Made by a program: the position numbers and the translations under genes. Shown here in pieces: positions 1 to 39,685 of a DNA stretch of 39,685 nt. The notes under the pieces are model-generated. The model made no database searches and was not told where the DNA came from. It saw nothing but the letters and a program-made list of their open reading frames with translations. Each line of letters starts with the position of its first letter. Position 1 is the first letter of the stretch. This stretch comes from Flavobacteriales bacterium (GTDB lineage: Bacteria; Bacteroidota; Bacteroidia; UBA10329), in assembly GCA_041302955.1 (NCBI GenBank), contig JBFYQB010000072.1, forward strand, positions 1 to 39,685. Direction: 5' to 3'.

Positions 1-1
1 C

Positions 2-379
2 ATCACAGGCGACCTCTTCTACACGGGTATTCTTTCGGTGACCACCCAAAACGACCAGCTTTATGTAGGAACCGATTGGGGCGGAGTGTGGACCCGCGAA
101 CTGAACACCATAGTGGTGGGCACAAGCGAGCAGCCTACTGCCACCACTGGTATTTCTATGTGGCCCAATCCGGCCAACGACCAGCTTTGGTTTGTGGCAG
201 ATGGCATGGAAGGAGGCACCGTTGAACTGATTGACCTTGCAGGCCGCACGGTGCGTTCGCAGGCCATTGCCAGCGGTCGCCAACAGATGAGCACCCACGA
301 CCTTCCGGTGGGGATCTACACCCTGCGCTCCATCGCACCTTCGGGCATGCGCACAGCCAAGGTGGTGGTGAACCATTGA
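2..379 (+). CDS. 3' end of a secreted protein with a T9SS type-A C-terminal sorting domain (5' end lies outside the window)
   Basis: The frame is open from the window edge. The last ~80 aa (ISMWPNPANDQLWF...VGIYTLRSIAPSGMRTAKVVVNH) show the Por secretion tail pattern. A hairpin terminator follows. Confidence 0.75.
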   Translation: MTGDLFYTGILSVTTQNDQLYVGTDWGGVWTRELNTIVVGTSEQPTATTGISMWPNPANDQLWFVADGMEGGTVELIDLAGRTVRSQAIASGRQQMSTHDLPVGIYTLRSIAPSGMRTAKVVVNH

Positions 380-406
380 TGCTGTAAAGGGATTTTAATA
401 AGAAAC

Positions 407-442
407 GGGGCGGTCTCAGTGATGGGGCCGCCCTTTGTTTTT
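407..442 (+). terminator. Candidate rho-independent terminator
   Basis: GC stem gggcgg (408-413) pairs with ccgccc (428-433) and is followed by tttgttttt, 28 nt after the stop codon at 379. Confidence 0.5.
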
Positions 443-495
443 ATAGGGTGGTGGAGATGGCATTGGCTAAGCAAATGCTTTCTCTAGGTTCTCTT

Positions 496-503
496 TACAT
501 TTG
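496..503 (+). promoter_or_regulatory. Bacteroidota-type -7 promoter box (TAnnTTTG) for the toxin-antitoxin operon
   Basis: tacatttg is an exact match to TAnnTTTG, 22 nt upstream of the ATG at 525. Confidence 0.4.
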
Positions 504-524
504 TTTTGTAATAATTGAAAGACC

Positions 525-752
525 ATGACCAGGCTCGACCTCCGCACAGAACTGAAGCATCTTATTGATGCAGAACAGAACCCGTCTGTGCTGGAAGCGT
601 TGCGCACGTTGCTCACACGTCCCCACGAGGATTGGTGGGACACCATCAGCGCAGAGGAACGGGCAGAGATAGAACAGGGAATTGCCGAGGCCGACAGAGG
701 CGAGTTCATTCCTCACGAAGAAGTGATGAAAAACCCTAAGAAGTGGCTTTAG
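525..752 (+). CDS. Putative addiction-module antitoxin (small acidic helical protein)
   Basis: 75 aa. It overlaps the downstream RelE/ParE-like gene by 10 nt. The pattern (LKHLIDAEQNPSVLEALRTLL...ISAEERAEIEQGIAEADRGEF) resembles Bacteroidota addiction-module components. Confidence 0.6.
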   Translation: MTRLDLRTELKHLIDAEQNPSVLEALRTLLTRPHEDWWDTISAEERAEIEQGIAEADRGEFIPHEEVMKNPKKWL

Positions 753-1027
753 AGATTGTCTGGACACGGCAGGCGGCACGGGGCTATGCGCGTGTCATCG
801 TTTATCTGGAGGAAAATTGGACCTGGAAAGAGGTCAACGCGTTCGAGAAACACGTGACAGATTTCCTCTCGCGACTGAGCGAATACCCCGAACTGCTCAA
901 GCCGTCTTCCAAGAAGAACGTGAGAAGAGGTCCGATTGACAGGCATACGCTGCTGACCTACCGTGTCACTAAAGACCGTATCGAACTGCTCAACATGCGG
1001 GGAACGCGGCAGAGGCCGTTGAAGTGA
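743..1027 (+). CDS. RelE/ParE-family type II toxin
   Basis: 94 aa with a GTG start overlapping the antitoxin stop. IVWTRQAARGYARVIVYLEENW...RRGPIDRHTLLTYRVTKDRIELLNMRG matches the ParE/RelE plasmid-stabilisation pattern. Confidence 0.7.
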   Translation: MALEIVWTRQAARGYARVIVYLEENWTWKEVNAFEKHVTDFLSRLSEYPELLKPSSKKNVRRGPIDRHTLLTYRVTKDRIELLNMRGTRQRPLK

Positions 1028-1036
1028 GTTCCAACC

Positions 1037-4000
1037 CTACACCACCACATTCACGATCCGTTTCACCACCACGATCACCTTCTTGGGCGTGGCGCCTTCC
1101 AAACGTGCGATCACTTCCGGATGGGCGACCACGATGGCCTCCACTTCCGCAGCCGATAGCGAAGTGCTCAGCTCCAGTTGCAGCTTGGTCTTTCCGTTGA
1201 AGCTGATGGGGTAGCTGAAGCTGTCCTCCACCAGATGCGCGGCCTCAAACTTCGGATAGGTGGCAAACGAGATGCTGTCCGTATGGCCCAATTGCTGCCA
1301 CAGTTCCTCGGCAATGTGCGGTGCGAAGCTCGACAGCACGATGGTCAGCGGTTCCAATATCGCGCGCTTGTTGCACTTGAGCTCCGTCAGTTCGTTCACG
1401 CAGATCATGAACTGGCTCACCGAGGTGTTCAACGACAGCTTCTCGATGTCGTCCTCCACCTTGCGGATGGTGGCATGGAGCGCCTTCAGCTCGGCCTTGG
1501 TGGGCGCATCGTCACTCACCGCGAACGCATCGCCCGCGTGGAACAGGTTCCAGAATTTCCGCAGGAAACGGTAAGTGCCCTCAATGCCGTTGGTGTTCCA
1601 CGGTTTGGCATCCTCTAGTGGCCCCAGGAACATCTCGTAGAGGCGCAGCGTGTCGGCCCCGTACTTGGAAATGATGTCATCGGGGTTCACCACGTTCCAC
1701 TTGGACTTGGACATTTTTTCGACTTCGGGAAGCGTTGTGAACCTGTCCTGACCTTGAGCCAAGTGCTCATGAAACTCGCCCTTATACCAATACCCTCCTG
1801 TGCAGACAAACACTCCTTCTTCAAAATCGCCTCTATCTTTTCTCAGTGCATCTAAATCGGCAACATGGTTGTCGACAAACGAGATGGGCACATGTAGTAA
1901 AGAAGTTCTGAAGGGCAAGTCGCTCTTCGAAGAATAAGTAGCCTCTGAATCCTTCGCGGTTTCCTTGATTTTCAGCTCGTATGTTCTACCCCAAGCGCTG
2001 CGCAGCTGGGTAATCACATCATTGGAATAGAAAATTGCAGCAGTATGTCTTTCTCCTGGAAGGTTAGGTATTGACTTCTTCTCGATTTCATTGCTGGCGT
2101 TAACGAAGTAGTAGAAATTAGCTGTCGCATCCGTTCCGCCAATCGTATTCAAGTAACCGTCATATCTGGCAATTTTCTCAGAAACCCCCTGAATCATCCC
2201 CTGATTCACCAGCTTCTTCGCGGGTTCATCAAACGGCAGGTGACCAAGGTCTTTGAGGAACTTGGTCCAGAAGCGCACATAGAGCAGGTGGCCCGTGGCG
2301 TGCTCCGATCCGCCCACATAGAGATCCACGTTCTGCCAGTAGTTCACCTCATCCTTCGAGGCGAATGCGTCCGTATTGTGCGGGTCCATATAACGCAGGA
2401 AATACCAACTGCTGCCCGCCCAGCCCGGCATGGTGCTCATCTCAATCGGATAGCCTTTGCCGTTCTCCACCAGTTGTTCGGTGGCAAGATCCCAATTCCA
2501 GATGTCGGCACGGCCCAAGGGCGGTTCGCCTGTCTCGGTGGGCAGATATTTCTCAATGGCAGGCAGTTCGAGCGGCAGTTTCTCAATGGGATAAGGAATG
2601 CCGTCCTTGTAATAGATCGGGATCGGTTCGCCCCAATAGCGCTGCCTGCCGAACACCGCATCCCGCAGGCGGTAGTTGATGCGGCCCTTGCCGATGCCCA
2701 AAGCCTCCATCTTGGCAATGGCACGCTTGATGGCCTCTTTCACGGGAAGGCCGTTGAGGAAGTCGGAGTTCTCCAAAACGCCCTCTTTGCTCTCATTGGC
2801 ACCTTTGCTCAGCTCCGAACCTTCGATCACCGATGGAATAGGAAGCCCGAAATGCCTGGCGAAACTCCAATCGCGCTGGTCGCCACTTGGCACCGACATC
2901 ACCGCACCGGTGCCATAGCCCGCCAACACATAGTCACCGATCCAAATGGGAATAGGCGCCCCAGTGAACGGATGTTCGGCATACGCCCCCGTGAACGCGC
3001 CCGACACGGTCTTCACATCGGCCATGCGGTCTCTATCGCTGCGCGCCTTGGCCTTGGCGATGTAGGCTTCCACCTCGGACTTCTGCTCGGCAGTGGTTAT
3101 CTCCGAAACCAGTTCATGCTCTGGTGCCAACACCATGAACGATACTCCGAAAATCGTATCAGGTCTTGTCGTAAAAACCTCCACCTGTGACCTGTGACCT
3201 GTGACCTTAAACCTCAATAAAGCTCCTTCCGAACGTCCTATCCAATTCCGCTGCTGCTCCTTTAGGCTCTCGCTCCATTCCAGACCGTCAAGCCCATCCA
3301 ATAGCCGTTGGGCATAGGCCGTGATGCGCATGCTCCACTGCATCATCAGTTTGCGCTCCACGGGATGGCCTCCGCGCTCGCTGAACCCGTCCTTCACCTC
3401 ATCGTTAGCAAGCACGGTTCCCAAGGCAGGACACCAGTTTACATAAGCCTCACTCAGATAGGCGATGCGGTAGTTGAGCAGCGTGGTCTGGCGTTGGGCA
3501 TCGTCCCAAGCGTTCCACTCGTTAGCGGTGAAAGCGGGCGTTTCATCGCAATGGGCGTTCACCGTGGCGTTGCCTTCCTTGGAGAAAATGGCCGTCAGTT
3601 CGCTGATGGGCCGCGCCCTATCCGCTGCCTTGTCATACCATGTATCATACAGCTTCAGGAATATCCACTGCGTCCATTTGTAGTAGGATGGGTCTGAAGT
3701 GCGCACTTCTCGGTCCCAATCGAAACTGAATCCGATGCTGTCCATCTGCCTGCGGTAGGTGGCAATGTTCTCCTCGGTGGTCTTGGCAGGATGCTGCCCG
3801 GTCTGGATGGCATACTGCTCGGCCGGCAGCCCGAAGCTGTCGTAGCCCATCGGGTGCAGGACGTTGAAGCCCTTCAAGCGCTTGTAGCGCGACACGATAT
3901 CAGAAGCGATATACCCCAGCGGATGGCCCACATGCAGCCCTGCGCCCGATGGATAGGGGAACATGTCGAGGACGTAATACTTCGGCTTCTCGCTGTTGTC

Positions 4001-4075
4001 CAATGCGGCAAATGGCTTCTTCTTGGCCCATTCGGCCTGCCATTTCCTATCAAGTTCCTTGGGGTCGTACTGCAT
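1037..4075 (-). CDS. leuS: Leucyl-tRNA synthetase
   Basis: 1012 aa. HIGH-type motif (PYPSGAGLHVGHPLGY), FTTRPDTIFG at the CP1 editing domain, and KMSKSKWNVV. Confidence 0.97.
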   Translation of the reverse strand: MQYDPKELDRKWQAEWAKKKPFAALDNSEKPKYYVLDMFPYPSGAGLHVGHPLGYIASDIVSRYKRLKGFNVLHPMGYDSFGLPAEQYAIQTGQHPAKTTEENIATYRRQMDSIGFSFDWDREVRTSDPSYYKWTQWIFLKLYDTWYDKAADRARPISELTAIFSKEGNATVNAHCDETPAFTANEWNAWDDAQRQTTLLNYRIAYLSEAYVNWCPALGTVLANDEVKDGFSERGGHPVERKLMMQWSMRITAYAQRLLDGLDGLEWSESLKEQQRNWIGRSEGALLRFKVTGHRSQVEVFTTRPDTIFGVSFMVLAPEHELVSEITTAEQKSEVEAYIAKAKARSDRDRMADVKTVSGAFTGAYAEHPFTGAPIPIWIGDYVLAGYGTGAVMSVPSGDQRDWSFARHFGLPIPSVIEGSELSKGANESKEGVLENSDFLNGLPVKEAIKRAIAKMEALGIGKGRINYRLRDAVFGRQRYWGEPIPIYYKDGIPYPIEKLPLELPAIEKYLPTETGEPPLGRADIWNWDLATEQLVENGKGYPIEMSTMPGWAGSSWYFLRYMDPHNTDAFASKDEVNYWQNVDLYVGGSEHATGHLLYVRFWTKFLKDLGHLPFDEPAKKLVNQGMIQGVSEKIARYDGYLNTIGGTDATANFYYFVNASNEIEKKSIPNLPGERHTAAIFYSNDVITQLRSAWGRTYELKIKETAKDSEATYSSKSDLPFRTSLLHVPISFVDNHVADLDALRKDRGDFEEGVFVCTGGYWYKGEFHEHLAQGQDRFTTLPEVEKMSKSKWNVVNPDDIISKYGADTLRLYEMFLGPLEDAKPWNTNGIEGTYRFLRKFWNLFHAGDAFAVSDDAPTKAELKALHATIRKVEDDIEKLSLNTSVSQFMICVNELTELKCNKRAILEPLTIVLSSFAPHIAEELWQQLGHTDSISFATYPKFEAAHLVEDSFSYPISFNGKTKLQLELSTSLSAAEVEAIVVAHPEVIARLEGATPKKVIVVVKRIVNVVV

Positions 4076-4185
4076 GATGCGTCTGATTTTGAAGGCCGCG
4101 AAGGTAATGAACCTGTACCCCTGATCTAAGGTTTATTGGCAAACCATCGCCCTTCAAAAACCTTACTTTAGCGGCCTCGGAACCC

Positions 4186-5064
4186 ATGGCAACAGCAGAA
4201 GAGAAAGCACACCGCAGGAAAATCTGGAGCAGCAACATCACCGCTGTTGTCAGTATATCGCTCGTACTGTTCATGCTCGGCCTTTTGGGGCTGGTGTTGC
4301 TCTATGCCGATGCACTTTCGAGCCACGTGAAGGAGAACATCGGGTTCACCATCTACTTGAAGGACGATGCGAAGGAGGCCGACATCCTACAGTTCCAGAA
4401 ATTCCTCGATGCGTCAGATTTTGTGCGCAGCACCAAGTATGTGAGCAAGGAGGAGGCTGCCGAATACCTGAAGGAGGCGCTGGGCGAGGACTTCCTCGGC
4501 TTTATGGGCTACAACCCGCTGAAACGCTCGATAGATGTGCGGGTGAAAAGCGAGTTTGCCGATGCCGATGGCATGATCAACATCCAGTCGGAACTGTTGA
4601 AGAATGCGTTCATCCACGAGATCGACTATCCGGTGGACCTTATCCGCGTCATCAACCGCCATGTGCGCAAGGCTGGCATCATCATCATGGTGTTCTGTGG
4701 GCTGCTGTCGCTCATCGCCATCAGCCTTATCAACAACAATATCCGGTTGGCGGTCTATTCCAAGCGGTTCCTTATCAACAGCATGAAGCTGGTGGGCGCC
4801 ACTCAGGAGTTCATCCGTAGGCCGTTTGTCATAGAAGGTCTGCTTCGCGGACTGGTCGGGGCGATGGTGGCCAATGTGCTGCTGGCCTTGGTCATCTACA
4901 TGGCCAACAACCAAGTTCCAGAGCTTTTCGGACTGGAGAATGTGAAGATCGTGAGCATTCTTTTCGGCTCCGTGCTGGCATTCGGGTTGATCATCTCGTT
5001 CCTTTCCACCTCGTTGGCCGTGCGCAAGTATCTGCGCTTGGGGGTTGATGAGCTTTACTATTGA
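4186..5064 (+). CDS. ftsX: Cell-division permease-like protein FtsX
   Basis: 292 aa. N-terminal TM helix, a periplasmic alpha/beta domain (GFTIYLKDDAKEADILQFQKFL...) and three C-terminal TM helices. It precedes DUF3098-uppP-truB, as is typical for Bacteroidota. Confidence 0.85.
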   Translation: MATAEEKAHRRKIWSSNITAVVSISLVLFMLGLLGLVLLYADALSSHVKENIGFTIYLKDDAKEADILQFQKFLDASDFVRSTKYVSKEEAAEYLKEALGEDFLGFMGYNPLKRSIDVRVKSEFADADGMINIQSELLKNAFIHEIDYPVDLIRVINRHVRKAGIIIMVFCGLLSLIAISLINNNIRLAVYSKRFLINSMKLVGATQEFIRRPFVIEGLLRGLVGAMVANVLLALVIYMANNQVPELFGLENVKIVSILFGSVLAFGLIISFLSTSLAVRKYLRLGVDELYY

Positions 5065-5112
5065 AAAATTCAGACGCGTTGAATCGAGTCTCTACACTTG
5101 AATTCCTTTCCC

Positions 5113-5355
5113 ATGGCAAACGAAAAACACACTCCCAGTTTCACCTTCGAGCGTGAGAATTACATCCTGATGATAGTCGGCCTTGTGGTGCTGGGCATCG
5201 GCTATGCGCTGATGTCGGGTGGTGGTTCTACCGATCCGGATGTGTTCAGCGAAGAGATCTTCAACACCCAAAGGCTCACAGTGGCCCCGTTGGTCATTCT
5301 GTTCGGCTTTGCCATCGAGGTTGCTGCCATTCTCTACAAGCCCAAGGCGAAGTAA
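5113..5355 (+). CDS. DUF3098-like small membrane protein
   Basis: MANEKHTPSFTFERENYILMIVGLVVLGIGYALMSGG... has two TM helices and sits in the conserved position between ftsX and uppP. The internal ATG at 5113 is preferred over the ORF-track start at 5098. Confidence 0.7.
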   Translation: MANEKHTPSFTFERENYILMIVGLVVLGIGYALMSGGGSTDPDVFSEEIFNTQRLTVAPLVILFGFAIEVAAILYKPKAK

Positions 5356-5358
5356 GGC

Positions 5359-6135
5359 ATGGGTTGGTTGGACGCGCTCATCCTCGCCATTGTGGAGGGG
5401 ATCACGGAGTTTTTGCCCGTTTCCTCCACGGGCCACATGATCATCGCCTCGGCTCTCTTGGGCATCAACGAAGAGGCATTCGTCAAGATATTTGAGGTCA
5501 ACATCCAGTTCGGGGCCATCCTGTCGGTGGTGGTGCTCTATTGGAAACGCTTCTTCCAGTCGTTGGATTTCTACTATAAGCTCGGTGTGGCGTTCATTCC
5601 CGCTGCCGTATTGGGTTTCCTGCTGAACGACTTCATCGACACGATGCTCGGAAGCGTAACTGTGGTGGCCGTTTCGCTGCTCGTAGGTGGCATCTTCCTG
5701 CTCTTTGTGGACAGGATATTCAACAAGGTCGAGAATCACGAGATCACGTACAAGAACGGCTTCATCATCGGGTGTTTCCAGTGTTTGGCTATGATCCCAG
5801 GTGTTTCGCGCTCTGCGGCCAGCATCATCGGTGGCATGGCGTTGAAATACGACCGCAAGACCGCTGCCGAATTCTCGTTCTTCCTTGCGGTGCCTACCAT
5901 GTTCGCTGCGGCATCCTACAAATTACTCAAGGGCTACAAGGACATTTCCATGGATGATGTCGGCATCCTTGTGTTCGGCAACGTGGTGGCCTTCTTTGTG
6001 GCATTGGCGGCCATCAAGTTCTTCATCGGTTTTCTCACCAAGTACGGCTTCAAGGTCTTCGGATGGTATCGCATCGTTCTGGGCACCGTTCTGCTGGTGA
6101 TGCTGGCGCTGGGCTACGATTTACGTATCGAGTAG
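5359..6135 (+). CDS. uppP: Undecaprenyl-diphosphate phosphatase (BacA/UppP)
   Basis: 258 aa. The [17 protein letters not shown] signature and a polytopic profile. Confidence 0.93.
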
Positions 6136-6217
6136 GGATATTCAACACTCCAAGTCCCGAAAAGCTTTCGAAACGCTAATCTGCCGATAACCTGACCGCC
6201 TAAAATTCCCTCCTGCC

Positions 6218-6976
6218 ATGTCCCTCGTCCCTTCTCCCTTCCACTTTAAAGAGGGCGAGACCCTGCTGTTCGACAAGCCTCTAGGCTGGACATCCTTTCA
6301 GATGGTGAACCGTGTGCGGGGCATGATCCGCAGGAACATCAGCGAGCGCAACATCAAAGTGGGCCATGCGGGTACGCTCGACCCTTTGGCAACGGGCCTA
6401 TTGGTGCTGTGTACCGGCAAATCCACCCGCACCATCGAGACCATTCAGGCCGCTGAGAAGCAATATACCGGAACCATCTTCCTTGGTGCCACACGGCCCA
6501 GCTACGACATGGAAACGCCCGTGGATGCCACCTTTCCCACGGCCAACATCACCGAGGCGGCCATCACTGAGGCGGCCAAGACCTTTGAAGGCGCCATAGA
6601 CCAGATTCCGCCCATTTTCTCGGCCAAGATGGTGGAGGGCGAACGCAGCTACGACCTTGCCCGCAAAGGCGAGGCCAAGGAGTTGAAGGCCAACCGCATC
6701 ACTATCACCGCATTCCTCATCACCGGGGTGCGCACCGTTGATGGCGGGTTGGAGGCCGATTTTGATGTCACCTGTTCCAAAGGCACCTACATCCGCTCGT
6801 TGGCCCACGACCTTGGGCAGAAACTGGGCTGTGGCGGCTATCTGCAAAGTCTGCGCAGAACCCGCATCGGCAAGCACAAGGTGGAGGATGCGCTCACAGC
6901 CGAGCAGTTTCACTTCATTCTATTTGGCGAAGGTCCGAACAGGGAATTTGACGGAAGAATAAGCGGGAGGGATTGA
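6218..6976 (+). CDS. truB: tRNA pseudouridine(55) synthase
   Basis: 252 aa. The catalytic motif GHAGTLDPLATGLLVLCTG. Confidence 0.93.
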   Translation: MSLVPSPFHFKEGETLLFDKPLGWTSFQMVNRVRGMIRRNISERNIKVGHAGTLDPLATGLLVLCTGKSTRTIETIQAAEKQYTGTIFLGATRPSYDMETPVDATFPTANITEAAITEAAKTFEGAIDQIPPIFSAKMVEGERSYDLARKGEAKELKANRITITAFLITGVRTVDGGLEADFDVTCSKGTYIRSLAHDLGQKLGCGGYLQSLRRTRIGKHKVEDALTAEQFHFILFGEGPNREFDGRISGRD

Positions 6977-6984
6977 CCCTTCTA

Positions 6985-8316
6985 TCAGCGCACGAACTTC
7001 TGTGACTGGAACTCATTGCCAGCGCGCAATCGGGCAAGATAGACCCCAGTCGGCAGCTCCGTGAAGTCGAAGGTCTCATTAACCTGAGCGACCCTTCCAT
7101 ACGCTTTATCCAACAGCAGTTTCCCTTGAAGGTCATAGATAGAAAGGGCAACATCCGTCACACGGTCGGAAGTGTAGCTGAAACGGGATTGTCCATCGAG
7201 CATGGATCCATTCATGCTCCAATTGATGTTGGCCGATTCCAACGTGTTATGCACATCCGTGACCATCGAAGCCATGACCGGATAGGTAACAGTGGTGTCA
7301 AAACAGCCATTGGATGCGGTAAGTGTCACCTCATAATTATTGGGTATTGCATAGGTGTGGGTCGGATTAACCTCTGTGCTGAAAGTGCCATCTCCGAAAT
7401 CCCAAATGAAATCATCGGCCCTTTGTGACATGTTGTAGAAATTGAAAGTCATCCCGTCTATCTGTGGGTCGGACACAAACTCGACCGATTGGAACCACGA
7501 GTCGGCACAGAAGCTTTGTGAGCGAATGATGACACCCGAATCGTAGATACCATCGCCTGCATCGGCAATGACCACTTTCAGGTGATAGGTTTCTCCTGCA
7601 AGCACTGGGTATTCGAGATAAATGGGCGTGGTGTACCCATCATATTGCAGAGTGGTTCCAGCGGTGTTGTCCACGTAGTATTCGGAGTTCATTCCCGCAT
7701 TCACATTGTCGATAGCTATAGGCGTGCTTGTGCCAGGAATCCATGCCACATTCAGTGGTCCGTTGGTGGAAGGGCCTTCTACAAAGAATCCGAAAGCATC
7801 ATTGTAGCCCGAGTTGACGAATTCAAGATACTCCTCTGACCCGAAGACGAAATCGGCCACAAAAATGGTATCGCCAGAAGGAATGAAATCGAACTCCACG
7901 ATACAAGCGTCATAAGTCGATGCACCAGCGAAAACATCCAACAGGGTGTCGCCAGTCAGGTCATTTGAAATTCCTGCGCTTTCACTGTTGTTCGGTCCGA
8001 GAGCAACCTGGGCATCGCCAGTTGTGAGAATCACACCATAAGCAAGCCCTATTGACATGGACGGGTCGATGAACAGCCCGGCAGCAGCAGGCACTCCTGT
8101 GTACTGGATATTGGTCACTTCCACACATCCGCCCAACATGAAATTGCTGATGATGGAATCTATCTGCTCGGCAGTGGTCATAGATATCACCTGAGGCCCA
8201 TCACCGCCTCTGTTCGCAGAAGATGCGGGATTGTTCCACCCCACACGTTGAGGCGAAGTAGTTTGGGCGAAAAGAAGCGTTGGAAACAGAAGGATAAGGA
8301 AGGAAAGATGTTTCAT
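6985..8316 (-). CDS. Secreted choice-of-anchor-L domain protein with a PKD domain and a T9SS type-A C-terminal domain
   Basis: Signal peptide MKHLSFLILLFPTLLFAQ starts at the internal ATG at 8316. FGSEEYLEFVNSGYNDAFGFFV...YDGYT...KVVIADAGDGIYDSGV is choice-of-anchor-L-like. WDFGDGTFSTEVNPTHTY is a PKD motif. The C-terminus LSIYDLQGKLL...GVYLARLRAGNEFQSQKFVR is a sorting tail. Confidence 0.85.
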   Translation of the reverse strand: MKHLSFLILLFPTLLFAQTTSPQRVGWNNPASSANRGGDGPQVISMTTAEQIDSIISNFMLGGCVEVTNIQYTGVPAAAGLFIDPSMSIGLAYGVILTTGDAQVALGPNNSESAGISNDLTGDTLLDVFAGASTYDACIVEFDFIPSGDTIFVADFVFGSEEYLEFVNSGYNDAFGFFVEGPSTNGPLNVAWIPGTSTPIAIDNVNAGMNSEYYVDNTAGTTLQYDGYTTPIYLEYPVLAGETYHLKVVIADAGDGIYDSGVIIRSQSFCADSWFQSVEFVSDPQIDGMTFNFYNMSQRADDFIWDFGDGTFSTEVNPTHTYAIPNNYEVTLTASNGCFDTTVTYPVMASMVTDVHNTLESANINWSMNGSMLDGQSRFSYTSDRVTDVALSIYDLQGKLLLDKAYGRVAQVNETFDFTELPTGVYLARLRAGNEFQSQKFVR

Positions 8317-8396
8317 GTTCTGTGTGTTTAGATTCTTCGATTCTGACCGATAGCTGTGAGGATGCAGTCGCAGGCAGGAACGAAAGTAATCGAAAA

Positions 8397-9509
8397 TCAG
8401 GAGTTCAGAATCTCCGTCTGCTTGTTGATGCTCTCCTGATGGATGGCGCGGAAGAGTTGGACGATGAATTCCTCGCTCAATCCGTTTGGCCCGGATTTCT
8501 CCAGATGACGGGCCATAAGTTCGTTCCATCGCCCCTCTTGGAAGATGGTCATGTTGTGCTGTTTCTTGAAATGGGCGATGTCGTCCACCACCTTCATACG
8601 GTAGCTGAGCATTTCGAGCAACTGGTCGTCTATCTCGTTGATGGCCGAACGGAAATCCTCCACGCTCTTCAGTTCCACGCCTTCGGGTACTTCGTGGCGC
8701 ACGACCAGCTTGCGGATGATGGTGGCCAACTGTTCAGGCGTTACCTGCTGCCGGCTGTCGCTCCATGCGGCATCTGGGTTGATGTGGGTCTCCACCATCA
8801 GCCCATCGAACTTGAGGTCCATGGCCATCTGCGCCACAGAGGCTACCAGATCCCTATTGCCCGCAATGTGGCTGGGATCGTTGATGAACAGCAACTGTGG
8901 CATGTGCTTGCGGAACTCAATGGCCATCTGCCATTCGGGGCGGTTGCGGTAGATGCTATGCCCGTACTGCGATACCCCACGGTGCACCGCTCCAAGCCGC
9001 GATATGCCGCTGGCCGCCACCCGCTCCACAGCGCCTATCCACAGTGCCACATCGGGATTCACAGGGTTCTTCACCAATACGGGTATGTCCACTCCGGCCA
9101 AGGCATCGGCCACTTCCTGCACCGCAAATGGGTTGGCTGTGGTGCGTGCGCCAATCCATAGGATGTCGATGCCGGCCTTCAGTGCTTCTTCCACGTGGCG
9201 GGCATTGGCCACCTCTATTGTTACAGGCAGGCCTGTTTCCAGCTGCACACGCTTCATCCATGGAAGGCCGATGCTACCGATGCCTTCGAAACTTCCCGGG
9301 CGTGTGCGCGGTTTCCAGATGCCTGCCCGGAAAATGTCGGCACCGATGGCCTTCAGTTCGTGGGCTGTGCGCATCACCTGTTCCTCTGTCTCTGCGCTGC
9401 ACGGGCCCGCGATCAGCAACGGTCGCCTATGGGCAGCCAAGGGCCATGCGTCATACTTGTCCATCACCTGTTGCATCTGCACCGCCTCTACTATACCACC
9501 GCCCATCAC
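8397..9509 (-). CDS. Bifunctional 3-deoxy-7-phosphoheptulonate (DAHP) synthase / chorismate mutase
   Basis: The N-terminal part LLIAGPCSAETEEQV...FRAGIWKPRTRPGSFEGIG is a type I-beta DAHP synthase. The C-terminal part INEIDDQLLEMLSYRMKVVDDIAHFKK is an AroQ chorismate mutase. The start is uncertain; internal Met codons at 9476 and 9464 are also possible. Confidence 0.9.
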   Translation of the reverse strand: MMGGGIVEAVQMQQVMDKYDAWPLAAHRRPLLIAGPCSAETEEQVMRTAHELKAIGADIFRAGIWKPRTRPGSFEGIGSIGLPWMKRVQLETGLPVTIEVANARHVEEALKAGIDILWIGARTTANPFAVQEVADALAGVDIPVLVKNPVNPDVALWIGAVERVAASGISRLGAVHRGVSQYGHSIYRNRPEWQMAIEFRKHMPQLLFINDPSHIAGNRDLVASVAQMAMDLKFDGLMVETHINPDAAWSDSRQQVTPEQLATIIRKLVVRHEVPEGVELKSVEDFRSAINEIDDQLLEMLSYRMKVVDDIAHFKKQHNMTIFQEGRWNELMARHLEKSGPNGLSEEFIVQLFRAIHQESINKQTEILNS

Positions 9510-9519
9510 TTTCAGCTTG

Positions 9520-9527
9520 CAAACTTA
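9520..9527 (-). promoter_or_regulatory. Candidate -7 box (TAAGTTTG on the minus strand) upstream of the DAHP synthase gene
   Basis: Plus-strand caaactta is the reverse complement of TAnnTTTG. It lies only 11 nt from the first ATG, which implies a near-leaderless mRNA or a downstream true start. Confidence 0.35.
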
Positions 9528-9645
9528 CGTCTGCTGTAGGGAACAACCGAAGGAGAGAAGGGTTCAGTAATTCGGCAACTGCATGGTAAAGCGTACCAAA
9601 GGAACTGAGTTCACCTACATCGGTTCTTTTTGCGTCTTGGTCATT

Positions 9646-10881
9646 TCACCCCCGCACCATGCGCAATTGCGCAGCAGGCCGTATCACCTTGCTCACTGGC
9701 AGCCATGCGGCCAGCAGCCCTATGGTGAACACCGTTATCAGTACATAGACGACATCCAACGCCTGCACCTCGACAGGATATGCCTGAATGATGTAGGTAC
9801 CCGATGAACTGAGTGGCACGAACCCGAAGGTTATCTGCAACCAGCAGACCCCAAGGCCAAGCACAGCACCTATCACCGCGCCCGACATGGAGATGAAAAG
9901 TCCTTCGAGGATGAATATCCTGCGCACCAATGGCTCGCTGGCTCCCATGCTGCGCAAGATGTTGATGTCCTTCTTCTTGTCCAAGATCAGCATGGTCAGC
10001 GACCCGATCACATTGAAGATGCTCACCATAAGGATGAAGGCAAGAATCAGGAATACGGCCCATTTCTCGCTCTTCATGATCTTATAGAGCAGCTCGTTCT
10101 GCTGGTAGCGGTCCTTCACCACATAGGTATCGCCCAGCATTTCGGCAATACGGTCGCGTATGTCGGCCATGTTCGCATCGGGGCGCAGATAGACCTCTAT
10201 GGACGATACAACATCGGTATGCGCCAGCAATTTGCGCGTCAGGTCTATGGGCGCGATCACATACCCAAGGTCAAAGTCTTGCTGGATGGAGAACACGCCT
10301 GATGGGAACACGTGCTGCACTTGAAACGCCTTGCTGGGATCCATGCCACCCCGCATACCTCTGCGCGGCACATAGACCTCGATCGGATTGATGGGGTCGT
10401 TGAGGCCCGCTTCCAGAAAATAGGCCACGCCCGCCCCCATGATGATGCGCGATGCACCCTGTTCGTGCAGCAGCGGTTGTCCATCCGCGATCTTGGTGCC
10501 GATGCCCGAAGCCTGGATATAGTTGTCAGAAACGCCCTTGATCTTGGCGAAATACTGCTTGTCGCGGTAACGCAGCAGGCAGCTTTCTTCCAGCACATCC
10601 ACCGTTTCGCTTACGCCTTCCATGGCCTGTATCTCCTTCAGTGGAAAGCTGTCCAAGGCAATGGTCTTACCAAGGGCAGGCGTGATGCGCACGGGAGGTT
10701 CAGAAATATCGTAGAGCGAGATGACCAGCCCTTCAAACCCGTTGAACACCGACAGCACAACGATCATGGCCGCTGTGACCACCGCCACACCGCCCACCGA
10801 TATGGCCGAGATGATGTTGATGGCGTTGTGCGACTTCTTGCTGAAGAGGTAACGCTTGGCGATATGAAGGGGAAGGTTCAA
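9646..10881 (-). CDS. LolC/LolE-like (FtsX-family) ABC transporter permease
   Basis: 411 aa. N-terminus AKRYLFSKKSHNAINIISAISVGGVAV, a large extracytoplasmic loop, and a C-terminal FtsX-type 3-TM bundle. Confidence 0.85.
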   Translation of the reverse strand: MNLPLHIAKRYLFSKKSHNAINIISAISVGGVAVVTAAMIVVLSVFNGFEGLVISLYDISEPPVRITPALGKTIALDSFPLKEIQAMEGVSETVDVLEESCLLRYRDKQYFAKIKGVSDNYIQASGIGTKIADGQPLLHEQGASRIIMGAGVAYFLEAGLNDPINPIEVYVPRRGMRGGMDPSKAFQVQHVFPSGVFSIQQDFDLGYVIAPIDLTRKLLAHTDVVSSIEVYLRPDANMADIRDRIAEMLGDTYVVKDRYQQNELLYKIMKSEKWAVFLILAFILMVSIFNVIGSLTMLILDKKKDINILRSMGASEPLVRRIFILEGLFISMSGAVIGAVLGLGVCWLQITFGFVPLSSSGTYIIQAYPVEVQALDVVYVLITVFTIGLLAAWLPVSKVIRPAAQLRMVRG

Positions 10882-11004
10882 GATCGATTAGCTGATCAGC
10901 TGATTTGATAATGAGCAGATGCACAGCCCCAGTTTCTCACGTAGAAACGGAATCTCATATCCGCCAACTTCATCAGCTACTCTGCTAATCATCAGATCTG
11001 CTAA

Positions 11005-11352
11005 TTAACCTCCTTTGATGAGGTCCTCGATACGCTCAATATGGTCCAGCGAATCGTCCAGATGGAAGGTCAGTTCCGGCACTATGCGCAACTGGTGGCG
11101 CACCTGTTCGCCCAGATACTTGCGCACTTCCTTGGTATGTGTTTTCACAGCCTTGAGGGTCGCCTCTTTGTCGGGTACAGCGAATATGCTGAGGAACACC
11201 TTGGCCAGCCCCAGATCGGGACTGATGCGCACCTGCGTCACCGTCAGCATGCCGCCTTTGGCGAAAAGGCCTGCGTTGCGTTGGAAATAGATGGCAAGGT
11301 CCTGTTGAATGATCCGTGCCACTTTCTTCTGGCGTGTGCTTTCTTCCATCAT
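11005..11352 (-). CDS. rbfA: Ribosome-binding factor A
   Basis: 115 aa. RQKKVARIIQQDLAIYFQR...LTVTQVRISPDLGLAKVFLS...LRIVPELTFHLDDS is the typical RbfA pattern. Confidence 0.9.
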   Translation of the reverse strand: MMEESTRQKKVARIIQQDLAIYFQRNAGLFAKGGMLTVTQVRISPDLGLAKVFLSIFAVPDKEATLKAVKTHTKEVRKYLGEQVRHQLRIVPELTFHLDDSLDHIERIEDLIKGG

Positions 11353-11356
11353 GCGT

Positions 11357-11364
11357 CAAAGGTA
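11357..11364 (-). promoter_or_regulatory. Candidate -7 box (TACCTTTG on the minus strand) abutting the rbfA start
   Basis: Plus-strand caaaggta is an exact reverse-complement match to TAnnTTTG, 5 nt from the ATG at 11352. This may be leaderless transcription or chance. Confidence 0.3.
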
Positions 11365-11667
11365 GGTAGCGATGATGTGCTGATGTCCCCTTCTTCCTTG
11401 GCGTTAGAATTTGGGATTCATGGGCCGCAGAAGACGCTTTGAGTTCTTGAGATGGTCTGCGGGGTCTTTGTTCCTCTTGGAGAGAAGTTCGCAGAGCCAT
11501 GGTCACATATTGAAGATCAATTATTGTTGGTAGCTGTACATTTATCATAAGTAGCTGTGACGTTTACATGTTACGCGGCAAATTGATCTAACGTAGAGAT
11601 ATATATTTCTTTAGAAGATAAATGTGAACCAGAGGTAGCTCAATAGTTATTTAATGGAAAATATACA

Positions 11668-11743
11668 GCTACCTAAGGAATTTAATCAGCGTAATAAGAT
11701 AGACATACGGCTACTAATGGAACTTATTCAGCGTATTAAGATA
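11668..11743. repeat. Imperfect 34-nt direct repeat, two copies with a 42-nt period, in an AT-rich intergenic region
   Basis: gctacctaaggaatttaatcagcgtaataagata (11668-11701) versus gctactaatggaacttattcagcgtattaagata (11710-11743). Confidence 0.6.
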
Positions 11744-11854
11744 AATCTATAGCGTAACATGTTTATCCATCTGCATCCACATGTTTGCAGTCCAGGACAA
11801 TGCGTTCACCTGTAATGACGGCAGGATATGTAACTATGCGGTCGCTACATCATC

Positions 11855-13540
11855 GTGCTGTCCCGATCCCAGACATATATTTTTCTTACAGCTATTGCTG
11901 TGGTCTACGGCATCAGCGGTTTGGTCGATGTTATGGACATCGATGCAGCTCAATATGCCTCCATAGCCCGCGAGATGCTGGAAACGGGGGAATATCTGCA
12001 GGTGAAAAACCGCTATGTGGACTATCTGGACAAGCCACCGCTGCTCTTCTGGCTCTCGGCCTTGTCGTTCCACGTTTTGGGTATCTCCGAGTTTGCTTTC
12101 AAGTTGCCCTCGTTGCTCTTCGCGCTTTTGGGCATCTACTCCACATATCGTTTGGGTAAGTTGCTCTATTCAGAGTCCACGGGGCTTTTGTCGGCTGTCA
12201 TCTTCGCCTCCACGCAGGCCATGTTCCTCATCACCAATGATGTTCGCACGGACACCATGCTGACCGGGGCCATCATCTTCTCCATTTGGAACATTGTGGC
12301 CTATGACAGGAATGGCAAATGGAGCTCTCTGGTGGCTGCTGCGCTTGGTGTGGCACTGGGCATGCTTGCCAAGGGACCCATCGGCATGATGGCCCCTGCG
12401 CTGGCTTTCGGTGCACATGTTGTGTTCAAAAGGCAATGGGCATCAATATTCCGTTGGCAGTGGCTCGTTGTGATTGCTGTTGTTGCGCTTTTGATATCAC
12501 CCATGTTTTGGGGACTCTATCAGCAATTCGACATGCATCCGGAGAAAGGCGTATCAGGTATCCGCTTTTACCTGTGGGACCAGAGCTTTGGCAGGCTTAC
12601 GGGCGATAACCCGTTCATCAACAGCCAGACCACGCCACCGCCAAAGGCACCGTTCTTCTTTGTGCATACCGTGCTATGGGCCTTCTTGCCGTGGACCATC
12701 CTGTTCCTTTTCGCCTTCTGGGACAGAGCGAAGCACTTGGTGCGGTCGCGTTTTATCATGGGACCAAAGGACGAAGCCATCACCACAGGAGGTTTCCTCC
12801 TTGTGTTCATCGGCATGAGCCTTTCGGCCTATAAACTGCCACATTACATCTTCATCGTGTTTCCATTGGCGGCCATCATCACCGCAGATTTCGCTCAGCG
12901 AATGCTCATGGAGCCTCACAAAAGCCGCCTTCCCCACCTGTTGAGCATTGCGCAGCTTGTGCTTTCCGTAGTCATGTGTATCGCGATCATTGTGCTTTGC
13001 TCCATTTCATTCCCAATGCACAACATACTGCTCTGGATGTTGATGTTAGCGATGGTATTGATGTGTGTCGTCTTTTTCAAGATCGGAACGCAGTTATCAA
13101 AGCTCATCACGGTTCCGCTGCTTACTATCATTTCAGCCAACCTCGTGCTAAGTGCGCATGTCTATCCAGAGCTACTGGCTTACCAAAGCACGAACAGTGT
13201 GGGAAGACTGATGACTGAAAAACAGGTGCCCGAAGACCACTTCGTATCGTATCGTATAGGTGGTCATTCGCTCGATTTCTATGCGCAGCGTTCGGTGCCA
13301 TGGATATCGGTGGCAGATGATGTGGCTGCCCGTGTCCGTCAACACGACACTTGGGTTTTTACCGATGAGGCAGGTATGGCCGACCTTGCAGCGCATGATG
13401 TGATGGCAGACAGCATAGCGTCCTTTGAGGATTTTCGGATCACGATGCTCTCCTTCAAGTTTCTTATTCCAGAGCAGCGCCATGAAGTTGTGAGAGCCCG
13501 ATATCTGCTCTATTTCCGTGAGCAGAAGTCGGAGCGCTGA
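11855..13540 (+). CDS. ArnT/PMT-like (GT-C fold, GT39/GT83-type) polyprenyl-phosphate-dependent glycosyltransferase
   Basis: 561 aa and polytopic. The N-terminal motif DIDAAQYASIAREMLETGEYL...YLDKPPLLFWL is typical of this family. GTG start as given in the ORF track. Confidence 0.8.
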   Translation: MLSRSQTYIFLTAIAVVYGISGLVDVMDIDAAQYASIAREMLETGEYLQVKNRYVDYLDKPPLLFWLSALSFHVLGISEFAFKLPSLLFALLGIYSTYRLGKLLYSESTGLLSAVIFASTQAMFLITNDVRTDTMLTGAIIFSIWNIVAYDRNGKWSSLVAAALGVALGMLAKGPIGMMAPALAFGAHVVFKRQWASIFRWQWLVVIAVVALLISPMFWGLYQQFDMHPEKGVSGIRFYLWDQSFGRLTGDNPFINSQTTPPPKAPFFFVHTVLWAFLPWTILFLFAFWDRAKHLVRSRFIMGPKDEAITTGGFLLVFIGMSLSAYKLPHYIFIVFPLAAIITADFAQRMLMEPHKSRLPHLLSIAQLVLSVVMCIAIIVLCSISFPMHNILLWMLMLAMVLMCVVFFKIGTQLSKLITVPLLTIISANLVLSAHVYPELLAYQSTNSVGRLMTEKQVPEDHFVSYRIGGHSLDFYAQRSVPWISVADDVAARVRQHDTWVFTDEAGMADLAAHDVMADSIASFEDFRITMLSFKFLIPEQRHEVVRARYLLYFREQKSER

Positions 13541-13664
13541 GTCCGGCTCTTTGCCGTGCTATTCAAGGTGTCACATGGTGAGGACAGGTACGCTCCCTAT
13601 CACCGCGAGCTACTTGCAATAGTCGAGCACCATGGAACACATCCTTCTGCCCTAGCTTAATCCC

Positions 13665-13672
13665 TACTTTTG
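13665..13672 (+). promoter_or_regulatory. Candidate -7 box (TAnnTTTG) for trpS
   Basis: tacttttg is an exact match, 24 nt upstream of the ATG at 13696. No clear -33 TTTG was seen. Confidence 0.4.
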
Positions 13673-13695
13673 CCGCCCATTCCCAATACTATTCC

Positions 13696-14673
13696 ATGGC
13701 GCGGATACTTACAGGCATTCAGAGTTCAGGCAGGCAACATCTGGGCAACATACTCGGTGCTATCCGTCCGGCCATTGCGCTTGCGAATGACCCTGAAAAC
13801 GAATCGTTTCTCTTCATAGCCGACCTTCATTCGCTTACAACGATAAAAGATGGAATGAAACGCAAGGAGAACGTGCTGGCCACTGCGGCCGCTTGGTTGG
13901 CCTGTGGATTGGATACGGACCGCACGTTCTTTTACCGCCAGTCCGACATCCCGGAAGTGTGCGAACTCACGTGGTACTTGAGCTGCTTTGCGCCATTTCC
14001 GATGCTGGCCAATGCACATTCTTTCAAGGATAAACAGGAGCATCTGGCGGATGTCAATGCGGGTCTATTCACCTATCCAGTACTGATGGCCTGCGATATT
14101 TTGATGTACGATGCCGAAATCGTTCCGGTAGGCAAGGATCAGAAGCAGCATTTGGAAATGACGCGCGATATGGCCCGTTCGGTGAATCATCATTTCGACA
14201 AGGAGCTTTTCGTTATTCCAGAATCGAAGATCAGCGAAGAGGTGATGGTCATTCCCGGCACTGATGGTAGAAAGATGAGCAAGTCGTATGGCAATGTCAT
14301 CGATGTATTTCTTCCAGAAAAGGAGCTGCGCAAGCAGGTGATGGGCATAGTAACGGATAGCACCCCGCTGGAAGAACCGAAGAATCCGGACACCTGCAAT
14401 GTGTTTGCGCTATACCGTTTGATGGGAACCGAATCACAGGAGTCCGATCTACGCACCAAGTACGCGGCCGGAGGGTTCGGCTACGGACATGCCAAGCAGG
14501 CGCTTTTCGAACTGATCATGCAAGAATTTGCCACAGAACGCGCCCGATTCGATGCTTTGATGGCCGATCCTGCGGAGATAGAACGTGAGCTACAGGTTGG
14601 TGCTGAAAAGGCCAGACCTACGGCACATGCCGTGCTTCATCGCATCAAGAATGCGCTGGGCTACGGTTCCTAG
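13696..14673 (+). CDS. trpS: Tryptophanyl-tRNA synthetase
   Basis: 325 aa. N-terminus TGIQSSGRQHLGNILG (HIGH-like region), KMSKS motif (GRKMSKSYGN) and class Ic architecture. Confidence 0.95.
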   Translation: MARILTGIQSSGRQHLGNILGAIRPAIALANDPENESFLFIADLHSLTTIKDGMKRKENVLATAAAWLACGLDTDRTFFYRQSDIPEVCELTWYLSCFAPFPMLANAHSFKDKQEHLADVNAGLFTYPVLMACDILMYDAEIVPVGKDQKQHLEMTRDMARSVNHHFDKELFVIPESKISEEVMVIPGTDGRKMSKSYGNVIDVFLPEKELRKQVMGIVTDSTPLEEPKNPDTCNVFALYRLMGTESQESDLRTKYAAGGFGYGHAKQALFELIMQEFATERARFDALMADPAEIERELQVGAEKARPTAHAVLHRIKNALGYGS

Positions 14674-15623
14674 ACCAGAAAGACGGCCGCGGTCATCGCT
14701 ATGATGAGAAGGTCTGCCCACCACCAGACCTTGATTTTCTCCATCATCGCGCTGATGAGCACAGCAGATGGAAATGCAGCCATGGCTGCAGCTTCGGTCC
14801 AACTGAGGCCGAGACCGATAGCGGACAGCAGCGCCACTACCACGAGAGATACCACTACTAGCATACCATTGCGCGTGCGTACTGCTCCGCTGCTCATTTC
14901 CTGCATCACGGATGGTAAGGATAAACCAATTAGGACGAGCATAATAATATGACCCGCCTTTGCTGATGGAGCTCCGATAGGGAATATCCAGGCCGATAGC
15001 AACACCTGACGCAGGGCAGAGAACGGCTCGGCCTGCCAGATCAGAACCAGCATCAGAAAAATCAGGATCATCGCCACACCAGCAATCGGCATTATCCATT
15101 CGCGCCAAGCTCCTGGACGCATGATGAAGATGCTGAACAGCACAACGAGCAGCAGAACAATGCTCTGCCCATGCAAGATGGCCGCCACACCGCTAAGCAT
15201 ACCCACATGGAACAGGGTGGTAAGTACCGAGTCCTGCTTATAGGTTGACAGAATGAGAGCCACCACAGCTTGCCCTATGACGAGGGCAAGCATAAGGTCG
15301 GGACGTACAAGCAGATGCTGGAATAGTAAGGCCATACACACCATAACTAATATGGGCAGCCATCCTTTTGATTCAAGAAGCTTGAATCGGATGCCTATGG
15401 TGCGGGTCAAAAATCCCGCAAGGAGCACCATCAAAGCGCAAAAGAGCTGCTTTGCCAGTAACCATGGCCCCATCCAGCGGAATGCCCAATGCGCAGCAAG
15501 TTGATCAGTAACTGTTGACACACCACTGCCATCGACCATTCGGACCATGATAAGAGCAATGGCACCTACTACCACCAACAGTAGCGAAAGGAGTCCATTA
15601 TCTTTTAAAATGCGAGATAGCAT
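14670..15623 (-). CDS. Polytopic inner-membrane protein of unknown function
   Basis: 317 aa with roughly 9-10 hydrophobic helices and no recognisable catalytic motif. Its stop overlaps the trpS stop within the tetranucleotide CTAG. Confidence 0.7.
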   Translation of the reverse strand: MLSRILKDNGLLSLLLVVVGAIALIMVRMVDGSGVSTVTDQLAAHWAFRWMGPWLLAKQLFCALMVLLAGFLTRTIGIRFKLLESKGWLPILVMVCMALLFQHLLVRPDLMLALVIGQAVVALILSTYKQDSVLTTLFHVGMLSGVAAILHGQSIVLLLVVLFSIFIMRPGAWREWIMPIAGVAMILIFLMLVLIWQAEPFSALRQVLLSAWIFPIGAPSAKAGHIIMLVLIGLSLPSVMQEMSSGAVRTRNGMLVVVSLVVVALLSAIGLGLSWTEAAAMAAFPSAVLISAMMEKIKVWWWADLLIIAMTAAVFLV

Positions 15624-15693
15624 GCCTACGCGATCATGATCAGGTGTCAGCGCAAAGATGCCAAGCTTTTTGCCCTTGCCTTATTTCGTTCGA

Positions 15694-15701
15694 TATATTT
15701 G
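15694..15701 (+). promoter_or_regulatory. Candidate -7 box (TAnnTTTG) for the small membrane protein gene
   Basis: tatatttg is an exact match, 20 nt upstream of the ATG at 15721. It lies inside the longer ORF-track model starting at 15658 and so argues against that start. Confidence 0.4.
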
Positions 15702-15720
15702 CGGCCAAATAATTCGAACC

Positions 15721-15897
15721 ATGAATCTTCAGGACATCCTTGCACCAATAGAAGCATTATTCCTTTGGACCTTTGGCCTCGCTGAGGCTGCTAGTGATAT
15801 TGCCAACTATGTATTGATGGCCGTTATCTTCGGTGCGCTCGTCTATTGGACCATCCAATTGATCAAGTACGAGAAAAGCGAGGTTCCGAACAGCTGA
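15721..15897 (+). CDS. Small (58 aa) two-helix membrane protein, function unknown
   Basis: MNLQDILAPIEALFLWTFGLAEAASDIANYVLMAVIFGALVYWTIQLIKYEKSEVPNS. Supported by the promoter box and hydrophobic helices. Its stop TGA directly abuts the purD stop. Confidence 0.55.
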   Translation: MNLQDILAPIEALFLWTFGLAEAASDIANYVLMAVIFGALVYWTIQLIKYEKSEVPNS

Positions 15898-17193
15898 TCA
15901 TTGCTGCGCATCGAGTAATTCGCGCAGGTCTGCACCGATGTCGGTGCGGTAGTATTTTCCTTCGTAGCGTATCTTCTCGGCATTGCTGAACGATAGTTCC
16001 AATGCTTCGTCCAGAGAGTTGGCAATTGAGGTTATGGTCAGTATTCTACCTCCGTTTGTCACCACATTACCGTCCTTGTCTGTTGTGCCAGCATGGAAGA
16101 CGGTACTCCCTTCTACTGATCTTAGGCCAGTAATGACGTCTCCCTTTCTGTAGTTGCCCGGATAGCCGTCCGCTACGAGCATTACCGTACAGGCAGTTCT
16201 GGGATCGACCTTCAATTCTACTGCATTCAATGTCTGGTCGCCAACTGCTTCGAATAGTTCCAGAAGATCGGTCTCAATCCGTGGAATGACGACTTCGGTC
16301 TCTGGGTCACCCATGCGCACATTATACTCTATCACCTGAGGATCACCATTCACGTTCATCAGTCCGATGAAGATGAAACCGATATAATCGATGCCTTCTT
16401 TGGCAAGTCCTGCAATGGTGGGTTTTACAACACGTTCTTCTACTTTGGCGATGAAATCATCATCTGCGAAGGGAACTGGCGACACTGCTCCCATGCCTCC
16501 GGTATTCAGGCCGGTATCGCCTTCGCCAATGCGTTTATAGTCCTTGGCCGAAGGCAATATCTTGTAGTTTTTGCCATCGGTGAGCACAAATACCGAAAGC
16601 TCTATACCGCGAAGAAACTCTTCGATGACGACCTTTTTTGATGCCTCTCCGAATTTATGCCCTACCAACATGGAGGTAAGCTCTATACGGGCTTCAACAA
16701 GTTCCTCACAGATAAGTACACCCTTACCTTGTGCCAGACCGTCTGCTTTCAGTACATATGGGGCTTCCAACGTCTCCAGAAAATCCAATCCCTGCTGCAG
16801 CGTGTCTTCAGTGAAACTGTGATATTGCGCGGTAGGTATATGGTGCCTTACCATGAATTCCTTGCTGAAATCCTTACTGCCTTCCAACAGGGCACCCATG
16901 CGTGATGGGCCAATTACTGGAATATAACGCAGAGTAGAATCGGCCTTGAAATAGTCGCTTATACCAGCTACCAAGGGAGCTTCTGGACCCACTACTACAA
17001 GAGACACTCCATTTTCCAGTATGAATTGGCGCAGGCCGGCAAAATCAAGCGGGTCTAGATTCACATTGGTACCCACATTTCGTGTACCGGCATTACCTGG
17101 CGCGATGTAAAGTCTGGTTAGGCGTGGACTTTGTGCAAGCTTCCATGCAAATGCATGTTCTCTTCCTCCGGCTCCAAGCAGCAATACGTTCAT
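15898..17193 (-). CDS. purD: Phosphoribosylamine-glycine ligase
   Basis: 431 aa. MNVLLLGAGGREHAFAWKL at the N-terminus, an ATP-grasp core and GPETEV-type motifs (MGDPETEVVIPR). Confidence 0.95.
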   Translation of the reverse strand: MNVLLLGAGGREHAFAWKLAQSPRLTRLYIAPGNAGTRNVGTNVNLDPLDFAGLRQFILENGVSLVVVGPEAPLVAGISDYFKADSTLRYIPVIGPSRMGALLEGSKDFSKEFMVRHHIPTAQYHSFTEDTLQQGLDFLETLEAPYVLKADGLAQGKGVLICEELVEARIELTSMLVGHKFGEASKKVVIEEFLRGIELSVFVLTDGKNYKILPSAKDYKRIGEGDTGLNTGGMGAVSPVPFADDDFIAKVEERVVKPTIAGLAKEGIDYIGFIFIGLMNVNGDPQVIEYNVRMGDPETEVVIPRIETDLLELFEAVGDQTLNAVELKVDPRTACTVMLVADGYPGNYRKGDVITGLRSVEGSTVFHAGTTDKDGNVVTNGGRILTITSIANSLDEALELSFSNAEKIRYEGKYYRTDIGADLRELLDAQQ

Positions 17194-17222
17194 ACGGTGA
17201 TCTTATAGGGGTGAATGATGGC

Positions 17223-17230
17223 CAAAGTTA
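17223..17230 (-). promoter_or_regulatory. Candidate -7 box (TAACTTTG on the minus strand) for purD
   Basis: Plus-strand caaagtta is an exact reverse-complement match to TAnnTTTG, 30 nt upstream of the purD ATG at 17193. Confidence 0.4.
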
Positions 17231-17277
17231 AGGTTTGGAGACCGAGAAGAATGTATGCCGTCAATCGGCTCACATTC

Positions 17278-17505
17278 TCAGTAATCGACCAAATGCAGAT
17301 ACAACTGCTCTACTTTGCTCCGTGCCCAAGGCGTCTTTCGGAGGAATGCCAAACTGGACTTTATAGACGGCTCATAGATGAAACAGCGGATAGGAATCAG
17401 TTCACCGAGTTCTTCCCAGCCATATTCGTCAACAATGCGTTCCAACATGGTTGCCAATGTCACACCATGTAACGGATTGTTCTTTTGTGTCAGTGCCTCA
17501 GACAT
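17278..17505 (-). CDS. VF530/DUF2132-like small DNA-binding protein
   Basis: 75 aa. [33 protein letters not shown]...[24 protein letters not shown] matches my memory of the VF530 family. Confidence 0.7.
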
Positions 17506-17599
17506 TGCAACAAACCTAAGAAGACTTATTGAAGCATAGGAAAGAACTGATAAAGGCAGGGATGTTCGAAAAGCAAAATTGGCGATGAACTTCGCAACT

Positions 17600-17607
17600 T
17601 ACCTTTG
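17600..17607 (+). promoter_or_regulatory. Candidate -7 box (TAnnTTTG) abutting the dnaG start
   Basis: tacctttg is an exact match, only 7 nt before the ATG at 17615. Confidence 0.3.
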
Positions 17608-17614
17608 ATCCCCC

Positions 17615-19585
17615 ATGATACCGAAAGATACCATCGCTCAGATATTCGACACCGCACGGGTGGAGGAGGTTGTGGGCGATTTCGTGCATCTCAAGAAGAA
17701 GGGCACCAATCTTTGGGGGCTTTGCCCATTCCACAACGAGAAGTCGCCATCGTTCAGCGTGTCGCCTGCCAAGGGTATCTACAAGTGTTTTGGTTGTGGA
17801 GAAGGTGGCAATTCGGTCAACTTCATCATGGCCCACGAGAAGGTGACCTATCCCGAGGCACTGCGCTATCTGGCCAAGAAATACAACATTGAGGTAAAGG
17901 AGGAAGAGCAGACGCCCGAACAGACGGCCGAGCAGAACGAGCGCGAAAGCCTGTTGCATGTGTTGGCATTTGCGCAGCGCACTTTCACAGAGAATCTGCT
18001 GAACACGGAAGAGGGCCAGACCATCGGCCTTAGCTATTTCAAGGAGCGGGGTTTCAGTATGGAGACCATCGAGAAGTTCCAGCTTGGCTATGCCTTCGAC
18101 CGGTATGATGCCTTCCACACTGCCGCCACCGAGGCGCAGTATCAGCATAAATACCTAGTCGATTCGGGTCTGTGCATAGAGCGTGAAGACAAGCTTCTGG
18201 ACAGGTTCAAGGGCAGGGTCATGTTCCCGATCCACAACTTGTCGGGCAAGGTGATCGCTTTCGGAGGCCGCACGCTGCGCACCGATAAGAAGATCGCCAA
18301 ATACATCAACAGCCCCGAGACCGATGTCTATCACAAGAGCAATGTGCTCTATGGACTTTATCAGGCAAAAAAGGACATTATCACATTGGATGTGTGCTAC
18401 CTGGTGGAGGGCTACACCGATGTCATATCGCTGCATCAGGCAGGCGTGAACAACGTGGTGGCGAGTTCGGGCACAAGCCTCACGGTGGAGCAGATCCGCC
18501 TCATAAAACGCTATACACCCAACCTCACCATCATGTACGATGGTGATGCTGCGGGCATCAAAGCCAGTTTCCGGGGTATTGACCTCGTGTTGGAAGAAGG
18601 GATGAATGTGCGCACGGTGCTCTTTCCTGACGGTGAAGACCCGGATTCCTATTCAAGGAAACATGGTGGCGAGGAGCTGAAGGACTATGTGAAGGCCCAT
18701 GCCACGGACTTCATCGAGTTCAAGACACAGCTCTTGGTGGCCGAAACGCAGGGCGACCCGATCCGCACGGCCGAGCTCATCAAAGAGATCATTGCCAGCA
18801 TCGCGCTGATCCCAGACCCGATTATGCGTAACCTCTATGTGCGCAAGTGCGGCTCCATCATGCAGATGGACGAGGAGGTGCTGATGCTGGAACTGAACCG
18901 CAGGCGCAAGCGCAACTATGACGACAAGCGCAAGCACGAGGGCAAGACCGATGGAGACCAGACCGATGTTGATACTCGCGAAGTCCCGACCATTGCCACC
19001 AAGCCGCAAGTGGAGATCCAGCTGCGCGATTCGGAGGCACAGGAACGCGACATCATCCGCATCCTGATCCTTCATGGAGAAAAATCCATTGCATTGGATG
19101 TTTGGGATGAGGAGCACTTTGCCATCACCGGAATGGAGGATGTGAAGGTGGTGGACTACATCCATACCGAGATCGTGGAGGATGAGCTGAAGTTCGAAAA
19201 CCAACTCTATCAGCGCGTATTTGATGAGTTCGGGGAAATGTTGGGGCGTCAAGAAGTACCTATTGCGCAGCATTTCACGCAGCATCCGGATCCTGAAGTA
19301 GCCACCTTGGCGGTCAACCTTTCCTCATCACCCTATCAGCTCAGCGAGAAATATGGCGACCACAACATAGAGGTGCGCACCGAGGAGTCGATGCTCAAGC
19401 GTTCCGTGCTGTCTTCCATCAATTCCCTCAAGCTGCGCAAGCTGGAGCGAATGGTGCTCGACCTTCAAGAACAGCTAAAGACAGCCGAAGAGGACGATAT
19501 GATGGCGATCCTTGAGAAGATAAAACGCCTGCATGGCGTGAGGCGGCAACTGGCCGACCATATCGGTACAATTGTTTTGAAGTGA
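17615..19585 (+). CDS. dnaG: DNA primase
   Basis: 656 aa. Zinc-ribbon CPFHNEKSPSFSVSPAKGIYKCFGCGEGGN and a TOPRIM region (LVEGYTDVISLHQAG, MYDGDAAG). Confidence 0.95.
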   Translation: MIPKDTIAQIFDTARVEEVVGDFVHLKKKGTNLWGLCPFHNEKSPSFSVSPAKGIYKCFGCGEGGNSVNFIMAHEKVTYPEALRYLAKKYNIEVKEEEQTPEQTAEQNERESLLHVLAFAQRTFTENLLNTEEGQTIGLSYFKERGFSMETIEKFQLGYAFDRYDAFHTAATEAQYQHKYLVDSGLCIEREDKLLDRFKGRVMFPIHNLSGKVIAFGGRTLRTDKKIAKYINSPETDVYHKSNVLYGLYQAKKDIITLDVCYLVEGYTDVISLHQAGVNNVVASSGTSLTVEQIRLIKRYTPNLTIMYDGDAAGIKASFRGIDLVLEEGMNVRTVLFPDGEDPDSYSRKHGGEELKDYVKAHATDFIEFKTQLLVAETQGDPIRTAELIKEIIASIALIPDPIMRNLYVRKCGSIMQMDEEVLMLELNRRRKRNYDDKRKHEGKTDGDQTDVDTREVPTIATKPQVEIQLRDSEAQERDIIRILILHGEKSIALDVWDEEHFAITGMEDVKVVDYIHTEIVEDELKFENQLYQRVFDEFGEMLGRQEVPIAQHFTQHPDPEVATLAVNLSSSPYQLSEKYGDHNIEVRTEESMLKRSVLSSINSLKLRKLERMVLDLQEQLKTAEEDDMMAILEKIKRLHGVRRQLADHIGTIVLK

Positions 19586-19590
19586 TCCAT

Positions 19591-19624
19591 AAAAAAAGGC
19601 CAGAAATTACTCTGGCCTTTTTTA
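19591..19624. terminator. Bidirectional rho-independent terminator between dnaG and the convergent porP/sprF-like gene
   Basis: A7-ggccaga-aattac-tctggcc-T6. The stem is 19598-19604 with 19611-19617, flanked by an A-run and a T-run, so it can act on both strands. Confidence 0.8.
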
Positions 19625-19643
19625 CTTTCTCTTAAGATTTCGT

Positions 19644-20609
19644 CTATTTCTTTTCTGATGGAGGTGTTGTTTCCAGTGTTCCGTTTTCACCGGCTGCAGC
19701 ATCAGCAATGGCTTTCTTTTTCCAGGGACGGAAGCGCACTCCTATCATTACTTCATGACTACCGTCTGAGTAGTTACGAAGATTAGATGTATTCATGTCG
19801 TAGCTATATCCGAACATCAAAAAATCCTTGTAAAGTAATCCGCCCATGAAAGAGACTGCATCATCATGGCGATAAGATGCACCGATCCAGAACTGATCGC
19901 GATAATCTAAACGCAGACCTGCGTCAAACTGCGGAGGAACAGGATACACATATTTCAATAACACATTCGGCATAATACCGAAATTGCCTACATGGAAAGT
20001 GTAAGCACCCATTAGCATAAAGTGACGTGCAAGGGCACTGGAACCATCTCCTTGTCCTGAGTCGAAACTAAGGTTGTTACCTATTATCTGTGGAGCAGAG
20101 AAACCAACAGTAAAGTTCTTGTGATAGAGATTAACACCGAATGTTGCATCTGCAGAGTACGCAGACATTACAGCATTAGGGAAAGCTGGATCTCCCTGTT
20201 GATAGAGGTCAACCTTGGTTCCATCAATTCTGAATTGAAGTATACCAATACTCAAACCCATGCCTAGACGCAGCTTATCAGATAGCTTGAGCTGATAGGC
20301 ATAAGAAATATGGGCTCCAGTGCGACTTGTAGGTCCTGTTACATCGGAGAAGATGGTAACACCCATACCCATGTTGTACTTCCTGAAGGGGCCATGCGCA
20401 GAAAGGATGAACGTGCGAGGTGCATCAGTGATACCGATCCAGTTGAGTCGGTTATTGGATTTGACCTCCCAAAAGTCATTTTTTCCTGTGATGGCAGGAT
20501 TCATCACATAATCATTCATCATGTACTGACTGTACTGAGGAATCTGCTGTCCCATCACAAATGGACCCTGCAAGAGTGCAACCACCGCTATGTATAGAAA
20601 TCTTTTCAT
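19644..20609 (-). CDS. PorP/SprF-family T9SS outer-membrane protein
   Basis: MKRFLYIAVVALLQGPFVMGQQIPQYSQYMMNDYVMNPAITG is the canonical PorP/SprF N-terminus, followed by a beta-barrel-like sequence. It lies immediately downstream of a type-B sorting-domain cargo gene. The ATG at 20609 is preferred over 20630. Confidence 0.85.
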   Translation of the reverse strand: MKRFLYIAVVALLQGPFVMGQQIPQYSQYMMNDYVMNPAITGKNDFWEVKSNNRLNWIGITDAPRTFILSAHGPFRKYNMGMGVTIFSDVTGPTSRTGAHISYAYQLKLSDKLRLGMGLSIGILQFRIDGTKVDLYQQGDPAFPNAVMSAYSADATFGVNLYHKNFTVGFSAPQIIGNNLSFDSGQGDGSSALARHFMLMGAYTFHVGNFGIMPNVLLKYVYPVPPQFDAGLRLDYRDQFWIGASYRHDDAVSFMGGLLYKDFLMFGYSYDMNTSNLRNYSDGSHEVMIGVRFRPWKKKAIADAAAGENGTLETTPPSEKK

Positions 20610-20644
20610 CTGTTTCTGATTGAGGTTCATCGAGTCTTGATGAT

Positions 20645-20687
20645 TTCAGGCCTGAGGAAATCCTGTATGGGATTTGATCAGGCCTGA
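20645..20687 (-). promoter_or_regulatory. Intercistronic stem-loop between the giant adhesin gene and porP/sprF
   Basis: Two copies of the self-complementary decamer tcaggcctga (20645-20654 and 20678-20687) bracket an inner stem aaatcc/ggattt (20658-20663 and 20670-20675). No U-tract follows on the coding (minus) strand. Confidence 0.5.
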
Positions 20688-20694
20688 AAATCTA

Positions 20695-23600
20695 TCATCG
20701 AACAATTGTTATTGGTCCAGTGAAAGGCTGCTCGAAATTGTCAGAACGGATCACATAATAGTATGTGCCAACCGGAAGTTCGTTGCCATCATAACGTCCG
20801 TCCCATGGTATTGGATAACCTGGAGCAGATTGCCATAGCATTTGACCCCACCGATTGTAGATCTCCACGATGGCATCCTCAAATAACTCTATGTTATCAA
20901 TGATCCAAGTATCGTTGATACCATCTCCGTTTGGTGAAATTCCATCAGGGAATCTGATGCCTGGTACCACTTCAACAATTACAGAATCCACATTCGTGCA
21001 ACCATTCTCATCTGTTACTGTTACGTAGTATGTGGTTGATTCTATTGGAGTCGCTTGTGGGTTGGTCACGTTCGGATCATTCAAGGTCTCTATCGGTGCC
21101 CACGTGTAGGTCCACCCAGTTACCACACCATTAGCATTCAAGCCAATGGTTCCACCAGTTGGAATAGTCACGTCATTTCCTGCGTCAACTGTTGGAATGT
21201 TGTACATGGTCACTGTAACCGAATCGGCATCTACGCAGCCGCCTATATCCACAGTCAAGATGTATGTAGTAGTGACAATCGGATTCGCTATCGGATTGGC
21301 GGAATTGGGATTGCTCAAGGTTTCTGATGGACTCCATTGGTAGGAACCGCCACCCGCACCATTGAGTGGAATTGAATCTCCGACACAGAGGTTAATATCT
21401 GTTCCAGCATCTGCGTCAATATTCACCAGTGTTCCAATGCTGTATATCGCTACCAACTCACATCCAGTGGCATCTGTTATCGTCACTGTGTACGCACCAA
21501 AGAGCACGTTATTTAGGTCTTCAGTATTCGCGGAGCTCGGACTCCACTCAAAAGAATATGCTCCCACACCACCAGCAACTGTCAGATTTATCGATCCGTT
21601 TGCTACATTACTGCAGGTGGATGCAGATGTAGTGGCATTGGACACAAGAGCTGGAGGTCCAGAAACGGTAACACTGTTTTGAGTTACACACCCATTTGCA
21701 TCAGTTATGGTTACGGTGTAAGTGCCAACACACAGACCTGTAGCTTGCGACCCCGTTTGGTTTGAAGGGTCATTCCACAAATATGAATAGGGAGCCGTTC
21801 CGCCAACGGGTGTTGTTGTTGCCGTGCCATCACAAGCACCACCACAGGCTTCGTCCACCGCGGTGGTGGCGGTCAACAATAAAGCGGGTTGAGTTATGAT
21901 TACTGTAGCCTGTGTTGTACAGGCAGGGGATTGAGAATCTACAACAGTAACCACATAGTTGCCTGCGCAGAGACCAGTAGCTGTTTGTGAGCTTTGATTG
22001 AAAGAATCACTCCATGAGTACGAAAATGGGCCAACGCCACCAGTTGTGAACACAGTGGCCGTACCGTCACAATCTCCATTGCAAGTGACAGAAGTGAATA
22101 CGGGCACCCCAGCGGCTAGTGCGCCATTATCATTAATGCTCACAGTAGCAGTTGCCGTACACCCGATATCGTCTGTAATTATAACTGTATGATCTCCAAC
22201 ACATAAACCAGTGGCCGTGGTACCTGTTTGTCCATTCGACCATTGATAAGTGAAAGGTGGTGTTCCTCCAACACCTTGCACAGTCGCCTGCCCTGTGCAA
22301 CTTCCTGAGCACAACACTTGAACCGTAGAGGTAATGTTCGCATTCAGAATAGGTGGCTCAGTCAGTTGGAAATCAACCGTATCAGAACATAGACTGGCAT
22401 CAATAACTATTACAGAATATTGACCTGCGCAAAGGCCTGTGATAGTATTTCCGACACCAAAATTAGACCAGATGACGGTATAGGGCGCAGTACCACCAGA
22501 AATGTTCACTGTTGCCTCTCCATCGCATACTCCACCGCAGCTGGCATTTATCGTGGTAACGGTCGCAACCAGTACAGGTGGTTCTGTTATTGTCACAGAA
22601 GCAGTAGTGGCACATCCATTGGCATCGGTAATCGTTACGGTATAAGTGCCAGCACATAAATTAATTGCCGAAGCTGAGGTCTGTCCATTCGGATCATCCC
22701 ATAGGAACGAATAAGGGGCGGTACCACCTTGGGTCAACACTGTAGCTACACCATCGCAAAGACCCCCGCAAGAGATGTTGATGCCTTGTCCGATAGACAC
22801 AAGTGGAAGTGGTTCAGTAACGATTGCTGCACTGGCGTTTGTACAGCCATTCGCATCAGTGACAATAACGTTATAGATTCCTGGGCACAAGGCCGTAACG
22901 GTGTCATTTTGAGTAAGTGCTGGGTCTGTCCATTGATAATCATAGGGTGCAGTTCCACCTGTAGCAGATACATAGACCTCGCCATCGCAATCCCCATTGC
23001 AGCTTACACCTTGAGCAGATGTGGTTACAATAATGTCAGATGGCTCCGCAATGGTCACTTGAGTCGAGTCCTCACAACCAGCAATATCTGTTACAACAAC
23101 TGTATAGACGCCCGCACAGAGTGCTACAACAGTATCATTTGCAGTCAGCAAAGGGTCATTCCAAGTAAATGAGAATGTACCAGTACCTCCAGAAGCTGAA
23201 GCATATGCTTCGCCATCACACACCCCAAAACAGGAAGCATCCAGACTTGAAGTATTTATAACAATAGCATTCGGTTCATCTATAGTTATTGCAGAAGTTA
23301 CTGAACAGCCATTCGCATCACTAATTGTGGCAGTGTAGACTCCTGCGCAAAGTCCAGTTGCGGTGGGCAGGTTACCACCAGAAGGAGACCAACTAACGGT
23401 GTAAGGAAGAGTTCCCCCAGAGGCAATGATGGTAACTTCTCCATCGCATGCTCCAAAGCAACTAGCATCTGTTATCAAGGGCAGGCTGACAGAGATTACA
23501 GTTGGCTCGCTTATAGTGACCTGACCAACAGTAATACATCCATTTGCATCCGTAACAGTGACACTGTATGAACCTGCACAGAGCCCTGTAGCATTGCTAG

Positions 23601-26600
23601 TCGTTTGAGTAGCAGGGTCATTCCAGTTAAAGGAGTAAGGTGCTGTTCCACCAGTTGCGGTTACAGTAGCTGTTCCATCACATGTTCCATTGCAAGAAAC
23701 ATCGGTGCTAATAGTACTTAGCAGTGGGCCGTTGACATTATTTACTGGTACCACTACCGAAGCATTACATCCGCTACCGTCCGTTATAGTTACAGCATAA
23801 GTTCCTGACGCCAATCCCGTTGCTGAGTTTGTAGACGAGACATTAGGATTCCAAGAATAGGTGTAAGGACCTCCGTCACCTCCAGATGGCGTTAGGGTTA
23901 TACCGCCATTTGCACTTCCACAAGTGGCAGGGATGGATGAATACGAAGGAATGATCTGAGCAGGTTCAGAGATAGTTACAGCTTGTGTGAATATACATCC
24001 CAGACTATCTATTATCTGTAGATTGTAGACACCAGCACAAACTCCTGATATAGAACTTGAGGTCTGGCCTCCTGGCACCCATAGGTAAGTGTAAGGAGCG
24101 GTACCACCAACAATGTTGTTAACGGAAGCCGAGCCATCACAAACTCCGAAGCAAGAAGCATCAGTAGTTGTAACTGTCGCGCTTGTTGGAGCCCCATCAT
24201 TATTTACTGGAATGATGAAATTCTGTATGCAACCAAATTGATCGATAACATCAACATTGTATACCCCTGGGCACAGTCCTGTTACAGTTGAGGTTGTTTG
24301 GCCATCGCCCCACAGGTATGTATATGGCTGAACACCACCCGTGGGTGCTACGCTTGCTTGTCCATTACATTGTCCACAGGTCGCATTTGTAACAGTAGAA
24401 TTCGCAGTGATCTCCGTTGGCTGGAAGATGTTCACAGAAGCATTTGCAATACAGCCATTCGCATCCGTAACAATAACATCATAAGGTCCAGGACAAAGAT
24501 TTGATGCTGTGATAGTGGATTGCCCATTAGGGTCATTCCATTGGTAGGAGTATGGAAATGTACCACCTGTTGTGAAGGCCGTTGACGTTCCATCGCAAAT
24601 GCCAAAACAGTCTGGATCGTTGGCAGTTGTGCTCGCAGACAGTACAGCAGGTTGAGCAATGATAACAGTAGAAATAGATATACATCCGTTTGCATCCGTC
24701 ACAGTAACGGATGTTGCTCCTGGACATAATCCATTAGCAACCGTTCCAGTTTGGTTGGCAGGGTCATTCCATTGATACGTGTAGGGTGCGGTTCCACCAG
24801 AGGCAGTTACCGTAGCCGTACCGTCACAAGCAGCATTACAAGAAGCATTCACCTGAGATGTGATTACTGAGGTCAATCCATTCGGTCCTGTAATGGAAAC
24901 CGAGGCCGTTTGGACACAGCCATTTGCATCAACCACCGAAACAATATAACTGCTAGCGCAAAGTCCCGTTGCAGTCTGGGTTGTTTGCGATGCTGGATCA
25001 CTCCATGTTATAGAGTACGGACCAACACCTCCGGTGACATTTGCAGTAGCCTCACCTACACAGACTCCGTCACATTGAAGGTTTATGATATTACTGAAAG
25101 CAATGTTGATTGGTGCGGGTTCATTTATGGTGATACTTACCACAAAATCACAATTGTTCGCATCGGTCACCGTTGCACTATAAGTTCCTGCGCACAGCCC
25201 AGTGGCAATTGCGGTGGTCTGTGCGGCTGGATCGTCCCATAAGTAATTGAATGGAGCGGTTCCGCCTTGAACGGTCACTGAGGCAGTGCCATCACAAATG
25301 CCATTGCAGGTAACATCTGTACCCACTACAGAGGCAGTAAGCCCGACAGGATTATTCACTGTTCCATTAACAACATCAGTACATCCATTTGCATCTGTTA
25401 CAACTACAGAATATGTGCCCGCACATAAGTTTCCAGCGGTCGCAGTGATCTGAGTGGCAGGGTCATTCCACTGATAAGTAAAGGGAATGGTTCCACCTGA
25501 AGGAATCACTGTAATAGCGCCATCACAATTGCCAGCACACGTTCCGTTGTCGATAATAAGCAGCGAAAGACCGATTTGATCTGGAGCCTCAATCGTGGTC
25601 TGACCCACTGAAATACAACCATCCGCGCCTGTAACGGTAACGGTGTAAAGCCCTTCGCAGAGACCACTTGCTGTTGCAGTGGTTTGCGTGCCAGCATCAT
25701 CCCATACAAAGCTGAATGGGGCCGTACCACCTGTGGTGGTTACAGTTGCACTGCCATTGCAGGCAGCGTCACAAAGCGGATCTGTACCTACTACAAATAG
25801 CGTTGCAGATGGAAAATCATTCAACAATACCGTCACAGGTTCTTCGCAACCTGTAGCATCCGTGACTGTGATGTTATAGACACCAGCACACAAACCTGAT
25901 GCATTTGATACGTTGCCTACAACAGCAGGTGACCAATCGTAAGTGAATGGGGCAACTCCAGATATGGGAGTGAGCGCAATAACACCATCACATAGACCAC
26001 AGCTCGAGTTAGTAACGGTTTGGCCAATTTGAATTTGTGCCGGGGACCCAATAGTAACAGGTTCTGTATAAATACATCCGTCCGCATCCTGAATCTGGAC
26101 GAAGTAAGTTCCAGCACAAAGACCAGACGCGCTGTTCGTGTTTTGTCCACCTGGTACCCACTGATAGGTATACGGAGTAGAGCCACCGACAGGGTTTAGC
26201 GTAGCAGAGCCATCACAAATGCCAAAACAGCTGGTATTTGTGATCACAGGATTACCAGAGGTTGGACCTGTAGTATTGTCAACAGGAACAAAAAATGTAT
26301 TGGTACAGCCGTTGGCATCGGTCACTTCAACCTGATATATTCCAGCACATATGTTGTTCAAAGTTGAGTTGGTTGCGCCTGTATTCCATAGGTATGAATA
26401 GGGTGCCTGACCATTAGATGGTGTAACAGTCACACTGCCATCGCACACTCCGCAAGAAGCATCGGTTACGCTAGAGGAAATTTGTATTGGAACTGGTTCG
26501 TTAACTGTGGCCAGTGAGTCGTTGCTGCCTGATCCACCGAAATTCAGACTCCAATCGAATATGAAACCATCATCTATGCTGAGATTATCCGTAACGGTGA

Positions 26601-29600
26601 CGGTCCAGTTACCATTCAGAGGACAACCTATAAAGCCATTGAAGGACTGGAAAGGAGTGTAGGTGCCCGGGGTCATTGAATTACTAGGAGCATTACCCGC
26701 TGTGACCCAGTTTCCGTTCGTGTTCTCTTGCAGAATTGTTCCAAAGGATGCAGTTGCAGAGAAACAATATTCGGCACCAGTTCCAGGAGTTCCATTTGCG
26801 CCCGCATCATTTGCCGCGCCAAGATAGGTGCCTGCGCCTCCAGGGTATTGCTTCAAAACCACGGTCTGGCCGTTTGGACATGTAAGACTCATCTCCAGAT
26901 CACCAAGATAGGAGTGCTCCATATTGATACAGATATCTTGAAGGTCTGTGGCAGATGTGATGGTGCTATTGGAAGGGAATCCGGTAATGGCAATCGAAGT
27001 GTTGTAAGAAACGCCATTACCATCAGGTAAAGCCAAAGTTCCACCCGCAAACGATCCCCCTAATGTTATCTGACTTGATGTGCAACCATTCGCATCGGTT
27101 ACTACTACAGAGTAATCTCCAACAGGCAGGTTATTGATGTCCTCAGTGGTTTGGCCGCCTGGGAACCACTGATATATGTACGGTGCTGTGCCGCCTGTTA
27201 CGGTCATATCAATAGAACCGTCAGAGGCACCATTACAACTCACATCGGTAACATCCAATGTGATAATGATAGGACTCGGTTCGGTAATGGAAACTGTTTG
27301 CTGTACAGAGCAACCTATATTATCCGTGGCGGTGAATGTATAAGTTCCAGCGCAGAGACTCGAAAGACCAAGGCCTGTGCTTCCAGAGGGCTGCCATAAG
27401 TATGTGAATGGAGCATTACTTCCCGTTACCGTAGCTGTAGCAGTTCCATCACAATCCCCATTGCAACTCACATTGGTGCTTGCCATTGATACTTGAATCT
27501 GATTGTCATTTATAGTGAATTGAGCTATATCAGAACAACCATTGGCATCTGTAACCAATACTTGATAAGAACCTCCACACAGGTTGCTAATGCTAGCACC
27601 GGTTCCTATGTTCGGTGTCCACGTATAAGTGTACGGAGCTGTACCTCCCGTCACGTTTACACCTGCCGTTCCGTTACATGACCCATTGCAAGTTGCATTT
27701 GTGGAAGTAGGATTAAGCAGGAAAGTATTTGGCTGAGTAATGGTAATTGAGAGATTATTGCTACATCCTTGATTGTCTGTAACCGTTACTGTATAGAGTC
27801 CTGGACCAAGGTTGCTAAGATCTTGCGTTACCTCCCCACCGGGAAGCCATGAATAGGTATAAGGTGCGACACCTCCAGATACCGAAAGATTGATAGAACC
27901 ATCATTTGCGCCACTGCAGGAAACATTAACATGAGTTTCTGTAAGTACAATTTGTGGGGACTGATTGATTGTGAATTGACCAGTAATTGAGCATCCGCTG
28001 GCATCGGTAGCAACACCAATGTAAGTGCCTGCCGCAACATTGATAAGATCTTCCGAATTTATGTTTCCAGGATTCCACACCACAGAATATGGTGCTGTTC
28101 CACCAAACAGGGTAACATCTATCGAGCCATTAGTCGCACCGAAACAGCCTACGGGAGTAATGTTTAACTGACCTCCGAGATTTGGTGGTGTTGTCAACGT
28201 GAATGACTGCGTGACCTGACAACCTGTACCTTGATCGGTGATAATTACATTATAGGTTCCCCCAGAAAGGTTGCTCAAATTCTGAGTGCTCGCTCCATTT
28301 GACCAAGTATAAGTGAACGGCCCCACACCACCAGAAACGACAAGACTTATAGAACCGTTGGACGTTCCTGTGCATGTTGGATTGACGGCAGTACCACTTA
28401 CTGATGGCGACCCTTGGTTATTTAGGTTCAGTGTGGTATCAAATGAACATCCGTTAAGATCGGTCACTGTAACCGTATAAAGACCAGCTCCCAAACCACT
28501 GATGTCTTCCGTAATAGCACCGTTGGACCAAACAAATGAATAAGGGGCACTACCACCTGTAACGCTCACATTGATTGCGCCATTGATGAGCCCACAGGAA
28601 GGTGAAGTTGGAGCACTTGTCACCACCAGTTCGTTACCTGCTTGAACTGGGAATGATCCGAATGCTACACATCCAGTTATATTGTCAGTTACTGTGACAA
28701 CGTATGTGCCATCAGCAAGTCCACTTATATCTTCGGTTGCAGGGCCATTTGACCAACTGTAGGTGAAGTCACCGCTTCCATCCGTAACAGACACATCAAT
28801 CGAGCCATTGTTAGAGACACAATTTGTTCCATCGGTCACTACGCCATCCACAGTGTGACCAGGAAAATTATTTACGATTACAGTAACCTGCTCTGAACAA
28901 CCAAGAACGTTATCTACAACAGTAACATCATAAATCCCAGCCGCCAAACCACTTAGGTTCTGAGTTGATTGTCCACTAGGGAGCCAAGTGTATCCATAGT
29001 TTCCAGAACCGCCCAACACCGTAAGATTGATGCCACCGTCAGACGCACCACACGCTGCGCTGCTGCTGATGTAGGAGACCAAAAGCGTTGAACCATCAAT
29101 TATAGTAACTGGCAAACTTGCCGTACAACCATTATCATCGGTCACAGTGACCACATAAAATCCTGCACTCAAACCATTTAAATCCTGCGTAACCGCGCCA
29201 TTGGACCAGCTGTAACTATAAGGTGCGGTGCCTCCAGAAACGGAGATGTTTATTGCACCATTTGCGAGACCATCACAACTAACATTCGTGTGTGTCTCAG
29301 TGATTGTAATGGGAGATGGTTGCGACACCGTAACTGCTGGAGGAGTGAAGGTGCAACCTATGTCATCTGTTACGGTAAGGGTGTAGGAACCGGCATCAAG
29401 GCCCGCTATATCTTCAGTTATCTGACCATCAGGAGACCACAGGAAAGTATAAGGCGGTGTTCCGCCAAATGTTCCCGAGGATGATATCGCACCATCTGTA
29501 CCACCATTGCAGCTTACATCCGTAGGTGTCAATGTAACAGACCAATCAGGCTCTTGGTTAATGGTATATGGTTGGCTTTGGGAACATCCATTATCATCAG

Positions 29601-30141
29601 TCACGGTCATGCTATATGTTCCGGAATTGAGTCCATTTACCGATGTGCCAGTATTGGGAAATGGGAGCCATGAGTACGTGTACGGTGCCACGCCACCCGT
29701 TACCACTACAGAAGCCTGCCCGTCATTGCTATCGGGGCAGGTTTCATCAATGGTGGAAAGTTGAATATCGAATGGAGCGGGGTCATTGATGGTGACAAAA
29801 TCCAAAACACCGGGGCAGCTACCACCAACGCCATTTTGACCAACAACGATTATTTGATAATCTGAAATGCCAGCACCCAAACCTGTGAATTGGTATGTTG
29901 TGCTTGCTTGAGGCCCAGAAGATTGAAAGAAAGGGCCGTTAAAAATCTGAAATGTGTAGGTCGGAAAACCACCCGAAATAGTTATACTTATGGTTCCATC
30001 ATTGGCGCCACTGCATGTGACGTCAGTAGCTACAATGGATTGAATAACGACAGGACATTGAGCTTTGGAGTTTTGATAGCTGAAAAAGCTGAAAGCAGCT
30101 ATCAGAAACAGCAGTGGGGTAATGCGTAGAGTTCGCGTCAT
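20695..30141 (-). CDS. Giant (3148 aa) SprB-repeat cell-surface protein with an embedded P-domain-like module and a T9SS type-B (gliding-motility-associated) C-terminal sorting domain
   Basis: Signal peptide MTRTLRITPLLFLIAAFSFFSYQNSKAQ. There are 35 repeats of the form C..(DG)...V.GG.(A/P)PY.Y.W....(L)(C)AG.Y.V.V.D.NGC. The C-terminus is FPDGISPNGDGINDTWII...VEIYNRWGQMLWQS...WDGRYDGNELPVGTYYYVI (TIGR04131-like). Confidence 0.9.
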   Translation of the reverse strand: MTRTLRITPLLFLIAAFSFFSYQNSKAQCPVVIQSIVATDVTCSGANDGTISITISGGFPTYTFQIFNGPFFQSSGPQASTTYQFTGLGAGISDYQIIVVGQNGVGGSCPGVLDFVTINDPAPFDIQLSTIDETCPDSNDGQASVVVTGGVAPYTYSWLPFPNTGTSVNGLNSGTYSMTVTDDNGCSQSQPYTINQEPDWSVTLTPTDVSCNGGTDGAISSSGTFGGTPPYTFLWSPDGQITEDIAGLDAGSYTLTVTDDIGCTFTPPAVTVSQPSPITITETHTNVSCDGLANGAINISVSGGTAPYSYSWSNGAVTQDLNGLSAGFYVVTVTDDNGCTASLPVTIIDGSTLLVSYISSSAACGASDGGINLTVLGGSGNYGYTWLPSGQSTQNLSGLAAGIYDVTVVDNVLGCSEQVTVIVNNFPGHTVDGVVTDGTNCVSNNGSIDVSVTDGSGDFTYSWSNGPATEDISGLADGTYVVTVTDNITGCVAFGSFPVQAGNELVVTSAPTSPSCGLINGAINVSVTGGSAPYSFVWSNGAITEDISGLGAGLYTVTVTDLNGCSFDTTLNLNNQGSPSVSGTAVNPTCTGTSNGSISLVVSGGVGPFTYTWSNGASTQNLSNLSGGTYNVIITDQGTGCQVTQSFTLTTPPNLGGQLNITPVGCFGATNGSIDVTLFGGTAPYSVVWNPGNINSEDLINVAAGTYIGVATDASGCSITGQFTINQSPQIVLTETHVNVSCSGANDGSINLSVSGGVAPYTYSWLPGGEVTQDLSNLGPGLYTVTVTDNQGCSNNLSITITQPNTFLLNPTSTNATCNGSCNGTAGVNVTGGTAPYTYTWTPNIGTGASISNLCGGSYQVLVTDANGCSDIAQFTINDNQIQVSMASTNVSCNGDCDGTATATVTGSNAPFTYLWQPSGSTGLGLSSLCAGTYTFTATDNIGCSVQQTVSITEPSPIIITLDVTDVSCNGASDGSIDMTVTGGTAPYIYQWFPGGQTTEDINNLPVGDYSVVVTDANGCTSSQITLGGSFAGGTLALPDGNGVSYNTSIAITGFPSNSTITSATDLQDICINMEHSYLGDLEMSLTCPNGQTVVLKQYPGGAGTYLGAANDAGANGTPGTGAEYCFSATASFGTILQENTNGNWVTAGNAPSNSMTPGTYTPFQSFNGFIGCPLNGNWTVTVTDNLSIDDGFIFDWSLNFGGSGSNDSLATVNEPVPIQISSSVTDASCGVCDGSVTVTPSNGQAPYSYLWNTGATNSTLNNICAGIYQVEVTDANGCTNTFFVPVDNTTGPTSGNPVITNTSCFGICDGSATLNPVGGSTPYTYQWVPGGQNTNSASGLCAGTYFVQIQDADGCIYTEPVTIGSPAQIQIGQTVTNSSCGLCDGVIALTPISGVAPFTYDWSPAVVGNVSNASGLCAGVYNITVTDATGCEEPVTVLLNDFPSATLFVVGTDPLCDAACNGSATVTTTGGTAPFSFVWDDAGTQTTATASGLCEGLYTVTVTGADGCISVGQTTIEAPDQIGLSLLIIDNGTCAGNCDGAITVIPSGGTIPFTYQWNDPATQITATAGNLCAGTYSVVVTDANGCTDVVNGTVNNPVGLTASVVGTDVTCNGICDGTASVTVQGGTAPFNYLWDDPAAQTTAIATGLCAGTYSATVTDANNCDFVVSITINEPAPINIAFSNIINLQCDGVCVGEATANVTGGVGPYSITWSDPASQTTQTATGLCASSYIVSVVDANGCVQTASVSITGPNGLTSVITSQVNASCNAACDGTATVTASGGTAPYTYQWNDPANQTGTVANGLCPGATSVTVTDANGCISISTVIIAQPAVLSASTTANDPDCFGICDGTSTAFTTGGTFPYSYQWNDPNGQSTITASNLCPGPYDVIVTDANGCIANASVNIFQPTEITANSTVTNATCGQCNGQASVAPTGGVQPYTYLWGDGQTTSTVTGLCPGVYNVDVIDQFGCIQNFIIPVNNDGAPTSATVTTTDASCFGVCDGSASVNNIVGGTAPYTYLWVPGGQTSSSISGVCAGVYNLQIIDSLGCIFTQAVTISEPAQIIPSYSSIPATCGSANGGITLTPSGGDGGPYTYSWNPNVSSTNSATGLASGTYAVTITDGSGCNASVVVPVNNVNGPLLSTISTDVSCNGTCDGTATVTATGGTAPYSFNWNDPATQTTSNATGLCAGSYSVTVTDANGCITVGQVTISEPTVISVSLPLITDASCFGACDGEVTIIASGGTLPYTVSWSPSGGNLPTATGLCAGVYTATISDANGCSVTSAITIDEPNAIVINTSSLDASCFGVCDGEAYASASGGTGTFSFTWNDPLLTANDTVVALCAGVYTVVVTDIAGCEDSTQVTIAEPSDIIVTTSAQGVSCNGDCDGEVYVSATGGTAPYDYQWTDPALTQNDTVTALCPGIYNVIVTDANGCTNASAAIVTEPLPLVSIGQGINISCGGLCDGVATVLTQGGTAPYSFLWDDPNGQTSASAINLCAGTYTVTITDANGCATTASVTITEPPVLVATVTTINASCGGVCDGEATVNISGGTAPYTVIWSNFGVGNTITGLCAGQYSVIVIDASLCSDTVDFQLTEPPILNANITSTVQVLCSGSCTGQATVQGVGGTPPFTYQWSNGQTGTTATGLCVGDHTVIITDDIGCTATATVSINDNGALAAGVPVFTSVTCNGDCDGTATVFTTGGVGPFSYSWSDSFNQSSQTATGLCAGNYVVTVVDSQSPACTTQATVIITQPALLLTATTAVDEACGGACDGTATTTPVGGTAPYSYLWNDPSNQTGSQATGLCVGTYTVTITDANGCVTQNSVTVSGPPALVSNATTSASTCSNVANGSINLTVAGGVGAYSFEWSPSSANTEDLNNVLFGAYTVTITDATGCELVAIYSIGTLVNIDADAGTDINLCVGDSIPLNGAGGGSYQWSPSETLSNPNSANPIANPIVTTTYILTVDIGGCVDADSVTVTMYNIPTVDAGNDVTIPTGGTIGLNANGVVTGWTYTWAPIETLNDPNVTNPQATPIESTTYYVTVTDENGCTNVDSVIVEVVPGIRFPDGISPNGDGINDTWIIDNIELFEDAIVEIYNRWGQMLWQSAPGYPIPWDGRYDGNELPVGTYYYVIRSDNFEQPFTGPITIVR
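21440..30057 (-). repeat. Protein-level array of 35 SprB-type repeats (~75-80 aa each), interrupted at 26539-27060
   Basis: Counted by eye from GG-x-x-P-(Y/F)-x-(Y/F)-x-W signatures: 13 repeats N-terminal and 22 C-terminal to the interrupting module. The repeats have diverged at the DNA level. Confidence 0.85.
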
Positions 30142-30382
30142 GGCGATGGGTTGAGTTCAGTTCCTATGCTCAAAAAAGGTGCTTTGAAGCAGCCGATTTC
30201 AGGCGGTTAATGTACAATTTTTGATTATCAGGAATTTAGCCATTAAAAGGCCCGCAATGCAATTATTGCGATAAGTCTAAAATACAATTCCTACCATCAA
30301 TTATGATAGTTGGCACAAGTAGTCTCGACACGTTGAATGTCTCCTATGTTTCTCGTTATCAACATGTTGAATAAATATGACC

Positions 30383-31198
30383 TCAAAAGACAAACTTGAT
30401 ACGGGAAAGGTCCTCTCTAGTTTCAAAATGGAGTATGTAAACGCCAATAGACAAGTTGTCATGTACGATATGAAAATGATTTGGGCCTTCAAGAACGTTG
30501 ACCGTGCCTTCAATCAAGAGACTACCGAAGGCGCTGAGCAGTTTGAATTTGGCTACGGAGGCATTTGAAGAGACATACTCAACATGAATTTCATTCGAAA
30601 CGCGGTCTACCTGCAATACGAGGCCATTGACTTCACTGTTCTCACCAATGCCATTTGGTTCCTCTATACGAAGAGAATAGGTCTTGTCGTAGAGCGTGTG
30701 CAAGCCTTGAGAGAGTTCAAATTCGGTTGGAATTCCAGGTATTGGAGTCCCAGATAGCGCAAGAATTTGTGCCATATCCAAAATCCCCCGAGTGTACGAT
30801 GCTATTTCTACTTGAAAATCTCCAGATTCTGAAGGGGCATCGCCAAACACGATTGATCCAGTGGAATTGCTATTGAATCTACAGGTTGATGGAGTACAAA
30901 CTTTTGTCATCCCCAATGGCAAGCCAGAAACCGAAAACTCTATGCTGGTTATTGTCAATGGAAGCATCATTCCATTTATCTCAGTGATGAAGAGTGCCAA
31001 AGGTGGAAATTGTTGAATCAACATTGCTGACACATCAGCACCACTTACAGTTGTATTTGAGGGAATTGTTGCCAAAACGTAGTTGGAATACTCTTGTCCG
31101 AGTTCGCCATCTGGCAAAGCAGGTACATCAGGGTTGAAAATCTGTGATCTTAATAGTAAAGGGCAAAATATCAGAAGGAGCAGACAGACTTTAGACAT
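30383..31198 (-). CDS. Secreted protein with an Ig-like (He_PIG-like) segment and a T9SS type-A C-terminal domain
   Basis: Signal peptide MSKVCLLLLIFCPLLLRSQ. FSVSGLPLGMT...GSIVFGDAPSESGDFQVEI resembles putative-Ig repeats. The C-terminus FKLLSAFGSLLIEGTVNVLEGPNHFHIVHDNLSIGVYILHFETREDLSRIKFVF is a sorting tail. Confidence 0.7.
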   Translation of the reverse strand: MSKVCLLLLIFCPLLLRSQIFNPDVPALPDGELGQEYSNYVLATIPSNTTVSGADVSAMLIQQFPPLALFITEINGMMLPLTITSIEFSVSGLPLGMTKVCTPSTCRFNSNSTGSIVFGDAPSESGDFQVEIASYTRGILDMAQILALSGTPIPGIPTEFELSQGLHTLYDKTYSLRIEEPNGIGENSEVNGLVLQVDRVSNEIHVEYVSSNASVAKFKLLSAFGSLLIEGTVNVLEGPNHFHIVHDNLSIGVYILHFETREDLSRIKFVF

Positions 31199-31328
31199 GG
31201 TATTTTCTCAGTGCATGATTTAGTCAACGAAGGTAGAGAATCCGAGATTCGGTGAATGATGAAAATCATTATTTCCACCCTATTGAGAGAGCACTTTTGG
31301 ACAGGTATTTTGACCATTTTCGGCCCCT

Positions 31329-33125
31329 ATGAAGAAGCTGCATTCCATTTTTGAAGGATTTTTCTCTATTGATACTCGTACGCTTGCCTTTGTACGAGTT
31401 CTCACAGGACTTGTAATCATCATGGATCTCATTTCGAGATCGATGGACCTGACTTCCATGTACACTGATCAAGGTGTACTTCCACGTACTATGCTTCTCA
31501 GTGCTGCGAATAACTGGACCTTTTCTGTACATGCAATTGGAGGATCATACATGTTTGTGACATTCATGTTTCTGCTTGCTGGGGTGTTTGCGCTCATGCT
31601 CAGTTTGGGGTATCGCACAAGATTGATGACCATTCTCTCTTGGCTTATGGTGATGTCCATTCAAAATCGCAATCCATTGGTATGTTATGGTGGTGATTCT
31701 GTGCTCAGGATGTTGCTTTTCTGGGGCATGTTCGTGCCTTGGGGGGCTAAATATTCCATTGATAGCCTGCGTTATGGATTCAATAGTCTGTCTGACCATC
31801 TTCCGAAGAAGATATTTACCATGGGCACAATCGGGATGACACTTCAGGTGCTTTACATCTATCTGTTCACAGCCCTTTTCAAGAATGGACCTGAATGGCA
31901 TGCAGATGGTACGGCCGTATATTTTGCCATTGCTATAGACGAGTTAGCTTCCCGGTTCAACTTTATTCTCAGAGAAATCCCTGTAGACTTTCTGAAAGGC
32001 ATGACTTGGACAGTACTTGCTTGGGAATGGATAGGACCTTTTGTTGTTGCATGGCCGCATTGGAAAGTACGCGTTGTAGGACTTATCGGTTTTTTCCTCC
32101 TTCAGTTGAGCTTTTTCACCTTTATGGTCTTAGGGCTATTCCCAGTGTTCAGCACATTGGCCATATTAATATTCGTGCCTTCGGAGGTATGGGACAAGTT
32201 GGAGGGATACTTTATTAAGTCTCGTCAGCGAAACCTAAAAATATACTACGACCCAAGCTGTGGTTTTTGCCAACATGTGGTGATTGCATTGAACCGTTTC
32301 CTTTTGTTCGATTCTGCTCAGTTGATTCCGGCCAACATGGATTCTTCAATTCATGATCAGCTTAGAAAGAACAATTCATGGGTGGTAAAGGATGAAATTG
32401 GACATACCTATTTGAAAGGCCAAGCATTGATCGCTGTTTTCAACCATTCACCACTATTTTGGCCAATAGGTAAGTTACTTGGCCTGCTAAAAAACGTTCT
32501 TGATAAGATATACATTGCTATAGCTAACAATCGGCCTGAATGGCCTGCATTTCAACATTTTCCTAATGGTCTGATCTCGCGCTATTCCACTACTCAGTCA
32601 ATGGCAGTCATGGTTCTAGCACTTTGGTGTTTATTGTACATCACGTTGTTCAACTTTCACAAGTATGACGAGACCGCTTTACCTGTGCCAAAATCTTTGA
32701 TCTGGGTATCTGGCATATTCAAGGTCGATCAGAACTGGGCCATGTTTGCCCCAGCACCATATCGGGCAGATGGTTGGTTTGTGATTCCAGCTGAGCTTGC
32801 CAATGGAGATACCGTTGACATCTTTAAAAATGGAGCTCCTGTAAATTGGAATAGACCAGAACGAGTGGCCGCTACATATAGGAACACACGTTGGAGCAAA
32901 TATTTGAGGACTATTCGGCAGCCCAAATACAAGACCGCACTGAAGCATTATGTGCGTTGGCTATGGCGTGATTGGGACAAGAATCATCCATCAGATCAGC
33001 GACTTCAGAAATTCCAAATGTTCTTTGTGATGGAGACCAACTTGGCGGACTGGGAGACTGCGCCACCAAACAAAATCGCGCTATGGTCGCAGGATTGTAG
33101 AAAAAATTCGGAGTTGATAAGGTGA
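31329..33125 (+). CDS. Fusion protein: HTTM (vitamin-K gamma-carboxylase/SdpB-like) membrane domain + DCC (DUF393) CxxC thiol-disulfide oxidoreductase + C-terminal TM/soluble domain (possibly SdpA/DUF5819-like)
   Basis: aa 1-~297: FSIDTRTLAFVRVLTGLVIIMDL, YRTRLMTILSWLMVMSIQNRNP and GGDSVLRMLLFWGMFVPWG (HTTM pattern). aa ~303-405: KIYYDPSCGFCQHVV (DCC signature, Cys codons at 32259-32270). aa ~410-598: one TM helix, then DQNWAMFAPAPYRADGWFVIP. Confidence 0.85.
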   Translation: MKKLHSIFEGFFSIDTRTLAFVRVLTGLVIIMDLISRSMDLTSMYTDQGVLPRTMLLSAANNWTFSVHAIGGSYMFVTFMFLLAGVFALMLSLGYRTRLMTILSWLMVMSIQNRNPLVCYGGDSVLRMLLFWGMFVPWGAKYSIDSLRYGFNSLSDHLPKKIFTMGTIGMTLQVLYIYLFTALFKNGPEWHADGTAVYFAIAIDELASRFNFILREIPVDFLKGMTWTVLAWEWIGPFVVAWPHWKVRVVGLIGFFLLQLSFFTFMVLGLFPVFSTLAILIFVPSEVWDKLEGYFIKSRQRNLKIYYDPSCGFCQHVVIALNRFLLFDSAQLIPANMDSSIHDQLRKNNSWVVKDEIGHTYLKGQALIAVFNHSPLFWPIGKLLGLLKNVLDKIYIAIANNRPEWPAFQHFPNGLISRYSTTQSMAVMVLALWCLLYITLFNFHKYDETALPVPKSLIWVSGIFKVDQNWAMFAPAPYRADGWFVIPAELANGDTVDIFKNGAPVNWNRPERVAATYRNTRWSKYLRTIRQPKYKTALKHYVRWLWRDWDKNHPSDQRLQKFQMFFVMETNLADWETAPPNKIALWSQDCRKNSELIR

Positions 33126-33179
33126 AAAGGAAATTCGTATAAATTCGTGGCCTCCTTCAAACCTATTCAATAAACTGAC

Positions 33180-34046
33180 ATGAAAAAAAATTACTTGGTT
33201 GGCGGCATCACCGCAATTGCATTCTTTTCTGTAGTAGGCTATGACTATTACACTGGCAACGTTTCTCTTTTTGCGAAGAAAGCCGTTGAAAATGGCCCAT
33301 CTGGAATTGCTGACGTTTCTGGAGATCAGGATGTGAACCGTGGAGGTGTGGCTCCCTTGGGCGGTATTGCTGACCTTGGTGCAAACAGCGACCTTCTTGC
33401 AAATTCGGACGTTATTGGCGGATTGGCGGACATCTCTGCTACTGCCGACATTTCTGCTACTGCTGACATTTCTGCTGTGGCTGACATTTCTGCTACTGCT
33501 GATATTTCTGCTGTTGCCGACATCTCAGCTACCGCTGATATTTCTGCTACTGCTGATATTTCTGCTACCTCTGACCTTCTTGCCAACTCTGACCTTCTTG
33601 GTGGTCTAGCTGATCTTGGTGCAAATAGCGACCTTCTTGCCAATTCTGACCTTCTTGGTGGATTGGCTGATATTTCTGCTACTGCTGACATCTCTGCTAC
33701 TGCCGATATTTCTGCAACGGCCGATATCTCTGCTACTGCTGATGTATCAAGCAACGGTACGGGTATTGAGGAAGATTTCGCTGCTGGTAAGGTAGCCGTA
33801 TATAACTTCCCAAACCCTGCGACCGAAATCACGAACTTCCGTTTTCAGTTGAACGAAGGTTCTTTGGTACGTATCGTTCTATATGGTGCGAATGGTCAGA
33901 TGGTGGCAATGCCGCTTAACAAACAATACGGCCCAGGTGAATACGTTCATTCTTTCGATGTGAGCAGTCTTACTCCAGGTACATATGTATACTCTTACCA
34001 GTTGGGCAATCGCATGCCAGTTATGCGTAAGCTGATCATTAAATAA
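33180..34046 (+). CDS. T9SS-targeted hexapeptide-repeat protein (ADISAT / SDLLAN / GGLAD units)
   Basis: 288 aa. N-terminal hydrophobic signal or anchor (MKKNYLVGGITAIAFFSVVG), ~21 consecutive 6-7 aa units each ending in Asp, and a C-terminal type-A sorting tail (VAVYNFPNPATEITNFRFQL...GTYVYSYQLGNRMPVMRKLIIK). It starts 54 nt after the HTTM-fusion stop with no terminator between. Confidence 0.8.
   Translation: MKKNYLVGGITAIAFFSVVGYDYYTGNVSLFAKKAVENGPSGIADVSGDQDVNRGGVAPLGGIADLGANSDLLANSDVIGGLADISATADISATADISAVADISATADISAVADISATADISATADISATSDLLANSDLLGGLADLGANSDLLANSDLLGGLADISATADISATADISATADISATADVSSNGTGIEEDFAAGKVAVYNFPNPATEITNFRFQLNEGSLVRIVLYGANGQMVAMPLNKQYGPGEYVHSFDVSSLTPGTYVYSYQLGNRMPVMRKLIIK
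33357..33743 (+). repeat. In-frame 18-bp tandem repeat array with higher-order duplication
   Basis: 8 units of att/atc-tct-gct-act-gct-gac at 33432-33575 and 4 units at 33672-33743. Each block is preceded by a ~60-nt duplicated module (33372-33431 and 33612-33671) encoding LGANSDLLANSD(V/L)(I/L)GGLAD. Confidence 0.95.
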
Positions 34047-34070
34047 GAGGTATATTCATTCTTGATATGG

Positions 34071-34104
34071 GAGGCTGACCTTTTAAGGTCAGCCTCTTTT
34101 TTTT
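34071..34104 (+). terminator. Rho-independent terminator of the HTTM-fusion/repeat-protein operon
   Basis: gaggctgacc (34071-34080), loop ttttaa, ggtcagcctc (34087-34096), then T8. It lies 25 nt after the stop at 34046. Confidence 0.8.
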
Positions 34105-34340
34105 GCTCGAGTGATTTTGGATTTTTTGAGTGATTGACTCTTGCCATGGGCTGTAGCCGCCCTGTCAGGCCTTATATAGCATTTACTCCTTATTGAGTCA
34201 AGATCAGTGAATTTGTTGGTAAGCATATCCAACATGACGGTAAAAGCACGATGCACGGGTGAATTTATGCTAAACACCGAGGCCAATAGGGAGCAGGTCT
34301 TAGTATGTATTCTAAGAGAGTAGTGAGGATTTTGACACAA

Positions 34341-34378
34341 AAAGAAAGGGCGGACATATGTCCGCCCTTTCTTTTTTT
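34341..34378. terminator. Bidirectional hairpin terminator
   Basis: aaagaaagggcggaca-tatg-tccgccctttcttttttt. A perfect long palindrome flanked by an A-rich and a T-rich run, 15 nt downstream of the minus-strand 50-aa ORF. Confidence 0.7.
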
Positions 34379-34392
34379 AATTGATTCCTTTC

Positions 34393-34545
34393 TCAGTAAA
34401 GTTCTACTACCTGAGCTTTTGGGAACTTCTCCATCCAGTTTGTCAAAGCCTCTTTGGTCTTGACATATATGGTGGTACGAGCATCGAGAATGAGTTTGAA
34501 CTTCGGTCCAAGCTCCATCTTTTTGTTTTCTTGTTGTTCTTCCAT
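34393..34545 (-). CDS. Candidate small protein (50 aa), not in the ORF track
   Basis: My own translation: MEEQQENKKMELGPKFKLILDARTTIYVKTKEALTNWMEKFPKAQVVELY. The composition is balanced and the stop lies 15 nt before the hairpin at 34341-34378. It competes with overlapping 62-aa and 138-aa ORFs of poorer composition. Confidence 0.35.
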   Translation of the reverse strand: MEEQQENKKMELGPKFKLILDARTTIYVKTKEALTNWMEKFPKAQVVELY

Positions 34546-34970
34546 GACGTTGTTCTATTTAATGATTCAACACATGAACGGAAAAATCGTTCCAATATTG
34601 TGCGGAATCTCTTAATAGATGTTAACGCCAACGAAATTCACACACCAATTGGCATTCTGAAACGCTCTAAAAGTAGAAGCTCCTTAAGAGACATGCGCTT
34701 CAATAGGTTCATTTCCATGACAAACCTACGTTCTGATGCTGTTAGAACTAGGGCCTTAGTTGGTGTTGATGTTTCCATTGAAAAGGGAATGAGTTAAATA
34801 CAGGTGATTTAACCTATAAGCAGGAAATTCTGTTTCGAAAAATCGACCAACAACACAACGATAAGCCATGATCTTGAAGAAATTCCAGGTCGTTTTGCAC
34901 CTAAGCTGACCAAAAGGCATGAGCATGGACGGAAGTCGGCCGTTCTGACATGTTAACATGCCAATGCTTA

Positions 34971-36407
34971 TCAACCAATTGGCAAACAAACGTTCTTTGG
35001 CTCTGTGAAGAACCGCAATGCCTCCCAACCTCCCTCGCGTCCAACGCCCGATTGTTTCACACCTCCAAAGGGAGTGCGTAGGTCGCGCACAAGCCAACAA
35101 TTGATCCAGACAATACCTGTGTGCAAGGCCGCGGCCACGCGATGTGCCCGTGCCAGATCCCTGGTCCAAATGGTGGAAGCAAGGCCATATTTCGTTCCGT
35201 TGGCATAAACCAAAACTTCTTCTTCGGTATCGAAGGGTTGGATGGTGACCACCGGCCCGAATATCTCCTCTTGATTGGTGCGGCATGTGGCGGGAAGCCC
35301 TTCAATGACCGTGGGGCGGATAAACCAACCGCCAAGTCCAGTCTCGGCTGCGGTGCCGCCTGTTAGCACCGTGCCGCCTTCTTCTTGTGCCAAGGCGATG
35401 TAGGATAGTACCTTGTGGAAATGTGCTTCGGACACCACAGCACCCAACTTCACTTGGTCGTCCATCGGGTCGCCCACTTTCATCTGGGCTACTTTTTCGA
35501 CAAAAGCACTCTTGAATGCCTCATAGATGCCGCGCTGCACATAGATGCGCGAGCCGCATAGGCATATTTGCCCCTGATTGGAGAAGGAGGAATTGACTGA
35601 GGTGCTTACCGCTGCGGCCAGATCGCAATCGTCAAAAATGATATTGGGGTTCTTGCCTCCGAGTTCGAGCGACAGCTTTTTGAACATGGGCGCGGCCACA
35701 CGGGCAATTTCTGCCCCAGTTGCCGTGCCGCCAGTGAAGGAAATCATCGGAATCTCGGGATGGGCGGTGATGGCCGCGCCCACCTTGGCGCCAAGGCCAT
35801 GCACAATATTGAGCACCCCTTTGGGAAAGCCAACCTCATCACAGATCTTGGATAGCAGGTAGGCCGTCATTGGCGTCACTTCGGATGGTTTGGCCACCAC
35901 AGTATTGCCTGCTGCAAGTGCAGGAGCAATTTTCCATGTGAAAAGATAGAGCGGCAGGTTCCAAGGCGAGATGCAGCCTGCCACACCGATTGAATGGCGG
36001 AGCGTATAGTTAAGGTATCGGCCATCGGCATCGTGGAGCTCACCATGGTCGTGTAGAATGGCGGTGGCGAAGAAGCGGAAATTGTCCGATGCGCGGGGAA
36101 TATCCACGCGCTTGGACATCCAAAGTGGTTTACCGTTGTCGATGGATTCGGCCATGGCCAATGCATCCAATTGCTCATGAATGCGGTCGGCAATGCGAAG
36201 CAGATGAGCTGAACGCTCAGCCCTGGTGAGCGCTGCCCAAGCAGGAAATGCACGTTTGGCCGCCTGCAATGCCAGTTCAACATCTTGCCCGTCTGAGTCT
36301 GGAATATGGGAATACACCTTGCCCAAGGCAGGATTGTAGTTGTCGATATACTGGCCGCTGATGGGGGCAACGAAAGCTCCATCTATGTAATTGGCTATGG
36401 TGGTCAT
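34971..36407 (-). CDS. NAD(P)-dependent aldehyde dehydrogenase (ALDH8 / 2-aminomuconate- or 2-hydroxymuconate-semialdehyde dehydrogenase-like)
   Basis: 478 aa. Catalytic Glu motif LELGGKNP, catalytic Cys motif FSNQGQICLCGSR, and the C-terminal EEIFGPV...FGGVKQSGVGREGG. Confidence 0.92.
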   Translation of the reverse strand: MTTIANYIDGAFVAPISGQYIDNYNPALGKVYSHIPDSDGQDVELALQAAKRAFPAWAALTRAERSAHLLRIADRIHEQLDALAMAESIDNGKPLWMSKRVDIPRASDNFRFFATAILHDHGELHDADGRYLNYTLRHSIGVAGCISPWNLPLYLFTWKIAPALAAGNTVVAKPSEVTPMTAYLLSKICDEVGFPKGVLNIVHGLGAKVGAAITAHPEIPMISFTGGTATGAEIARVAAPMFKKLSLELGGKNPNIIFDDCDLAAAVSTSVNSSFSNQGQICLCGSRIYVQRGIYEAFKSAFVEKVAQMKVGDPMDDQVKLGAVVSEAHFHKVLSYIALAQEEGGTVLTGGTAAETGLGGWFIRPTVIEGLPATCRTNQEEIFGPVVTIQPFDTEEEVLVYANGTKYGLASTIWTRDLARAHRVAAALHTGIVWINCWLVRDLRTPFGGVKQSGVGREGGWEALRFFTEPKNVCLPIG

Positions 36408-36495
36408 TGTGCAGTGTTTGCGGTAAAGTTAGGTTCCGTGCTCCCTTCATCGGAAGGATGCGATTGGACGGGTTGTTCATCTTGCCCATTTCCTG

Positions 36496-36503
36496 TAGGT
36501 TTG
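36496..36503 (+). promoter_or_regulatory. Candidate -7 box (TAnnTTTG) for the aminopeptidase gene
   Basis: taggtttg is an exact match, 24 nt upstream of the ATG at 36527. This supports the internal start over the ORF-track start at 36407. Confidence 0.4.
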
Positions 36504-36526
36504 AATCGCCTAAGCGCACGCAGAAA

Positions 36527-37816
36527 ATGAGATACGACCGCATCGATAATGCCCTATTCATTCAGAACAGAAAACGATTTGTCCATGGTCTGAAACCGCA
36601 AAGTGTGGCGGTATTCAATGCCAATGACATCATGCCAACCAATGCCGATGGTACCATGAAATTCAAACAGAACAGCGATTTGTTCTATCTGAGCGGAGTG
36701 GATCAGGAGGAGACCATTTTGCTGCTGGCACCCAATGCGCATGACGAGACGCATCGCGAGGTATTGTTCCTACGTGAGACCAACGAGACCATTGCCATCT
36801 GGGAAGGTGCCAAGTTGACGATGGAAGAGGCGCGCGCAGTTAGCGGCATTCAGACCATTTATTGGATAAAGGATTTTGAGCGCGTATTCGCCACACTGGT
36901 CAGTGAGTGCGCACTCATCTACCTCAATACCAATGAGCATGCCCGGGCTTCGGTAAAAGTGGAAACGCGCGATATGCGCTTCTTGAAATGGTGTAAGGAG
37001 CAGTATCCACTGCATGAATACCGCAGAAGCGCACCTATGCTGCATCGCATCCGTGCGGTAAAAGCGCCTCAGGAGATTGCATTGCTGCAAACGGCCTGCG
37101 ACATTACTGAGAAAGGTTTTCGGAGATTGCTGAAGGCGGTGAAGCCGGGCGTTTGGGAGTATGAGCTGGAGGCCGAACTCATTCACGAATTCATTCGTAA
37201 CCGCGCTCAGGGATTTGCCTACGAGCCCATCATTGCGGCCGGTGCCAACTCTTGCGTGCTGCATTACATCGACAATAATAAACAGTGCCAAAAGGGCAAC
37301 ATCCTGCTTTTGGACATCGGAGCGGAATACGCCAATTACGATGCCGACCTTACGCGTTCCATTCCTGTAAGCGGCACCTTCACCCAGCGGCAAAAGGATG
37401 TTTACAATGCGGTGCTACGCGTGCAAAAGGCCGCGATTAACATGTTGCGCCCCGGTACCATCTTAAAGGAATATCACAAGGAAGTAGGTGCATTGATGGA
37501 GGCGGAGTTGGTGAACTTGAAGCTTATCACCACACAGGACATTGCGAAGCAAGACCCCAAGTGGCCAGCCTATAAGAAGTATTTCATGCACGGAACCAGT
37601 CATTTTCTGGGCCTCGACACCCACGATGTGGGCAACTGGGATGTGCCAATGGAAGTGGGCAATGTGTTCACCTGCGAGCCAGGTATCTACATCCGCGAAG
37701 AAGGATTGGGCATCCGCATTGAGGATGATATCCTGATCGGTGAAGATGGGCCGGTGAATCTGATGAAGAACATTCCGAAGGAAGTGGAGGAGTTAGAGGA
37801 ACTGATGAACAGTTGA
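36527..37816 (+). CDS. Xaa-Pro aminopeptidase (M24B family)
   Basis: 429 aa from MRYDRIDNALF. AMP_N-type N-terminal domain, then pita-bread metal ligand motifs (LLLDIGAEYANYDADLTR, HGTSHFLGLDTHD, EPGIYI, IRIEDD). Confidence 0.9.
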   Translation: MRYDRIDNALFIQNRKRFVHGLKPQSVAVFNANDIMPTNADGTMKFKQNSDLFYLSGVDQEETILLLAPNAHDETHREVLFLRETNETIAIWEGAKLTMEEARAVSGIQTIYWIKDFERVFATLVSECALIYLNTNEHARASVKVETRDMRFLKWCKEQYPLHEYRRSAPMLHRIRAVKAPQEIALLQTACDITEKGFRRLLKAVKPGVWEYELEAELIHEFIRNRAQGFAYEPIIAAGANSCVLHYIDNNKQCQKGNILLLDIGAEYANYDADLTRSIPVSGTFTQRQKDVYNAVLRVQKAAINMLRPGTILKEYHKEVGALMEAELVNLKLITTQDIAKQDPKWPAYKKYFMHGTSHFLGLDTHDVGNWDVPMEVGNVFTCEPGIYIREEGLGIRIEDDILIGEDGPVNLMKNIPKEVEELEELMNS

Positions 37817-37851
37817 CCGTTGTCACTGGATGTAGAAACGATAAAAAAACC

Positions 37852-38841
37852 ATGAGACCAATTCTATCCGTTGTATTTTCAGTGCTGATGGCCATTGGGC
37901 CAATGCTCAAATCGGCCATGGGCCAATGCGAGGGTTCGGTGGTGGGCACTGTGCGTGTGGCCGGTGAGCCGTGCATCGATTGTGCGGTGAAAGTGCTGAT
38001 GTCGCCAACCGGTACATCACTGGTTTGGCCCACAGCAGATGAGACACTGACAGACCAATTCGGCAGCTATTCGTTGTCTGTACCGGAGAATGCTGAGGTC
38101 ATTGTGATGGCATCTGGATCTTCTGATTATCCATTCACTGTTCCCACTTTCTCGGGTAACACTACTAAGTGGGGACAGGCACTGACGGTGATCAATTCAT
38201 GTGCGGAAGTATTTCAGTTCGATATTGACATAGTGGAGCATGTGCAACCTGCGGGCAATACCACATTCCGCGGCAAAGTGTATGTTTCATCTGGAAAAAC
38301 TGCTTCGGACGATCCGATACCACTCATTGATGTTGTAGTGGAAAAAACCCCACCGGGCAATGCCTTTGGGGCAACAGTGACCGATGAGAATGGTGAGTTT
38401 GTGTTCGAGTTCATAGAGGCCGATCTTGCGGCATCCTATACTATCAGAATAAACCTGCCTTGCGTACCCATGGCGGGCTCCTATACTATTGATGTGGGCA
38501 ATGACGACCTTGAGTTTGCCAACCTCGACTTCTGCTTGGATGCAGATACCACTTCCATTATAAACTGCACGCTTACAGGCATTGCCACGTTTCCGGATGA
38601 GGTGATCAATAGAAAAAGGCCACAAGTGATCTTGCATCCTGAGGCAAATGCCGTGTCTTTCACTTTTGATGCAGACAGAGCAAGGTTGGAGCTCTTTGCA
38701 TTAACGGGTGCCATTGTTATCTCTTCTGCTGAGGTAGATAATGGGCAGATGGTAAGACTGGACGCCCTCGCGCCTGGCATGTATGTGGCGGAGCTGCAAC
38801 TTAAAGGCCAGTCACATCGCTTGCGTGTGCAGCGTTTATAA
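37852..38841 (+). CDS. Secreted protein with carboxypeptidase-regulatory-like beta-sandwich domains and a T9SS type-A C-terminal domain
   Basis: Signal peptide MRPILSVVFSVLMAIGPMLKSAMGQ. GTVRVAGEP...TDQFGSYSLSVPE and FRGKVYV...ATVTDENGEFVFEF are CarboxypepD_reg-like. The C-terminus LELFALTGAIVISSAEVDNGQMVRLDALAPGMYVAELQLKGQSHRLRVQRL is a sorting tail. Confidence 0.75.
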   Translation: MRPILSVVFSVLMAIGPMLKSAMGQCEGSVVGTVRVAGEPCIDCAVKVLMSPTGTSLVWPTADETLTDQFGSYSLSVPENAEVIVMASGSSDYPFTVPTFSGNTTKWGQALTVINSCAEVFQFDIDIVEHVQPAGNTTFRGKVYVSSGKTASDDPIPLIDVVVEKTPPGNAFGATVTDENGEFVFEFIEADLAASYTIRINLPCVPMAGSYTIDVGNDDLEFANLDFCLDADTTSIINCTLTGIATFPDEVINRKRPQVILHPEANAVSFTFDADRARLELFALTGAIVISSAEVDNGQMVRLDALAPGMYVAELQLKGQSHRLRVQRL

Positions 38842-38940
38842 GTTGTCCGGCATCTACAACTTTATGGGCTCAGAAAATCGGTTCACTGAACTCTGGTCGT
38901 TTCTGCTCCTGTGATACTTGAGTGCGACCCACTTCTCGAC

Positions 38941-39685
38941 TTACACCACTCCGGGTATGATCTTGTAAGGTACAGCCTTGCAATATTCTTCCCAGTGACG
39001 TCCATATTTCTTGCTGCATTTCTCATCATCGCGGAAGGCCCGATGCACCAGTAGAATGGTGAGAAAGATGACGTAGAAGAACGGCATGAGGTGCGTGAAT
39101 CCTGTAGCGCACGACCATAAGAAAGCGGCACTCAGCTCGGGCAGGTAATGGAAGTGGCGACTAACGCCCCAAAAGCCCGAGGCCAGTAGCAGATTCTCCT
39201 TTCGCTCTCCCGTCTCTGTAAGATATTCAGCACGGATGAGATGTGGTTTCTGGCCCCAGATCAGCGTATTGCCATCGCTGGCACGCACCTGCTGACGTTG
39301 GCGGTCGGCCCAGTAGTTGATGCCGATGGCGGCCAATCCGAACATAAAGATCAATGCGGCCATAGTTGCCGAAAGACCTACCGGATGCTGCACCATGAAC
39401 TGCACAGGCGAGGTGTAAATGGCCGGAACCCAAGCGAGGCATCCCCAACAGATGTAAAACCCTGCACGGTCAACAATAATATCCATGGAGCGCATGTAGC
39501 CAGCCTCCCAAATGAAGAACTTGCCAAGGTAGATGACGATGAGGGCAGCAGAGATGATGATGCTCCAATCGGCTTTGCCATACAGTTCGTCCTGCGCAAA
39601 GGCATAGGAAGTGACGGCAATAGCCCAGCCCGTCATACCGAACCGGCAGTTGGTGAACATCTTTACATCCCACCCAGCAATGCGC
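38941..39685 (-). CDS. C-terminal ~248 aa of a 7-dehydrocholesterol-reductase-like sterol reductase (ERG4/ERG24 family); 5' end lies outside the window
   Basis: The frame is open to the window edge. LIWGQKPHLIRAEY...LLASGFWGVSRHFHYLPEL...LLVHRAFRDDEKCSKKYGRHWEEYCKAVPYKIIPGVV aligns closely with the C-terminus of human DHCR7 as I recall it (LIWGRKP...LLVSGFWGVARHFNYVGDL...[30 protein letters not shown]). Confidence 0.85.
   Translation of the reverse strand, partial: RIAGWDVKMFTNCRFGMTGWAIAVTSYAFAQDELYGKADWSIIISAALIVIYLGKFFIWEAGYMRSMDIIVDRAGFYICWGCLAWVPAIYTSPVQFMVQHPVGLSATMAALIFMFGLAAIGINYWADRQRQQVRASDGNTLIWGQKPHLIRAEYLTETGERKENLLLASGFWGVSRHFHYLPELSAAFLWSCATGFTHLMPFFYVIFLTILLVHRAFRDDEKCSKKYGRHWEEYCKAVPYKIIPGVV

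Follow-up and report, generated by a model that had tools for sequence, protein, structure and literature searches.

An HTTM/GGCX-like membrane protein with a DCC domain and its Asp-periodic T9SS neighbour form a conserved gene pair in Bacteroidota and a candidate enzyme-substrate pair

The roles of the catalytic residues of GGCX have been described, including those of Lys218 as general base and of the stacking Trp223 (PMC12647623). In this enzyme, His160 couples CO2 to Glu deprotonation and binds both the substrate carboxylate and CO2, on which Phe299 stacks. GGCX recognizes a hydrophobic-Glu dipeptide for processive carboxylation. MloH, a bacterial homologue of the vitamin K-dependent carboxylase from the malonomycin pathway of Streptomyces, carboxylates an aspartyl residue. 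In Melghirimyces thermohalophilus, an HTTM-DCC1 protein and a TM-DUF5819 protein are predicted to form a complex similar to GGCX as a whole, with menaquinol close to the conserved Lys189, Trp195 and Phe273, the DUF5819 TM helix in place of a GGCX helix, and the DUF5819 domain capping the site (bioRxiv 10.64898/2026.08.19.745780). The Bacillus subtilis operons sdpABC and yitPOM each combine an HTTM gene with that of a secreted client. The preliminary description of the DNA studied here knew of no precedent for its HTTM-DCC protein; aspartyl carboxylation by MloH and the GGCX-like complex of the 2026 preprint are such precedents.

The window, a 39,685-nucleotide stretch of DNA from a Flavobacteriales bacterium, carries on its forward strand the gene for a three-module membrane enzyme of 598 aa (31329..33125) and, after a gap of 54 nt, that for a partner protein of 288 aa (33180..34046). 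Both ORFs lie where they had been placed. The enzyme gene was recognized from its ORF, its homologues and an AF2 model; the partner ORF holds the same position in all Bacteroidota loci examined. The pair is closed by the terminator previously noted, an intrinsic-terminator-like hairpin with a T-run on the same strand (34069..34106; hairpin proper 34069-34098) that has a 13-bp stem with 7 GC pairs. The two genes had been described as co-transcribed. Consistent with this, a search between them revealed no terminator-like site. However, co-transcription is not established, as the gap contains a promoter-like TAnnTTCG element, here TAAATTCG (33140..33147, forward strand), 33 nt upstream of the partner ATG. 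The element is invariant across eight orthologous intergenic regions that have otherwise diverged. It is possibly a -7 promoter box of the Bacteroidetes type, the consensus of which we take to be TAnnTTTG. The divergent neighbour of the enzyme gene (30383..31198, reverse strand) encodes a secreted protein of 271 aa that had been called a second T9SS cargo. This protein had no match in Pfam, and its C-terminal 87 aa scored 15.1 bits against TIGR04183, below the cutoff of 23; its homologue in locus L005 scored 24.8 bits, above that cutoff. The protein is thus probably a T9SS cargo, on weak support, and its homologues occur near the gene pair in three other loci.

The partner consists of a signal or anchor segment, a conserved N-terminal motif, Asp-periodic repeats and a type A T9SS C-terminal sorting domain (CTD). 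The N-terminus (aa 1-34; 33180..33281, forward strand) follows the pattern MKKNYLVGGxTAxAFFxVVGYDYYTGNxSxFAKK: in eight orthologues, 24 of these 34 columns show no variation, and the repeat region is highly variable. This segment appears to combine a hydrophobic export segment with a candidate docking motif. An array of 18-nt tandem repeats (33429..33742, forward strand; 17.1 copies, TRF) encodes hexads, ADISAT and DLLANS among them. Between the N-terminal segment and the sorting tail lie 168 aa that contain 25 Asp residues, nearly always followed by Ile, Leu or Val, and no Cys. The sorting domain proposed earlier (aa 210-287; 33807..34040, forward strand) was recovered with both profiles: 35.3 bits against Por_Secre_tail (PF18962; gathering score 27) and 31.5 bits against TIGR04183 (cutoff 23). 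Similarly, all 12 partner proteins examined lacked Cys and were almost devoid of Lys and Arg. Each contained 19-107 Asp residues at intervals of 3 or 6 positions, followed by Ile, Leu, Val or Met. The repeat units differ between partners; the periodic Asp-hydrophobic pattern alone is preserved.

The preliminary description had suggested surveying the neighbourhoods of fusion orthologues for repeat or T9SS proteins. Indeed, in 16 of 16 Bacteroidota loci examined, the gene directly downstream of that for the enzyme, on the same strand and 30-70 nt away, codes for an Asp-periodic protein with a T9SS CTD. The pairing spans three diverged clades with enzyme identity as low as 37%, and clades at 37-38% enzyme identity have unrelated partner repeats (ADISAT, DLLANS, DLSDIS and DLGDLxDVN). 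In locus L004, both flanks have changed and the pair is retained. Searches seeded with the partner led back to an upstream enzyme gene in all loci returned (L089, L090, L094 and L095, of which L089 is the L002 contig). Adjacency within one phylum could partly reflect inherited synteny. The fixed pairing of the enzyme with an Asp-repeat partner is the new finding; the three-module fusion itself is not rare.

The assignment of the enzyme to the HTTM superfamily draws on homologues, profile comparison and predicted fold, which together point to a GGCX-like transmembrane catalytic core at aa 14-285 (31368..32183, forward strand). Searched directly, as had been proposed, the 598-aa query gave a DCC match above the gathering score and no match to Pfam HTTM at E ≤ 1. 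PF05090 (HTTM) was matched by 19 of 39 homologues and, at 52.2 bits, by the family consensus. The family profile (query 14-285) aligned with residues 59-313 of human GGCX with an hhalign probability of 94.1% (E 1.2e-7). The AF2 model of the enzyme (pLDDT 89.8, pTM 0.89) was compared as a whole using Foldseek, and the significant PDB matches were GGCX entries only (n = 15, E 2.6e-7 to 7.5e-5). These results bear out the HTTM/GGCX fold suggested earlier. Mapping of the hhalign columns equated the invariant Lys185 (codon 31881..31883, forward strand) with the general base Lys218, and the likewise invariant Trp190, five residues C-terminal of Lys185, Phe271 and Arg248 with Trp223, Phe299 and Arg276. 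Glu233 and Asn115, the equivalents of Asp263 and Asn159, show at least 90% conservation. The column of GGCX His160 holds Pro116, and because of this the carboxylation half-reaction is possibly altered or absent. A GGCX orthologue of Leptospira reportedly catalyses epoxidation without carboxylation.

The replacement of His160 would also fit a non-carboxylating maturation factor of the SdpAB or LMF1 type, aiding the processing, folding, membrane release or handover of the partner. An example would be a secondary cleavage after the partner's N-terminal segment, comparable to the need for SdpA and SdpB in producing SDP from SdpC. We consider this reading unlikely. The core does have a weak, recurrent similarity to SdpB (TIGR04033 in 28 of 39 homologues, best E 6e-10) and, in 6 of the 39, to LMF1; the partner N-terminus is more conserved than is usual in a signal peptide; and sdpABC and yitPOM (SdpA/SdpB, YitP/YitO) offer the precedent of an HTTM protein and a secreted client in one operon. 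However, the scores of the enzyme family fall far below the SdpB cutoff (21 bits versus 178), and SdpA was never matched. A maturation factor would also leave unexplained the invariant or near-invariant quinone/base constellation (K185, W190, E233 and F271) and the retention of the Asp-hydrophobic periodicity while repeat units change. Two further differences from the toxin-maturation proteins of B. subtilis are that SdpB has no DCC domain and that the partner contains neither Cys nor a hydrophobic toxin segment. The analogy to disulfide-containing SdpC drawn earlier fails because none of the 12 partner proteins contains cysteine.

The core is followed, beyond the DCC domain, by a transmembrane helix at aa 425-447 (32601..32669, forward strand; AF2 helix 425-446), the positional equivalent of GGCX TM9. 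GGCX 361-372 paired by hhalign with this ninth-helix stretch only, in a match that was not significant. The C-terminal module (aa 448-598; 32670..33122, forward strand), which would be periplasmic, has the motif DQNWAMFAPAPYRADGWF at aa 467-484, including QxWxMFAP (aa 468-477; nt 32730-32759). Its invariant residues are Q468, W470, F473, P477 and W522. The earlier assignment of the module to an SdpA/DUF5819 type was not upheld: the SdpA profile TIGR04034 never matched, and DUF5819 scored at most 16.3 bits, versus a threshold of 27.1, in a match confined to QxWxMFAP. Neither fold nor profile comparison gave a significant match to the lumenal domain or clamps of GGCX, and an analogy to its propeptide clamp is positional only. 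Instead, the module forms a large, separate family of 5219 clusters at 50% identity, in most cases attached to the C-terminal side of HTTM. The three modules had been regarded as normally separate genes; HTTM fused to the C-terminal module is the usual arrangement, as in GGCX, and at least 577 species of many phyla have the three-module form. Most family members conserve a Cys pair in the C-terminal module, the first Cys of which is lost in the query clade.

The DCC1-like thioredoxin-fold domain (aa 305-406; 32241..32546, forward strand) agrees with the earlier account. It scored 29.0 bits against PF04134, above the gathering score of 27.8, and the family consensus scored 47.3 bits. Its sequence YYDPSCGFC fits DxxCxxC, the CxxC being CGFC (Cys313-Cys316; 32265..32276, forward strand). 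The domain was matched by 33 of 39 homologues, in which the CxxC is conserved; some relatives lack the domain or have a degenerate motif. It appears to be an insertion at the position of the GGCX TM8-TM9 cytoplasmic loop. Alignment to GGCX, together with the positive-inside pattern, suggests that it is cytoplasmic, opposite the active site. As in VKOR and DsbB-type proteins, a CxxC redox module may be functionally coupled to the membrane quinone, which would parallel the vitamin K cycle. However, the two are not homologous: the DCC1-like domain is a soluble and presumably cytoplasmic thioredoxin fold, whereas the CxxC of VKOR lies in a four-helix membrane bundle and faces the lumen or periplasm. 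A VKOR-like role for the domain is speculative.

A search with the 598-aa enzyme yielded 182 homologues, and relatives over the full length occur in many phyla. Many of those outside Bacteroidota have no repeat-protein neighbour, and their neighbourhoods are mostly unrelated. In these phyla, 7 of 137 adjacent genes encode short-period-repeat secreted proteins, versus 6 of 482 genes at non-adjacent positions (odds ratio 4.3, p = 0.012, without phylogenetic correction). All seven adjacent repeat proteins are encoded on the same strand as the enzyme, and six have a PEP-CTERM or LPXTG signal. These neighbours were found in Cyanobacteria, Deltaproteobacteria, Actinobacteria and Alphaproteobacteria, and carry a sorting signal (PEP-CTERM or LPDTG) except in the Alphaproteobacteria (L056). 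They often lack acidic residues, several being rich in Thr, Gly, Ser or Asn (GGTT, TGTT, GTTP and GSSN). Asp carboxylation cannot be the family-wide function because, in other phyla, many homologues have no such neighbour and several of the repeat neighbours have no acidic residues.

The breadth of the family and its mostly unrelated neighbourhoods would suit a general quinone-linked thiol-redox enzyme, in which a quinone-binding HTTM scaffold, as in relatives of DoxX, DoxD and MauE, couples the cytoplasmic CxxC of the DCC domain to the quinone pool for redox homeostasis, the repeat protein not being a substrate. The conservation of the CxxC, the Cys pair in the C-terminal module of most family members and weak DoxX and TQO-DoxD matches in a few homologues are in keeping with such a role. 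Nevertheless, it appears quite unlikely: the pairing in Bacteroidota is complete, survives rearranged flanks and holds at 37% enzyme identity, the repeat-protein neighbours of other phyla are all co-oriented, and the query clade has lost one Cys of the C-terminal pair. Moreover, thiol chemistry is accessory, because relatives without the DCC domain keep the core and C-terminal module.

The non-acidic neighbours also raise the possibility of the same enzyme-substrate module with another chemistry, in which menaquinol and O2 would give rise to a strong base that abstracts protons on low-complexity repeats, leading to epimerization or another side-chain or backbone modification. Such a reaction could be common to the Asp-rich, Thr/Gly-rich and Ser/Ala/Pro-rich spacers of sorted surface proteins. 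In its favour, the neighbours in the four other groups share short-period repeats and mostly a C-terminal sorting signal, and Pro occupies the position that binds substrate carboxylate and CO2 in GGCX. We rate it as very unlikely: we know of no precedent for such a reaction in the HTTM/GGCX superfamily, the equivalent of the CO2-stacking Phe299 is invariant, statistical support outside Bacteroidota is modest, and low-complexity spacers are generally common in PEP-CTERM and LPXTG proteins.

Our tentatively preferred reading, with a probability of roughly 0.45, is that the enzyme modifies the Asp repeats of its partner in the periplasm, in a GGCX-like and menaquinone-dependent manner. By analogy, the 598-aa protein would be a quinone-using member of the superfamily in the inner membrane, in whose eight-helix core (aa 14-295) the catalytic constellation of GGCX lies at the periplasmic face of the membrane. 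Lys185, stacked on Trp190, would act as general base, with Glu233, Phe271 and Asn115 alongside. The ninth helix and the C-terminal module would cap the active site from the periplasm, placing QxWxMF at the substrate/quinone loop of GGCX (Tyr395/Trp399/Met401) and at the predicted site of the DUF5819 partner. The DCC1-like domain in the loop between helices 8 and 9 would probably provide the quinone cofactor with reducing equivalents or recycle them, for instance through reduction of menaquinone epoxide or quinone, the part played by VKOR in the vitamin K cycle. The partner, exported by Sec, would dock through its conserved N-terminal segment and have its Asp residues modified processively. The likeliest reaction would be carboxylation driven by menaquinol and O2 to beta-carboxy-aspartate, by analogy with GGCX, which acts on Glu, and MloH. 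The modified partner would then pass to the T9SS and, whether displayed or released, be a polyanionic surface protein that probably binds Ca2+.

The described systems resemble this proposal to different extents. With GGCX, the enzyme shares the membrane-core fold, sequence homology, the catalytic equivalents (Glu in place of Asp263) and a ninth TM helix followed by an extracytoplasmic domain that begins with a WxM-containing loop; the multiple acidic residues beside hydrophobic residues in GGCX substrates recall the Asp-hydrophobic arrays of the partner. It differs in the His160-to-Pro change, in its extracytoplasmic module of approximately 150 aa without detectable similarity to clamp A, clamp B or the CTD of GGCX, and in its DCC domain. 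In addition, its presumed target residue is Asp and not Glu, the hydrophobic residue stands after the acid and not before it, and the partner has no GGCX-type propeptide. MloH, compared by description only, is likewise a bacterial HTTM enzyme with an aspartyl target and a core fused to a region corresponding structurally to DUF5819. However, its substrate is a small PKS-NRPS intermediate rather than a ribosomal protein, and no DCC domain is reported. The Melghirimyces pair has the same three modules, and its Lys189, Trp195 and Phe273 match K185, W190 and F271. There the modules lie on two polypeptides instead of one, HMM scores do not place the C-terminal module of the present enzyme in DUF5819, and the preprint proposes neither a substrate nor a link to T9SS. 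For bacterial relatives of GGCX, the conserved pair thus provides a testable candidate enzyme-substrate pair.

The gene for the 598-amino-acid (aa) three-module membrane protein, hereafter the enzyme, lies at 31329..33125 on the forward strand. The gene for its partner, a 288-aa protein (33180..34046, forward strand), begins 54 nt later. A terminator-like hairpin with a 13-bp GC-rich stem and a T-run was identified at 34069-34098, and no terminator-like site was found between the two genes. Every sequence feature listed in the preliminary description was present: the open reading frames, the 54-nt gap, the terminator, the CxxC motif, the T9SS sorting tail, and the repeat. The co-transcription that it claimed is plausible because the gap is short and without a terminator, but is not established. 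The gap contains a TAnnTTCG element (33140-33147), of which TAAATTCG forms part, 33 nt upstream of the partner ATG. The element was invariant across eight orthologous intergenic regions, the remainder of which had diverged. Its similarity to TAnnTTTG, the −7 promoter consensus of Bacteroidetes, raises the possibility that the partner gene is transcribed from a promoter of its own at this site. A sigma-70 promoter scan yielded 11 sites versus 9.0 expected, not above shuffles, using a model that is unsuited to Bacteroidota.

A second hairpin, GGGCGGACATATGTCCGCCC, which is symmetric and GC-rich, occurs about 250 nt past the first terminator (34348-34363). It has T-runs on either strand and may terminate transcription in both directions, serving the convergent aldehyde dehydrogenase gene. 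Two open reading frames in other frames of the partner's 18-nt repeat (33326-33832, reverse strand, 168 aa; 33340-33609, forward strand, 89 aa) recurred in orthologous loci and were rejected as genes, being artefacts of the repeat. A giant 3148-aa protein with repeated Cys-containing modules is encoded at 20695-30141 on the reverse strand. Its orthologues in two homologous loci, L001 and L005, have SprB repeats and a CHU_C (T9SS type B) tail. The gene is syntenic with the enzyme-partner pair in several loci and is missing from locus L004.

The enzyme and partner genes were paired throughout the Bacteroidota loci examined: the window and loci L001-L010, L029, L086, L090, L094, and L095. In every case, the enzyme gene is followed on its own strand, after 30-70 nt, by a gene whose product has a hydrophobic N-terminus, Asp-periodic repeats, and a T9SS C-terminal domain (CTD). 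The conserved adjacency to a repeat or T9SS-CTD protein, for which a survey had been proposed, was therefore present in all of them. The pairing extends to two clades in which the enzyme shares only 37-38% identity with the query and the repeat units are unrelated (DLSDIS, DLGDLxDVN), and it is kept in L004, where both flanks are different. Searches from the partner side found the enzyme gene upstream in every locus returned (L090, L094, L095, and L089, the last being the same contig as L002). Based on two loci from a metagenome scan and four clusters from a protein search, these cases are few and unanimous. In the literature searched, we found no description of such conserved coupling to an Asp-periodic T9SS cargo. 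The taxonomic labels of some contigs merit comment. L029 carries the label of a Luminiphilus (Gammaproteobacteria) MAG, but its sequence is nearly the same as that of L010, a Flavobacteriales contig, and it codes for a T9SS cargo; mis-binning of this contig is the probable cause. Similar doubt attaches to MAG contigs L007-L009, which are labelled 'Chryseobacterium'.

Analysis of the partner verified the T9SS sorting tail. Residues 210-287 correspond to a T9SS type A sorting domain, scoring above threshold with both PF18962 (35.3 bits; gathering score 27) and TIGR04183 (31.5; cutoff 23), and the tails of the partners in L086 and L010 scored 33.3 and 28.9 bits. A hydrophobic segment, putatively an export signal, is visible at the N-terminus. 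The partner gene contains 17.1 copies of an 18-nt tandem repeat (TRF), giving a period of 6 aa. Thus, the periodicity behind the earlier name 'hexapeptide-repeat protein' is real, but the Hexapep profile did not match the partner; the only hits were LpxD (NF002060, E = 0.017) and LED_rpt (16 bits vs 59). A left-handed beta-helix and an 'LED repeat' protein were both rejected, neither having a significant profile match. The 12 partners examined contain no Cys, almost no Lys or Arg, and 19-107 Asp at a spacing of 6 or 3, the next residue being nearly always Ile, Leu, Val, or Met. Conservation is much higher in residues 1-34 (MKKNYLVGGxTAxAFFxVVGYDYYTGNxSxFAKK) than in the repeats. The absence of Cys from all 12 rules out the suggestion, made by analogy with SdpC, that the DCC domain matures disulfides in the cargo.

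The enzyme is a member of the known HTTM/GGCX superfamily, which includes GGCX, the human gamma-glutamyl carboxylase that depends on vitamin K. Taken alone, the query did not match Pfam HTTM (PF05090) at E ≤ 1; the HTTM identity ascribed to its first module was borne out by homologues, the family consensus, profile comparison with GGCX, and the predicted fold. PF05090 matched 19 of 39 full-length homologues (best E = 2.9e-13), and the consensus scored 52.2 bits over positions 14-284 (gathering score 27.7). The AF2 model of the enzyme had a pLDDT of 89.8 and a pTM of 0.89. In Foldseek searches of the PDB with this model, the only significant matches were 15 human GGCX entries (E = 2.6e-7 to 7.5e-5, TM ~0.42). 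Using the human GGCX sequence, checked beforehand against PDB chain 13ib_A, hhalign aligned the family profile with GGCX over 244 columns (query 14-285, GGCX 59-313) at a probability of 94.1% and an E-value of 1.2e-7. Searching PDB sequences with profiles of the family and of the C-terminal module, and with the protein P0054, gave no relevant match.

The aligned columns include residues with established roles in GGCX, in which Lys218 is the general base, Trp223 stacks on Lys218, and Phe299 stacks on CO2 (PMC12647623). K185 and W190 of the enzyme, five residues apart, correspond to K218 and W223 and were invariant in the 39 homologues. Similarly, F271 (F299 in GGCX) and R248 (R276) were invariant in the homologue alignment, while E233 (D263) and N115 (N159) reached 90% conservation or more across the family. 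GGCX His160 aligned with Pro116, where the family consensus is RNP, in a loop in which the alignment is less reliable; the substrate/CO2 half-site is therefore not fully conserved. The substitution at His160 fits a rival reading, in which the enzyme performs a different proton-abstraction chemistry; the invariant F271 counts against it.

The second module was correctly described as a DCC domain with a CGFC motif. PF04134 (DCC1-like) matched aa 305-406 at 29.0 bits, above the gathering score of 27.8, over profile positions 1-111 of 113, and the family consensus scored 47.3 bits. The motif D310-P-S-C313-G-F-C316, within YYDPSCGFC, fits DxxCxxC. The CxxC was kept in 33 of the 39 homologues; four lacked the domain and in two the motif was degenerate. 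The domain stands where GGCX has the Lys/Arg-rich TM8-TM9 loop, and from the GGCX alignment and the positive-inside pattern we infer that it is cytoplasmic. A Coleofasciculaceae cyanobacterium (L012) encodes tandem three-module paralogues (4108-5925 and 5953-7773), both downstream of the gene for a PEP-CTERM protein with (GGDDEV)n repeats; the CxxC of the upstream paralogue is degenerate (YYDQDSTLSKK).

The third module comprises a TM helix (aa 425-447) and a 150-aa domain in which Q468, W470, F473, P477, and W522 are invariant. An exhaustive profile search of representatives returned 5219 clusters at 50% identity. The module was mostly C-terminal in proteins of 450-530 aa (HTTM plus module) or ~600 aa (with DCC), and some proteins carrying it were short (160-260 aa). 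Contrary to the statement that the modules are normally separate genes, the C-terminal module is normally fused to HTTM. The proposed likeness to SdpA was also not upheld: TIGR04034 matched neither the query at E ≤ 1 nor any of the 39 homologues at E ≤ 0.1. SdpB (TIGR04033) scored 21.1 bits with the query, far below its curated cutoff of 178.4 (best homologue E = 6.1e-10), so that SdpB membership was rejected, the similarity being at the superfamily level only. These comparisons bear on a second rival reading, an SdpAB- or LMF1-like maturation role for the enzyme.

The alternative assignment of the third module, to DUF5819 (PF19136), fared no better. This profile did not match the query itself and was sub-threshold even for the family consensus, which together with a few homologues scored 13.8-16.3 bits (E = 0.008-0.09; gathering score 27.1). 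The local matches were limited to profile positions ~20-55, over the QxWxMFAP motif. We therefore rejected membership and retain DUF5819 as a distant or positional analogue. A preprint on a split HTTM-DCC1 and TM-DUF5819 pair from Melghirimyces thermohalophilus (bioRxiv 10.64898/2026.08.19.745780) predicts that TM-DUF5819 caps HTTM-DCC1 to form a complex resembling GGCX, and places menaquinol close to Lys189, Trp195, and Phe273. The AF2 model of the isolated C-terminal module had a pLDDT of 86.6. Foldseek found nothing for it in the PDB at E ≤ 0.001, and hhalign against GGCX 357-632 gave a probability of 0.4%; equivalence to the GGCX lumenal propeptide-binding clamp was unsupported by either. 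In GGCX, TM9 is followed by Y395/W399/M401, and the helix-to-WxM spacing of the enzyme is similar, a likeness that is positional. A Cys pair in the module (YLCRxWN and a Cys near the end) is conserved in most of the family, consistent with a periplasmic location. The query's Flavobacteriales clade has Trp in place of the first Cys (WLWRDWD) and keeps the last, C590 (aa 548-594; window 32970-33110).

The three-module architecture is widespread rather than rare. Relatives occurred in at least 577 species representatives from the Flavobacteriales, many Cyanobacteria, Acidobacteriota, Alpha-, Beta-, Gamma-, and Deltaproteobacteria, Chloroflexota, Nitrospirales, Planctomycetota, CPR lineages, and Actinobacteria. 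In public annotation they appear as 'DCC family thiol-disulfide oxidoreductase YuxK' or 'HTTM domain-containing protein'.

A third rival reading gives the enzyme a general quinone-thiol redox role and regards its synteny with the partner as fortuitous. Its evaluation draws on neighbourhoods outside Bacteroidota, which were mostly unlike one another. In several of these loci, an adjacent same-strand gene encodes a secreted short-period-repeat protein. Cyanobacterial examples (L012, L016, L022, L025, and L078) have GGDDEV, GGTT, DDGTV, TGTT, and GTTP repeats with PEP-CTERM; the neighbour in a deltaproteobacterial MAG (L014) is a PEP-CTERM protein, that in an actinobacterium (L080) has an LPDTG signal, and that in Aestuariivirga (L056) has GSSN repeats. 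Such proteins accounted for 7 of 137 adjacent versus 6 of 482 non-adjacent genes (odds ratio 4.3, p = 0.012, kinship ignored). These data hint at a wider link between the enzyme family and sorted surface proteins; acidic residues are not universal among the repeat-protein neighbours.

Other neighbourhoods had distinct content. In five loci from Pyrinomonadaceae and Acidobacteriota (L015, L024, L027, L036, and L040), opposite-strand genes just downstream of the enzyme gene encode an 82-90-aa PqqD-like protein and a ~338-aa protein resembling HPr-kinase-related proteins, a pairing typical of RiPP clusters. In other Cyanobacteria (L019, L021, L026, L041, L044, L047, L051, L057, and L061-L063), the enzyme gene belongs to a conserved cluster with genes for an MBOAT-type (AlgI/DltB-like) acyltransferase and an uncharacterised ~310-aa protein. 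Clustering with this acyltransferase suggests a link, in these lineages, to acylation of a surface polymer or protein. Among relatives lacking DCC, three two-module HTTM paralogues share one strand of locus L093 (1-5353) over ~5 kb; two are directly adjacent, and a PGA_cap (CapA-like, poly-gamma-glutamate capsule) gene is interspersed. A DCC-less ~590-aa HTTM subfamily from Cytophagales and others (L087 1120-4676; L092 3374-5911) has an ABC-transporter ATPase gene immediately 3', and in L087 a UbiA-family prenyltransferase gene precedes the HTTM gene. The neighbours of the DCC-less HTTM proteins P0097, P0108, and P0110 differ, being an ABC ATPase and UbiA.

Overall, the initial observation was confirmed and its interpretation was supported in part. 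Domain identity, residue conservation, and gene linkage are direct observations, from which we infer the remainder of the mechanism. Most likely, the enzyme is a GGCX-like, menaquinone-dependent enzyme that acts on the neighbouring Asp-repeat protein. Its active site would face the periplasm, the partner would be modified after Sec export and ahead of T9SS transport, and the DCC domain would recycle the redox state of the cofactor. By analogy, our leading guess for the reaction is carboxylation of partner Asp. MloH, the Streptomyces orthologue from the malonomycin pathway, carboxylates an aspartyl residue, and GGCX uses an acid-plus-hydrophobic dipeptide in its processive action; these precedents and the conserved Lys/Trp/Phe/acid constellation favour this reaction. 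We assign a probability of roughly one in five to the full proposal: that the enzyme converts dozens of periodic Asp in a T9SS cargo to beta-carboxy-aspartate, yielding a polyanionic, Ca2+- or mineral-binding surface protein, and that HTTM-DCC enzymes of several phyla are dedicated modifiers of low-complexity spacers in sorted surface proteins (T9SS CTD, PEP-CTERM, LPXTG).

Bacterial HTTM/GGCX homologues are very numerous, yet to our knowledge a chemical role has been demonstrated only for MloH, on a small molecule, and we know of no bacterial protein on which a GGCX-like enzyme acts. The pair offers a directly testable candidate substrate. The partner is genetically tractable and, being small, Cys-free, and T9SS-secreted, should be easily purified from the supernatant or cell surface; carboxylation would be expected to show as mass increments on Asp in multiples of +44 Da. 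If the proposal is true, the partner would be the first known ribosomally made bacterial protein modified by a homologue of vitamin K-dependent carboxylase. Confirmation would extend vitamin K-type carboxylation to bacterial protein maturation, provide a self-contained carboxylase-reductase fusion for enzymology and CO2-fixation engineering, and establish post-translationally modified T9SS cargo as a new class. Even a refutation would leave the pair as a conserved client relationship for a family that is so far uncharacterised.

Follow-up and report, generated by a model that had tools for sequence, protein, structure and literature searches.

The window analyzed here, a stretch of 39,685 nt (positions 1 to 39,685 of contig JBFYQB010000072.1 from a Flavobacteriales bacterium), contains two adjoining genes on the forward strand, the first encoding a large membrane protein, hereafter the partner, and the second a small protein dominated by a tandem repeat. 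The features of this two-gene unit, with the basis of each assignment in parentheses, are as follows.

31329..33125, + strand: gene of the partner, a polytopic membrane protein of 598 aa (Pfam, NCBIfam, hhalign, hydropathy).
31881..31883, + strand: codon of partner Lys185, invariant in 23 homologues and aligned with Lys218 of the vitamin K-dependent gamma-carboxylase GGCX (alignment, hhalign).
33126..33179, + strand: intergenic spacer of 54 bp without a terminator-like site (terminator scan).
33180..34046, + strand: repeat-protein gene, 288 aa, encoding neither Cys nor Trp (ORF, homologues).
33180..33323, + strand: N-terminal hydrophobic signal or anchor (aa 1 to 20) and juxtamembrane segment YDYYTGNxSxFAKK...IADVSG (aa 21 to 48) (alignment).
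33326..33832, − strand: antisense ORF of 168 aa, not a gene (its translation is the reverse-complement repeat, SAVAEI..., only).
33357..33743, + strand: array of Asp-terminated units, with two modules LGANSD-LLANSD-xxGGLAD-(ISAxxD)n, n = 8 and n = 4, and a bridge LLANSD-LLGGLAD (translation, Tandem Repeats Finder).
33479..33532, + strand: 54-nt stretch of three ISAxxD units missing from the same-species MAG contig L090, an in-frame copy-number polymorphism (global alignment).
33744..33806, + strand: linker VSSNGTGIEEDFAAGKVAVYN preceding the sorting domain, its GTGIE(E/D)DF motif kept in most of the clade (alignment).
33807..34043, + strand: type-A T9SS C-terminal sorting domain, aa 210 to 288 (PF18962, TIGR04183).
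34069..34098, + strand: intrinsic terminator-like hairpin, a 13-bp stem followed by a T-run, closing the two-gene unit (terminator scan).

The array occupies residues 60 to 188 of the repeat protein, from Leu60 (nt 33357) to Asp188 (nt 33743). Splitting the translation after each Asp yields 21 consecutive units, six residues long in 18 cases and seven residues long in the other three. It begins with LGGIAD, LGANSD, LLANSD and VIGGLAD, followed by eight ISAxxD units (five ISATAD, two ISAVAD and one ISATSD), and continues with LLANSD, LLGGLAD, LGANSD, LLANSD and LLGGLAD, followed by four ISATAD units. An earlier note made from the sequence had described an Asp-periodic array of about 21 units, 12 of them ISAxxD, and all of its particulars were recovered on re-translation, including the arrangement of the two modules around the bridge and the restriction of amino acid changes among the ISAxxD units to T to V twice and A to S once. 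At the nucleotide level, Tandem Repeats Finder reported positions 33429 to 33742 with a period of 18, 17.1 copies and 72% matches, and the two LGANSD-LLANSD-xxGGLAD modules were 86% identical. The 12 ISAxxD units had a mean nucleotide identity of 82%, with identical sequences in only 2 of 66 pairs. Six of their nine variable sites fell at third codon positions, and pairwise codon comparison gave 142 synonymous versus 31 nonsynonymous differences. This synonymous excess shows that selection acts on the peptide, as had been proposed in that note.

The remainder of the protein has the organization of an exported T9SS cargo. The sorting domain scored above the curated thresholds of both PF18962 (35.3 bits, cutoff 27, E = 1.4e-8) and TIGR04183 (31.5 bits, cutoff 23, E = 1.3e-7), which supports the earlier reading of the product as secreted or surface exposed and T9SS tailed. 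AlphaFold2 modeled the domain as a beta-sandwich. The hydrophobic N-terminus MKKNYLVGGITAIAFFSVVG, judged by inspection, has a core of 17 to 18 residues; given this length and the unusual conservation of the segment, it could be either a Sec signal or an uncleaved anchor. Almost all columns of residues 1 to 48 are invariant in the family alignment, which makes this the best-conserved portion of the repeat protein, and mean pairwise identity is 88% over residues 1 to 34 versus 69% over the sorting domain. An F..Y...YN pattern at the N-terminus is also found in the distant lineages L006, L094 and L009. Without the signal segment and the sorting domain, approximately 145 of the remaining approximately 170 residues belong to the repeat, which carries a net charge of about −24 and no Lys, Arg or Cys. 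With the moderate confidence that we attach to our overall explanation, it is in the array that the function of this small T9SS cargo would reside. T9SS machinery is present in the same window, which holds PorP/SprF (E = 4e-79) and a SprB-repeat adhesin with a CHU_C domain. The window neighbors include this SprB-like adhesin and an aldehyde dehydrogenase.

All loci compared were metagenome assembled and come from a restricted set of Flavobacteriales, most of them freshwater. When 1.84 billion representatives were searched with a profile, a single 50%-identity cluster was returned at E < 1e-30, which was the family's own; the remaining of the 20,665 hits look like sorting-domain matches alone, with P0126 the only informative analogue. 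P0127, P0138, P0174 and others, considered as distant relatives on the basis of long-stretch profile hits, proved to be unrelated proteins, and a search with the L006 repeat protein gave mostly compositional matches (eukaryotes, Patescibacteria and a spirochaete-like protein). Within the family, two properties of the repeat are preserved and nothing else: a composition without Lys, Arg and Cys (Cys was absent from all 15 family proteins) and the motif [Ala/Gly/Ser/Asn/Thr/Gln]-Asp-[Leu/Ile/Val/Met]. Across the family, the residue before Asp is small in 79 to 97% of cases and the residue after it aliphatic in 52 to 97%. The main spacing between Asp residues is 6 in the window, 6 and 8 in L002 and L004, 3 to 4 in L001 and P0003, 2, 4 or 6 in L005 and 3 in L006 and L094, and the orthologous units include 8-mers (ISAAATAD) and 16-aa modules.

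Unit number varies even between close relatives. Global alignment of the window with L090, whose contig is approximately 98% identical, contained one 54-nt gap and 19 mismatches in 813 nt, and the ISAxxD count is eight in the window versus five in L090. The comparison of repeat number recommended in the earlier note therefore revealed copy-number variation between near-identical strains. Likewise, the 16-aa module is present in one or two copies downstream of identical HTTM-DCC proteins. As several frames are open across the repeat, it could be argued that the feature is no protein at all and represents a noncoding tandem DNA repeat or an assembly artifact. However, the forward frame links the conserved signal segment to the above-threshold sorting domain, it is kept through whole-unit insertions and deletions in more than 12 independent assemblies, and the synonymous excess is strong, so that this reading is effectively refuted. 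The forward reading frame is real, as the N-terminal hydrophobic segment, the above-threshold Por_Secre_tail domain and full-length homologues come together in one ORF. The antisense ORF was rejected as a gene: it is a by-product of the stop-free repeat, and signal segment, sorting domain and homologous proteins all belong to the forward ORF.

The six-residue period had led to the proposal that the hexapeptides stack as a beta-solenoid, either a left-handed beta-helix or an extracellular Ca2+-dependent roll, with Asp/Thr/Ser ladders binding Ca2+, mineral or ice. Indeed, ISATAD fits the hexapeptide pattern [LIV]-[GAS]-x-x-[STAV]-x, the deletion in L090 of exactly 18 residues equals one beta-helix turn, and ISATAD lies, by our own estimate of its net charge and mean hydropathy, on the "foldable" side of the Uversky charge-hydropathy line. 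There is also a precedent in RTX repeats, which are rich in Asp and Gly and whose domains are disordered until Ca2+ is bound (PMC3034196). However, AlphaFold2 placed the repeat at a pLDDT of 33 to 51 without an alignment and of 30 to 48 with a shallow five-sequence alignment that gave 72 to 82 for the sorting domain, and in both runs residues 55 to 200 were low-confidence coil without strands. As the alignment was this shallow, the repeat may still adopt a fold induced by Ca2+. The window protein had no Hexapep (PF00132) or RTX/HemolysinCabind (PF00353) match in the Pfam scan at E ≤ 1, and no relative turned up when the repeat by itself was searched against PDB sequences. A weak match to LpxD in the NCBIfam scan (E = 0.017) would favor a beta-helix but reached only 14.3 bits against a cutoff of 207. 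The repeat resembles Hexapep and RTX sequences in its short period and in the fixed place of an aliphatic residue within the unit, and differs from them in lacking a profile match or confident model and in the loss of the period among orthologues; its units of 6 to 7 residues, in which Asp is directly followed by an aliphatic residue, also contrast with the RTX nonapeptide GGxGxDxUx.

The variation described above bears on the same question. The three seven-residue units break the register within the window itself, the 8-mers, 16-aa modules and 3- to 4-residue Asp spacings of orthologues cannot share one geometry, and the alternation of residues in a beta-strand does not accommodate a period of 3. 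Since a fixed solenoid geometry would need a conserved period, its loss in orthologues leaves such a geometry unsupported, and we consider a solenoid distinctly improbable. The array is instead, as part of the explanation to which we give moderate credence, a flexible polyanionic chain rather than a fixed hexapeptide fold, with a short motif that expands and contracts rapidly. Low-confidence structure prediction and homologues in a well-annotated family of known function had been named in the earlier note as evidence against its solenoid; the first was obtained, and the second was not. The repeat, which had not been recognized there from any described family, indeed belongs to none. The sorting domain was the sole Pfam family in the window protein, in which the LED repeat (LED_rpt, PF20854) reached 16.1 bits against a cutoff of 59. 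This was the only repeat family with any signal, giving 39.5 bits (E = 6.5e-10, again under the 59-bit cutoff) for the LLADSD-rich L005 orthologue. The resemblance may be compositional only, and our searches found no literature on PF20854.

The partner combines a putative HTTM region (aa ~14 to 290), a DCC1-like thiol-disulfide oxidoreductase domain (aa 305 to 406, with a CxxC at C311/C314), a transmembrane segment (aa 425 to 443) and a conserved C-terminal domain without a family match (aa 444 to 598; residues 440 to 598 had no Pfam match, including to DUF5819). The DCC1-like domain was detected by Pfam in the partner (E = 2.9e-6) and in 21 of 23 homologues. The HTTM assignment was made via the GGCX alignment given below and via the homologues, 9 of 23 of which matched the Pfam HTTM family (best E = 2.9e-13), as the window protein itself had no match to PF05090 at E ≤ 1. 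The partner also matched the SdpB family TIGR04033 below threshold (E = 2e-4, 21.1 bits, cutoff 178.4), and some homologues matched Pfam LMF1 (lipase maturation factor). Simple hydropathy is too crude a guide to topology; by analogy with GGCX, the DCC1 domain may be cytoplasmic and the C-terminal domain periplasmic.

Alignment of the partner family profile with human GGCX by hhalign covered GGCX residues 59 to 314 (Prob 80.7%, E = 1.3e-5; the GGCX sequence used is 100% identical to PDB 13ib_A). Only this comparison with the full GGCX sequence produced a match; searches of the PDB with the family profile or a single homologue did not, and the C-terminal profile, compared with GGCX 350 to 560, showed no relationship (Prob 0.5%) to the lumenal substrate-binding domain of GGCX residues 380 to 730. 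In GGCX, Lys218 is the base that deprotonates vitamin K hydroquinone, while Asn159 and His160 are ligands of the substrate carboxylate. In addition to the invariant Lys185 opposite Lys218, partner Trp190 aligns with GGCX Trp223 and Asn113 with Asn159, and the equivalent of His160 is an invariant Arg (R114). Within our overall explanation, and at the moderate confidence given to it, the partner is a relative of both GGCX and SdpB.

The repeat gene lies downstream of a gene for an HTTM and DCC1-like protein, on the same strand and at a distance of 28 to 99 bp, in all 14 loci examined. Seven of these loci were reached through the repeat protein (the window, L001 to L005 and L009), each with an HTTM-DCC gene directly upstream. 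The other seven were found by starting from HTTM-DCC homologues of Flavobacteriales at close or intermediate distance (L006, L008 and L090 to L094), each with an acidic-repeat protein carrying a signal segment directly downstream; the T9SS tail was present wherever the ORF was complete, L094 being cut by the contig end. The paired loci span three lineages, between which the enzymes are only 30 to 40% identical, and their outer flanks vary. From the lack of a terminator-like site between the genes and the hairpin that follows them, the two genes are probably cotranscribed. The adjacency had not been mentioned in the earlier note and is the most informative feature of the locus. Among 80 more distant HTTM-DCC loci, none had a T9SS acidic protein downstream, which indicates that the pairing is lineage restricted. 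An Asp-repeat neighbor was found at only three of these (L033, L047 and L052), each time immediately adjoining the enzyme gene; this adjacency is suggestive but statistically weak. An acidic ORF at L007 was discarded as a partner, being the antisense of a called gene. P0274, which has LGD-type acidic repeats, had no HTTM neighbor, so such repeats alone are not diagnostic.

The conserved adjacency to a GGCX-related membrane enzyme suggests an undescribed pair of enzyme and substrate. Judging from sequence and gene order, we favor with moderate confidence the reading that the repeat protein is a flexible polyanionic T9SS cargo and the client, probably the substrate, of the adjoining HTTM-DCC1 enzyme. 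The repeat could instead be an unmodified flexible acidic spacer or surface brush, its adjacency to the HTTM-DCC gene reflecting coregulation or a chaperone or export role comparable to that of LMF1 or SdpB. Spacers are typically of such a composition, quick to gain and lose units and modeled with low confidence, the LMF1 matches among HTTM-DCC homologues fit such a role, GGCX His160 is not kept in the partner, and we know of no function for HTTM-DCC proteins. However, the mature protein contains no globular domain to be spaced, purifying selection maintains the [small]-Asp-[aliphatic] motif even as period and length drift, the pairing persists down to 30 to 40% enzyme identity and the catalytic Lys is invariant. 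An unmodified spacer is rather unlikely in our judgment.

A further possibility is that the HTTM-DCC protein processes an SdpC-like toxin or signaling-peptide precursor whose active product is the conserved N-terminal segment and not the repeat. This would follow the logic of the sdpABC operon of Bacillus subtilis, in which SdpA and SdpB are needed to mature the operon-encoded, Sec-exported SdpC (PMC6818787), and would agree with the SdpB-family match and with the N-terminal 34 to 48 residues being the best-conserved part. The SdpB score, however, is far under its cutoff, the client has neither a Cys pair nor a C-terminal hydrophobic toxin domain, no immunity or regulator genes lie nearby, and the sorting domain implies that the whole chain is exported. 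We regard such a precursor as very improbable. The sdpABC and yitPOM systems nevertheless resemble the present one in that HTTM-family SdpB shares an operon with a Sec-exported client that it helps to mature (PMC6818787), just as a client with a probable Sec signal adjoins the membrane protein on the same strand in 14 of 14 loci here. They differ in that SdpC gives rise to a 42-aa hydrophobic disulfide toxin, whereas the client here lacks Cys and joins an acidic repeat to a T9SS tail, and in the immunity genes, which are missing here.

The architecture, the synteny, the conservation of the motif and of the catalytic Lys, and the copy-number variation are directly established. For the favored client reading, a mechanism may be sketched as follows. 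The repeat protein would be exported by Sec, and its conserved N-terminal anchor and juxtamembrane segment would dock on the HTTM protein at the position taken by the propeptide in GGCX substrates. The repeated Asp motifs would then be processed on the periplasmic side of the membrane. As to the chemistry, the leading candidate is a menaquinol-dependent carboxylation of Asp, in which the CxxC DCC1 domain could serve cofactor redox; flavobacteria make menaquinone, which is vitamin K2. Because all 15 family proteins are without Cys, formation of disulfides in the client by the CxxC domain is unlikely. The sorting domain would pass the product through T9SS to the surface or medium, where, as a polyanion, it could bind cations (Ca2+).

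Asp carboxylation is a speculative candidate. In its fullest form, the HTTM-DCC1 protein would be a menaquinone-dependent carboxylase that works processively along its cargo and turns each periodic Asp into beta-carboxy-aspartate or a related dicarboxylate, the product being a strong Ca2+ or mineral binder, the N-terminal segment a propeptide and [small]-Asp-[aliphatic] the repeated recognition site. We think this specific version unlikely. The client reading as such has several parallels. GGCX uses a dipeptide anchor for the processive modification of acidic residues that lie downstream of a propeptide (PMC12647623), and HTTM-DCC1 proteins have been predicted to bind single-TM partners in a GGCX-like assembly (bioRxiv 10.64898/2026.08.19.745780). 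As in the GGCX system, the partner is a polytopic membrane protein of putative HTTM type that keeps the catalytic Lys (K185 on K218), and the client has a putative signal peptide, a conserved putative docking segment and a run of acidic residues, each with a hydrophobic flank. In contrast, the acidic residue is Asp here and Glu in GGCX substrates, its hydrophobic neighbor comes after it here and before it there, and tens of sites lie in a low-complexity array here versus 9 to 13 in a folded Gla domain. The partner differs from GGCX in having Arg for His160, an inserted DCC1 CxxC domain and no detectable relation to the lumenal domain, and carboxylation is only a candidate here.

Two further comparisons concern the substrate. 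MloH of Streptomyces malonomycin biosynthesis is likewise a bacterial HTTM-family enzyme and is reported to carboxylate an aspartyl residue (Law et al. 2018, as cited in PMC12186529 and PMC12647623). Its substrate is an NRPS-PKS intermediate and not a ribosomal secreted protein, and MloH has no DCC1 domain, T9SS link or repeats. The use of a low-complexity surface repeat as a candidate substrate of a neighbor-encoded enzyme recalls a different group of systems. Staphylococcal SD-repeat proteins, with their adjoining SdgA/SdgB glycosyltransferases, and serine-rich repeat glycoproteins are length-polymorphic substrates with multiple sites. Those systems rely on Ser glycosylation, sortase or accessory Sec and an unrelated enzyme family, and their repeats form a stalk for folded adhesin domains, none of which is present here.

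HTTM proteins, which are homologous to the vitamin K-dependent carboxylase, occur widely in bacteria. In the literature found, their roles are of two kinds only, those of MloH, with its small-molecule substrate, and of SdpB, the chemistry of which is not known. HTTM-DCC1 fusions are annotated by domain names only, and literature searches found no description of the repeat or of its pairing with an HTTM-DCC1 protein. As the pairing extends from 80% down to 30% enzyme identity, it offers a concrete and easily testable candidate substrate. Should the link prove false, the array would be an ordinary acidic surface repeat of polymorphic length. If it is true, it would give access to what a large family of orphan enzymes does and to a possible new bacterial posttranslational modification of Asp, and would define a new class of T9SS cargo whose function resides in a modified low-complexity chain and not in a folded domain. 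If carboxylation is also true, these proteins would represent the ribosomally encoded equivalent of Gla proteins in bacteria and the first known natural protein substrates of a bacterial vitamin K-dependent-carboxylase homologue.

The Asp-terminated repeat is carried by a reading frame that closely follows a gene for a membrane protein of the HTTM-DCC family:

31329-33125, + strand: HTTM-DCC membrane protein (598 aa), 54 bp upstream of the repeat gene
33180-34046, + strand: repeat protein (288 aa), containing the array
34069-34098: intrinsic terminator, 3' of the repeat-protein gene

The + strand frame of the repeat protein is genuine, with a hydrophobic signal-like segment at its start, a T9SS type-A sorting domain scoring above the curated thresholds at its end and a terminator downstream. 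By these sequence features the protein belongs to the T9SS type-A cargo class, as was expected of a secreted protein with a T9SS tail. An antisense 168-aa ORF (33326-33832, − strand) was rejected as a separate gene and is a by-product of the repeat.

Cutting the translation after each Asp gave 21 units between L60 (nt 33357) and D188 (nt 33743). In order, they read LGGIAD, LGANSD, LLANSD, VIGGLAD and eight ISAxxD, followed by LLANSD, LLGGLAD, LGANSD, LLANSD, LLGGLAD and four ISATAD. This is exactly the hexapeptide organisation with higher-order duplication described in the earlier note, and Tandem Repeats Finder recovered it as 17 copies of an 18-nt period. The 12 ISAxxD units share a mean nucleotide identity of 82%, and third codon positions make up six of their nine variable sites. 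Pairwise codon differences were 142 synonymous versus 31 non-synonymous, an excess indicating that constraint acts on the peptide and not on the DNA, as previously suggested. Unit number is unstable over short time scales. In a same-species MAG contig (~98% nucleotide identity), precisely three ISAxxD units are missing, corresponding to nt 33479-33532, and three contigs with identical upstream proteins differ by one 16-aa module; the anticipated copy-number variation across related genomes was therefore observed.

Among full-length homologues, the N terminus and sorting domain are nearly unchanged and the middle is rewritten. Repeats were of the ISALAD/ISAAATAD type in L002 and L004 (6- and 8-residue units), SGDVSD, MMAD and DPGDLLAD in L001 and the homologue P0003, LLADSD and LGANAD in L005, and LGANSD/LLANSD in L003. 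Depending on the homologue, the prevailing distance between Asp residues is 6, 8, 4, 3 or 2. A small residue (A/G/S/N/T/Q) precedes Asp in 79-97% of cases and an aliphatic one follows it in 52-97%; Lys and Arg are virtually absent and Cys is absent. The conserved feature of the repeat is thus its local motif context, not its period. The N-terminal 34 residues show 88% mean pairwise identity versus 69% for the folded sorting domain, which would be unusual for a mere signal peptide, and an F..Y...YN pattern near the N terminus is also present in distant lineages.

These comparisons argue against the beta-solenoid fold proposed earlier. As Asp spacing changes among orthologues, one solenoid geometry cannot fit all of them, and this is more telling than the structural models. 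AlphaFold2 predicted no periodic fold: pLDDT over the repeat was 33-51 without an alignment, with no secondary structure, and 30-48 with a five-sequence alignment, in which the sorting domain reached 72-82. The Pfam scan gave no match of the repeat protein to Hexapep or RTX families at an E value of ≤1, the LpxD model scored only 14 bits (cut-off, 207), and a PDB sequence search with the repeat returned nothing similar. The features of hexapeptide, RTX and LED-repeat families were not found, and membership in each was rejected.

An HTTM-DCC gene lies directly upstream on the same strand at every locus derived from the repeat protein (the window and the comparison loci L001-L005 and L009). Conversely, starting from HTTM-DCC homologues of close or intermediate similarity in Flavobacteriales (L006, L008 and L090-L094), the gene directly downstream at every locus encodes a signal segment and acidic repeats, with a T9SS tail wherever the ORF is complete (L094 ends at a contig edge). 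The two genes are separated by 28-99 bp, and no terminator was found between them in the window by a terminator scan. The outer flanks vary by locus (aldehyde dehydrogenase, LepA, SmpB, SprB-like adhesin and shikimate-pathway genes). The pair is present in three lineages, whose enzymes are mutually 30-40% identical and whose repeats are entirely different: the window clade has repeats of the ISATAD type, L006 and L094 have (D-[LIVM]-x)n, with Asp at each third residue ~110 times, and the L009 protein (P0126) has GD/GE-Leu/Ile repeats.

No acidic T9SS repeat partner was found at L007, L095 or L096, nor at any of 80 more distant metagenome HTTM-DCC loci (28-37% identity, many habitats). Other Asp-periodic ORFs immediately adjoin the enzyme gene in three of the 80, L033, L047 ([GDTDDGGP]n) and L052 (TDGG/DDGG), which is no more than suggestive. 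LGD-type acidic repeats also arise independently of HTTM pairing: P0274 (L097, 1025-3157), an unrelated, non-secreted protein of 710 aa, contains long stretches of DLGDLGDS but has no signal peptide, T9SS tail or HTTM neighbour, and is followed by a TPR protein.

Several neighbouring genes were also recorded. L033 encodes a 1,000-aa protein (1939-4941, + strand) with ~96 consecutive TGGD units and a PEP-CTERM-like C-terminal tail (PASLSLAALGGLWILRTRRK), 45 bp upstream of HTTM-DCC (4986-6764); possibly, this is the counterpart of the Asp-repeat client in a lineage that lacks a T9SS. Small secreted proteins follow each HTTM-DCC gene in the metagenome contigs L047, where HTTM-DCC is duplicated (1792-3696, 3844-4218, 4660-6549 and 6680-7207), L052 (1153-3078 and 3617-4123) and L056 (5010-6896, 6994-7290 and 7467-7838). 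Those at L047 6680-7207, L052 and L056 7467-7838 contain Asp/Thr/Gly-rich repeats (GDTDDGGP, TDGG, TTG) together with a conserved C-x3-C-P-(P/D)-AG motif; the next gene in both L052 and L056 is large, with a putative YjbH-like N terminus judged by eye. Downstream of a 37%-identical HTTM-DCC, L095 encodes a 169-aa protein (5016-5525, + strand) that combines a single transmembrane segment with a Pro/Thr linker and a small Cys-containing domain. It has no Pfam match and may represent a different class of partner. In L001, the repeat gene is followed by a second small T9SS-tailed protein (9133-9921, + strand; about 251-262 aa), whereas this position in the window is taken by the aldehyde dehydrogenase gene, which runs in the other direction. 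Immediately upstream of the window pair lies a gliding-adhesin pair, comprising a 3,148-aa SprB-repeat protein (20695-30141, − strand; 34 SprB repeats, CHU_C type-B T9SS signal) and an adjoining PorP/SprF gene (19644-20630, − strand). A large minus-strand gene occupies the SprB position in L001, L004 and L090-L093 (SprB/CHU_C confirmed only in L091) and is absent from L003, L005, L006 and L008. A 271-aa ORF without a Pfam match (30383-31198, − strand) also lies near the window pair; in L090 and L005, an ORF of the same length occupies the corresponding divergent position upstream of HTTM-DCC.

The HTTM-DCC protein contains a DCC1-like CxxC thiol-disulfide oxidoreductase domain (Pfam) and matches the SdpB family weakly; among 23 homologues, Pfam HTTM was detected in 9 (best E value, 2.9e-13) and DCC1-like in 21. 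Against human GGCX, the vitamin K-dependent gamma-carboxylase (sequence 100% identical to PDB 13ib_A), hhalign aligned residues 22-293 of the family profile with GGCX 59-314 (Prob 80.7%, E value 1.3e-5). The invariant K185 aligned with the catalytic base K218, W190 with W223 and N113 with N159. R114, invariant in the 23 homologues, aligned with H160, a ligand of the substrate carboxylate; this Arg may point to another substrate (Asp) or to another type of reaction. For the C-terminal 155 residues, neither the GGCX lumenal domain nor any Pfam family gave a recognisable match.

GGCX binds a propeptide, which separates the signal peptide from the Gla domain, and then carboxylates Glu processively, with each Glu offered in a hydrophobic-Glu dipeptide (PMC12647623). 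MloH, a bacterial HTTM enzyme, is reported to carboxylate an aspartyl residue (PMC12186529, PMC12647623). In Bacillus subtilis, maturation of the operon-encoded, Sec-exported SdpC needs SdpA and SdpB (PMC6818787), and GGCX-like assemblies with adjacent single-pass partners have been predicted for HTTM-DCC1 proteins (bioRxiv 10.64898/2026.08.19.745780). The analysis itself shows the architecture and synteny of the pair and the conservation of the Asp motif and of the Lys; going beyond this by analogy, we propose that the repeat protein is a client of the HTTM-DCC1 enzyme. It would be exported by Sec, and its conserved N-terminal segment would dock on the enzyme. The [small]-Asp-[aliphatic] motifs would then be processed at the periplasmic face, and T9SS would release the protein as a flexible polyanion (net charge about −24 over ~158 residues). 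As the client has no Cys, the CxxC domain more likely serves cofactor redox than client disulfide formation. Asp carboxylation is the most attractive, though unproven, candidate chemistry; GGCX-like specificity should not be assumed, given the His160-to-Arg change and the reversed hydrophobic/acidic order.

The GGCX/Gla-protein and SdpB/SdpC pairs are the systems most alike in working. Staphylococcal SD-repeat proteins, with modifying enzymes encoded next to them, follow a similar logic. The HTTM-DCC1/repeat pair differs from each of the three in the residue concerned, the order of the motif, the route of secretion and the domains present. A literature search found no description of the repeat or of its pairing with HTTM-DCC1, and the view that the repeat belongs to no described family was upheld. 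The pair would be categorically new only if Asp modification were demonstrated. What makes the finding valuable above all is that HTTM-DCC1 and an Asp-repeat cargo form a conserved pair, one that can be tested directly.
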